Part shown: positions 1 through 35,818 of the stretch, one piece after another
How the letters are laid out: the number at the start of each line of letters is the position of its first letter
Numbering within the stretch: position 1 is the first letter of the stretch
NCBI GenBank assembly: GCA_046262595.1
Contig: JBHEMM010000012.1
Span: 407 to 36,224, forward strand
Direction of reading: 5' to 3'
Length of the DNA stretch: 35,818 nucleotides
Source: Vulcanimicrobiaceae bacterium
GTDB taxonomy: Bacteria > Vulcanimicrobiota > Vulcanimicrobiia > Vulcanimicrobiales > Vulcanimicrobiaceae
The notes under the pieces: model-generated
The model's input: only the letters and a program-made list of their open reading frames with translations
Database searches by the model: none
What the model was told of the DNA's origin: nothing
Position numbers and translations under genes: made by a program

Positions 1-1
1 C

Positions 2-721
2 CGTGAACCGGTGAACGTCGCGCGCTGCGCCGAACTGATCGCGCGAGCGAAGGCGCAGTACCCGCGGGCGGTGGTGCTGGTGGACAACTGTTACGGCGAA
101 CTTGTGGAAGACCGCGAGCCCACGCATGTGGGCGCCGATTTGGTGATGGGATCGCTGATCAAGAATCTGGGCGGCACGTTCGCGCCCGCGGGCGGCTATG
201 TCGCCGGCCGCGCCGGCGTGGTCGAGCGCGTTGCGGCGCATCTGTACGCGCCGGGCTTAGGAGCCGCGCTCGGCCCCACCCTGGGCTTCGGACGCGCGTT
301 CATGCAGGGGCTCTTCGCCGCGCCGCTGGTTGTCGAGCAGACGCTGCGCGGATTGGACTTTGCCGCGGCGTTGTTTGAAGAGCTCGGATACGCCGTGAAC
401 CCGGCCCCCGGCGCCTCGCGAACCGACATCGTGCAAGCGATCCGCCTGGGTACGCCGGAGAAGCTGCTGCGCTTTGCGCGCGGGCTGCAAACGGCGATGC
501 CGGTGAACGCGCGGTTCGCGCCGGAGCCGGGCAGCGTTCCCGGCTATACCGGCCCCGTGATCATGTCGAGCGGTTCGTTCATCGGCGGCGCGACCATCGA
601 ACTCTCGTGCGACGCGCCCCTGCGTGAGCCGTACGAAGTCTATCTCCAAGGCGGCATGCACGCCGCGCATACCGCGCTTGGCGCGATGTTCGCCGCGCAG
701 GCCGTTTCAAAGGTTCCTTAG
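2..721 (+). CDS. Methionine gamma-lyase family / aluminium-resistance (YnbB-like) PLP-dependent enzyme, 5'-truncated by window edge
   Basis: Motifs VDNCYGE, GSLIKNLGG (PLP lysine), RTDIVQAI, TIELSCD and YLQGG are typical of the family; the frame is open to the window start. Confidence 0.85.
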   Translation, partial: REPVNVARCAELIARAKAQYPRAVVLVDNCYGELVEDREPTHVGADLVMGSLIKNLGGTFAPAGGYVAGRAGVVERVAAHLYAPGLGAALGPTLGFGRAFMQGLFAAPLVVEQTLRGLDFAAALFEELGYAVNPAPGASRTDIVQAIRLGTPEKLLRFARGLQTAMPVNARFAPEPGSVPGYTGPVIMSSGSFIGGATIELSCDAPLREPYEVYLQGGMHAAHTALGAMFAAQAVSKVP

Positions 722-735
722 AGGCCTTCCCGAAC
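711..735 (+). promoter_or_regulatory. Putative alternative-sigma promoter (AGG-N17-CGAAC) upstream of the PilZ gene
   Basis: AGG 711-713 and CGAAC 731-735, 9 nt before GTG 745; similar arrangements occur upstream of greA and thyA. Confidence 0.3.
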
Positions 736-744
736 CGTTTTGCC

Positions 745-1107
745 GTGACTACCGACTCATCGGGCCCGCAACAGCGACGATTTTTCCGCACCGCGGTTGA
801 TTTTCCGGTGACGGTTATCGTCCCGGGCGCCGAGCTCGTGATGTACGGAAGCGCCGTGGATTTGAGCGCCGGCGGCGTGCGCGTCATCACGAAGAACGAT
901 CTGTCCGCCGGCCAAAACGTCACCCTGCGTTTCACGCTACCGGAATCGGGCAGCGAAACGATGGTGCGCGGACGCGTCGTGCTGTCGTTCTTCGATGCGG
1001 GCAAACAGCAGTTCGCCCACGGGATCGCCTTCACGCAAATAGCGGCGGCCGATCAAAGCACGCTGGTGGAATTCATCACCCGGATGCAGCAGCGCGCGCG
1101 CGCTTAG
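745..1107 (+). CDS. PilZ domain c-di-GMP-binding protein
   Basis: RRFFR (RxxxR) and DLSAGG (DxSxxG) motifs in a 120-aa single-domain protein. Confidence 0.9.
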   Translation: MTTDSSGPQQRRFFRTAVDFPVTVIVPGAELVMYGSAVDLSAGGVRVITKNDLSAGQNVTLRFTLPESGSETMVRGRVVLSFFDAGKQQFAHGIAFTQIAAADQSTLVEFITRMQQRARA

Positions 1108-1319
1108 TCCTCGCGCGTATTTCCTAAAAAGCCGTAAAAATAGTACTTATTGCCGTCGCCGGTCGTAATGACGATGCGCGTGTCTTCGATCTCCGCGGCT
1201 TGAATCGTCTTGCCGACGAGCGTTTCAAGAATGGCTTGCGCCTGCATGAATTCGGCTTCACGCAGTGCGTCGGGTTCCACCTCGATGAGGTGCAGTAGTT
1301 CGTCGATCCGGTCGTTCAT
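1104..1319 (-). CDS. Small acidic hypothetical protein
   Basis: 71-aa ORF with protein-like composition; SD-like GAGGCGGGG upstream of the ATG. Confidence 0.65.
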   Translation of the reverse strand: MNDRIDELLHLIEVEPDALREAEFMQAQAILETLVGKTIQAAEIEDTRIVITTGDGNKYYFYGFLGNTRED

Positions 1320-1464
1320 CGCCCCGCCTCAGCGCTCGGCTCCGATGTGCTAAGCGTCACTTCAGAGTTATCGTCATGTGTATCGGAATTGTTAATTCGC
1401 GGCGTACCGTATACCCTGCACGAAGGGGGAGCGCGGTTTCGCAGGGGGAAAAGGCCTTCTCGCC

Positions 1465-1767
1465 ATGCCCTCCGCCTACGTTTTAGAAGTCCTCAGCGGC
1501 CCGCTCGACGGCAAGACCTGGCCGTTCGAGGACGAGATCGTGATCGGGCGCGACGAGACCCTTGCGGACGCATGCATCCCGCTTGACCGCTACGTATCCC
1601 GGCGGCACGCTCGCTTGAGTAGCAAGTCGGGGTCGCTCGTGCTGGCGGACTTGGAAAGCCGCAACGGCACGCGCATCGAGGACCGCGCGGTGACCGATGA
1701 AACGGCGCTGGACGTCGGGATGCCGTTCCAAGTGGGGCGTACGGTTTTACGAGTGACGCGGCGCTAA
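1465..1767 (+). CDS. FHA domain protein
   Basis: IGR, VSRRHA and DLESRNGT FHA motifs. Confidence 0.92.
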   Translation: MPSAYVLEVLSGPLDGKTWPFEDEIVIGRDETLADACIPLDRYVSRRHARLSSKSGSLVLADLESRNGTRIEDRAVTDETALDVGMPFQVGRTVLRVTRR

Positions 1768-2558
1768 CGGCGGGCGCGCTCGCGCGGCCGCTCGGGTTCA
1801 TTCCGACGATGGGCGCTTTGCACGACGGTCATCTAGCATTGGTGCGCGCCGCGCGCGCGCAATGCGCGAGCGTTGCGGCGAGCATCTTCGTCAATCCGCT
1901 GCAGTTCGCCGCCGGTGAGGATTTCGATCGCTATCCGCGCGACACCGTCGGCGACGATCGCAAACTGCGCGACGCGGGCGTCGACTACACGTTCACGCCG
2001 GACATGAGCGTCATGTATCCGCCGGGTTTTTCGACGACGGTGGATGTGGGTGCGATCGGCGCGGCCTACGAAGGCGCCGTGCGGCCCGGACATTTCCGCG
2101 GCGTTGCGACGGTGGTTGCAAAACTGCTGCATCTCATTGCGCCCGACGCGTTGTACCTCGGCCAGAAGGACGCGCAGCAAACGGCGGTGCTGCGCAAGAT
2201 GGTGCGCGAGCTCAACTTCAAGGTGCGCGTGGAGATCGTTCCAACGGTTCGCGAAACCGACGGCCTGGCGCTTTCCAGCCGGAATGCGTATCTGACGCCC
2301 GATCAGCGCCGCGCGGCGCCCACACTCTATCGCGCGCTGCAGACGATGCTCGATGCATTGCGCGAAGGCGCGCCTGTCGCAGACGCGCGCGAACGCGCCG
2401 CAGCGCAACTCGACACGCAAGCGGCTTGGGATTATCTGGACGTCGTGGACGCGGACTCGTTTGAGCCGCTGCAAGCATTGGGCACTCCGGCATTCGTCAT
2501 CGGCGCGGCGCGCTTCGGCGTAACGCGGCTGCTCGATAATATTGCGGTGGGAAGATGA
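1764..2558 (+). CDS. panC: Pantoate--beta-alanine ligase (start uncertain; first ATG at 1809 lies inside the conserved GFIPTMGALH motif)
   Basis: PTMGALHDGH, FVNPLQF, RPGHFRGV, GQKDAQQ, GLALSSRN, RLLDN. Confidence 0.93.
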   Translation, partial: LTAGALARPLGFIPTMGALHDGHLALVRAARAQCASVAASIFVNPLQFAAGEDFDRYPRDTVGDDRKLRDAGVDYTFTPDMSVMYPPGFSTTVDVGAIGAAYEGAVRPGHFRGVATVVAKLLHLIAPDALYLGQKDAQQTAVLRKMVRELNFKVRVEIVPTVRETDGLALSSRNAYLTPDQRRAAPTLYRALQTMLDALREGAPVADARERAAAQLDTQAAWDYLDVVDADSFEPLQALGTPAFVIGAARFGVTRLLDNIAVGR

Positions 2559-3778
2559 GCGAACCGTTTGCGGGCGCGCGTATTCTGCTGTGCGTGACCG
2601 GCGGTATCGCGGCGTATAAAGCAGCTGCGCTCACCAGTACGCTCGTGCAGCGCGGCGCGATCGTGGACGTAATGATGACCGCCGAAGCGGCGCAGTTCAT
2701 CGGTCCGCTTACGTTTTCGTCGTTGACGGCGCGCCCGGTATACACTTCGCTCTGGGATGCGCCCGAACGCATTCCCCACATTCGCTTGATACGCGAAGCG
2801 CGCGTGGCGCTCGTCGTGCCGGCAACCGCGAACACGCTGGCCAAACTCGCGCAGGGCATCGCGGACGATTTGGTAAGCACGGCGCTGCTCGCCGCGCGCA
2901 TTCCGGTCATCGCCGCGCCTGCGATGAACGACGCGATGTACGCCAACGCCGCGACGCAGACAAACCTGCAAACGTTGAGCGAACGCGGCTACGCCATCGT
3001 CGAGCCGGAAGAAGGATACTTAGCCGAAGGCGAACGCGGCGCGGGCCGCTTGGCGAGCGAAGAGCGTTTGCTCGGCGCGCTCGAAACGGCACTCGGGCGC
3101 ACGCAGTCGTTGCGCGGGCAGCGCGTTCTGATCACTGCGGGGCCGACGCGCGAGCCGTTCGATCCGGTGCGCTTCGTCAGCAACCCCTCCACCGGCGCGA
3201 TGGGTATCGCGCTGGCGCGTGAGGCTGCGCTTCGCGGTGCGGCCGTGACGCTGGTGCTTGGGCCGTCGAGCTTAAAGCCGCCGGCCAACGTTGAAGCGGT
3301 GCGCGTGCAGACGGCGCAAGAGATGTTCGAGGCGGCGATGGAACGCGCGGACGGTGCCGATATCGTCATCGCCGCCGCTGCCGTATCCGATTGGCGTCCC
3401 GAGAAGCGTGACGCGCAGAAGGTGAAGAAGACCGGCGAAGACATGAACGTGCGGATGGTGCGCAATCCCGACATTTTGCGCGCGATCGGCGAGCGCGCCA
3501 AACGCGGTTTTTTGCTCGGCTTCGCCGCCGAAACGGAACACCATGAAGCGAACGCCCGTGAGAAGCTGCAGCGAAAACGGCTGGACGCGATTGCGGTGAA
3601 CGACGTCGGAGCGGGGCGCGGCTTCGGCGCCGCGCGCAACGCGGTCACCGTGCTGTGGGGTGCGGACGGCCGCGCCGATCTCGGCGAAGCCGACAAAGAC
3701 GTCCTTGCCGCGCGTCTGCTCGATACGGTGATGCACCTTCGGATCGATGGTGGGAAAACGCATGCTTCTGGCGATTGA
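2555..3778 (+). CDS. coaBC: Bifunctional phosphopantothenoylcysteine decarboxylase / synthetase
   Basis: TGGIAAYK, PATANTLAK, PAMN, TAGPTRE, DPVRFVSN, GFAAET; ATGA overlap with panC. Confidence 0.96.
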   Translation: MSEPFAGARILLCVTGGIAAYKAAALTSTLVQRGAIVDVMMTAEAAQFIGPLTFSSLTARPVYTSLWDAPERIPHIRLIREARVALVVPATANTLAKLAQGIADDLVSTALLAARIPVIAAPAMNDAMYANAATQTNLQTLSERGYAIVEPEEGYLAEGERGAGRLASEERLLGALETALGRTQSLRGQRVLITAGPTREPFDPVRFVSNPSTGAMGIALAREAALRGAAVTLVLGPSSLKPPANVEAVRVQTAQEMFEAAMERADGADIVIAAAAVSDWRPEKRDAQKVKKTGEDMNVRMVRNPDILRAIGERAKRGFLLGFAAETEHHEANAREKLQRKRLDAIAVNDVGAGRGFGAARNAVTVLWGADGRADLGEADKDVLAARLLDTVMHLRIDGGKTHASGD

Positions 3779-4529
3779 CGCCGGCAACACCGAGACGAAA
3801 CTCGGCTGCTTCTCGCCGCAAGGCGACCTGCTGCAATCTTGGCGTGTCACGACGGAATCGCGCCGCACGGGCGACGAATACGGCGTGTTGTTTGCGCAGC
3901 TGTTTGCAACGGCGAAGCTGGCGCTTGCGGATGTGGAGCGCGTGGTCATCGCGAGCGTCGTGCCGAAGCTCGATAGCGCGCTCTTGAGCGCATGCGAGCG
4001 GTATTTTGAGTGCACGCCCGTGTTTTTCAAGGCGCACCGGCAATCGCTCATGCGCGTGGTGACCGACCGCCCCGGCGAAGTCGGCTCCGATCTCGTTGCC
4101 GCCGCCATCGGTGCGCGTGAACGGTACGGCGCGCCGCTGATCGTCGTCAGTTACGGAACGGCGACCGTCTTCACCGCCATCTCGCGCGAGGGCGATTACT
4201 TGGGCGCAGCGATCGCGCCCGGTATCAATATTTCGATAGACGCGCTCGTCGGACGCACCGCCAAACTTCCGCAGATTTCGCTTGAAGCACCGGCGCGTGC
4301 GATTGGCACCGATACGATCTCCGCGTTACAGTCCGGTATTATTTTCGGTTTCGTCGGACAGACCGAAGCGCTGGTTGCACGCATTCGCTCGGAACTGGGA
4401 GAGGATGCGCGCGTTATCGCAACCGGCGGATTGGCCGGAGCGATCGCGCAGCACACGCGCGTGATCCACGAAGTCAACGCGCATTTAAGCTTGTTCGGCC
4501 TGCAGCAGTTTGCACGGGCGAAAAGTTGA
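3762..4529 (+). CDS. coaX: Type III pantothenate kinase
   Basis: LLAIDAGNT, SVVP, VGSD (canonical GADR variant), GTAT, TAKLP, VIATGG; CoA operon context. Confidence 0.93.
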   Translation: MLLAIDAGNTETKLGCFSPQGDLLQSWRVTTESRRTGDEYGVLFAQLFATAKLALADVERVVIASVVPKLDSALLSACERYFECTPVFFKAHRQSLMRVVTDRPGEVGSDLVAAAIGARERYGAPLIVVSYGTATVFTAISREGDYLGAAIAPGINISIDALVGRTAKLPQISLEAPARAIGTDTISALQSGIIFGFVGQTEALVARIRSELGEDARVIATGGLAGAIAQHTRVIHEVNAHLSLFGLQQFARAKS

Positions 4530-4575
4530 CGTCGAATGCGGCCAAGTGTCCGGCACGTACTTTACGAAGCGCGCC

Positions 4576-5295
4576 TCACGGTAGCGTGAGGCCGATCCCG
4601 GCGTAGGGACCGCTGCGAACCTCATTAGCGGGCGCAGTCCCGGCACTGCGCGTGTGGTCGCCGAGATAGCCGAGCTGCAGGAACAGTGGTGCGTGCTGCG
4701 ATGTTTTTAGCGTCACGCCCATATCGTAGCGGAGTTCGTGATACACGCCCTGGATGTTGGGATAGTAATATGCTCCGCCGTACAGGGAAAACGTTTGATC
4801 GGTGTCCGCGAGCTTTTCGGCGCCGAATCCTATCGCGTTCAGCCGCGGCGCGCCGTAATCGTTATTCCGGCGCAAATAGCTCACCGCAAGATAAAGACGC
4901 GGTTCGAGCACGCGCAATCCGGCGCGCACATCCACTTCCTCATCCGCTGGGATGGCGGTTCCGGTGGCATCGGAGTAATGAAACAGCCGGTAATCCACGG
5001 CAACCAGGCCGGTGAGTGACTGCCCCAGCGGAAGCTCCGCAGCGCCGCGGAAGTAATGCGATCCGTATCGCGTGCCGGCGGAGCATGACACGGCCGTAAG
5101 CTGGTTGCAGACGATCGCCGGAATCAGGTATCCGCCGCTAACGAAGACCTCGCGTTTCGTGATCGGCGGCATCGCCGGCGGCATGCTTACCGCCGGGTTC
5201 GGCGTCGGCCCGGTTTTCGGAACTTGCGCGTGCGCAACCGACGGAAGAAGCGCAAGCGATCCAAAAGCGGCGATGGCTAAGACGATGCGGTTCAT
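4576..5295 (-). CDS. Exported hypothetical protein, possible outer-membrane beta-barrel
   Basis: ATG 5295 overlaps the DUF4331 stop (ATGA); signal peptide ending AHA-Q, Pro-rich linker, aromatic alternating beta-strand pattern, C-terminal GPYAGIGLTLP. Confidence 0.6.
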   Translation of the reverse strand: MNRIVLAIAAFGSLALLPSVAHAQVPKTGPTPNPAVSMPPAMPPITKREVFVSGGYLIPAIVCNQLTAVSCSAGTRYGSHYFRGAAELPLGQSLTGLVAVDYRLFHYSDATGTAIPADEEVDVRAGLRVLEPRLYLAVSYLRRNNDYGAPRLNAIGFGAEKLADTDQTFSLYGGAYYYPNIQGVYHELRYDMGVTLKTSQHAPLFLQLGYLGDHTRSAGTAPANEVRSGPYAGIGLTLP

Positions 5296-6662
5296 TGCGG
5301 CGCTCCTAAGTACGGGAAGTCTGCGGTGACGTGTTTGTGCGGTTTCACGTTGTCGCTCGTTAAGCACGGCGTCTCGCGATTGTCTTCGTGCGCTAGTCCG
5401 AGCTTAGGCATCAGACTGCCGTAGATCGCCCCCAGCGAAAGATCGATAACGGGACTGCTCGCATCGCGTCCGCCGAAGTGACGGTAGGAATCGCCCAGGG
5501 CTTTCTTGATGCCGTAGATGCCCGCCGGCGGTACTGCGCGCACCACGGCAACCGGGAATCCACTCTTTGCGTTCGTTTCGACGGCGAGATAGCGCGCCGG
5601 TCCGCTTGCGCTAAGGTCGGCGCGAATCGTATCCGGAATGAGCGTGTGCACTAAACCATCAGCGACGGACTCCGAACGGCCGGCGCCCGTGGGCTTGGGC
5701 CGCATGACGAACGCTTTGATCGAATCTGCTAAGACTTGGTCATCCAGAATATCGCTGCGATTCGTGACGTCGTGATTGCGGAAATCTTCCGTCGCCTCTT
5801 TAACGGCCGGGCGCGCAAGGCGTTCGACTTGCGAATAGACGGCATCGGTGCCGGCGGACGGGCCGGGCACGCGCGTATTGGCGTTCTTCGTGACGTCTTC
5901 GATGCGTTCCACAGCGGAATCGGGGCGCACATCGGGATCGCTTTCCGATAGCGAGGTGGTCGCCCACACGTTGATAATGCCGAGGTGGCCGTCGCTCTGC
6001 GCCAGCATGCGTCGCGGCATCTCAACCACGAGTGCGAGCACGTTGTAGCCTTGCAAAAAGTCGATACCGGGTTTGCGGAAACAGTCGGCAGTCGGCGCAG
6101 GCGGGTTCGGCTGGTTCTTATAGTTACGATCCGGAATGATCTTGAAGAACTGCGCGAGGTCGAAATAAAACGGATCTTCGCGCGGGCCTGCGAACGCCGT
6201 CACGCCGTTCCGGAGGCTTGTCACCTGGTTATACGGCATTGAACCGGCCGGCGCGACGAACGTCGAACGCGTGCCTTGCATATTTGGTGCAGCGGGACCG
6301 TACATCGTAATCTTTTGATCAGCATCGGACCCGTCGGCTTTGAACTGCACGACGTACGCGGCGTGATAGTCGTCACCTAACCCGATTTTGAACTGATACA
6401 TGACGCCCGGATCGAAGAGCTTGGTGGCGCCTTGTCCGCTGGGAATCAGCGGCCACACGTCCATCGCGAGCACCACGTTGTTTCTGTTGTGCGGGCTTGG
6501 AAAGACGAAGACGTCGGTAATGTCGGTGCCGGGGCGCGATACGGTTAGCGGCGAATCTTGGTGGTCTGAGGCCGGCGCGGTTCGCGGCAGATATAAGAAC
6601 ACTGCGGCCACGGCCAACACGAGGCCGACAATCGGCGCAACAACATATGAGATCCGTTTCAT
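5292..6662 (-). CDS. DUF4331-family exported protein, full-length (fused N and C halves)
   Basis: ASDHQDSP, DITDVFVF, FAGPREDPFYFDL, QVERLARPAV, terminal FPYLGAPQ; N-terminal hydrophobic signal. Confidence 0.85.
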   Translation of the reverse strand: MKRISYVVAPIVGLVLAVAAVFLYLPRTAPASDHQDSPLTVSRPGTDITDVFVFPSPHNRNNVVLAMDVWPLIPSGQGATKLFDPGVMYQFKIGLGDDYHAAYVVQFKADGSDADQKITMYGPAAPNMQGTRSTFVAPAGSMPYNQVTSLRNGVTAFAGPREDPFYFDLAQFFKIIPDRNYKNQPNPPAPTADCFRKPGIDFLQGYNVLALVVEMPRRMLAQSDGHLGIINVWATTSLSESDPDVRPDSAVERIEDVTKNANTRVPGPSAGTDAVYSQVERLARPAVKEATEDFRNHDVTNRSDILDDQVLADSIKAFVMRPKPTGAGRSESVADGLVHTLIPDTIRADLSASGPARYLAVETNAKSGFPVAVVRAVPPAGIYGIKKALGDSYRHFGGRDASSPVIDLSLGAIYGSLMPKLGLAHEDNRETPCLTSDNVKPHKHVTADFPYLGAPQ

Positions 6663-6669
6663 TCCCGCT

Positions 6670-6697
6670 TAACGCCGATGGAGCGGCAACGGATTGC
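6670..6697 (-). promoter_or_regulatory. Putative ECF-sigma promoter (GCAATCC-N16-CGTTA), leaderless, for the fused DUF4331 gene
   Basis: Minus strand reads GCAATCC gttgccgctccatcgg CGTTA agcggga ATG; resembles ATCC...CGTA-type ECF promoters. Confidence 0.45.
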
Positions 6698-6814
6698 GTT
6701 GCCTAACAAAATATATGGAAGCGCGTTATCGCGCACGAACCGTGCGATCCATCGACGCCCGTTAAAGCAACCGGGTGATTGGCGAAAAGCAAGCGCACAG
6801 AAGACACGTGCCCG

Positions 6815-6841
6815 TGATCCGCCGCGTATGTCCCGTCCGTC
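6815..6841 (+). promoter_or_regulatory. Putative ECF-sigma promoter (TGATCC-N17-CGTC) for the transporter/DUF4331/TPR operon
   Basis: TGATCC 6815-6820 and CGTC 6838-6841; mirrors the divergent element. Confidence 0.35.
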
Positions 6842-6935
6842 TGTATCATACGGATGCAAAAATATTTTCCAATAGCACAATCCAAACACCGCCGCGGCCC
6901 GTTGATGCGGTAATTCACCAACGAAAAGGGGCCGT

Positions 6936-8423
6936 ATGCGTCCACTGCGCGCAGTTTGGGTTTGTTTGCTGTTGCTTCTCGCCGGAACCGTTTCGGCTGC
7001 GGCGCATCCGCTGGGCAACTTCACGATCAACCATCTGGCAAAGATCACGGCTCGCGACGGCGGCCTGCGCGTTCGCTACGTGCTCGACATTGCGGAAATT
7101 CCGGCATTTCAAATCATGCAGTCGCGCGGTGGTGCGTGGAGCGCGCGAACGCTTCAATCCTGGGCGAACGATGAAATTGCGCCGGTTCGCGACAATCTCG
7201 CCGTGACGTCGGACGGCCGGCGCGTGGCGCTAATCGCCTCGCCGCCCCACGCATCGTTGCGTCCCGGCGCCGGAGGCTTGCCGATCCTGCGCTGGGTTGA
7301 CGATTTTTCCGCCCCGCTCTCTGCCGGCAAACACGCGCTTGCGGTGCAAGACCGCGTTTACGCCGACCGGCGCATCGGATGGAAAGATTTGATCGCCGGA
7401 TCCCAGACCGAGCCGACGGACGAGTTGCAGCGCTATCCCAGCGCGCTCATCGGTACGCCGCGGCGCGTGAATTCGCTTGCGTTCACGGTGGACGGCAACG
7501 CGATCTCGCACATCGTCGCGGTAAACGATGAAACGCCGCTGATCGCGTCGGCTGCGTCGTGGCTCCAGCCTGCGATGCTTTCGAACATGTTCGCGCGCCC
7601 TTCACAGACGCCGGCGTTTGTGCTGCTGACGATTTTGCTGGCGTTCGCGCTGGGCGCGCTCCACGCCGTCGAGCCCGGCCACGGAAAGGCACTGCTTGCG
7701 TTCACGCTGGTCGGTTCGCGCGCTACGGCCAAACAGGCGCTCATTCTCGCGCTATCGCTTACATTTGCTCATACGCTGGGCGTGTTTCTGCTGGGCTTGG
7801 CACTGTTCTCCGTGAGCGGCTTTGTTTCCGAATCGATCTATCCGTGGATCACGCTCATTTCGGGCGTCGTGATCGCCTTCATCGGCGCGCGTTCGCTCGT
7901 GCGGTTTTTCCGCAGACACGACCACGACCACGAGCACGGGACGCACTCGCACAACCACGCGATCGCCGGCACGCAGCCGCTGCACTTCGGCAACGCGGTG
8001 TGGGCGGCGATGAGCGGCGGCATTGCGCCGTGCCCGGCGGCGATCGTGGTTCTGCTGGCTGCGCTTCGGCTGCACCATTTAGGATACGGCATGCTGCTCA
8101 TCGTCGTGTTCAGCATGGGTCTTGCGACGGTTCTCAGCGCTCTTGGCTTGAGCGTCGTTCATGGTGCCGCATGGTTGTCGCGACGCTCTTCCTATACGCG
8201 CATTGCGCCGTTTAGTCCGCTCATCACCGCAAGCGTGATCTCCGTTCTGGGATCCGTCATGCTCGCACAAGGCCTTCATCAAGAAGGAGCCGGCGCGCCG
8301 GTTCCGTTGCTTGCCGCGCTTATTCTCGGCGCCATTGCGGCTGTTGCGTTCGCGCAGCACACCCGCCCGCACTCGCACACGCACTCGCACGTGCACACCC
8401 TCTCATTGGAGCAGTTGCCATGA
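6936..8423 (+). CDS. RcnA/NicO-like Ni/Co transporter with an N-terminal exported domain
   Basis: Signal peptide then HPLGNFTINH; membrane domain with HAVEPGHGK, His-rich loop HDHDHEHGTHSHNH, PCPAA, and His-rich C-tail. Confidence 0.85.
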   Translation: MRPLRAVWVCLLLLLAGTVSAAAHPLGNFTINHLAKITARDGGLRVRYVLDIAEIPAFQIMQSRGGAWSARTLQSWANDEIAPVRDNLAVTSDGRRVALIASPPHASLRPGAGGLPILRWVDDFSAPLSAGKHALAVQDRVYADRRIGWKDLIAGSQTEPTDELQRYPSALIGTPRRVNSLAFTVDGNAISHIVAVNDETPLIASAASWLQPAMLSNMFARPSQTPAFVLLTILLAFALGALHAVEPGHGKALLAFTLVGSRATAKQALILALSLTFAHTLGVFLLGLALFSVSGFVSESIYPWITLISGVVIAFIGARSLVRFFRRHDHDHEHGTHSHNHAIAGTQPLHFGNAVWAAMSGGIAPCPAAIVVLLAALRLHHLGYGMLLIVVFSMGLATVLSALGLSVVHGAAWLSRRSSYTRIAPFSPLITASVISVLGSVMLAQGLHQEGAGAPVPLLAALILGAIAAVAFAQHTRPHSHTHSHVHTLSLEQLP

Positions 8424-9193
8424 AAAAACGCCTTACCGGTGTGGTTGCTGCGATTGCCCTTGCGGCAAGCGCACTGACGCTGTACACCGTTCATCCGACG
8501 CTCGCGTCGGATCACCAGGACTCACCCGTGACGCTCGCGCGTCCCGGCGCAGATATCACCGACCCGTACATCTTCCCGAGCCCGACCAATCCGAACAACG
8601 TGGTGATCGTCATGAACGTTCATCCGCTGATTCCGAGCGGACAGGGGCCGAGCACATTCTTCGACCCGGGCGTCGTCTATCAGATGAACTTCGACACGAC
8701 CTCGGAGAATGGTTCCACATTTCCCGCGCAGACGATTACGCGCAATCGCGTGATCCAGTTCAAATTCGGACAAGCCGGAACGAATCAAAGCGTGACCGTT
8801 TACGGTCCGGCCGCCGCGCCGACCACCGGCACGACGACGACGCTGACCGGTGCGGCGAGCGGAACCGGCACGATCAACACGCCGTTTACCGCCGGCTCGA
8901 TGCAAGTGTTTGCAGGCGCACGCGAAGATCCGTTCTTCTTCGACCTGGCGCAGTTCTTCAAAATACTTCCCGATCGCAATGCAGGCAGCACCGCGCCGAG
9001 CTGCTTGCCCACGCCCCTTGGCGGCAACAACACCTGCCCGCAGGGCTTTAATCCACCCGGTACCGCGACGGACACCTTAAAAGGATTCAACGTCCTTGCC
9101 ATGGTCGTCGAATTGCCGCGAACCGCGCTGCAAGGCGGCGGCGGATCAAAAATCGCGTTTTGGGTTTCCACCCACACGGTCTCGGGCCGTTAG
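8420..9193 (+). CDS. DUF4331-family exported protein, N-terminal half only
   Basis: Signal peptide, ASDHQDSP, DITDPYIF, FAGAREDPFFFDLAQFFKILPDRN; collinear with the first half of 5292-6662. Confidence 0.85.
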   Translation: MKKRLTGVVAAIALAASALTLYTVHPTLASDHQDSPVTLARPGADITDPYIFPSPTNPNNVVIVMNVHPLIPSGQGPSTFFDPGVVYQMNFDTTSENGSTFPAQTITRNRVIQFKFGQAGTNQSVTVYGPAAAPTTGTTTTLTGAASGTGTINTPFTAGSMQVFAGAREDPFFFDLAQFFKILPDRNAGSTAPSCLPTPLGGNNTCPQGFNPPGTATDTLKGFNVLAMVVELPRTALQGGGGSKIAFWVSTHTVSGR

Positions 9194-9202
9194 GAGTATC
9201 AC

Positions 9203-9874
9203 ATGAAACAGATTGCAAAACTCATTGGTACGGCTGCCGTATGCGCCGTCGCGTTCACCGGATGCCTGGGCGGCAACGGGGGCGGCAACGGAACGAACCC
9301 GGCGGGCCCGTCATCGTATCAGCAATTAGATCGTCTGAACCGTCCCGCGGTCAACGAAGTCTTCGCCTCGTTTGCGCAGCATCAGCAAAACAACGTGGAT
9401 CTGCCGAGCGACGATCCGGCGGTCCTTAAACCCGAAATCGTCGCGTTCATGACGAACGTTGCCGGCCGCCGCGCCGACATTGCGAACGTCGAAGGAACCG
9501 TGCTCACCCCCGACGTGCAAATTGCGGACCTGAGCGGCACGAGCACGTCGTGCATCGGAACGGCGCCCGGCACATGCAACAACTATCTCGGCGTTGAAAC
9601 AGGCGGCGCAACGCAGGCGCCCGGGGCGCTCAAGCCGTTCGGCGGCCGCGCGCTGACCGACGACATCGTCGACATCTCGCTCTCCACGATCTTCGGCTCA
9701 ACGATTCCGGCCTTACGGCTCGTGCCGACGGACGATAACAAGGAACAGGACGGGCGCGCGGATTCGTCCTTTCCGAGCGGTCACCGGCCGCAACTCACGA
9801 CCGACGGCGTGAGCTGGCAGACCGCCCCGAAACACTTCACGACGTCGTTCCCGTATCTGGGCGCGCCGCAGTAG
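9203..9874 (+). CDS. DUF4331-family C-terminal-half protein, predicted lipoprotein
   Basis: SD AGGAG; lipobox-like FTGC; QLDRLNRPAVNE, FGGRALTDD, FPYLGAPQ. Confidence 0.8.
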   Translation: MKQIAKLIGTAAVCAVAFTGCLGGNGGGNGTNPAGPSSYQQLDRLNRPAVNEVFASFAQHQQNNVDLPSDDPAVLKPEIVAFMTNVAGRRADIANVEGTVLTPDVQIADLSGTSTSCIGTAPGTCNNYLGVETGGATQAPGALKPFGGRALTDDIVDISLSTIFGSTIPALRLVPTDDNKEQDGRADSSFPSGHRPQLTTDGVSWQTAPKHFTTSFPYLGAPQ

Positions 9875-11103
9875 TGAAAAGCCTGCCCGGGTGGACGGTT
9901 CTTGCAGCGATCGCGCTTGCCGCGATCGCTGCGTGGCCGTTGATGCCGCATACCGCTCGTGCGTCCTCGGGCGCGTATGTGGCGCCCGTGCAGCCGGACT
10001 ACGCGCTGCGCGATCAGACCGTCGCGTTCTACGAAAAACGTGTACGTGATGACCGGCGCGATCAAATCAGCGCCGCTCTGCTGGGCGGCCAATATATGCA
10101 GCGCTACCGTGAATCGGGCGATGTCGACGACATCACGCGTGCGCTTGCGCAAGCGCAGCGCGCGCTCAAACTTCAACCGCAGAACAACGCGGGCGCGGAA
10201 GGCCTTATCGGCTCCGCGTACACGGCTCTGCATAAGTTCCGCGACGCTCTGCGCTACGAAACGCTCGCGCATGCCGAACAGCCGTACGACTCGAATGCAC
10301 CCGCGCAAATGGCCTCGCTCGACATGGAACTGGGCCGCTACGGCCCCGCGAAGATCATGCTTTTCAAAGCCGCAGCGATAAGGAACACGCCGACGGTTAT
10401 GGCTGTCCGGGCGCGGTACGAAGAACTCACAGGTCATCTGGATCGCGCGGCGCGTCTGCTGCAGCGCGCGATGGAAGAGACCGACGGCAACTACGACAAC
10501 AGCGCTCAAGGCCGCGCTTGGTATCATTTCCGGTTGGGCGAGGTGCTTTTTGAATCGGGCGATATGGCCGGAGCGCAGAAGCGCGAGCGGGAAGCGATCG
10601 CCATTTTTCCGAACCTGGAACTTGCGTACCGGGCGCTCGCGCGCGATTGCTTCTACGCCAACGATTGGCGCTGCGCGCTGGACGCGGGAACCAAAGGCGC
10701 CAACATCATTCCGGTACCGGAGACGCTCGGTTATAAAGCCGATGCGCAGCAAGCCCTGGGCGATGCGGCCGGCGCCGCGCAAACGCGGCAACTGATCGGC
10801 GCGATCGAGCGCATCGGAAACGCGTATCATCTGAACGATCGTTTGCTTGCAATGTACTACGCCGATCACCATCTGCGCCCGGATGACGCCTATCGTATCG
10901 CGCAGCGCGAAGTGGCATTGCGCGGCACGGAGATCTATGCGCAGGATACGCTCGCGTGGGCGGCAGCGATGGACGGCAAATGGGATGTCGCACAACGTGC
11001 GGCAAAGCGTGCGGCGCGCTACGGCACGCAGGACCCGCGCATCACATATCACGCGCGGTACATCGCGCAGCACCGCAGCCCCACTCACCCCCAGGGGCGT
11101 TAG
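9874..11103 (+). CDS. Exported tetratricopeptide-repeat protein
   Basis: Signal peptide; repeated Ala-rich helical TPR-like units; DTLAWA motif; TAGTG overlap with the upstream gene. Confidence 0.85.
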   Translation: MKSLPGWTVLAAIALAAIAAWPLMPHTARASSGAYVAPVQPDYALRDQTVAFYEKRVRDDRRDQISAALLGGQYMQRYRESGDVDDITRALAQAQRALKLQPQNNAGAEGLIGSAYTALHKFRDALRYETLAHAEQPYDSNAPAQMASLDMELGRYGPAKIMLFKAAAIRNTPTVMAVRARYEELTGHLDRAARLLQRAMEETDGNYDNSAQGRAWYHFRLGEVLFESGDMAGAQKREREAIAIFPNLELAYRALARDCFYANDWRCALDAGTKGANIIPVPETLGYKADAQQALGDAAGAAQTRQLIGAIERIGNAYHLNDRLLAMYYADHHLRPDDAYRIAQREVALRGTEIYAQDTLAWAAAMDGKWDVAQRAAKRAARYGTQDPRITYHARYIAQHRSPTHPQGR

Positions 11104-11105
11104 AT

Positions 11106-12224
11106 ATGGCTCGCGCTTTCACGGTTTCCGCTCTTGCACACGTGGCCCGGTGCGCGGTCCCGGGCGTGCGGCGCAGCGTAGCACAGATATATCTTTTTCT
11201 CACGCTGCTGAATGCTGCGGCGTGGGTGTTGGCATTCGTTGCCTTTTCGGGCAGGCCGATTCTGATCGGTGCGGCATTGCTCGCATACACTTTCGGTTTG
11301 CGTCATGCCGTCGACGCCGATCATATTTCGGCAATCGACAACGTTACGCGCAAACTGATGCACGAGCGAAAGCAGCCGGTCACCGTCGGCTTGTTCTTCT
11401 CGCTTGGACACTCGACGGTCGTTGTCGCGCTTTCCGTCGCGATTGCGGCCGGCGCGGCGTTCATGAAAGTGCATCTGCCTGGGCTGCAAAGCGTGGGCAC
11501 GGTGGTCGGAACTTCGGTTTCGGCCGGTTTCCTCTTAGTAATTGCCGCAATCAATATCTTGGTGCTAAGCGATATCGCACGCGCTTTCCGCCGCGCGCAT
11601 GACGGCGAATCGTTTGACGAGGCCGGCTTGAACGCCGTGCTCGATCAGCGCGGATTGATGGGCCGGCTGTTCCGTCCGCTTCTGAAGATTGCCGACGCGC
11701 CGTGGAAGATGTATCCGGTCGGCCTGCTTTTCGGCCTGGGGTTCGATACGGCGACGGAAGTGGGATTGCTCGGCATTGCCGCTGTTCAAGGCGGAAAGGG
11801 ATTGCCGGTCTACGACATTCTGATCTTTCCGCTCCTTTTCACGGCGGGAATGTGCCTGTTGGACACCACCGACGGCATTTTAATGCTTCGTGCATACGGC
11901 TGGGCTTTCGTCAAGCCGATGCGCAAGCTGTACTACAACATGGTCATCACGCTGGTGTCGGTTCTCGTGGCGCTCGTCATCGGTGGCATTGAAGCGTTAA
12001 ACGTGATTTCGTCGCAGCTCCATTTGGACGGCATGTTTTGGCGCGCCGCTGCGGGTGCCGGGGCGCAGTTCGGCACGCTGGGGTTCATTGTGGTGGGCAT
12101 TTTTCTGGGAAGCTGGGCCGTCTCGACGATCGTGTATAAGGTCAAGCGCTACGACGAGTTGGACCTCGTGGCGGAGCCCGCCGGCCTGCAGCGGGGCGGC
12201 GGCCGGCCGGCCAAGGCCGCTTAA
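11106..12224 (+). CDS. HoxN/HupN/NixA high-affinity nickel/cobalt permease (NiCoT)
   Basis: GLRHAVDADHISAID, FFSLGHSTVV, LFGLGFDTATE, GMCLLDTTDG. Confidence 0.95.
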   Translation: MARAFTVSALAHVARCAVPGVRRSVAQIYLFLTLLNAAAWVLAFVAFSGRPILIGAALLAYTFGLRHAVDADHISAIDNVTRKLMHERKQPVTVGLFFSLGHSTVVVALSVAIAAGAAFMKVHLPGLQSVGTVVGTSVSAGFLLVIAAINILVLSDIARAFRRAHDGESFDEAGLNAVLDQRGLMGRLFRPLLKIADAPWKMYPVGLLFGLGFDTATEVGLLGIAAVQGGKGLPVYDILIFPLLFTAGMCLLDTTDGILMLRAYGWAFVKPMRKLYYNMVITLVSVLVALVIGGIEALNVISSQLHLDGMFWRAAAGAGAQFGTLGFIVVGIFLGSWAVSTIVYKVKRYDELDLVAEPAGLQRGGGRPAKAA

Positions 12225-12262
12225 GCGTCGGATGTTTAGCGTTTAGCAACGCTGCGCGAGCA

Positions 12263-12271
12263 TGTTATACT
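12263..12271 (+). promoter_or_regulatory. Extended -10 promoter (TGnTATACT) for the dusB operon, very short leader
   Basis: TGTTATACT ends 10 nt before ATG 12282; no SD. Confidence 0.6.
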
Positions 12272-12281
12272 ACTGCTCGCC

Positions 12282-13292
12282 ATGTCCGCAACGTTCGAGC
12301 CACTGGTTATCGGCCCGCACCGCATTTCGCCCCCGCTCGTGCTGGCGCCGATGTCGGGCGTGACGAACCGCACCATGCGGGCGCTTTATAAGCCGTTCGG
12401 TCTGGGCTTGACGGTCACGGAGTTCGTTTCGGCCAACGCGCTGCAGTACGCCTCAAGCGCAAAGCGCACCATGGAGATGATCGACCAGCACGGCTTGGAA
12501 AAGCCGGTCAGCACGCAGCTCTGGGGCGACGATCCGGTGGTCATGGCCGAAGCGGCGAAAGTCGTGCGCGAATGCGGCGCCGATATCGTCGACATCAACT
12601 TCGGTTGCCCGGCTCCGAAAATTACCAAGACGAACGGCGGCTCGGCGTGCCTGCGCGACGTGGACCGCTGCGAGGCGATCATGCGCGCCGTGGTGGAGGC
12701 CGTGGATTGCCCGGTCACGATGAAGATGCGTTTGGGCTGGAGCGAAGACGCCCTGGTCTATATCGAGGTTGCGCAGCGCGCGCAAGCCGTGGGCGTGCAG
12801 GCCGTCACGCTGCATGCGCGGACGGCGCGGCAATTCTATAAGGGCAGCGCCGACTGGGGCCACATCAAGCGTTTGAAAGAAGCGGTCGCCATTCCGGTGA
12901 TCGGCAACGGGGACATTCAGGATGCGCAGACGGCCGTTGCCCGCATGCGTGAGAGCGGTGTCGACGGCATCATGCTCGGCCGCGCAACGCTGGGCAACCC
13001 GTGGCTCATCTCGCAGATACGCGATCTGATGGAAGGACGCGAGGCCTCGCAGCCGCCGTCCGCCGCCGATCGGTTGCGCTACGCGATCCGCGTGCACTTC
13101 AAAACCATGGTTGCCGAACTCGGCGAAGCGCGCGCCGTGCCGCAGATGCGCAAACATCTGGCGTTGTATTTGAAAGGCATACCCGGCGCCGCGATGCTGC
13201 GCGAGCGCATCATGCATCTCGATCGCGCGCAAGACGTTGAGACGGTGGTCGAAGAAACCATTGCCTCGCTGGAACGCGCGCTCGCGGCATGA
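12282..13292 (+). CDS. dusB: tRNA-dihydrouridine synthase B
   Basis: LAPMSGVT, DINFGCP, TMKMRLGW, HART, IGNGDI, GRATLGNPW. Confidence 0.92.
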   Translation: MSATFEPLVIGPHRISPPLVLAPMSGVTNRTMRALYKPFGLGLTVTEFVSANALQYASSAKRTMEMIDQHGLEKPVSTQLWGDDPVVMAEAAKVVRECGADIVDINFGCPAPKITKTNGGSACLRDVDRCEAIMRAVVEAVDCPVTMKMRLGWSEDALVYIEVAQRAQAVGVQAVTLHARTARQFYKGSADWGHIKRLKEAVAIPVIGNGDIQDAQTAVARMRESGVDGIMLGRATLGNPWLISQIRDLMEGREASQPPSAADRLRYAIRVHFKTMVAELGEARAVPQMRKHLALYLKGIPGAAMLRERIMHLDRAQDVETVVEETIASLERALAA

Positions 13293-14530
13293 CCTTATTC
13301 GACGAAACGTACGAAAACTACAAGGAATACGTCAATCCGCCGCTCGCGCGCGTGATGAAACTTTCCGGCAGTCCGGTTGAAGTGCGCGCGCAAGGCTGCA
13401 CGATTTGGGATCACAACGGCAAAGAGTACCTTGACTTCGCCGGCGGTTACGGGGTGTTCACGCTCGGGCACTCGCATTCGAAGATCCTTGCCGCGGTCAA
13501 AGCGCAGATGGATTTGATGTCGCTCTCGGGCAAAACGATGTTCAACATCATGCTCGGACGCGCGTCGAAACGGCTCGCCGAGCTTGCGCCGGGTGATTTG
13601 AAGATTTCGTTTTTTGCCAACAGCGGCACGGAGGCGGTTGAGGGCGCGATCAAACTCGCGCGGGCAGCGACCAAGCGGCGCAAGATTGTGGCAACGCACA
13701 ACGCGTATCACGGCAAGACGCTGGGCGCGCTTTCCGCGAGCGGGCGCGATTACTTCAAGGACCGCTATTCGCCGCTGCTTGCCGACGTCGCGCATGTCGC
13801 ATACGGCGACGTAGCGGCTCTGGACGCGCAACTGCACGACGCCGCCGCGTTCATCGTGGAGCCCGTGCAAGGCGAGGGCGGTGTGAACGTTCCTCCCGAA
13901 GGCTACTTGCGCGAAGTGCGTGCTGCGTGCGACGCGGCCGGCGCGCTGCTGATTGCCGACGAAGTGCAGACGGGTCTGGGGCGCTGCGGCTACTTGTTCG
14001 GATGCAACCGCGACGGCGTCGTGCCCGACGTGATGACGCTTGCCAAGGGCCTCTCCGGCGGCGTCATTCCGGTCGGCGCGTATATCGCGCGTCCTTCGGT
14101 TTGGAAGGCCGCGTACGCGAAAGATCCGGTCATGCACACCTCGACGTTCGGCGGCGGCGAGCTGGCCTGCGCGGCGGCGCTCGCGGCGATGCATGTGCTG
14201 ATCGAAGACAATCTCGTGGAGTGCGCGCGGGCGCGCGGCGAACAGCTGCTCTCGGGCGCACAGGCGCTCGCGAGACGCTTTCCGGCGGTGATCAAAGAGG
14301 CGCGCGGCCTGGGTTTGCTGGTCGGCGTGGAACTCACGAGCGAAGGCTACGGCGGCTGGATCATTCCCGAGATGGTCAAACGCGGCGTAACTGCCGCCTG
14401 GACGCTCAACATGCAGCGCGTTATCCGGCTCGAACCGCCGCTGGTGGTGACCGCCGCCCAGGTCGAGCGGGCGCTCGCAGCGCTGGAAGCAGGGCTGTCC
14501 ACCGCCCAAGAGAAGCTCGGCGCCCTGTAA
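13289..14530 (+). CDS. Class III PLP aminotransferase (putrescine/omega-transaminase-like)
   Basis: GGYGVFTLGH, NSGTEAVE, YHGKT, EPVQGEGG, ADEVQTGLGR, LAKGLSGG, HTSTFGG. Confidence 0.93.
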   Translation: MTLFDETYENYKEYVNPPLARVMKLSGSPVEVRAQGCTIWDHNGKEYLDFAGGYGVFTLGHSHSKILAAVKAQMDLMSLSGKTMFNIMLGRASKRLAELAPGDLKISFFANSGTEAVEGAIKLARAATKRRKIVATHNAYHGKTLGALSASGRDYFKDRYSPLLADVAHVAYGDVAALDAQLHDAAAFIVEPVQGEGGVNVPPEGYLREVRAACDAAGALLIADEVQTGLGRCGYLFGCNRDGVVPDVMTLAKGLSGGVIPVGAYIARPSVWKAAYAKDPVMHTSTFGGGELACAAALAAMHVLIEDNLVECARARGEQLLSGAQALARRFPAVIKEARGLGLLVGVELTSEGYGGWIIPEMVKRGVTAAWTLNMQRVIRLEPPLVVTAAQVERALAALEAGLSTAQEKLGAL

Positions 14531-14533
14531 CCG

Positions 14534-14971
14534 ATGCCATACGTTGAAACGTCGATCATCATCGCAGCTTCCGCCCGCGTGGTGTACGAGCTTGCAAAAG
14601 AACAGGAACGCTTTCCGCAATTCATGCCGGACGTCGAAGCCGTGACCGTGCTCGAACGTCATCCCGGCCACATTTTGACGCGCTGGAAAACGCTGGTCGA
14701 AGAAGCGCCGATCGAGTGGATCGAAGAAGACCGTTTCGACGACGCCGCGCTGCGCATCGATTACAAGCTGCTCGAAGGCGATCTCGATAAGTTCGAAGGG
14801 GCGTGGACGTTCGCGGAAGCGTCGGGCAAAACGACGGTGACGCTCGGCGTAGACTTCGATTTCGGCGTGCCGACGCTCGCCGAGCTCATCGGCCCGACGC
14901 TCGAACGCAAAGTTCGCGAAAACAGCGAGATGATGCTGCTGGCAATCAAACGCGAAGCGGAGGCAGCATGA
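14534..14971 (+). CDS. SRPBCC / polyketide-cyclase-like (START-fold) ligand-binding protein
   Basis: 145 aa; VYELAKEQERFPQFMP, EGDLDKFEGAW, C-terminal helix. Confidence 0.85.
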   Translation: MPYVETSIIIAASARVVYELAKEQERFPQFMPDVEAVTVLERHPGHILTRWKTLVEEAPIEWIEEDRFDDAALRIDYKLLEGDLDKFEGAWTFAEASGKTTVTLGVDFDFGVPTLAELIGPTLERKVRENSEMMLLAIKREAEAA

Positions 14972-16104
14972 GCCGCGCAACGTTGAACGCCACGCCGAAG
15001 TTTTGTTTTGTCGTGCATCCGCTCTCGCTTGACGACATCGTTCGCTACGAGCCCAGCGCCAAAGGCAAAGGCCCCGCGATCGTGCGCAAAATCATGGAAT
15101 GGATGCCTTCTTGGGCGGCCGTGCATGTTACCGGTGTTCGCGCGCCGGACGGCCGTGAGACCGAAGGCTGGTTTGTCTCCGCCGCGCTGCTGCCCGAGCA
15201 AATGCTCGATTTTCCGCGCGAAGAAGTGTACAAGCGCATCGTTCGCGCCATCGAAATCGGTGCGGAACTTGGAGCCGGCGTCGCGGGACTGGGCGCATTT
15301 ACCGGTGTGGTCGGCGATGGCGGCGTAACGGTTGCCGCGCGTTCTCCTATTCCGGTGACAACCGGCAATTCGCTCACCATTGCCGCCGGCGTGCAGAGCT
15401 TATTCCGGGGTGCGCGCGAGATGAACATTGACGCCGAAGAAGCGACGGCGGTCGTCGTCGGCGCAACCGGCTCGATCGGCTCCGCGTGCGTGCATCTCGT
15501 CGCTCCGCACGTCAAGCACGTGATCCTTGTCGCGCGTAACAAGACGCGGCTTGCAAAATTCCACGAATCGATCAGCGATTCGCTGCCGTGCTCGTCCTCG
15601 TATACGACCGGCATATCACAAGCGGTTCGCCAAGGGCAATTGATCCTCACCGCGACGAGTTCCACGCAAGACGTCATCGAACCGGAAGATTTGCAGACCG
15701 GCGCGGTTGTGTGCGAACTCTCGTTACCGCACGATGTGAGCCGGCGCGTCGCCGAACTTCGTCCCGACGTACTCGTCACGGAAGGCGGAAACATGCTGGT
15801 TCCGGGCGACGTCCGCTTTGATCGCGTGCGCGAGCCGGGGAAAGCGTGGGACACGAACCTTCCGCCGCGGACGGCGCTGGCTTGCATGAGCGAAACGATG
15901 GTGCTGGCGCTTGAGAACCGCCTGGAATGTTACACGCTGGGCCGCGGCATCGACCTGCAAAAAGTGATCGACATCCAAGCCATGGCTGAACGCTGCGGCT
16001 TTAAGCTTGCGGACATGCGCGCCTTCGACGCGGCGATTACACCGGAGAAGATTGCCGCAATCCGTGCAGCTGCGGACGAACGGCGCAAGAGCGCAGTGGC
16101 ATGA
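14968..16104 (+). CDS. Long-chain acyl-ACP/CoA reductase-like protein (cyanobacterial AAR / TamH reductase-domain-like)
   Basis: LGAFT, TTGNSLT, Rossmann VVGATGSIG, catalytic-Cys motif LACMSETMVL; ATGA overlap. Confidence 0.8.
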   Translation: MSRATLNATPKFCFVVHPLSLDDIVRYEPSAKGKGPAIVRKIMEWMPSWAAVHVTGVRAPDGRETEGWFVSAALLPEQMLDFPREEVYKRIVRAIEIGAELGAGVAGLGAFTGVVGDGGVTVAARSPIPVTTGNSLTIAAGVQSLFRGAREMNIDAEEATAVVVGATGSIGSACVHLVAPHVKHVILVARNKTRLAKFHESISDSLPCSSSYTTGISQAVRQGQLILTATSSTQDVIEPEDLQTGAVVCELSLPHDVSRRVAELRPDVLVTEGGNMLVPGDVRFDRVREPGKAWDTNLPPRTALACMSETMVLALENRLECYTLGRGIDLQKVIDIQAMAERCGFKLADMRAFDAAITPEKIAAIRAAADERRKSAVA

Positions 16105-17009
16105 AGCGCGTCGTATCGGTTTCATTGGGGAGCAGTTCGCGCGACCATCACGCGCAGGTCAATCTGCTCGGCGAGCAGTTCGATATCACGCGCACGGGGA
16201 CGGACGGAAAACTGGATGCCGCGATCGCGAAAGTAAAAGAGCTCGACGGGGAAGTTGACGCGATCGGCCTGGGCGGCATCGACGTTTATCTGTACGCGGG
16301 CAAAAAACGCTATGCGCTGCGCGACGGCTTACGTTTGCTCGAGGCAGCAAAACTCACGCCCGTCGTTGACGGCAGCGGATTAAAAAACACCCTCGAGCGC
16401 GAAGCCGTGCGTTTCATGCAAGACGAAATGGGCATCGATCTGAAAAACAAGCACGTGCTCATGGTGAGCGCCTTGGACCGCTTCGGCATGGCGCAGGCCC
16501 TGGTGGACGCGGGTGCGGATGTGCTCTTCGGCGATTTTATTTTCGCACTCGACTTGGACAAGCCGGTCAAGGGCTTGCATGAGTTCGAAGAGATGGCCGA
16601 AAAGTATTTGCCCGACGCGTGCAAGCTGCCGTTCCAGTTCTTCTATCCGACCGGCAAAAAACAAGACAAGCCGCCCGAACCAAAGTATCCGCAGTATTAC
16701 GAAGAAGCGGACATCATTGCCGGCGACTATCACTTCATGCGCCAGTTCATGCCCGATTCGCTTGCCGGAAAGATCGTGCTGACGAACACCGTGACCGAGG
16801 CGGACGTGGAGGAGCTGCGTAAGCGCGGCGTCTCAACGTTAATCACGACGACGCCCGACTTCCAAGGTCGTTCGTTCGGCACGAACGTCGTCGAAGCAGC
16901 GCTGCTTGCGCTGCTCGGCAAAAAGTGGGACGAAGTCACGTCGGCTGATTACGAACGATTGCTGGGCGATCTGCAGCTGCGGCCGCGTGTTGTGCAACTT
17001 TCGTCATGA
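16101..17009 (+). CDS. Conserved uncharacterised protein (family I recall being auto-annotated as 'quinate 5-dehydrogenase'; function unverified)
   Basis: KRVVSVSLGSS.RD, DAIGLGG, VVDGSGLK.TLER, TNTVT, GRSFGTNVVEA; ATGA overlap. Confidence 0.7.
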   Translation: MKRVVSVSLGSSSRDHHAQVNLLGEQFDITRTGTDGKLDAAIAKVKELDGEVDAIGLGGIDVYLYAGKKRYALRDGLRLLEAAKLTPVVDGSGLKNTLEREAVRFMQDEMGIDLKNKHVLMVSALDRFGMAQALVDAGADVLFGDFIFALDLDKPVKGLHEFEEMAEKYLPDACKLPFQFFYPTGKKQDKPPEPKYPQYYEEADIIAGDYHFMRQFMPDSLAGKIVLTNTVTEADVEELRKRGVSTLITTTPDFQGRSFGTNVVEAALLALLGKKWDEVTSADYERLLGDLQLRPRVVQLSS

Positions 17010-17014
17010 CGTAG

Positions 17015-18187
17015 ATGCAGCTGTTCGATCCGGCAGAACACGAGCCGCTCTCTTCCAAACCGTGGAACGATACCATTGCATGCGATTTCATTTGCGATGT
17101 CGTATCGGCAGCAGATTTGTCCTTCGATCCCGCGCTTGGCTGGCCGATGCATCCCGAAGACCGGTACGGTGAGGAACCGCGGCCGCTGGACCGCGGCGTC
17201 TATTCGGGGCTCTGCGGCACCGCGTGGACGGTTTCTAAGCTGGCAGCGTCGTACGGCATGACGCTGCGCAACAACTATGCCGCCGCAGTGCAAGCTGCCG
17301 CTGCCGAGATGCAGGTCCCTTCGTTTTTCATGGGCCGGGCCGGCGCATACGCGTCATGGTACGCAATTGCCAAGGAAGAGCAAGCCCTTGATGGCATTGA
17401 GGCCGCGGTGCAGGAAAACGCGGGCAACGTAACCCACGAGATGTTTTGGGGATCGCCCGGCAGCGCGATTGCGGCGCTGCTGGTGCGCGAATTTTCCGGA
17501 ACGACGCGCTTTGACGGCCTGTTGCGAGCCGTCCAGAACGAAATGTGGGACTCGTGGCGCAGCGGTGAAGAAGATGCCGCTCTGCTGTGGGTGCAAGACA
17601 TGTACGGACGGCGCCAATTTTACGTCGGAGCCGGGCACGGCGCATTCGGAAATCTCACCGTCTTTGCGCGCGCTATCGATCTGCTGTCGCCGAGCCGGCG
17701 CAATGAGCTGCACGAACGCGTCGTTGCGCTGCTCGATCGTTACGTTCTTCGTGACGGCGATGCGGCGAATTGGTTTTCCCTGGGTGACCCACTATCGGGC
17801 AACCGTATGCAATGGTGCCATGGGGCGCCCGGCGCTATCATAAGCCTGTCGGCATACCCCACCGTCGATCGCCATATCGAAACCCTTTTGAAAGCGGGCG
17901 GCGAAGGTATTTGGCGGGCAGGCCCGATCCGCAAAGGTCCGGGTCTGTGCCACGGAACCGCGGGCAATGGTTACGCCTTGCTGCGCCTGGCGCAGCGAAC
18001 CGGAGATGCGGTCTGGCTCGAACGCGCGCAGCGTTTCGCTATGCACGCTATCGAGCAGGCTGCGCGCTGGCGTGTTGAGTTCGGAATGCGTTCGTACAGC
18101 TTATGGACCGGCGAACTTGGTGTTGCAGCATTTGCCGACAGTGTGCTGCGGCACGATGCGGCGTTTCCCGCACTCGAGCTTTTGTAG
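17015..18187 (+). CDS. LanC-like (lanthionine synthetase C-like) protein, stand-alone
   Basis: GAGHGAFG, QWCHGAPG, GLCHGTAGNG (Zn-ligand Cys, Cys-His), SLWTG. Confidence 0.88.
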   Translation: MQLFDPAEHEPLSSKPWNDTIACDFICDVVSAADLSFDPALGWPMHPEDRYGEEPRPLDRGVYSGLCGTAWTVSKLAASYGMTLRNNYAAAVQAAAAEMQVPSFFMGRAGAYASWYAIAKEEQALDGIEAAVQENAGNVTHEMFWGSPGSAIAALLVREFSGTTRFDGLLRAVQNEMWDSWRSGEEDAALLWVQDMYGRRQFYVGAGHGAFGNLTVFARAIDLLSPSRRNELHERVVALLDRYVLRDGDAANWFSLGDPLSGNRMQWCHGAPGAIISLSAYPTVDRHIETLLKAGGEGIWRAGPIRKGPGLCHGTAGNGYALLRLAQRTGDAVWLERAQRFAMHAIEQAARWRVEFGMRSYSLWTGELGVAAFADSVLRHDAAFPALELL

Positions 18188-18464
18188 CGGCGCTCATTTC
18201 TACCGGCGCCGCGCTCCGGGCCCTCGGCCGCGTCGGACGAACCGCCGCCGGGTGCGCACGGGAACTTTTGCGCCTCTTGCGGGGTTGATCACCCTTACCG
18301 GCGCAGCGGCAACCGCGGTTCCCTTCGCCGCTCCGGCGGGAAGCTAAAGTGTCGGAAAAGTTGCAGGCCAGCTACCCGGGCACTGCGAACCAACCGCGCT
18401 GGCATTAAAGACTCTCCGGCCGTTTTAAGCCGGACCCTTACTTACTGCACTCGAGGTCCATCAG

Positions 18465-18977
18465 TTGAACGAGAAAGAGATCGTCCTCACCGCGGAAGGC
18501 CTGGAAAAGCTCGAACACGAGCTCGACGACCTGAAATCCGTGCATCGCCGCGAGGTCAACGACCGTATTCGCCAGGCCAAAGAGTTCGGCGACCTGAGCG
18601 AAAACGCCGAATATGAGGACGCCAAGCAGGAACAGGCGTTCATTGAAGGCCGCATCCTCAAGCTCGAATCCATGATCCGCAATGCGCGCCTGATCAACGA
18701 GGCCGAATACGCCGCGGACGAAGTGCATCTCGGCTCGATCGTCAAGGTGAAAGACCTCAAGACGAGCGCCGCGCACGAGTTTTCGATCGTCGGTTCCGCT
18801 GAAGCGGACCCGGTTAACGGCAGGGTGAGCAATGAGTCGCCCTTAGGCCGCTCGCTTATCGGCCATAAGAAGGGTGAGAGTGTGGACGTGTCCACGCCGC
18901 GCGGCATCGCAAAATACAAGATTGAATCGATAAAAAGCGGGAGTGGTCTGAAACGAGCCGCTAAGAAAGCTTCTTGA
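18465..18977 (+). CDS. greA: Transcription elongation factor GreA
   Basis: GDLSENAEYEDAK, SNESPLG; TTG start with SD GAGGT. Confidence 0.96.
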   Translation: MNEKEIVLTAEGLEKLEHELDDLKSVHRREVNDRIRQAKEFGDLSENAEYEDAKQEQAFIEGRILKLESMIRNARLINEAEYAADEVHLGSIVKVKDLKTSAAHEFSIVGSAEADPVNGRVSNESPLGRSLIGHKKGESVDVSTPRGIAKYKIESIKSGSGLKRAAKKAS

Positions 18978-18981
18978 AGCC

Positions 18982-20472
18982 ATCGAGGACCTAGGCAACT
19001 CCGAGAAAGCATTAATAGCGGCCAGACGTGAAAATCTGGCCGCTATGCGTTCGCGCGGTTGTGACCCGTTCGCGCAGACCCGTTACGACGTCGATACGAA
19101 CGTCGCCGAGCTCCTCCAGAAGTACGCCTTCCTCGTCACCGGTGAAAAGGCTGAAAGCGAAGACTGGTCGATCGCGGGGCGCATTGTGTCCAAACGCGAC
19201 ATGGGCAAGACCATCTTCGCCGATCTGACCGACCGCACCGGACGCGTTCAGCTCTATATCCGTAAAGACGAGGCCGGCGAGGAGCGCTTCGCCGATTGGA
19301 AAGACGCCGACATCGGCGACATCGCGGGCGTTCGCGGCTTTCTGTTCCGCTCGCAAAAGGGCGAACTCTCACTGCACGTCAAGTCGTTTGCGATTCTGAC
19401 GAAGTCGCTCTATCCGCTTCCCGACAAATGGCACGGGCTCACCGATGTGGAGAAGCGCTACCGCCAGCGGTACGTCGATCTGATCGTGAACCCGCCGGTG
19501 CGGGACTCGTTCGTCATGCGCAGCCGCCTGCTGGCGGAGATGCGCCGTTTCATCGACTCCCACGGCTTCCTTGAAGTCGAAACGCCGACCCTGCTGCACG
19601 TTGCGGGCGGCGCCGCCGCCCGGCCGTTCGTCACGCACGTGAACGCGCTGGATCAGGCGATGCAGCTGCGCATTGCAACGGAACTGAATCTCAAGCGGCT
19701 TATCGTCGGCGGCATGGAGCGCGTCTACGAAATCGGACGCATCTTTCGCAACGAAGGCATCGACACGACGCACAATCCCGAGTTCACGATGCTCGAACTG
19801 TACGCGGCATATTGGAACGTCCACGACATGAGGGAGTTCAACGAAGCGCTGGTCGCGCATCTGGTTTCCGTCGTGACCGGCGGCAAGGACGAGCTGCGCA
19901 TTGGCGCGCACGACGTTTCCTTCAAGCGCCCGTTCGCGCGGGTTGAGTATTTGGAAGGCATTGCGGCGCACGGCGGCTACACGCGCGAACAGCTGCTCAG
20001 TCCGGACGGCGCTGCCGGAATACTGAAGGCCCTGGCGTTGCCGCCCTCGCCGACGCACGGCCACGCGCTCGATAAAATTTTTGAGCGCGTCTTGGAGCCG
20101 AAGCTCACGCAGCCGACCTTCGTTACGGGCTACCCGGTCATTATCTCTCCGCTTGCCAAACGGCGAGACGGAGATCCTGATATCACGGACCGCTACGAGC
20201 TGTTTTGCACGTCCATGGAAATCAGCAACGCGTTCACCGAGCTGAACGATCCCGACGATCAACGTGCGCGCTTCGAAGCGCAGATGGCCGAACGCGCGCA
20301 AGGTGATGAAGAAATTCCCGAACCCGATTGGGACTTCGTTCGCGCGCTGGAATACGGCATGCCGCCCACGGCCGGCATCGGTATCGGCGTTGACCGGCTC
20401 GTGATGCTGCTCACGAATAATCCCAGCATCCGGGACGTCATCCTGTTTCCACTGCAGCGCCAGCACGGCTGA
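18982..20472 (+). CDS. lysS: Lysine--tRNA ligase, class II (start uncertain; first ATG at 19045)
   Basis: YRQRYVDL, GGAAARPF, LRIATEL, FRNEGID, HNPEFTMLE, YGMPP, GIGVDRL. Confidence 0.97.
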   Translation: MEDLGNSEKALIAARRENLAAMRSRGCDPFAQTRYDVDTNVAELLQKYAFLVTGEKAESEDWSIAGRIVSKRDMGKTIFADLTDRTGRVQLYIRKDEAGEERFADWKDADIGDIAGVRGFLFRSQKGELSLHVKSFAILTKSLYPLPDKWHGLTDVEKRYRQRYVDLIVNPPVRDSFVMRSRLLAEMRRFIDSHGFLEVETPTLLHVAGGAAARPFVTHVNALDQAMQLRIATELNLKRLIVGGMERVYEIGRIFRNEGIDTTHNPEFTMLELYAAYWNVHDMREFNEALVAHLVSVVTGGKDELRIGAHDVSFKRPFARVEYLEGIAAHGGYTREQLLSPDGAAGILKALALPPSPTHGHALDKIFERVLEPKLTQPTFVTGYPVIISPLAKRRDGDPDITDRYELFCTSMEISNAFTELNDPDDQRARFEAQMAERAQGDEEIPEPDWDFVRALEYGMPPTAGIGIGVDRLVMLLTNNPSIRDVILFPLQRQHG

Positions 20473-20517
20473 CGCGCACGTCAACGACGTTGCCGTGTTC
20501 GACGACGGCAAAACGCT

Positions 20518-20534
20518 GGCGGTTTGCAACCGCC
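20518..20534 (+). terminator. Possible hairpin downstream of lysS
   Basis: GGCGGTT-tgc-AACCGCC perfect 7-bp stem, but no U-tract. Confidence 0.3.
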
Positions 20535-20593
20535 GAAGAGGTTGTGGGGTCTTGCGGTATGTAACCTACTTTTGGTAAGCAAGGAGCCCCTAG

Positions 20594-21034
20594 ATGGATT
20601 TAACCAAGACCTACCCGCGCAGCGTGCATGAAAAATGGCTGGGCATCGTTCAGTTGGGCCGCGCCCTCGATAAGGGCAAAGCGAAAGCGCACGGCAACGT
20701 CGGCGAGTACAACTACGACTGTCCGATGGACAAGGGCGTCTTCGACTTTCTCGGCATGGACGGTGAAGAGTTCCTGGCCGTCATCAAGAACGCCAAGAGC
20801 GATGCCGAGATCGAAGCGTACGCAAAGCCGTTTGTCGATAAGAAGACGCCCGAAGAGATCGCGCGCTGGAACGACGAGTGGTTGACGCACACGTATTCGG
20901 ACGAGAGCCGCGAATATTTTCTGAATCTGCGGGAAGCGGCCGCTCCGGGACGGACGGACGTGACGACGTGGGCAGACGTGCTGGATCTCGACGAGAAGCG
21001 CGACGTTCCCAAGCGGACGCCGGTAGCGGTTTAA
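20594..21034 (+). CDS. DUF5069-family protein
   Basis: DL...PRS, GR..DK.KA...G..GEY.YDCPMD pattern; strong SD AAGGAG. Confidence 0.75.
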   Translation: MDLTKTYPRSVHEKWLGIVQLGRALDKGKAKAHGNVGEYNYDCPMDKGVFDFLGMDGEEFLAVIKNAKSDAEIEAYAKPFVDKKTPEEIARWNDEWLTHTYSDESREYFLNLREAAAPGRTDVTTWADVLDLDEKRDVPKRTPVAV

Positions 21035-21813
21035 CCACCATTCGTGCCGTCGTCGCGTACGACGGCACGAACTTTTCCGGCATGCAGTTTCAGCCGCGCG
21101 AACGCACCGTCGCTGGCGAGCTGGAAAAAACGTTCAGTACCTTGCTCGCGCACGACGTGAAACTCACGTGCGCCGGGCGCACCGATTCCGGCGTTCACGC
21201 CAGCGGACAAGTCGTTTCGTTTCGAAGCGGGTCGGCTTTTCCGTTCGAGCGTCTGCCCATTGCGTCGAACTCCGCGCTTGCGGACGACGTGTCCGTGCTT
21301 GATGCACATCGGGTTCGCGATAGCTTCTCGGCGCGTTTCTCCGCCATAGAGCGCACGTACGTGTATGCGATCTACGCAGCGCCGCAGCGTTCGGCTCTGT
21401 ACGCGCGCTTCGCCTACCATGTCTGGATGCCGTTGGATCTTCGCGCGTTTGAAGCAGGCGCGCGGCATCTCATCGGCGAGCACGATTTCCGCTCGTTTTG
21501 CGGCGTGCTTCCTCTGCGCGGCCCAACCACGCGTACCGTGCAGCAGCTGAGCGTCGAACGGCGAGGCAACATCGTGCGCATCGAGATCCGCGCCGACGGC
21601 TTTCTGCACCGCATGGTGCGCACGATTGTCGGGACGCTGCTCGAGTGCGCCATGGGACGGCGCAATGCGGACGAAATGCCGGCAATTCTGGCAGCGCGCA
21701 ATCGGAAGGCCGCCGGACTTACCGCGCCGGCGCGCGGCCTGTATCTAGCGGGCGTGCGCTACCGCGACGGATTCGATTCGTTGGTCGAGCCGGCGATTAC
21801 GTTTTCGGGGTGA
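21031..21813 (+). CDS. truA: tRNA pseudouridine(38-40) synthase (start uncertain)
   Basis: AYDGTNFSGMQ, AGRTDSGVHA, GEHDFRSF, FLHRMVRTIVG, TAPARGLYL. Confidence 0.95.
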   Translation, partial: LTTIRAVVAYDGTNFSGMQFQPRERTVAGELEKTFSTLLAHDVKLTCAGRTDSGVHASGQVVSFRSGSAFPFERLPIASNSALADDVSVLDAHRVRDSFSARFSAIERTYVYAIYAAPQRSALYARFAYHVWMPLDLRAFEAGARHLIGEHDFRSFCGVLPLRGPTTRTVQQLSVERRGNIVRIEIRADGFLHRMVRTIVGTLLECAMGRRNADEMPAILAARNRKAAGLTAPARGLYLAGVRYRDGFDSLVEPAITFSG

Positions 21814-22349
21814 ACGGTGTAATCGAAGCGCACGAACGTCATCCCGTGCGCGTTCGCTTCATCCGCAGGATGTTCGCCGAGCGGAACGCGGATGCAATCG
21901 CGCGCCGGCGCAACGTAGCGCACGTCGCCTTCCGCTTGCGTGTTCACCTCCGTTGCATAGACGCTGTCCACAACGCCGGCGAACGCTTCGAACACGTGTG
22001 CGCCGCCGATCACCGCAATCTCCCCCGCGCCTTGCGCTAACGCCAGTGCCTCGTCCGGCGAGTGCGCGATTTCCACGCCGTCCGCGGCGAAGTCCCCGGC
22101 GCGGGAGAGCACGATGTTGCGCCGCAATTTGAGCGGTTTCCCTATGGAAGCGAACGTTTTGCGCCCCACGATCACCGCCTTGCCGATTGTGAGCGCTTTG
22201 AAGTGCAGCAGATCCGCCGGCAGATGCCAAGGCAGCGCGCCGTCGCGTCCCATGGTGCCGCGCTCGTCGTAGGCGACGACAAAGATGATGCGCGCCGGGC
22301 CTGCGATGTTAAACGGCCACCTGCGCGCGGATAGGCGGGTGCGCTTCAT
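21759..22349 (-). CDS. folA: Dihydrofolate reductase (start uncertain)
   Basis: [36 protein letters not shown]; follows thyA. Confidence 0.92.
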
Positions 22350-23103
22350 AGCCGGCGAAGACAAAGTCCTCGAACCGGTAGTCGAAGAGCGAATGCGGCC
22401 GGCGTTTAAACGCCAGGTGCGGCAGCGGGAGCGGTGTGCGCGTCAACTGGAGGCGGGTCTGCTCCAAGTGCGTGTTGTAAAGATGGCAGTCGCCGCCGGT
22501 CCAAATGAATTCACCCGGTTCCAAATTACACTGGTGCGCCACCATATGCGTGAGCAGTGCGTAGGACGCAATATTGAACGGTACACCTAAAAATGCGTCC
22601 GCGCTGCGCTGATACAGTTGACACGAAAGCTTGCCGTCCGCAATGTAAAATTGGAAGAGCACATGACACGGCAGCAGCGCCATCTTCGGCAACTCGGCCA
22701 CGTTCCAAGCGCTCACGATGAGCCGGCGCGAATCGGGATTGCGCTTGATCTCCTCGAGCACTTGCGAGAGCTGATCGATCACCGGGCCGTCCGGCGCGCG
22801 CCACGAGCGCCATTGCTCGCCGTACACCGGGCCCAAGTTGCCGTGCTCGTCCGCCCATTCGTCCCAAATGGTTACGCCGTTGTCGTGCAGATACTGCACG
22901 TTCGTATCGCCGCGCAAAAACCAGAGCAGTTCGTGCACGATGGACTTGAGGTGCAGCTTTTTCGTCGTGACGAGCGGGAAGCCGTCATGCAGATCGAAGC
23001 GCATCTGATAGCCGAACAGGCTGCGCGTGCCGGTGCCCGTGCGGTCTCCCTTGACCGCCCCGCGCTCCATGATGTCGTTAAGGAATTGCAGGTACGCTCG
23101 CAC
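22309..23103 (-). CDS. thyA: Thymidylate synthase
   Basis: [45 protein letters not shown]. Confidence 0.98.
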
Positions 23104-23151
23104 GGTAACGCTGTTTCGCCTAAAGCGGCCGGCCGCCCCGCCTTAACGCGC

Positions 23152-23577
23152 TTAATACGCAAGCCGCTCGAACAGGCCGAGCAATGCAAGCCGATCGCTG
23201 CGCGTAACGTGGGAGAGCAGCGCTTCGCCGGCGATGCGATCCACCGTCGGGGTCGCTTCGTCCAAACGAACGCGCCCCGCATCGGTCAAGACGACATAGC
23301 TGCCGCGCGCGTCGCGCTCATCGCTTATGCGTTCGAGCAAACCGATGCGTTGCAGCGGCAGCACGGCACGCGTCACGCCCGAGGGGCTCAAGAGCACGCG
23401 TTTTGCCAAATCGCTCGCGCGAAGACGGCCGCCCTGCACTGCGGACAACTCGCTCAGAATCAAGAAGTCGGTCATGCCGATACCGTGGGCGCCGCCCAGA
23501 GGACCTTCCAGCCGGCGGCGCAGGGCGGCCTCCGCGCGCGAAAGGCCGAGTGCAAAGGCGACGTTTTCCGTGAGCAT
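23152..23577 (-). CDS. MarR-family transcriptional regulator
   Basis: DLAKRVLLSPSGVTR, ERISDERDARG, LTDAG winged-helix pattern. Confidence 0.92.
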   Translation of the reverse strand: MLTENVAFALGLSRAEAALRRRLEGPLGGAHGIGMTDFLILSELSAVQGGRLRASDLAKRVLLSPSGVTRAVLPLQRIGLLERISDERDARGSYVVLTDAGRVRLDEATPTVDRIAGEALLSHVTRSDRLALLGLFERLAY

Positions 23578-23584
23578 GAAAGGC

Positions 23585-23617
23585 AGTATAGTTGCGCGCT
23601 CAGATACTTGTCAAGTA
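23585..23617 (-). promoter_or_regulatory. Sigma70 promoter for marR (leaderless) overlapped by a palindromic operator
   Basis: TTGACA (23614-23609), 18 nt, TATACT (23590-23585), 7 nt to ATG; palindrome TACTTG-T-CAAGTA at 23605-23617. Confidence 0.75.
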
Positions 23618-23635
23618 AGTTTCCGCACGAAAGGC

Positions 23636-23664
23636 TTGACGGAGGCGAAAAAACACCGTAGACT
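23636..23664 (+). promoter_or_regulatory. Sigma70 promoter for rplM-rpsI
   Basis: TTGACG-17 nt-TAGACT, 9 nt before the rplM ATG, no SD. Confidence 0.75.
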
Positions 23665-23673
23665 TTCCCGGTT

Positions 23674-24099
23674 ATGCGGACCTTTCAACAAAAAACGGCC
23701 GACGCCACCCACGACTGGTATATCGTCGACGCGCAAGGCCAGCGTCTGGGAACGCTTGCCGTTCGCGTGGCACGCGCCCTTTCCGGCAAGCACAAGCCGA
23801 CGTGGACGCCGCACATCGATGCCGGCGATCATGTGGTCGTCATCAATGCCGACAAAATCGAGCTGGGCGGCAAAAAGTGGGACAACAAACTGTATTACCG
23901 CCATAGCGGATTCCCGGGCGGCATCAACGTGCAGACCGCGCGCGAAATCAAAGACAAGCATCCCGAACGCCTCGTGGAGCGCGCCGTTCGCGGCATGCTT
24001 CCGACCAACCGCATGCGCAACGTCCAGCTCGGCCGTTTGAAGGTCTACGCCGGCGCCGCGCATCCGCATGACGCACAAAAGCCGGAACCGCTGGCGTAG
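23674..24099 (+). CDS. rplM: 50S ribosomal protein L13
   Basis: WYIVDA, GKHKPTWTPHID.GD, YYRHSGFPGG, AVRGMLP. Confidence 0.98.
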   Translation: MRTFQQKTADATHDWYIVDAQGQRLGTLAVRVARALSGKHKPTWTPHIDAGDHVVVINADKIELGGKKWDNKLYYRHSGFPGGINVQTAREIKDKHPERLVERAVRGMLPTNRMRNVQLGRLKVYAGAAHPHDAQKPEPLA

Positions 24100-24107
24100 G
24101 AGTACCT

Positions 24108-24497
24108 GTGATCGATCAATTTCAAGGCACCGGCCGCCGTAAACGCTCCATCGCGCGCGTTCGCATTTCGCTCGGCCAGGGCGTCATCACCATCAACAAA
24201 CGTCCGATGGACGAATACTTTCCGCGTCCGACGCTGCAGCAGATCGTGAAGCAGCCGCTTGAAGCGACGCAAAGTTTGACACGCTTCAACATCGATGTCA
24301 AAGCCGAGGGCGGCGGAATCGCCGGGCAAGCGGGCGCCGTGCGCCACGGTATCGCGCGCGCGCTGATGGCGATGGATGAATCGCTGCGCGACGTTTTGCG
24401 CAAGCAAGGTCTGCTCACGCGCGATCCGCGCGAAAAAGAGTCGAAGAAATACGGCCGCAAACGCGCGCGCAAACGCTTCCAATTTAGCAAACGCTAA
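24108..24497 (+). CDS. rpsI: 30S ribosomal protein S9
   Basis: GTGRRK, GGG..GQAGA.RHGIARAL, C-terminal QFSKR. Confidence 0.98.
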   Translation: MIDQFQGTGRRKRSIARVRISLGQGVITINKRPMDEYFPRPTLQQIVKQPLEATQSLTRFNIDVKAEGGGIAGQAGAVRHGIARALMAMDESLRDVLRKQGLLTRDPREKESKKYGRKRARKRFQFSKR

Positions 24498-25534
24498 AGC
24501 GCAGCATTCCGCTCGACATCGCGTGCATGCTCGCCGGCATTCTTGCGGCGAGCGTGCGGCCGAGCGCGAAGTGGGTCGAGCAGAGTTTCAGCAACGGTTA
24601 CTATCCCGGATGGGAGCACTTTTGGAGTTCGTTCACTGCGGTGCTCCCATTTGCTTTGGGAGACGTCATCGCTCTGGCGGGCATTGCGGCCGCGCTGGGC
24701 GCGCTGCTCTTCGTCCGTCCGTGGTGGCGCGCGCTGCTCGGCATCGCGGCGCTTGCGGGATGTTTCGTTTTTTGGTTCTATGCCGGCTGGGGCTTCGGGT
24801 ACGATCGCGCACCGCTGGAGGCGCGCACCGCGTTCTCCCCGGATCGCGTGAACGACCGCACGATCGACGCGCTGCGCGCGCAGGCGGCAACGGAAGTGAA
24901 TCTGCTCGCGGCGCCGGCGCACCGCGCGAATGCCGCCGGCGCTTTCGATCTGCAGCGTTTAAACACTGCGTGGCTTCCGGTCGCGCAGCGGCTGGGCGAT
25001 GCGTGGACGCCGCACGTCGCCGCCGCCAAGCCGACGCTGGCGGGCGCGTTCATGGACCTGAACGGAACGACCGGATTCACCAATCCGTTCTCACTCGAGA
25101 CGCAGCTCGCGCCGGATCTGCTCTGGTTCGAACGTCCCTTCACGCAAGCGCACGAATGGAGCCACGCTGCGGGTTTCAACCGCGAGGACGAAGCGAACTA
25201 TATCGGCCTGCTGGCCTGTTTGCGCGACGGCGACGTGGTGGCGCAGTACTCGGGCTGGCTCGAACTGTTCTTGTATCTCCCGCGCCTGCAAAACTATCCG
25301 CATAAGATGTTCACCGGGCAGGTTTGGGCGGATTTCGCCGCGCTGCGCAAGCGCAACGCGCATTTCGTGAACCTCAACTTCTCCCGGTTTTCTTGGCACG
25401 TCTACAACTCGTATCTGCAGAGCAATCATATCGCTTCGGGCGTGCGCAACTATGACGAGGTCACGCGGCTGCTGGCGGGCATCCCGCTGGACGCCGCCGG
25501 CTTGCCTGCGACGCGTGCCGACATAAAGCGGTAA
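24494..25534 (+). CDS. DUF3810-family membrane-anchored putative zinc metallopeptidase (first ATG at 24527)
   Basis: N-terminal TM helices, WGFGY.R, G...PF..E, HEWSH (HExxH) and REDEANY. Confidence 0.8.
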   Translation, partial: LKRSIPLDIACMLAGILAASVRPSAKWVEQSFSNGYYPGWEHFWSSFTAVLPFALGDVIALAGIAAALGALLFVRPWWRALLGIAALAGCFVFWFYAGWGFGYDRAPLEARTAFSPDRVNDRTIDALRAQAATEVNLLAAPAHRANAAGAFDLQRLNTAWLPVAQRLGDAWTPHVAAAKPTLAGAFMDLNGTTGFTNPFSLETQLAPDLLWFERPFTQAHEWSHAAGFNREDEANYIGLLACLRDGDVVAQYSGWLELFLYLPRLQNYPHKMFTGQVWADFAALRKRNAHFVNLNFSRFSWHVYNSYLQSNHIASGVRNYDEVTRLLAGIPLDAAGLPATRADIKR

Positions 25535-25545
25535 TAAGTTCGTTC

Positions 25546-25579
25546 GATCGCGGACACATCGTGCGCGTATCGTGGACGC
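25546..25579 (+). promoter_or_regulatory. Degenerate copy of the flagellar-cluster upstream motif (CGGACACA-N9-TATCGT-N6-ATG)
   Basis: Same spacing to the ATG as the copies at 31619, 33917 and 35512. Confidence 0.5.
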
Positions 25580-25798
25580 ATGTTCGATATCTCTGGACCA
25601 CTGTTGGACGCGCTCTCCGGCGCGAGCGCGCAACTCTCGCAAGCCGCCTCGCAAACGGCTCGCGCGCAAACACCGCTGGGTACGGCGAGCTCCGACGCTG
25701 CGATGGCTTCGCTCGCTCAGCGCACGCTGTTCACGGAAGCCCTCCTGAGCGCCGTTCACGCGCGTTTGGCGGAAGTGAAAAACGTGACGCATGGGTAG
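25580..25798 (+). CDS. flgB: Miniature, divergent FlgB-like proximal rod protein
   Basis: First gene before flgC-fliE-fliF; ASQTARAQTP echoes ANNIANADTP; only 72 aa. Confidence 0.5.
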   Translation: MFDISGPLLDALSGASAQLSQAASQTARAQTPLGTASSDAAMASLAQRTLFTEALLSAVHARLAEVKNVTHG

Positions 25799-26123
25799 TT
25801 TGGAGATGCTGCAAACGGCAGCGGCAGGCATGGAAGCGCAGCGCGCTGCGCTGGATGTGGCCGCGCGAAACATTGCCGCCGCGCAAGCCGCCGGCCCGCT
25901 CGGTTCGTACGAAAGGGCCGTACCGCAGTTTCGCCTGACGAACGATGGCGACGAACCGCAGATCGCCTTCAACGGCACGCGCGTCGAGCGCGGCAGCAGT
26001 GTAAATGCCTTGACGGAAATGGTCAGCGTCTTGAACGCCTCGCGCGCGTACGAAGCGAACGCCTCGGTTTTTGAAGCGGGCAAACAACTCGCGCTGCGCA
26101 CGATCGACATGGGCAAAGTATGA
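25791..26123 (+). CDS. flgC: Flagellar basal-body rod protein FlgC-like (short)
   Basis: AAGMEAQR..LDVAARNIA and VN...EMV....ASRAYEAN. Confidence 0.85.
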   Translation: MGSLEMLQTAAAGMEAQRAALDVAARNIAAAQAAGPLGSYERAVPQFRLTNDGDEPQIAFNGTRVERGSSVNALTEMVSVLNASRAYEANASVFEAGKQLALRTIDMGKV

Positions 26124-26386
26124 GGGTCGAAATGCTCGTTCCCGACGCCGCGCCCGCGCGCGTTACGAGCGCGCCCGATGGGAACGCGTTCACTTCCATG
26201 CTGGATGACGTTGGAGCCGTGCTCGCAAAAGCGGAAGGCGCCGAGGACGCGTTTGCCAGCGGCGGCGGCGATCTGCAATCCGCCGTGTACGAGCGCGCCC
26301 GCGCCGACGTCGCGCTCTCCGTTGCAACCGCAGCTGCGCAGCGGTCGGCACAGGCGCTGCAAACGCTCGCAAACATGCAGGTGTAA
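26120..26386 (+). CDS. fliE: Flagellar hook-basal body protein FliE-like
   Basis: F...L...., A...G..DL, RA.VAL, C-terminal MQV; synteny. Confidence 0.8.
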   Translation: MRVEMLVPDAAPARVTSAPDGNAFTSMLDDVGAVLAKAEGAEDAFASGGGDLQSAVYERARADVALSVATAAAQRSAQALQTLANMQV

Positions 26387-26389
26387 GGC

Positions 26390-27841
26390 TTGGACGTTGC
26401 TGCGCTGCTGGCGCGTTGGCCCTCGCTGCATCCGCGCGTCCGGGTAGTGGCCATCGGCGCTGCGGCGTTTGCAATCGTTGCAGTCGTCACGATGGCCGTC
26501 GTGACGCAAACGCAGCGCGCCGCGCTGTTCGCAGCCCCGCTGCACAGCGAGCAGCTCGCCGAGGTGCAGGAGCGCTTGGCAAGCTGGAATATTGCGTTTA
26601 CGCCGCTTGCCGACAACGTGCTCGTCGATGCCGGGCGGCGCAACGACTTGCTGCTCAAACTCTCGCTGGCGGGTGTGCCCCACGCGCATGTCGAGGACAG
26701 CAGTGAAATGCTCGGTAAAGTCGGCGCGCTGACGCCGCAAGAAGTGATCGACGCACAGACGCGCGAGGGCTTGGCCGGCGACATCGCGCTCGGATTGCGC
26801 GGAATTCAAGGCGTGCAGGACGCTACGGTGATCGTTGCGCCCGCAAAAACGGGCTCCTTCGCCGACGAGCAAAGCCGCGACGCCAGCGCCAGCGTGCGGT
26901 TGCGCACGAGCGCCGGCGCAGCGCTCTCGCCCGATGCCGTCGCGGGCGTGCGCGCCTTCGTTGCGGCGAGCGTTCCCGGTTTGACGGCCCGCAACGTGAC
27001 GATCGTTGACGACAGCGGAACCGCGCTCGATGAAAACACTGCGGGCGGCAGCGAAAACGACTTGCAGCGCTCGCTCCAGTCGGCGCTCGATGCGGCGCTC
27101 GGAGCGGGCAGCGCGATCGTCCGCGTGCACGTCGAATACGATCGGCGCGCGATCACCAGCAAGGACGTGCGCCGCTCGCCGCTCGGCAGTTTACCGATCG
27201 GGGCGGCGATGCAAGACGAACGCTTCGCGGGCGAAGGCAAACGCTATGACCGCTCGGCGCGCCAGCTCGATCGCGGCAGCGACACGCGCGAGAGCGTGGC
27301 GACTCTCGAGAGCGCCCGTGTTGCGCGCATAAGCGCCGCCGTTGTCGTCGACGCGGCGCGCGGCGCCGATCTGGCGCAAGTTCGTGCTCTTTCGGCCGCC
27401 GCACTGGGCCTCGATCGCACGCGCGGCGATTCGCTCGACGTCGAAGCGGTGGCTTTTGCGCGCACGCGGCCCACGCAGAAAGACGGATGGTGGCTCGCGT
27501 ACGGCGCGATCGTTCCGCTGCTGCCTACCGTTGTGATCAGCATTGCGCTGCTGATTGCGTTGCGCTGGAGCCGCGAGCCGCTGCGCATGGTGCTGCGTTC
27601 GCTGCGAACCGCGCATACGGCGCGCGCCGTCCGCGGCATTGCGCCCGAGGCGGTCAAAGGCGCGCTGCGCGGCGAACCGCCGTACGCCGCCGCAGCGATC
27701 ATCAGCGCGCTGCCTGCCGCGACGGCGGCGGCAGTCCTGGACCTGTATCCGCAATCCGAACGTGGAGCGATCATCCGGCGCATGCAGCGGCCCCCCTCGC
27801 CGCTCTTCCCCGACGCCGAGCGCTTTATCGCCGATGCCTGA
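26390..27841 (+). CDS. fliF: FliF-like MS-ring protein with a C-terminal FliG-middle-domain-like extension
   Basis: N-terminal TM, ASASV.L, VAASVPGL...NVTIVD..G, IVRVHVEYD, RISAAVVVD, LD.TRGD.L.V, second TM, then GEPPYAAAAIISALP...AAVL..YP...R..IIRRM. Confidence 0.85.
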   Translation: MDVAALLARWPSLHPRVRVVAIGAAAFAIVAVVTMAVVTQTQRAALFAAPLHSEQLAEVQERLASWNIAFTPLADNVLVDAGRRNDLLLKLSLAGVPHAHVEDSSEMLGKVGALTPQEVIDAQTREGLAGDIALGLRGIQGVQDATVIVAPAKTGSFADEQSRDASASVRLRTSAGAALSPDAVAGVRAFVAASVPGLTARNVTIVDDSGTALDENTAGGSENDLQRSLQSALDAALGAGSAIVRVHVEYDRRAITSKDVRRSPLGSLPIGAAMQDERFAGEGKRYDRSARQLDRGSDTRESVATLESARVARISAAVVVDAARGADLAQVRALSAAALGLDRTRGDSLDVEAVAFARTRPTQKDGWWLAYGAIVPLLPTVVISIALLIALRWSREPLRMVLRSLRTAHTARAVRGIAPEAVKGALRGEPPYAAAAIISALPAATAAAVLDLYPQSERGAIIRRMQRPPSPLFPDAERFIADA

Positions 27842-28319
27842 AACGTTTCGTACGTTTGCCGAACTTTTGCGTCCCGTTTGCGCGCCCGCCGAAGAAACGA
27901 TTGCGCCAACGCCGCAGCCATGCGCGCAGCCGGACGATGCGCTTGAGGAAAGCGATCTCGCATGCGACGGCGTCCTGCGCGAGTACCGCCTCTTCCGGGC
28001 GCAGCTTTCGCAAGCGCTCGAAAGCGCGTTTCTCATGCTTTTGAACGATATTGCGGCGGACGTGCTCGGGCGCGAGCTGCAGCTGCAGGAGCCGGAGTTG
28101 CAAAAGATTCTGCGCAGCGCGCTCGCGCGTTTCGCGCAGGATGAGCCGCAGCGCATTCGCGTCCATCCGGCCGATCGCAGCGCACTCGTTTTGCCGGTGC
28201 CCGTGGAAGCCGATGAGTCGCTGCGGCGCGGCGATGCGATTCTGGAGATGCGTTTCGGCCACGTCGATGCGCGCCTCGGCGTTCGTCTCGCGGCGGTGCT
28301 GGACGCGTACGCGCAATGA
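27834..28319 (+). CDS. fliH: FliH/SctL-like stator-stalk protein (short)
   Basis: IA..VLGREL, IRVHPAD, DESLRRGD.ILE..FG.VDARL. Confidence 0.82.
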   Translation: MPETFRTFAELLRPVCAPAEETIAPTPQPCAQPDDALEESDLACDGVLREYRLFRAQLSQALESAFLMLLNDIAADVLGRELQLQEPELQKILRSALARFAQDEPQRIRVHPADRSALVLPVPVEADESLRRGDAILEMRFGHVDARLGVRLAAVLDAYAQ

Positions 28320-29458
28320 TCGCTTACGGAACTGTCGCCGGCGCGCAGAACGGCTTGCTGCGCGTGCGTTTGCCGGGGGCGCGCGTGGGCCAAGCCATTG
28401 CCGTGCGCACCGATGCCGGAGAAATCGACGCGCTGATCACGGCGCTGGACGAGTGCGGTGCGTTAGCGTCCGCGATGCAGGGCATTGACGGGATCCGCAC
28501 GGGCGCCGCCGTGCGCAGCTGCGGGCGCGATACGCGAACCGCGTTGCCGCGCGCGCCCCTTCCCTCGGAGCGGCATCCGCTGACCGACCCGCTTTGGACG
28601 GGCGTGCGCGTCATTGATGCGCTGCTCACTATTGCGCGCGGCGCCCGTGTGGGTATTTTCGGGCCGCCCGGCGCCGGAAAATCGACGCTGCTGCACGCCA
28701 TTGCCGCGAACGCGCGCGCCGACGCTGCGGTGATCGCGCTGGTTGGCGAACGCGGACGCGAAGCCGAAGAATGGATGCGCGCTGCCCCTGCGCATGCGAC
28801 GGTGTTGTGTGCCACCGGCGACCGTCCGGCGGCGCGCCGCATTGCGTGCGCGAGTGAGGCGATGGCCAAGGCGAGCGAACTGCGCCGCCGCGGCCTGCAC
28901 GTGCTTCTTATTGTGGACAGTCTCGCGAGGTACGCCAACGCGCTGCGCGAACGCGCCGTCGCAAGCGGTGAGACGTGCGGACGCGGTGGCTATCCGCCGG
29001 GCGTCTTCGCGCAGCTCGCGCGCTATACCGAGATTGCCGGGAGCGCGCAGGGCGGATCGATGACCCTCATCGCCAGCGTGCTTTCCGACGGCGACGACCG
29101 CGATCCGGTCAGTGAGGCGGTGCGCTCGCTGCTCGACGGCCATTGGCAGCTGTGCCCGCGTCTCGCGCAAGCCGGCCATTTCCCCGCAATCGACGTGCTG
29201 CAAAGCGTCAGCCGGACGATGCCGCAGGTCGCATCATCAGAGCATCTGGGCAACGCGCAAACCGTGCGGGCCGGTATCGCGCTGCTGGCACGGAGCGCTG
29301 ATGCGCGCTCGCTCGGCCTGCTTCCTGCGGACGATGCGACGCGCCGCGCAGCGCAGGCGGAAGAGGCGGTCACTGCTTTTTTGCGCCAAGGCGGCCAGGC
29401 GGAACGGCCCGCGGCGGCGCTATCGGCGCTGGCCGCCCTTGCCGATACCTTGAGGTGA
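28316..29458 (+). CDS. fliI: FliI/SctN type III export ATPase (internally shortened)
   Basis: TGVRVIDALL, Walker A GPPGAGKST, LVGERGRE, Walker B LLIVDSLAR, GYPP, LDGH, FPAIDVLQSVSR. Confidence 0.9.
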   Translation: MIAYGTVAGAQNGLLRVRLPGARVGQAIAVRTDAGEIDALITALDECGALASAMQGIDGIRTGAAVRSCGRDTRTALPRAPLPSERHPLTDPLWTGVRVIDALLTIARGARVGIFGPPGAGKSTLLHAIAANARADAAVIALVGERGREAEEWMRAAPAHATVLCATGDRPAARRIACASEAMAKASELRRRGLHVLLIVDSLARYANALRERAVASGETCGRGGYPPGVFAQLARYTEIAGSAQGGSMTLIASVLSDGDDRDPVSEAVRSLLDGHWQLCPRLAQAGHFPAIDVLQSVSRTMPQVASSEHLGNAQTVRAGIALLARSADARSLGLLPADDATRRAAQAEEAVTAFLRQGGQAERPAAALSALAALADTLR

Positions 29459-30024
29459 AAGCGATGGACATTTTCAACGATATCGCGGCCGTCACGCGCC
29501 GCATCGCCGAGATCACCGGTCAGCCTGCCGCAGCGCCCTCCGCCGCGGCCGGCGACTTTTCGGGCATGGTCTCGTCGGCGATGGGCGACGGCGCGCCGCC
29601 GCTCGCGCCGACGCAGGGACCGAATGTGATTCCGCCGCCGCAAATCAACACGATGGTGGACATCAATGCCGGCCAGTTCGGCGTCGATCCCGCGCTCATC
29701 AAAGCCATTATGGTGAACGAATCGGGTTTCGACTCCAACGCGACCTCGAAGACGGGCGCGCAAGGTTTGATGCAACTCGAACCGGAGACCGCCGCCGGCT
29801 TGGGTGTAGACAACGCCTACGATCCGGCGCAGAATATTTCTGGGGGGACGCGTTACATTCGCAGCCTCCTCGAGCGTTTCCATGGTGACCTGCGTTTGGC
29901 GATTGCGGCATACAACGCGGGGCCGGGGGCGGTCGAAAAATACGGCGGTGTTCCACCTTATGCGGAAACTCAGAATTACGTTCAAAACGTGCTGGCGAGC
30001 TACCGGCAGTACAAAGCACCATAG
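29455..30024 (+). CDS. Soluble lytic transglycosylase (SLT domain)
   Basis: VDPALIKAI..NESGF, GAQGLMQL, AAYNAGPG, PPYAETQNYV. Confidence 0.93.
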   Translation: MKAMDIFNDIAAVTRRIAEITGQPAAAPSAAAGDFSGMVSSAMGDGAPPLAPTQGPNVIPPPQINTMVDINAGQFGVDPALIKAIMVNESGFDSNATSKTGAQGLMQLEPETAAGLGVDNAYDPAQNISGGTRYIRSLLERFHGDLRLAIAAYNAGPGAVEKYGGVPPYAETQNYVQNVLASYRQYKAP

Positions 30025-31621
30025 CGCGCTTGCGCTGCTAAGCGCACTGGCTTTCTTCGCTTGCGCGTTGCCGGCGCCGGCGCAAACCGCAACACCGGCC
30101 GCAGCCGCAGCCGCAACGCTTGCAAGCGTGCTTGCCGCCCGCACCGCCGCGCTCAAAGCGCTGCACGTGCGCGCGCCGCAATCGCTGCAGGTGATGGGCA
30201 CGATTGAAGGCGCGGGTTTGGGCGGGCGCTTTCATAGTTGGTCTTCCCCGCGCGGACAGCGCTACGATCAGACGATCGGCACGCGGCTGCAAAGCACATA
30301 CCGCACGGCCGGCGGCCGCCTCTTCGCCGTTGACGAAAACGCAAACGTGCGGGAGATGCGCGGCTTGATGCTGCAGCGCCAAATCACGGGCGACTTTATC
30401 GACCAAGAGGGCTTTGCGGCGGCGCCGCAGTTCGACACGTTCAACGGTCCGCTGAAACTCGCCGATGGACGGCAGGCGTATGCGATCGAAGTGCAGCCGA
30501 AAGGCGGTTTGCCCGAAGAGATCGATCTCGATGCAAAAACATGGATGATCGATCGCATCAGCTACGACGAATCCGACGGCATCAGCAGCGCCGACTTTTA
30601 CGATTACAAAACCTATCAAGGCGCGCTGGTTGCGCTCCGCGAGATCGATTCCAACGGCGATCGGCCGTTCGATTTGACGCGCACGGCCGTGCGCATCGTC
30701 GTGGACGGCAGCATTCCGCCCGCCGTGTTCGACGTTCCGAAGAATAACGAGATCGTTACCGATGTGCCGGTGACGGTACCGCTCGCCGATCATCAGGGCC
30801 ACTATTACACCAAAGTGAGCATCCATGGGCATCCGTACACGTTTTTAGTGGATACGGGCGCGCAAGCGATCGTTTTGGATACGCACGTGGCGAAGGACTT
30901 GGGATTGGTTCCCGAAGGCAAGCTCGAGGTTTACGGCGCGCAGCGCATAGGCGGCTTGGGAATCGCCGCGCTCGATGCGATGCAGATCGGTTCCGCCACA
31001 CTGCCGCTCAAATCCGTGAGCGTGCTCGATCTGCGCAACGTCACCGGCAATACGTTTGAAGCGGACGGCGTGCTCGGCTATCCGTTTTTTGCCTCCGCCG
31101 AAGTGCAGGTCGACGCCGCGAATCATACGATGACGTTCGGACGGCCGGGAAGCTTGCACGCCGCCGGTTCGACGATTCCAATCGACGTCGACCGCGAGCT
31201 GATCGAAATGCAGGGGCGCGTCAACGGCGTGCGCGGACGCTTCGTGCTGGACACCGGCAACAGCGGCGAGCTGCTGCTGTTCGCTCCGTTTATGCGCGCG
31301 CATCCCAACCTGCTGCCGCCGCAGGATCATGCCTTCGCGAATAGTTTCGGCGTAGGCGGCGCTGCGCAAGCGATGTCGGCGTTCGTCGACGAACTGGACA
31401 TGAGCGATTTCCGCTTCTTCAACCGCTACTCGAATTTAATGCTCTCCAGCCAGGGCGCGTTCGCGGACCGCTTCGACGCCGGCAACATCGGCATGGGGGT
31501 CTTGCGCAACCTGGTCGTCACGTTCGACGTCGCGAACGCGCACGCGTATGCCTCGCAGTCCAACGCCTTCGACGACGGACGCTACCGCTCGCGACCCGAA
31601 ACGTCCACATTTCCGAAGTAA
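29960..31621 (+). CDS. Exported retropepsin-like aspartyl protease with tandem protease domains (start uncertain)
   Basis: Signal peptide; FLVDTGA...DGVLG and FVLDTGN...GNIGM. Confidence 0.8.
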   Translation: MRKLRITFKTCWRATGSTKHHSALALLSALAFFACALPAPAQTATPAAAAAATLASVLAARTAALKALHVRAPQSLQVMGTIEGAGLGGRFHSWSSPRGQRYDQTIGTRLQSTYRTAGGRLFAVDENANVREMRGLMLQRQITGDFIDQEGFAAAPQFDTFNGPLKLADGRQAYAIEVQPKGGLPEEIDLDAKTWMIDRISYDESDGISSADFYDYKTYQGALVALREIDSNGDRPFDLTRTAVRIVVDGSIPPAVFDVPKNNEIVTDVPVTVPLADHQGHYYTKVSIHGHPYTFLVDTGAQAIVLDTHVAKDLGLVPEGKLEVYGAQRIGGLGIAALDAMQIGSATLPLKSVSVLDLRNVTGNTFEADGVLGYPFFASAEVQVDAANHTMTFGRPGSLHAAGSTIPIDVDRELIEMQGRVNGVRGRFVLDTGNSGELLLFAPFMRAHPNLLPPQDHAFANSFGVGGAAQAMSAFVDELDMSDFRFFNRYSNLMLSSQGAFADRFDAGNIGMGVLRNLVVTFDVANAHAYASQSNAFDDGRYRSRPETSTFPK

Positions 31622-31652
31622 CGCGGTAACATCCGCCCGCTACGCTGGGCGC
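31619..31652 (+). promoter_or_regulatory. Conserved upstream motif, copy 1
   Basis: TAACGCGGTAACATCCGCCCGCTACGCT-N6-ATG. Confidence 0.7.
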
Positions 31653-32195
31653 ATGACGATCACCGAGCATCTGCAGTTCAACGTCTTGAGCGCGCCGCTC
31701 GCCCAGGCCGACCGCCGCGCGCTCTCGCAGGCATGGTACTCCGCACTGTATGGCGAGCGCCAAGGCGGCGTTTCGGTCGCGCACCGCTCTCCCGTGACCG
31801 CCGCGTCTGGCGCCGGACGGCGTGCACCGCGCGCGCAGAGCGCAGCGGCACCGGCGTCCGCTTCTTGCGAGGCGCCCAAACGCAACGCCGCTGCGCAATC
31901 TGCCGTCCGGGGCGCCGCCCCCGACCGCCGCGCGGGGCGCTCCGCGCTTGCGCGCAAGATCGAACAAACGCTGCTGCGCCCGCACGTTCGCGTAAAGAAC
32001 GCCACGTTCGTCTTGGCACAAGGCCGTGCGCGCGTGCATATCGTCCTTCGTACGCAAGGCGCGCGCGTGCTGCTCATCGCGCTTTGCCCGCAGCGCGAGC
32101 GCGATTGCGTGTCGCGCGCGCTGGCGCAGGCGCGCTTTGCGTTGGCGGCGCGAGGCGTCGCGCTGCAAACGCAGTTGGAGGAGGCGAGCCCGTGA
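31653..32195 (+). CDS. FliK C-terminal (hook-length-control/SctP-like) domain protein, divergent
   Basis: Low-complexity Ala/Arg/Pro linker, then beta-beta-beta-alpha pattern ending ALAQARFALAARGVAL; position after fliI and before a rod/hook gene. Confidence 0.5.
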   Translation: MTITEHLQFNVLSAPLAQADRRALSQAWYSALYGERQGGVSVAHRSPVTAASGAGRRAPRAQSAAAPASASCEAPKRNAAAQSAVRGAAPDRRAGRSALARKIEQTLLRPHVRVKNATFVLAQGRARVHIVLRTQGARVLLIALCPQRERDCVSRALAQARFALAARGVALQTQLEEASP

Positions 32196-32872
32196 TGATC
32201 TCCGATGCCTCCACGCGCGCGCTCGATACGGTCGCGCAGCGCGAACGCGAGGTGCTCGCGGATTTTGTGCCCGAAACGATCGCCAAGAGGTCGCAGCTGC
32301 CGCTGCGCGCGCCTTCCGGATCCTATTTCGTGAGCGGGGACCCGCAGCAGCGGCTCTATTCGCACGACGCAACGTTGAGCTTGCGCAAGGGCGAGCTGGT
32401 CGATCAAGACGGACGCCGGGCGCTGGGGTATGCGCGTCCGGGCGCGCCGCTCGACGTTTTGCGCGCGGATCCGCTTGACGTCGCGCTCGGCTTTACGGCT
32501 TCGCTGCGCGTCGCTTCCGACGGAAGCGTGTTGTACGATCGCTGGAGCATCGATCCGAAAACCGGCATGCGCGAACCGTACACGACGAGCATCGGTTCGC
32601 TCGCGGTTGCGCGCTTCTCGAGCGCGCTGCAGTTGCAAACGCATGGGAGCGCGGCGTTCAGCGCACCGGCGGGCGCCGTTCCGCATACGGGTACGGCGAA
32701 CGCTGACGGCTTCGGCGCACTCGAAACGCTCGGCGACCCGCAGACGCCCCGCGTCGATGCCGACCTGCGTTTGATCCGCTTGCAGGAAGCCTATCTCGCA
32801 TTGGACGCGTTGCGTTCCGCCGGCAAAGCGCAGAGCTCGCTCGACAAGACGGCGATGGATCTGCTGAAGTGA
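32192..32872 (+). CDS. Divergent flagellar rod/hook (FlgE/F/G-family) protein
   Basis: SGSYFV...LYSHDATLSLRKGELVDQDG..ALG, IGSLAVARF, VD....LIRLQEAY; SD GGAGGAGG. Confidence 0.7.
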   Translation: MMISDASTRALDTVAQREREVLADFVPETIAKRSQLPLRAPSGSYFVSGDPQQRLYSHDATLSLRKGELVDQDGRRALGYARPGAPLDVLRADPLDVALGFTASLRVASDGSVLYDRWSIDPKTGMREPYTTSIGSLAVARFSSALQLQTHGSAAFSAPAGAVPHTGTANADGFGALETLGDPQTPRVDADLRLIRLQEAYLALDALRSAGKAQSSLDKTAMDLLK

Positions 32873-33633
32873 ACGTGCTCTGCTTCGAAGAAAATGTGCA
32901 CGTCACGGGCGGCCGGCGCATCCGGCGCGCGCATTTCGAGCGCCGTCCGGCACTCACTCTGAGCGCCGCTTCAGTGGTTGCGAACGCCGTGCGCGAAACA
33001 CTCGCTCCGCTTTTGCGGCAGACCCCCGGGGTGCGGTTGTTCGAACCGCTCGCGCCCGCGCCCAACGCGTGGAGCATCCTCGTATCGCGGTCAAGCGTGT
33101 TTCGCGCGCGTGGAGCGCGCACGGAAGCAGCGTTCGTCCTGCGGCCTGACGATGCGCTGGCACTCGCCGCGTCCGCATTCGGTGAGAAGGCACCCGCGCC
33201 GCGCGCCCTTTCCGGCTGCGAACACGCGGTATTGGAACGCGCGATGAGCGCGCTGCTTCCGGCGCTCGCGCCGCTTTGCGGCCCCGATGTGCGCGCTTGC
33301 ACGGGGAGCGGAACAGCATTTTCGGCCTACTTCGAGATCGTCATTGCCGCGTCGTCAACGTTCCGTTTGGGCGTCGCCGTTGCGGTGGATGCCGCGCCGG
33401 CAGCCGCCGGCACGCTGCGCTTAGCCGATTTGGAGGCCGTTCCAGTCGAGCTGACGGCCGAGCTGGCGCGCGGGAGCATATCGGCAAACGACGTTCTGGC
33501 CTTACGTCCGGGCGTGCTCGTGCCGATGATGACTAAGATAGGAGAGCGCGGCTGCCTTTTGCTGGGCGGCCGTGTCCTGGCGCGCGGCGCGTGCGGCGCG
33601 CTTGGCGAGCGTCATGCAATGCTGGTGGAATGA
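32869..33633 (+). CDS. Divergent FliM/SctQ-like C-ring protein (C-terminal SpoA domain)
   Basis: [13 protein letters not shown]...[15 protein letters not shown]; upstream of fliN. Confidence 0.7.
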
Positions 33634-33914
33634 TGATGATGGAACACAAGAAGAACGGGCTGACGGCGGACCAGCAAAACCTGGATCTGCTTATGAACGT
33701 TCCGCTGCAGATAACGGCGGAACTGGGCAAATGCAAGATGCCCGTTTCGGATATTCTCAAGCTCGGCACGGGCTCCGTCGTCGAACTCGACCGGCTCGCC
33801 GGCGGACCGGTGGACTTGCTCGTGAACAGCAAGCTCGTCGCGCGCGGCGAGGTGGTTGCCATCGATGAAAATTTCGGCGTGCGCGTCACCGAACTGATTC
33901 AGAAACCCGGCTGA
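33630..33914 (+). CDS. fliN: Flagellar switch protein FliN
   Basis: [51 protein letters not shown]. Confidence 0.94.
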
Positions 33915-33916
33915 CA

Positions 33917-33950
33917 TAACGCGGCAACATCCGTGCGCTACGCTTGCGCT
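33917..33950 (+). promoter_or_regulatory. Conserved upstream motif, copy 2
   Basis: TAACGCGGCAACATCCGTGCGCTACGCT-N6-ATG. Confidence 0.7.
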
Positions 33951-34607
33951 ATGGATGGACTGCTCGCAATCGCCAATCACGCGCGTGCCACGCTGCCGCT
34001 CGACGTCTTAGCGGCACTCACCCTGCTCTCAATCGCTCCCTTCGTGCTCGTGATGTCCACCTCGTTCGTGCGCATCGTGGTCGTGCTCTCGATCGTGCGT
34101 TCGGCAATCGGGGCGGCTGCGCTGCCTCCGAACACGGTTTTGACGGGGCTTGCGCTCATGCTCACGCTCGCGATTATGTCGCCCGCGCTCACGCGCATCA
34201 ACGAGCAGGCAGTGCAGCCGTATGCGCGCGGCGCGCTCTCGCAGTCGCAGTTCGTCACCCGGGCCGCCGCGCCGCTGCGCGAGTTCATGCTGCGCCAGAC
34301 GCATCTGGCCGACCTCGCGCTGTTCGAGCGCGTCGCCCGGCGGCCGTCGGAGGCGCCCGCGCACGCGCCGCTGAGCGTGGTGGTTCCGGCGTTTGTCGTC
34401 GGCGAACTGCGCGATGCATTTGCGATAGGACTCGCGCTGTATCTGCCGTTCGTCGCTATCGATCTAGCAGTCGCCTCGATTTTGATGGGCCTGGGCATGT
34501 TCATGCTCAGTCCGCCGGTGATTTCGCTGCCCGCGAAGTTGCTGCTATTCGTTATGGTGGACGGGTGGGCGCTCGTCTGCGGAGGCCTTGCAAGCTCGTT
34601 TAGATAA
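33951..34607 (+). CDS. fliP: Export gate protein FliP/SctR
   Basis: TSFVRIVVVLS..R.A.G...PPN.VL.GLAL, PAF..GEL..AF.IG, LPF..IDL, GMFMLSP, KLLLFVMVDGW. Confidence 0.93.
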   Translation: MDGLLAIANHARATLPLDVLAALTLLSIAPFVLVMSTSFVRIVVVLSIVRSAIGAAALPPNTVLTGLALMLTLAIMSPALTRINEQAVQPYARGALSQSQFVTRAAAPLREFMLRQTHLADLALFERVARRPSEAPAHAPLSVVVPAFVVGELRDAFAIGLALYLPFVAIDLAVASILMGLGMFMLSPPVISLPAKLLLFVMVDGWALVCGGLASSFR

Positions 34608-34617
34608 CGTGCGCCGC

Positions 34618-35514
34618 ATGCGCATCACGCACGCGCTGGCGACGCAGCGGCCGTTTTTCTCGTTCGAGTTTTTTCCGCCGCGTACGGACGAAGCACACCG
34701 CCACCTGCTCGAGGCCGCGTGGACGCTGCGCGCGCTGCGGCCTGCATTTGTTTCGGTGACGTACGGCGCGGGCGGCTCCACGCGCGCCCGCACGATTGAA
34801 GTTTCGAAGCAGATGCAAAGCGAGATCGGGTTAAACGTGATGGCGCACGTGACGTGCTCGGGTTCCTCACGCGCCGACCTGCGCGGCGTGCTCAACGATT
34901 TGGAAGCCGCCGGGATTCAAAACGTGCTTGCATTACGCGGCGATCCGCCCAAGGATGCGGCCGCATTCGAACCCGCGGCAAACGGTTTTTCCTACGCGAA
35001 CGAACTCGTCGCGATGCTCAAGCGGAACTACCGGTTCTGCATCGGCGGCGCGTGTTATCCGGAGAAACATATCGAAGCGGCCAGCTTTGCGGACGACCTG
35101 CAGTATCTCAAAATGAAGGTCGATGCCGGCGCCGAGTTCTTGATCACGCAGCTGTTCTTCGATAACGATAAATATTTTGCGTTCGTCGAGAAAGTGCGGC
35201 GCGCCGGCGTGAGGGTGCCGGTGCTGCCGGGCATCATGCCGATCACGAATTTCGAGCAGATCCGGCGTTTCACCGCGATGTGCGGCGCGACGGTGCCGCC
35301 GAAACTGCTCGCGGAGCTGGAAGCGCGTCGAGACGATCCGGAAGCTATCCAAGATTTGGGCGTCGCATTCGCGACGCTTCAGGCGGCGGAGTTGCTCGCG
35401 CGCGGAGCGCCCGGCATTCATTTTTACACGCTGAACAAATCGCCCGCGACGCGCGCCATTGTCAGCGCGCTGCTTGCGGCAACCGCGTGGAGATCGTTCA
35501 CACCACGGCCGTAA
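34618..35514 (+). CDS. metF: 5,10-methylenetetrahydrofolate reductase
   Basis: FSFEFFPP, SVTYGAGGS, LALRGDPP, YPEKH, ITQLFFD, PGIMP, HFYTLN; TAACGT -10-like hexamer 7 nt before the ATG. Confidence 0.96.
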   Translation: MRITHALATQRPFFSFEFFPPRTDEAHRHLLEAAWTLRALRPAFVSVTYGAGGSTRARTIEVSKQMQSEIGLNVMAHVTCSGSSRADLRGVLNDLEAAGIQNVLALRGDPPKDAAAFEPAANGFSYANELVAMLKRNYRFCIGGACYPEKHIEAASFADDLQYLKMKVDAGAEFLITQLFFDNDKYFAFVEKVRRAGVRVPVLPGIMPITNFEQIRRFTAMCGATVPPKLLAELEARRDDPEAIQDLGVAFATLQAAELLARGAPGIHFYTLNKSPATRAIVSALLAATAWRSFTPRP

Positions 35515-35545
35515 GCCGGTAACAATCGGGCGTTACGCTAACGCC
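35512..35545 (+). promoter_or_regulatory. Conserved upstream motif, copy 3
   Basis: TAAGCCGGTAACAATCGGGCGTTACGCT-N6-ATG. Confidence 0.7.
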
Positions 35546-35812
35546 ATGACCGCATTCGAAGCGCTTCTTCGTGAGGCCCTGGTGGTGACCGCGGTGCTGT
35601 GCTTACCGGTCTTGGGTATCGCCACCCTTGTCGGCACCGCCGTCGCGGTCTTGCAAGCGGCAACGCAAGTGCAGGAGCAGACGCTCTCGCTGCTGCCCAA
35701 ACTGCTTGCTGTCGGTTTGGCGCTCGCCGCGTTCGGCAGCTTCGGACTGCACCTTTGCGCGCGGCTTTTCGGCGACGTGGTCGCACAGATTCCCGGATTG
35801 GTGCGCGGTTGA
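35546..35812 (+). CDS. fliQ: Export gate protein FliQ/SctS
   Basis: LP.L....VG..VAVLQAATQVQEQTLS..PKL. Confidence 0.92.
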   Translation: MTAFEALLREALVVTAVLCLPVLGIATLVGTAVAVLQAATQVQEQTLSLLPKLLAVGLALAAFGSFGLHLCARLFGDVVAQIPGLVRG

Positions 35813-35818
35813 ACGCCG

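Follow-up and report, generated by a model that had tools for sequence, protein, structure and literature searches.

A cluster of four genes in an uncultured soil bacterium of the Eremiobacterota/Vulcanimicrobiota, not a Deinococcus, raises the question of whether its products together convert an acyl thioester into an amine, and what such an amine would be used for. The cluster lies within a stretch of 35,818 nucleotides, referred to here as the window.

Organization of the locus

The cassette and its neighbors are arranged as follows.

12282..13292, forward strand: dusB, tRNA dihydrouridine synthase B (TIGR00737, 356.6 bits, above the cut-off of 293.3)
13289..14530, forward strand: class III (omega-type) aminotransferase, YgjG/PigE-C subfamily, 413 aa
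14534..14971, forward strand: SRPBCC/START-like small protein, 145 aa
14968..16104, forward strand: predicted AAR/PigE-N-type acyl-thioester reductase, 378 aa from the chosen ATG
16101..17009, forward strand: predicted AAR-fold protein of no described family, 302 aa
17015..18187, forward strand: stand-alone LanC-like protein, 390 aa (Pfam LANC_like, 3.3e-37)
18465-18977, forward strand: greA (GreA_GreB_N, 2.3e-27)
19045-20472, forward strand: lysS (NF001756, 626.9 bits, above the cut-off of 468)

As had been described, the four genes between 13289 and 17009 on the forward strand are coupled by ATGA overlaps or by a 3-nt gap. Reading of the sequence placed ATGA junctions between dusB and the aminotransferase gene (13289-13292), between the SRPBCC and reductase genes (14968-14971) and between the reductase gene and that of the 302-aa protein (16101-16104); the aminotransferase stop codon (TAA, 14528-14530) is followed after 3 nt by the SRPBCC start codon (ATG at 14534). 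In the list of open reading frames, a longer GTG frame of the reductase is also open from 14803. The LanC-like gene starts 5 nt past the gene of the 302-aa protein. A promoter-like site was seen at 12243-12271, and the frequency of such sites was not above that in shuffled sequences.

Homology of the reductase and the aminotransferase to separate halves of PigE

The motifs TTGNSLT, GATGSIG and LACMSE, previously noted in the reductase, were all found in its translation, and LACMSE aligned with FACFAE of AAR in the 6jzq alignment. The protein matched Pfam Shikimate_DH (4.1e-09) and, below the cut-off in both cases, the NCBIfam models of PigE (positions 33-361, 2.3e-58) and AAR (TIGR04058, 3.9e-23). 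Among solved structures, the N-terminal thioester-reductase half of PigE (4ppm, 2.1e-35) was a better match than cyanobacterial AAR (6jzq, 2.5e-13). Alignment of the AF2 model (pLDDT 91) with VIA-align gave AAR at Z 33.8 (324 aligned, rmsd 3.0) and carmabin TAD at Z 32.1, with the next match at 13.8. In 33 sequences, residues C306, G165, G168, G171, T131, G133, N134 and R190 were invariant. The superposition of the model on AAR, together with the invariant cysteine and glycine motif, supports the earlier assignment as an AAR-like reductase, and the protein is predicted to perform the thioester-to-aldehyde step via Cys306.

The aminotransferase belongs to Pfam Aminotran_3 (PF00202, 2.6e-97) and matches the C-terminal half of PigE, in agreement with the proposed class III assignment. 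It scored 426 bits against the NCBIfam putrescine aminotransferase model NF008570 and 414 bits against positions 377-730 of the PigE model NF053554, both below cut-off. Its best PDB match was the putrescine aminotransferase YgjG of E. coli (8.7e-101), and residues 392-743 of PigE (4ppm) were matched at 5.1e-87. The stretch TLAKGLSGG aligned with CLAKALGGG of YgjG, and its lysine is presumably PLP-binding. The enzyme is predicted to carry out the aldehyde-to-primary-amine step.

The SRPBCC protein was correctly recognized as such, matching Pfam Polyketide_cyc (8.7e-20) and Polyketide_cyc2 (4.5e-11). Its closest solved chain is TTHA0849 of Thermus thermophilus (2d4r, E 1.2e-18), on which residues 1-141 align with residues 1-141 without gaps. 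The gene follows that of the aminotransferase at 19/19 phylum loci and in 9 Actinomycetota genomes, and its product is a predicted binder of a hydrophobic intermediate.

An aldehyde-deformylating oxygenase had been reported as absent; accordingly, PF11266 gave no match in the window's genome (89.73% complete), and the Synechococcus control was positive.

The 302-aa protein is a candidate partner of the reductase

The fourth protein had been called uncharacterized. This holds insofar as Pfam, with hits admitted at E <= 10, and NCBIfam both gave no match, but its fold and its fusions to the reductase now place it. The AF2 model (pLDDT 96.4) had AAR (6jzq, Z 14.0, 246 aligned) and carmabin TAD (Z 12.1) as best structural matches, and across 56 sequences none of the columns that were invariant or nearly so held a cysteine. 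Four representative proteins (P0265, P0308, P0376 and P0378) carry it fused to a PigE-N-like reductase. A further fusion, P0311, joins it to a BioF/KBL/SPT-type acyltransferase. For 13 of 35 rows, the partner match begins right next to the reductase stop codon. These findings suggest a partner subunit of the reductase, with the AAR fold and without a conserved cysteine. The family comprises 951 clusters at E <= 0.001; within the phylum, the protein was found in 149 genomes out of 151, with identities of 52-87%. In some databases, the protein is labelled "quinate 5-dehydrogenase."

The four-gene cassette is conserved across the phylum

The four genes were found in the same order and on the same strand at 19/19 loci from 19 other phylum genomes with enough flank (a 20th locus, which ends at a contig end, was left out), and the arrangement is therefore far beyond chance. 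Some of our genome counts take in unpublished genomes. All four genes were also present at 10 of 12 further loci titled Eremiobacterota/Vulcanimicrobiota, the other 2 ending at contig ends; among these 10, L092 comes from the genome that also supplied L008, and L093 has broken frames. The reductase was present in 40/41 relatives. Upstream, dusB was found only in closer relatives, with coaX in its place at L014, L015 and L019, so dusB is a conserved neighbor that the module does not always include. The LanC-like gene was not found by tblastn at 20 phylum loci or at 80 further contig loci, and is a local insertion outside the module. Downstream, the module has a border conserved across phyla: greA-lysS comes after the cassette in Eremiobacterota, in Actinomycetota and at Bacillota-type loci.

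Outside the phylum, other arrangements were observed. At 18 Bacillota-type loci, the partner occurred without an aminotransferase or SRPBCC gene within ~8 kb, and the reductase was adjacent in 8; at 50 Coriobacteriia-type loci, the partner was alone. The core pair thus need not feed a linked transaminase, and the widely conserved core is the reductase-partner pair, not the transaminase. One Bacillota-type genome encodes a TamH-like fusion of 876 aa. A close relative of the aminotransferase was found in 27 of 151 sampled Actinomycetota genomes, three of which hold partner, aminotransferase, SRPBCC and reductase genes together, in that order, unlike the phylum loci. Relatives of the reductase were most frequent in clusters from Chloroflexota, Bacillota and Armatimonadota; neither Chloroflexota nor Armatimonadota are known to have been reported as alkylamine-lipid producers.

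Proposed pathway

For PigE and TamH, reduction of a thioester to an aldehyde, which is then transaminated, is shown or argued in the accessible parts of the published accounts (PMC8341465, PMC9594044). A split fatty-amine route, TabE plus TabA, is described in the accessible part of a preprint (bioRxiv 10.1101/2025.08.11.669332); it is divided like the cassette, but its reductase is of a different family. PigE and TamH are each one fused reductase-transaminase, whereas the proteins studied here are separate and match the two halves of PigE. These matches, together with the like construction of TamH, support the TamH-type logic that had been proposed, and the cassette most likely applies an established enzyme logic in a new form, split over four proteins. 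The substrate of PigE is a medium-chain branched thioester, so that "long-chain" is not implied by homology.

In the pathway that we propose, an acyl group bound as a phosphopantetheine thioester, in acyl-ACP or acyl-CoA, would be transferred to Cys306 of the reductase and reduced with NAD(P)H to the free aldehyde. The reductase would act with the 302-aa protein, a cysteine-less paralogue of the same fold that is probably a non-catalytic or substrate-docking subunit. The START-like SRPBCC protein may hold the hydrophobic aldehyde or hand it on to the PLP-dependent aminotransferase, which would form the primary amine. The amine would then be built into a membrane lipid, an amide-linked alkylamine lipid being the most specific candidate. 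Conversion of thioester to aldehyde to amine by the four genes is likely. That the split PigE/TamH reaction pair serves as a housekeeping pathway ending in a membrane lipid is a reading toward which we lean slightly. We infer the substrate, its chain length, the SRPBCC role, the reductase-partner contact and the final lipid.

Genomic context of the putative lipid product

The preliminary description had the amine feeding an unusual membrane lipid. Gene neighbors in Actinomycetota agree with this: six of the 27 genomes carry aminotransferase-SRPBCC-CDP-alcohol phosphatidyltransferase, and three carry aminotransferase-CDP-alcohol phosphatidyltransferase, one directly after der-plsY-gpsA. In four of the six loci, which were read further, an MBL-fold gene and then a nucleotidyltransferase/phosphohexomutase fusion follow, so that the aminotransferase-SRPBCC pair adjoins both CDP-alcohol phosphatidyltransferase and sugar-nucleotide genes. 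Five of these six genomes were searched for the other two genes; the reductase was present in 5/5 and the partner in 4/5, and 4 genomes had the two side by side at a separate locus. A quick, preliminary aminotransferase tree placed those from the phosphatidyltransferase-linked operons outside the cassette group, in the sister clade with enzymes of polyamine-transport context.

Against a direct transfer of this context, CDP-alcohol phosphatidyltransferase was detected in only 1 of 21 genomes of the window's class, by a marginal match, and gave no match in the window's genome, which does have CdsA and PLD-type genes. The Actinomycetota context is therefore not transferable literally. Deinococcus radiodurans, the only such case among 14 controls, likewise has CdsA without CDP-alcohol phosphatidyltransferase. 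The AAR model was positive in the Thermus and Deinococcus controls, and negative in those of E. coli, B. subtilis, Caulobacter, Bacteroides, Thermotoga, Corynebacterium and Lactococcus. Amide-linked alkylamine lipids have been described in Deinococcus and Thermus as well as in some Bacillota. For the phylum's one cultured member, Vulcanimicrobium, the accessible part of the polar-lipid report gives only unidentified polar lipids and glycolipids, with no phospholipid or phosphoglycolipid spot (PMC9758169), which is a poor fit to a phosphoglycolipid of the Deinococcus type. On balance, a membrane-lipid destination of the amine is somewhat favored, and an N-glyceroyl-alkylamine-type lipid can be named as product only tentatively, being rather doubtful.

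Alternative explanations

The reductase-partner pair could supply aldehyde for a fatty alcohol, an ether or another lipid, with an independent aminotransferase merely sharing the operon. The Bacillota-type loci in which reductase and partner lack a linked aminotransferase would fit, as would the five Actinomycetota genomes with the two pairs at separate loci. We nevertheless consider this unlikely, given the constant order with overlapping or near-abutting start and stop codons at 19/19 phylum loci, the reunion of the same genes in another order in three Actinomycetota genomes, the match of both enzymes to halves of one natural fusion enzyme and the 876-aa TamH-like fusion. Decidedly unlikely, too, is a small non-lipid amine, either a polyamine-type compound or beta-alanine for pantothenate/CoA. 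Its best case is a route from a malonyl thioester via malonate semialdehyde to beta-alanine: aspartate decarboxylase (PanD) was found in only 1/61 phylum genomes and panC in 37/61, panC-coaBC-coaX lies in the same window (1809-4529), and coaX is directly upstream of the aminotransferase gene in L014, L015 and L019. However, all four genes are kept in 7/7 panC-lacking genomes whose locus was read (G058, G047, G050, G054, G059, G074 and G069), and G046 has PanD alongside the cassette, so the beta-alanine reading was rejected. The order coaX-dusB-greA-lysS also surrounds Bacillota-type loci, and the CoA genes may thus reflect mere synteny. Although the best match of the aminotransferase is a putrescine aminotransferase, curated cut-offs for that activity were not reached, and a small soluble product does not fit with a lipid-binding partner of START type, or with the neighbors seen elsewhere, phosphatidyltransferase and plsY-gpsA.

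A pigment or alkaloid module like pigE/tamH, possibly including the LanC-like gene, is suggested by the closest characterized relatives, which are natural-product enzymes, and by the closeness of the LanC-like gene. It is very improbable: the module is near-universal and syntenic across the phylum between dusB/coaX and greA-lysS, the scanned flanks contain no PKS, NRPS, dedicated carrier protein or adenylation gene, and the LanC-like gene is missing at all other loci. Least probable of all is a scheme resembling that of glutamyl-tRNA reductase, in which the reductase would use an aminoacyl-tRNA ester and an aminomutase-like transaminase would act next. Such a scheme would account for the conserved tRNA-related neighbors dusB, lysS and truA, and is in line with a weak similarity to glutamyl-tRNA reductase (TIGR01035, 8.6e-09) and with the GluTR-GSAM parallel noted in the accessible part of the PigE paper. 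Yet a canonical hemA, above cut-off, lies elsewhere in the genome beside another class III aminotransferase, and the neighbors follow the usual housekeeping order of Bacillota-type genomes. Moreover, the fold of the reductase is far closer to AAR (Z 33.8) than to GluTR, which it matches at Z 11.4-12.9 in the nucleotide-binding domain only.

The cassette is a conserved operon of four genes

The genes for the class III aminotransferase (AT3), the SRPBCC protein, the reductase that resembles cyanobacterial acyl-ACP reductase (RED and AAR, respectively) and the 302-residue fourth protein (UNK), here called the cassette, lie in a close-packed run that spans positions 12282 to 20472.

12282-13292, plus strand, dusB
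13289-14530, plus strand, AT3, class III aminotransferase
14534-14971, plus strand, SRPBCC protein
14968-16104, plus strand, RED, AAR-like reductase
16101-17009, plus strand, UNK, 302 aa, without any family
17015-18187, plus strand, stand-alone LanC-like protein, between the cassette and greA
18465-18977, plus strand, greA
19045-20472, plus strand, lysS

The junctions claimed in the preliminary description were borne out when the sequence was read, with ATGA overlaps at 13289, 14968 and 16101 and a 3-nt gap at 14531-14533, and the motifs TTGNSLT, GATGSIG and LACMSE were all found in the translated RED. A promoter and terminator scan of the window gave nothing above chance level. Near-identical proteins are labeled Candidatus Baltobacteraceae, Vulcanimicrobiaceae and Candidatus Eremiobacteraeota, which places the window in Eremiobacterota/Vulcanimicrobiota and not in Deinococcus. 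The LanC-like gene was seen at none of the other loci examined; therefore, we consider it a local insertion and ruled it out as a fifth member of the cassette. No lanthipeptide precursor or dehydratase was present among its scanned neighbors.

Next, the gene order was compared across the phylum. The order AT3-SRPBCC-RED-UNK, on one strand, was present in 19 of 20 loci from 20 genomes, the 20th being cut by a contig end. A further 12 loci with Eremiobacterota titles contained all four genes in 10 cases (one of which repeats an already counted genome and one of which has broken frames) and were cut by a contig end in 2. RED was present in 40 of 41 relatives, four unpublished genomes included, and UNK in 149 of 151 genomes of the phylum at 52 to 87% identity, one unpublished genome included, so that UNK is among the best-conserved proteins of the phylum. 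On the 3' side, greA-lysS follows the cassette at nearly every locus examined; on the 5' side, dusB is found in closer kin only, and coaX takes its place at three loci (L014, L015 and L019). Overall, the cassette is a genuine, strongly conserved operon. We also observed an Eremiobacteria assembly with the cassette in several broken frames (L093:3997-7813), possibly through gene decay or assembly error, and, in a distant phylum member, two large genes of the PAP2_3 superfamily right after lysS, 3' of the cassette (L013:11399-14192).

RED and AT3 match the two halves of PigE

RED matched positions 33 to 361 of the PigE model NF053554 (2.3e-58, 198.2 bits) and AT3 positions 377 to 730 (1.2e-123, 414.3 bits), each against a cut-off of 850 bits set for the fused enzyme. 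No fused reductase-aminotransferase polypeptide above that cut-off was found, the window having two separate genes. Both proteins thus match halves of a single curated model. The reading of the pair as a split PigE/TamH module is sound. Among solved structures, RED matched residues 34 to 350 of PigE (4ppm; 2.1e-35) and cyanobacterial AAR (2.5e-13), and AT3 matched Escherichia coli putrescine aminotransferase YgjG (8.7e-101) and residues 392 to 743 of PigE (5.1e-87). AT3 covers positions 14 to 401 of the 403 in PF00202 with 326.5 bits (gathering score, 30.5), and its LAKG motif aligns with LAKA of YgjG; we take the lysine of this motif to be that of the class III aminotransferase active site. 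RED scored 82.3 bits against the AAR equivalog TIGR04058 (cut-off, 449.7), and AT3 scored 426.3 against 612 for NF008570 and 374.6 against 658.65 bits for TIGR03372, both putrescine aminotransferase models. Because neither protein attains the curated AAR, PigE or putrescine aminotransferase cut-offs, their sequences mark them as relatives of these enzymes and not as equivalogs.

The AAR-like identity proposed for RED was upheld by its fold, its aligned cysteine and its glycine motif. The LACMSE stretch aligned with FACFAE of AAR and gCMaE of PigE in the active site, and GATGSIG forms the GxxGxxG nucleotide-binding motif. The catalytic cysteine is numbered Cys294 in AAR (PMC9594044) and Cys296 in PigE (PMC8341465). 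Residues C306, G165, G168, G171, T131, G133, N134 and R190 were invariant in 33 reductases from three phyla. The AF2 model of RED (pLDDT 91) has the two-domain AAR fold, and the structural comparison suggested earlier for this protein gave AAR as the best match (6jzq; Z 33.8, 324 of 340 residues, rmsd 3.0), followed by the terminal amidation domain (TAD) of carmabin (Z 32.1), with the next unrelated fold at Z 13.8. These alignments and the model make RED a sound candidate for an acyl-thioester reductase of the AAR/PigE-N/TamH type, with predicted NAD(P)H-dependent aldehyde release.

The SRPBCC protein is a full-length match to the helix-grip family PF03364 (71.7 bits; cut-off, 23.4). Its sole strong relative among solved structures is the START-like protein TTHA0849 of Thermus, to which it aligns collinearly and without gaps (E 1.2e-18). 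No literature was found on the genes adjoining TTHA0849.

UNK resembles AAR in fold

UNK had been described as uncharacterized, which still holds for sequence families, as neither Pfam, NCBIfam nor the PDB sequences gave a match, and no longer holds for its fold. The UNK model (pLDDT 96.4) was closest to AAR (Z 14.0, 246 residues aligned), then to the carmabin TAD (Z 12.1), with amino-acid and shikimate dehydrogenases at Z 9 to 11. No cysteine is conserved across 56 UNK sequences, and the SALDRFG stretch pairs with GATGSIG of RED in a non-significant BLAST alignment, which is only a hint that the nucleotide loop of UNK may have decayed. The family comprises 951 clusters at E <= 0.001. Some sources call UNK a quinate 5-dehydrogenase, and two look-ups of distant relatives, from Bacillota/Clostridia, returned the same label; the family, about 950 clusters, is mislabeled. 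A tblastn search of plasmids with UNK gave no match.

Four representative proteins are fusions of UNK with a PigE-N-like reductase, and in 13 of 35 rows the UNK match begins right at the RED stop codon. A prediction of the RED-UNK complex, run without controls, scored 0.15 against a mark of 0.32. From its modeled fold and these gene arrangements, we read UNK as a putative look-alike partner subunit of acyl-thioester enzymes. A separate representative protein of 762 aa (P0311) joins an acyltransferase of the BioF/KBL/serine-palmitoyltransferase type to a C-terminal UNK domain, suggesting that UNK can serve further acyl-thioester enzymes.

UNK and RED form the old core of the cassette

To follow UNK outside the phylum, species genomes were scanned with a single UNK motif, which yielded 472 confirmed relatives, the best 80 of which were examined. 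Among these 80 loci, none was from Deinococcota; 50 were of the Coriobacteriia type and contained UNK alone, placed beside cytochrome c maturation genes in the three that were read. Another 18 of the 80 were of the Bacillota type, with the order coaX-dusB-UNK-(RED)-greA-lysS and RED adjacent in 8, and no AT3 or SRPBCC gene was found within about 8 kb at any of the 18. Such UNK-RED loci outside the phylum, with neither AT3 nor SRPBCC nearby, therefore identify UNK and RED as the old core, which AT3 and SRPBCC, a second pair, joined in Eremiobacterota. In four genomes with the UNK-RED core, AT3-like genes (45 to 47% identity) lie at separate places. We also observed, after UNK at one locus (L078:9018-9953, plus strand), a decayed RED relative of 311 aa with 24% identity over 129 residues and a replaced glycine motif. 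Moreover, a Bacillota-type genome that also has an UNK locus encodes an 876-aa aminotransferase-reductase fusion in the TamH order (L111:320-2950, minus strand).

The second pair was also found in other contexts. In a sample of 151 Actinomycetota genomes, a close AT3 relative was present in 27, at 29 loci. AT3-SRPBCC is followed by a CDP-alcohol phosphatidyltransferase gene in 6 genomes, AT3 alone by the same gene in 3, and UNK-AT3-SRPBCC-RED-greA-lysS occurs in 3; at 17 AT3 loci, neither SRPBCC, CDP-alcohol phosphatidyltransferase, RED nor UNK lies within 1.5 kb. The genes for an MBL-fold protein and a nucleotidyltransferase-phosphohexomutase fusion come next in 4 of the 6 AT3-SRPBCC-phosphatidyltransferase operons, and at one locus (L107) der-plsY-gpsA precedes the aminotransferase. 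Five of these six genomes were searched for the core: all 5 had RED and 4 had UNK, with the two genes side by side at another locus in 4. For the idea that the amine branch feeds into a glycerophospholipid or phosphoglycolipid, this Actinomycetota neighborhood is the strongest evidence. In an AT3 tree obtained by a quick search only, a branch with SH-aLRT 87 set apart 27 of the 28 Eremiobacterota rows together with the three Actinomycetota rows that have all four genes, and the phosphatidyltransferase-linked AT3s fell in a sister clade (95) with enzymes adjoining polyamine-type transporters; given this split, orthology of the two SRPBCC-linked AT3 groups is not established.

Lipid genes and the possible destination of the product

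The lipid genes of the window's genome were also evaluated. A Pfam search found no CDP-alcohol phosphatidyltransferase (PF01066) in this genome; one of 21 genomes of its class gave a match, a marginal one, and the family is present elsewhere in the phylum. Among 14 reference genomes used as controls, Deinococcus radiodurans was the sole one without PF01066, and both it and the window's genome have CdsA and PLD-type genes. Conventional PG/PS/PE synthesis thus seems to be missing from the genome and its class. The Actinomycetota-type phosphatidyltransferase and MBL genes were likewise not found in the genome by tblastn and home-made HMMs. In the same 14 controls, the AAR model matched only in Thermus, Deinococcus, Synechococcus and Methanocaldococcus jannaschii. 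For one Atlas cluster of UNK look-alikes, Deinococcota are the commonest source, which we treat as a lead only, and there are hints of Deinococcota relatives for three of the four cassette proteins.

N-Glyceroyl-alkylamine lipids were first described in Deinococcus in 1985; we know of no other bacterial membrane lipids that need a free long-chain alkylamine. This amine, a candidate product of the cassette, is needed for the N-glyceroyl alkylamine phosphoglycolipids of Deinococcus, Thermus, Meiothermus and some Bacillota. Alkylamine lipid structures have been published for the first three genera (PMC3398001, PMC3035268), and a report of alkylamine lipids in some Bacillota is cited in PMC13274423. 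In the literature searched, which covers few subscription journals, we found no report assigning genes to the alkylamine moiety. For the cultured Vulcanimicrobium alpinus, the published description lists only unidentified lipids and four glycolipids, none of them as phosphate positive (PMC9758169). This profile is consistent with an unconventional membrane; however, the lack of a listed phosphate-positive lipid does not fit a phosphoglycolipid.

A membrane lipid is the likely destination of the cassette product. In the proposed route, RED, together with its look-alike UNK, would reduce fatty acyl-ACP to fatty aldehyde, a START protein of the TTHA0849 type would carry the aldehyde, and AT3 would transaminate it to a fatty amine. 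That the cassette supplies the alkylamine in the biosynthesis of N-glyceroyl-alkylamine-type lipids, as the arm of that pathway still missing, is a more specific proposal, which we put forward tentatively and consider rather unlikely. If true, membranes of the class Eremiobacteria would contain amine-derived lipids in place of conventional phospholipids; the profile of CdsA without a CDP-alcohol phosphatidyltransferase is shared with D. radiodurans. A lipid role would also point to candidate genes behind the alkylamine in the marker lipid of Deinococcus and Thermus and imply an unconventional Eremiobacterota membrane with a possible lipid biomarker. For biocatalysis, the cassette could serve as a compact module that makes fatty amines. 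Because Thermus thermophilus can be manipulated genetically and an Eremiobacterota strain has been cultured, the prediction is directly testable. To our knowledge, nobody has studied the two partner proteins of the cassette.

Other fates of the product were weighed against a lipid. A supply of beta-alanine for CoA would suit the distribution of PanD (1 of 61 phylum genomes) and panC (37 of 61) and the consecutive panC, coaBC and coaX of the window (1809-4529), but this explanation fails because the genomes that lack panC, 7 of 7 examined, retain all four cassette genes. A secondary pathway of the pigment type, as for the closest characterized relatives, is at odds with a syntenic core that extends across the phylum. 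The aldehyde predicted for RED and UNK may instead have another fate, with an unrelated aminotransferase next to them, although this matches poorly with the fixed coupling of the genes. RED as a substitute, heme-type glutamyl-tRNA reductase was rejected, as the genome has a canonical hemA. Alkane synthesis was rejected as well: the claimed lack of an aldehyde-deformylating oxygenase was confirmed, PF11266 not being found in the genome (89.73% complete) and the control being matched.

Comparison with known thioester-to-amine systems

A close likeness is to PigE of the prodigiosin (MAP) pathway of Serratia, which converts a thioester to an aldehyde and then to an amine (PMC8341465). PigE combines the same two catalytic units, a class III aminotransferase and an AAR-like thioester reductase whose active site has a cysteine, and its structure is the top PDB match of RED and the second-best group for AT3. 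However, PigE is a single polypeptide with the reductase first and belongs to a pigment gene cluster, whereas the cassette, a phylum-wide core operon, has two genes, AT3 first, with SRPBCC between them and UNK in addition. TamH, of tambjamine YP1 biosynthesis in Pseudoalteromonas tunicata, is reported to make a C12 fatty amine (dodecylamine) from an ACP-bound acid (PMC9594044). By its published description, it shares the order of the cassette, transaminase and then AAR-type reductase; unlike the cassette, it is fused, requires its own carrier enzyme TamA, serves a natural product and has no SRPBCC or AAR-fold partner.

AAR itself (6jzq/6jzy) has the fold, cysteine and nucleotide-binding motif of RED, with an ARN motif after the second strand, but passes its aldehyde to the deformylating oxygenase that the window's genome lacks. 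We know of no look-alike partner subunit for AAR. A split system was described for tambjamine BE-18591 in Streptomyces albus, where the stand-alone acyl-ACP reductase TabE and the stand-alone omega-transaminase TabA yield dodecylamine (bioRxiv 10.1101/2025.08.11.669332). TabE is a member of the aldehyde dehydrogenase/LuxC family, unlike RED of the AAR family, and the route, one of secondary metabolism, uses a carrier protein of its own and a thioesterase for editing. The carmabin TAD (9e4s), a C-terminal NRPS domain with the AAR fold and a catalytic cysteine, is thought to form an amide (bioRxiv 10.1101/2024.10.28.620694); it is the second-best structural match of both RED and UNK, and its sequence is too distant from RED for a sequence search to show. 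The cassette is a four-part split of the known thioester-reductase/transaminase design, placed in primary metabolism: chemistry of pigment and antibiotic pathways appears here as a core operon of an almost uncultured phylum.

Other features of the window

Upstream of the run, positions 5292 to 12224 contain a cluster with a TPR gene, two genes for NicO-like transporters and DUF4331 genes, one of which (5292-6662) is on the minus strand. A pair of successive in-frame genes (8420-9193 and 9203-9874) corresponds to the front and the back of the DUF4331 profile; the two are separated by a TAG, which is followed by GGAG and ATG.

Follow-up and report, generated by a model that had tools for sequence, protein, structure and literature searches.

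What does a flagellar operon build when it keeps the export core of the flagellum and has no recognizable motor? The question arises from positions 25580-35812 of the window (the whole 35,818-nt stretch of DNA analyzed here), which belongs to the genome of a soil bacterium of the phylum Eremiobacterota, Baltobacteraceae. Searches with Pfam and NCBIfam profiles resolved this region into an intact, translationally coupled operon with all frames on the plus strand, overlapping or abutting (Table 1), in agreement with a first-pass annotation that had described a preserved flagellar gene order and intact, overlapping frames. Its gene list is extended by an SLT lytic transglycosylase and an aspartic protease, which separate fliI from the fliK-like gene. 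A 10-N scaffold gap closes the window, and the N-terminus of fliR falls into it; beyond the gap, the same contig continues with fliR, flhB and flhA, then secD and secF.

Table 1. Features of the reduced flagellar operon; positions are those of the window unless a contig is named.
Feature	Position	Strand	Evidence
72-aa conserved ORF at flgB position, possible FlgB remnant	25580-25798	+	kept in 6/6 aligned relatives, 44-61% identity
flgC, proximal rod protein, 110 aa	25791-26123	+	Flg_bbr_C E=4.9e-8; TIGR01395 FlgC 58 bits, below cut-off
fliE, 88 aa	26120-26386	+	PF02049 E=5.1e-6
fliF, MS-ring protein, 483 aa	26390-27841	+	Pfam YscJ_FliF, YscJ_FliF_C, FliG_M
fliH, short, 161 aa	27834-28319	+	PF02108 E=5.2e-10; start chosen from conserved orthologue N-termini
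fliI, export ATPase, 380 aa	28316-29458	+	ATP-synt_ab E=1.6e-58
SLT lytic transglycosylase, 189 aa	29455-30024	+	PF01464 E=1.3e-29
Secreted aspartic protease, two DTG retropepsin-like domains, 553 aa	29960-31621	+	Asp_protease_2 E=4.7e-16, two stretches
fliK-like, T3S4-type C-terminal domain, 180 aa	31653-32195	+	PDB profile best match 2rrl (FliK C-terminal domain) E=0.013
Short FlgE/FlgG-type rod/hook protein, 225 aa	32195-32872	+	PDB profiles FlgE E=5.1e-10, FlgG E=6e-4
fliM-like, FliM middle domain and SpoA domain, 254 aa	32869-33633	+	FliMN_C E=5.1e-11
fliN, 94 aa	33630-33914	+	FliMN_C E=1.2e-25; TIGR02480 103.7 bits, above cut-off
fliP, export gate, 218 aa	33951-34607	+	PF00813 E=8.4e-72; TIGR01103 231.7 bits, above cut-off
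metF, methylenetetrahydrofolate reductase	34618-35514	+	PF02219 E=5.1e-97
fliQ, 88 aa	35546-35812	+	Bac_export_3 E=2.9e-20
fliR, flhB, flhA, past the window	C12:36235-39905		flhB 333 aa, flhA 674-704 aa

Most cluster products score below the NCBIfam flagellar equivalog cut-offs, and many are indeed shrunken, as first proposed: a same-order operon from the sister class (G052) encodes longer products (FlgB 137, FlgC 153, FliF 568, FliG 334, FliH 358, FliI 527, FliJ 153, FliK 314, FlgE-like 272, FliM 332 and FlhB 401 aa). The Pfam and NCBIfam searches also recognized no fliJ, fliO, flgD, fliL or motAB in the span, again as claimed, and no secretin, SctD or needle family in the cluster. The assignment of the leading 72-aa ORF as FlgB held for its position only: it had no Pfam, NCBIfam or PDB-profile match, and hhalign against two real FlgB proteins returned a probability below 1%. 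Syntenic counterparts helped to characterize two divergent products, with the fliK-like gene corresponding to a Flg_hook protein in the sister class (E=4.9e-14) and the short FlgE-like gene to LlgE_F_G_D1 proteins in f3 and the sister class. The SLT enzyme, which scores best with the NCBIfam model 'flagellar assembly lytic transglycosylase' without reaching its cut-off and whose 189-aa product shows no signal peptide, probably has a FlgJ/EtgA-like role; its gene occupies the same position in the family, the order, f3 and the sister class.

Contigs C24, C5 and C21 of the host genome also encode a complete canonical flagellum, which has a separate copy of each shared part as well as full-length fliG, motA/motB, flgD, flgE (605 aa), fliK, flgH/flgI, flgK/L and flagellins. 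The first-pass annotation had held that such genes elsewhere would count against it if they belonged to the same system; they exist, but the fliG, stator, hook and flagellin genes on these contigs belong to the canonical flagellum and not to the reduced cluster. Shared parts of the two systems are only 25-52% identical. G012 carries both systems on a single closed chromosome, and G008 carries them on a single contig of 2.47 Mb. Further parts of the reduced system were found on contig C37, which carries flgF-like and flgG-like genes and a FliA/WhiG-like sigma factor. The C37 FlgG is 54-61% identical to FlgG of G007, G009 and G018, and FlgF 43-60%, as against only 28-38% for comparison with the canonical pair of the same genome.

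The first-pass annotation was correct that there is no stand-alone fliG in this span, but a FliG_M-like stretch is fused to FliF, where residues 419-466 match the Pfam model with E=1.1e-5 (26 bits, the cut-off being 25). This tail (~417-468) is the cytoplasmic C-terminus of FliF and is conserved class-wide, and PF14841 is carried by 120/120 homologues among the matches listed. In hhalign, the tail lies in register with the EHPQ region of a sister-class FliG at a probability of only 2.7%; BLASTP found no match between the tail and either of two FliG proteins. Its putative partner, the fliM-like product, is without the N-terminal CheY-binding peptide, and its AF2 model (pLDDT 83.6) returned Salmonella FliM (E=2.4e-12) and FliM_M crystal structures as top Foldseek matches. 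Complex prediction for the FliF tail and FliM scored 0.79, with the best control at 0.00. This level was reached by 116/157 solved complexes and 2/215 mismatched pairs, and the score may mirror likeness rather than binding, because the predicted complex resembles solved FliG_M-FliM_M complexes. Runs shared at least 98% of contacts at a partner pLDDT of at least 82, placing FliM 101-106 and 115-125 against FliF 426-437 and 464-474, with nearly invariant interface positions (FliM F104, G105, E106, S115 and E118; FliF E429, A434 and A435). The FliF tail is thereby predicted, at the level of structural models, to dock a true FliM fold.

We consider it likely that the cluster represents, in a version specific to this class, a type III export apparatus that derives from the flagellum and is inherited vertically throughout the phylum, a basal body with neither propeller nor motor. 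This supports the first-pass inference of a flagellar basal body repurposed for secretion or as an envelope-spanning machine. Such an apparatus would comprise an export gate (FliP, FliQ and FliR, plus FlhB and FlhA), an ATPase module (FliH and FliI), an MS ring (FliF), a rod (FliE, FlgC, FlgF and FlgG), a short FlgE-like protein paired with a FliK-like ruler, an SLT enzyme that cuts peptidoglycan, and its own FliA-like sigma factor; profile searches found no FliG N- or C-domains, MotA/B, FlgD, FlgH/I rings, junction proteins or flagellin for it. FliG would have shrunk to a ~50-residue, FliG_M-like armadillo motif (EPP[HY]...) on the cytoplasmic end of FliF, docking FliM's middle domain by way of the same surface with which canonical FliG_M (EHPQR) engages FliM (GGXG loop) and thereby anchoring the FliM/FliN platform, with FliH/FliI, straight to the MS ring. 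Because there is no torque helix and no stator, we infer that the apparatus cannot rotate. It is most likely a non-rotating, PMF/ATP-driven exporter derived from the flagellum, and it probably represents a lineage of non-rotating type III secretion machines that has so far gone undescribed. The apparatus would first export its own rod and hook-like components, although the FlgE-like protein may fail to polymerise as a hook without FlgD, and, after a FliK/FlhB switch, cargo would presumably be secreted into or across the envelope of the diderm cell.

The same parts could instead form a device that serves cell structure or remodels membranes: an anchor in the envelope, a structure of nanotube or 'hat' type on an fT3SS core, or a checkpoint that exports nothing but its own components and an anti-sigma factor governing a FliA-like regulon. 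Omp85/BamA is present in the cells, but neither an outer-membrane conduit for the reduced system (secretin, L/P ring) nor a cargo was identified, and the FliA-like sigma gene on C37 and a small ORF downstream of it are linked to flgF and flgG. Non-flagellar structures related to the fT3SS have been reported (10.1101/2021.09.03.458937; PMC9380563). We nevertheless regard such a device as unlikely, given that selection maintains a full ATPase module together with a ruler, the FlhB switch site and an SLT enzyme, more than one would expect a static anchor to require, and that the small ORF has no FlgM family match.

The reduced cluster is distributed independently of motility genes. Reduced-type FliF occurs in 38/41 relatives (unpublished G011, G023 and G036 counted) and, in a phylum sample of 251 genomes (unpublished G023, G036, G193, G226, G244, G246 and G257 counted), in 165/181 genomes of the class (f1, 144/160; f2, 3/3; f3, 18/18). 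Gene order was kept in 8/8 family and order loci examined, flanked by rpsI upstream in 5/8 and secDF downstream in 6/8; f3 has the operon in two pieces with the order retained. FliG_C was matched in 16/41 genomes and Flagellin_N in 17/41, and 22/41 carry reduced-type FliF without a match to either, including the closed, single-contig G007, G009 and G018. MotB_plug, FlgI and FlgD had no match in G007, G009, G018 and G037, nor FlgD in G032; G000 was the only one of 5 genomes searched to match MotB_plug and the only one of 5 to match FlgI, and likewise the only one of 7 to match FlgD. The C24 MotA had a match in 0/5 (G007, G009, G018, G037 and G032), and these five each have just 3 Flg_bbr_C proteins (FlgC, FlgF and FlgG), with the top FliG_M matches inside FliF (above cut-off in G007, G009 and G018, weak in G037 and G032). 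All such absences come from profile searches of mostly metagenome-assembled genomes, which would miss any stator, filament or cap protein that has diverged very far. Of the two systems, the reduced one is the conserved one, with an anatomy of its own and independent of the real flagellum.

That the cluster encodes a real motility organelle, with filament, stator and torque ring too divergent for recognition, is quite improbable. It retains a FliK-like ruler, an FlgE-like protein and a FliA-like sigma factor, which normally serve steps towards filament assembly, and the sister-class form keeps FliG_C; yet the class form has no FliG_C, and the genomes tested gave no match to Flagellin_N, MotB_plug, FlgD or FlgI and contain no further Flg_bbr_C protein as a possible FlgK. 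The cultured Vulcanimicrobium alpinus, which NCBI protein names suggest to be in the same family as the host, is described as having no flagella by EM and no flagellin gene and as moving by type IV pili, with fliN listed in Table S8 (PMC9758169).

Highly improbable, too, is an accessory basal body that borrows FliG, stators, hook cap and flagellin from the canonical flagellum of the same cell, whether as an additional motor of lower cost or as a variant in assembly. Both systems do occur together in the host and 15 other FliG_C-positive genomes of the 41, but the 22 relatives with the reduced system and no FliG_C or flagellin match, a FliF with its own predicted FliM-docking tail and no FliG_N-binding end, the low identity between shared parts, and FlhA proteins that are not sisters in the tree argue against dependence.

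Selection was assessed by NG86 across 16 cluster genes, giving dN/dS of 0.07-0.55 at saturated dS (>0.88), compared with 0.12-0.18 for metF. The core (FliP, FliQ, FliN, FlhA, FlgC and SLT) lies at a metF-like 0.07-0.19, and FliH and the FliK-like, FlgE-like and FliM-like products evolve fast (0.36-0.55). Since these values and class-wide intact frames do not show the dN/dS near 1 with frameshifts that the first-pass annotation had named as the mark of decay, the cluster is no remnant in decay. The reading of a flagellar operon, duplicated or ancestral, that is heading for loss is the least probable one and already largely refuted: it would account for the shortened parts, the fast-evolving genes, the 16/160 family genomes without a reduced-type FliF match and the several frameshifted cluster genes of one relative, G001, but coupled frames stay intact in family, order and class, catalytic and cleavage motifs are retained (FliI Walker A in 13/13 orthologues, FlhB NPTH in 7/8), and stops in the canonical flhA of G001 suggest assembly error.

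The favored export apparatus shares with the flagellum its homologous export gate, FliH/I, FliF, FliE, FlgC/F/G, FlgE-like, FliK-like, FliM/N and FliA-like components, and with the sister-class cluster a Terrabacteria-type fla order (flgB-flgC-fliE-fliF-(fliG)-fliH-fliI-(fliJ)-...-fliK-flgE-fliM-fliN-fliP-Q-R-flhB-flhA), the gene order of the B. subtilis fla/che operon. It differs in the absences listed above and in a FliF that itself bears the predicted FliM-docking motif. Like the injectisome (Sct), it would be a flagellum-derived, non-rotating T3SS with an SctQ-like platform, ATPase, ruler and lytic transglycosylase, and its FliI (SctN model 304 bits, FliI_clade1 279 bits, both below cut-off) and FlhB reach slightly higher scores with the SctN and SctU models than with flagellar ones. 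Unlike the injectisome, whose platform is anchored through SctD and SctK, it keeps FliE, an FlgC/F/G rod and a FliF-type ring, has an FlhA outside SctV, and would hold its platform by a FliG_M remnant on FliF. The aphid symbiont Buchnera has filament-less hook-basal bodies without flagellin or stators, thought to export proteins; these are the reduced remnant of the sole flagellum of a host-restricted symbiont and keep FliG and L/P rings, whereas the reduced system occurs in a free-living soil phylum across three sampled families of the class, occurs alongside a true flagellum in some members and no longer has FliG as a protein of its own. Engineered Salmonella FliF-FliG fusions likewise join the MS-ring protein covalently to FliG sequence, but keep full-length FliG and still rotate, while the natural fusion retains only ~50 residues of the FliG_M region. 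The Myxococcus 'needleless' T3SS* is described as similar to a T3SS basal body missing its needle and as acting with a Tad-like pilus during predation (PMC12075869); it too is an appendage-less T3SS basal body of a soil bacterium, whereas the rod and ring proteins of the system here are flagellar.

Phylogenetic analysis placed reduced-system FlhA in one clade (100/100) with P0004 as its sister (100/99); FlhA of five sister-class genomes is 65-67% identical to P0004. The sister-class FlhA sits inside the same operon order, with full FliG, FliJ and FliO, and this related form occurs in 5/5 sister-class genomes; because it keeps the FliG C-domain, it may have a FliG_C-dependent function. Flagellin_N was found in only 2/6 sister-class genomes and MotB_plug above cut-off in 2/6, both adjoining a second FlhA or FliG. 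The reduced-system FlhA clade falls outside SctV (clade support 100/100), and a tree joining the two is not rejected (p-AU 0.81).

Finally, two operon members are confined to closer relatives. The aspartic protease, with a signal-peptide-like N-terminus and two DTG motifs, is an operon member within the host's order only: it holds the same position with complete frames in 7/8 f1/f2 loci, consists of four frame-shifted pieces in G001, and was not seen at this position in f3 or the sister class. metF is a housekeeping passenger, lying between fliP and fliQ in 7/7 family (f1) loci; neither the f2 locus nor f3 nor the sister class has it there.

ORF listing and Pfam/NCBIfam scans resolved the region from 25580 to the window end into one tightly packed plus-strand operon (table below) and, together with comparisons across relatives, confirmed and extended the first-pass annotation of a reduced flagellar operon at this site. 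The window (C12:407-36224) is flanked by N runs at both ends; on the far side of a 10-N gap, which has swallowed the N-terminus of fliR, the contig carries fliR, flhB, flhA, secD and secF. The export gate of FliP/Q/R, FlhB and FlhA is present by Pfam match, with FliP exceeding the TIGR01103 cut-off and FlhA, at 631 bits, falling short of its 772-bit cut-off. Of the structural parts, the MS-ring protein FliF and the rod proteins FliE and FlgC are encoded in the window, and FlgF and FlgG of the reduced system on another contig (C37), where they are orthologous to the pairs of flagellin-less genomes and not to the genome's own canonical pair. Upstream of the operon lie the housekeeping genes panC, coaBC, coaX, dus, lysS, truA, thyA, rplM and rpsI, along with a DUF3810 gene; the cluster therefore occupies a core-genome context and no island. 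FlgF/FlgG pairs of the C37 type are followed downstream by a FliA/WhiG-like sigma factor gene and a small ORF, and in one further family of the class (f3) a Rod-binding (FlgJ-N-like) ORF lies in between.

Genes of the reduced operon (window positions) and of the canonical flagellar loci in the same genome
Feature	Size and description	Position	Strand	Basis
conserved ORF	72 aa	start 25580; first in operon	+	
flgC	110 aa	second in operon	+	Pfam/NCBIfam scan
fliE	88 aa	after flgC	+	Pfam/NCBIfam scan
fliF	483 aa	after fliE	+	Pfam/NCBIfam scan
fliH	161 aa	after fliF	+	start set from orthologues
fliI	380 aa	after fliH	+	Pfam/NCBIfam scan
SLT	189 aa, lytic transglycosylase	after fliI	+	
aspartic protease	553 aa, secreted; two DTG retropepsin-like domains, unknown N-domain	29960-31621, between SLT and fliK-like	+	
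fliK-like	180 aa	after protease	+	
FlgE/FlgG-type gene	225 aa, short	after fliK-like	+	
fliM-like	254 aa	after FlgE/FlgG-type gene	+	
fliN	94 aa	after fliM-like	+	
fliP	218 aa	after fliN	+	
metF	298 aa, housekeeping folate gene	34618-35514, between fliP and fliQ	+	
fliQ	88 aa	last in window	+	
canonical flagellum	che genes, flhA, flhB, fliR/Q/P, FliY-size fliN, fliM, motB, motA, flbD	contig C24		
canonical flagellum, further genes	flgE (605 aa), flgD, fliK, fliI, fliH, fliG, fliF	contig C24		
canonical flagellum	flgB, fliE, flgF/G, flgH/I, flgK/L, one flagellin	contig C5		

For the weakly matching parts, orthologues were aligned and the resulting profiles run against PDB sequences. The 225-aa protein matched FlgE (E=5.1e-10) and FlgG. 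For the fliK-like protein, which has no Pfam match, the C-terminal domain of FliK (2rrl) was the top PDB match at E=0.013 only, and the syntenic gene of the sister class matches Flg_hook at E=4.9e-14. The opening 72-aa ORF had been annotated as FlgB; its PDB profile search returned only chance-level matches, leaving that identity unsupported. In sequence searches of the fliM-like protein, the SpoA domain (FliMN_C) was the sole match and PF02154 was not matched. An AlphaFold2 model built from 52 sequences (pLDDT 83.6) was matched by Foldseek to the C-ring protein FliM of Salmonella (E=2.4e-12) and to crystal structures of the FliM middle domain, and modelling thereby points to a member of the FliM family with a predicted CheC-like middle domain and a SpoA C-terminal domain. 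The CheY-P binding peptide at the FliM N-terminus has the motif LSQxEIDALL. Canonical FliM of the same genome begins MSSLSQEEIDALI, that is, with this peptide; it is absent from the fliM-like protein, whose N-terminus is directly the middle domain.

We then asked how widely the system occurs. The titles of related loci name Candidatus Eremiobacteraeota, Vulcanimicrobiota or Baltobacteraceae. At an E-value no higher than 1e-46, reduced-type FliF was present in 38/41 relatives and, in a 251-genome phylum sample, in 144/160 genomes of the window's family (f1), 3/3 of a second family of the order (f2) and 18/18 of f3; the remaining families gave weak FliF matches only, in 18/69 genomes. These counts include unpublished genomes (among the 41 genomes, G011, G023 and G036; among the 251, G023, G036, G193, G226, G244, G246 and G257), which are never the sole support for any claim. 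Gene order was the same in 8/8 family and order loci, from the 72-aa ORF or flgC to flhA as far as each locus extends, with rpsI upstream in 5/8 and secDF downstream in 6/8, and in f3 the operon is found in two parts, flgC-fliE-fliF-...-fliI-SLT and fliK?-FlgE-like-fliM-fliN-fliPQR-flhBA-secDF. The protease lies between SLT and the fliK-like gene with complete frames in 7/8 family and order loci (in G001, a same-genus assembly, as frame-shifted pieces), and metF lies between fliP and fliQ in 7/7 f1 loci and is absent there in the f2 locus, f3 and the sister class. Since each is confined to the order or family, we treat both as passengers of uncertain relevance. Paralogues of the protease, at ~25% identity, occur on contigs C30, C19 and C48. 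A sub-lineage (G018, G105, G147, G171, G193, G196, G253 and G258) has a shorter FliF of ~430 aa, in which the periplasmic region is missing approximately residues 250-310.

Profile searches found FliG_C in 16/41 relatives and Flagellin_N in 17/41; FliG_C was not found in 25, 22 of which have the reduced system, and Flagellin_N was not found in 24. The INDEPENDENCE from motility genes is seen in 22/41 genomes, which have reduced FliF and neither FliG_C nor Flagellin_N, and which include all 11 of f3 as well as G007, G009 and G018, each assembled as a single contig. Five flagellin-less genomes (these three, G037 and G032) each have only three Flg_bbr_C proteins, FlgC and the adjoining FlgF/FlgG pair; their best FliG_M matches lie inside FliF, and the MotA encoded on C24 had no match in any of them (0/5). 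MotB_plug was found in one of five genomes searched, solely at the canonical locus of the window's genome, FlgI likewise in that genome alone (1/5), and FlgD at its canonical locus alone among seven genomes searched, with none in the sister-class genome G052. Omp85/BamA was present in 5/5 genomes checked, indicating that the flagellin-less genomes belong to diderm cells. By these searches the reduced system has no FliG torque domain, no MotA/MotB stator, and no FlgD cap, junction proteins or flagellin filament; a short FlgE-like protein is present. Comparative genomics backs the earlier proposal that a flagellum has here been pared down to a probably non-motile export apparatus, putative in function and cargo.

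The same genome also encodes a canonical flagellum, with FliG_C, MotB_plug, FlgD, FlgI and three Flagellin_N genes located by profile searches on C24, C5 and C21. With its own copies on C24 and C5, all parts common to the two systems are present twice in this genome, at 25-52% identity between the canonical and window clusters. A binning error, by which C24 and the window's contig (C12) would derive from different organisms, is ruled out by the one-contig genome G012 and by contig C1 of G008, each of which holds both systems. The canonical flagellum is patchy, in 16/41 genomes of the class sample, and its FlhA falls near those of Thermomicrobium and Curtobacterium (support 86) in the quick tree described below and, apart from the reduced-system FlhA, in the unresolved backbone of the careful one; patchiness and placement hint at lateral gain or repeated loss.

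That the reduced cluster is a decaying remnant is contradicted by dN/dS of 0.07-0.55 (NG86, two relatives), values that are imprecise with saturated dS and closest relatives ~65% identical, and by the kept FlhB NPTH site (7/8 orthologues) and FliI P-loop (13/13 orthologues). FliP, FliQ, FliN, FlhA, FlgC and SLT fall within the range of the housekeeping gene metF. On contig C16 of G001 (locus L026), frame breaks occur in flgC, SLT, the protease and the fliK-like gene, and the canonical flhA of that assembly carries TGA stops; we consider a faulty assembly likelier than decay.

The first-pass annotation had reported no separate fliG in the span, which holds for the FliG_C torque domain and is amended by a FliG_M-like tail on FliF. 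Residues 419-466 of FliF match Pfam FliG_M, and this segment, E-P-P-H/Y-AAAAIISALPAATAAAVL..., is the most conserved cytoplasmic part of FliF class-wide; PF14841 was found in 120/120 FliF homologues among the matches listed, of 1008 found. An hhalign alignment of low probability matches the tail, register kept, to the EHPQ region where FliG_M begins in one sister-class FliG, and BLASTP of the tail against two FliG proteins gave no match. Against three controls, none above 0.00, a predicted complex of FliM(1-178) with FliF(404-483) scored 0.79, a mark reached by 116/157 solved complexes and 2/215 mismatches, with at least 98% contact agreement between runs and partner pLDDT of at least 82. In the predicted interface, loop F104-G105-E106 of FliM and its helix 115-125 contact FliF 426-437 and 464-474, an arrangement that we take to be the counterpart of the known FliG_M(EHPQR)-FliM(GGXG) interface. 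Because FliG_M-FliM complexes are among the solved structures, this prediction indicates likeness and not binding. On our reading, a C-ring-like platform of FliM and FliN would be bolted straight onto the MS ring through the FliF tail, and torque generation (FliG_C, stators) and switching (the CheY peptide) would have been discarded.

A search of 1.84 billion protein representatives with FlhA gave 2464 matches at E of 1e-30 or better, of which a handful exceed 45% identity. In a tree of 52 rows (LG+C20 PMSF; quick and careful versions), reduced-system FlhA formed one clade (100/100) whose sister (100/99) is P0004, a protein-database representative. FlhA of other Eremiobacterota classes was 65-67% identical to P0004 in 5/5 genomes, and in each of these sister-class genomes the P0004-like FlhA lies 10-14 kb away from a full FliG. 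The operon of G052 reads flgB-flgC-fliE-fliF-fliG(N,M,C)-fliH-fliI-fliJ-SLT-fliK-FlgE-like (272 aa), then fliM-fliN-fliN-fliO-fliP-Q-R-flhB-flhA: it is the window's order with the pieces missing from the window. Among six sister-class genomes, Flagellin_N was found in two and MotB_plug above cut-off in two, both beside a second FlhA or FliG. The simplest history is a phylum-wide flagellum derivative without filament or stators, from which class Eremiobacteria went on to shed FliJ and FliO and, bar the FliM-docking motif, the whole of FliG. A third FHIPEP fragment in the window's genome (668-bp contig C112, positions 1-252; profile positions 466-550) has no DNA-level similarity to flhA of C12 or C24, and sister-class genomes contain several stand-alone FlhA C-terminal-domain-like ORFs.

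Injectisomes have a secretin, an SctD ring and a needle and no flagellar rod proteins, whereas the ORFs of the reduced cluster gave no family match to SctC, SctD or SctF and include rod proteins. Most reduced-system components score below both flagellar and Sct equivalog cut-offs, all Sct scores falling below, with FliI and FlhB leaning towards Sct and FlhA, FliP, FliQ and FliR towards flagellar families. SctV references from Aeromonas, Shigella, Sinorhizobium, Ralstonia and Mycetohabitans form a separate clade (100/100) that excludes reduced-system FlhA. A tree in which the Eremiobacterota clade was forced onto the same side of a branch as SctV gained 12.5 lnL over the free quick tree (p-AU 0.81), so their sisterhood is not rejected; nor is it shown, given the long branches and a group chosen after the tree was seen, and long-branch attraction could yield the same signal. 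We consider it rather improbable that the Eremiobacterota system is the nearest living flagellar relative of injectisomes, keeping a predicted stage before secretin capture at which filament and stators (in the phylum) and then FliG (in the class) had been lost to leave a non-rotating exporter.

Two working forms of type III machine are known: the flagellum, which rotates, and the injectisome, which host-associated Proteobacteria and Chlamydiae carry. The reduced system probably represents a third, conserved form in Eremiobacterota, a phylum of free-living soil bacteria, abundant across the globe and scarcely cultured. If sequence and model are read correctly, nature has here run the experiment of trimming FliG to the motif that binds FliM and fusing this to the MS ring, offering a testable model for the conversion of a motor into a static secretion platform and perhaps a look at the route towards the injectisome. 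Its function could be relevant to interactions of Eremiobacterota with their own envelope or with neighbours, and for annotation it warns that in this phylum the presence of flagellar genes does not equal motility. The full-text literature searched, with most subscription journals outside its scope, gave no account of the system. The closest systems in concept are the fT3SS-related 'hat' structures (10.1101/2021.09.03.458937) and the needleless T3SS* of Myxococcus (PMC12075869). The description of Vulcanimicrobium alpinus reports neither flagella nor a flagellin gene, motility by type IV pili, and a single flagellar entry, fliN, in Table S8 (PMC9758169). NCBI protein names suggest that V. alpinus belongs to the same family, so that direct testing is possible in a cultured strain without flagella.

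Elsewhere in the window, 5292-12224 carries, on both strands, three DUF4331 genes, two NicO-type nickel/cobalt transporter genes and a TPR protein gene, and 17015-18187 a LanC-like (lanthionine synthetase C-like) gene beside two ORFs without a family match.
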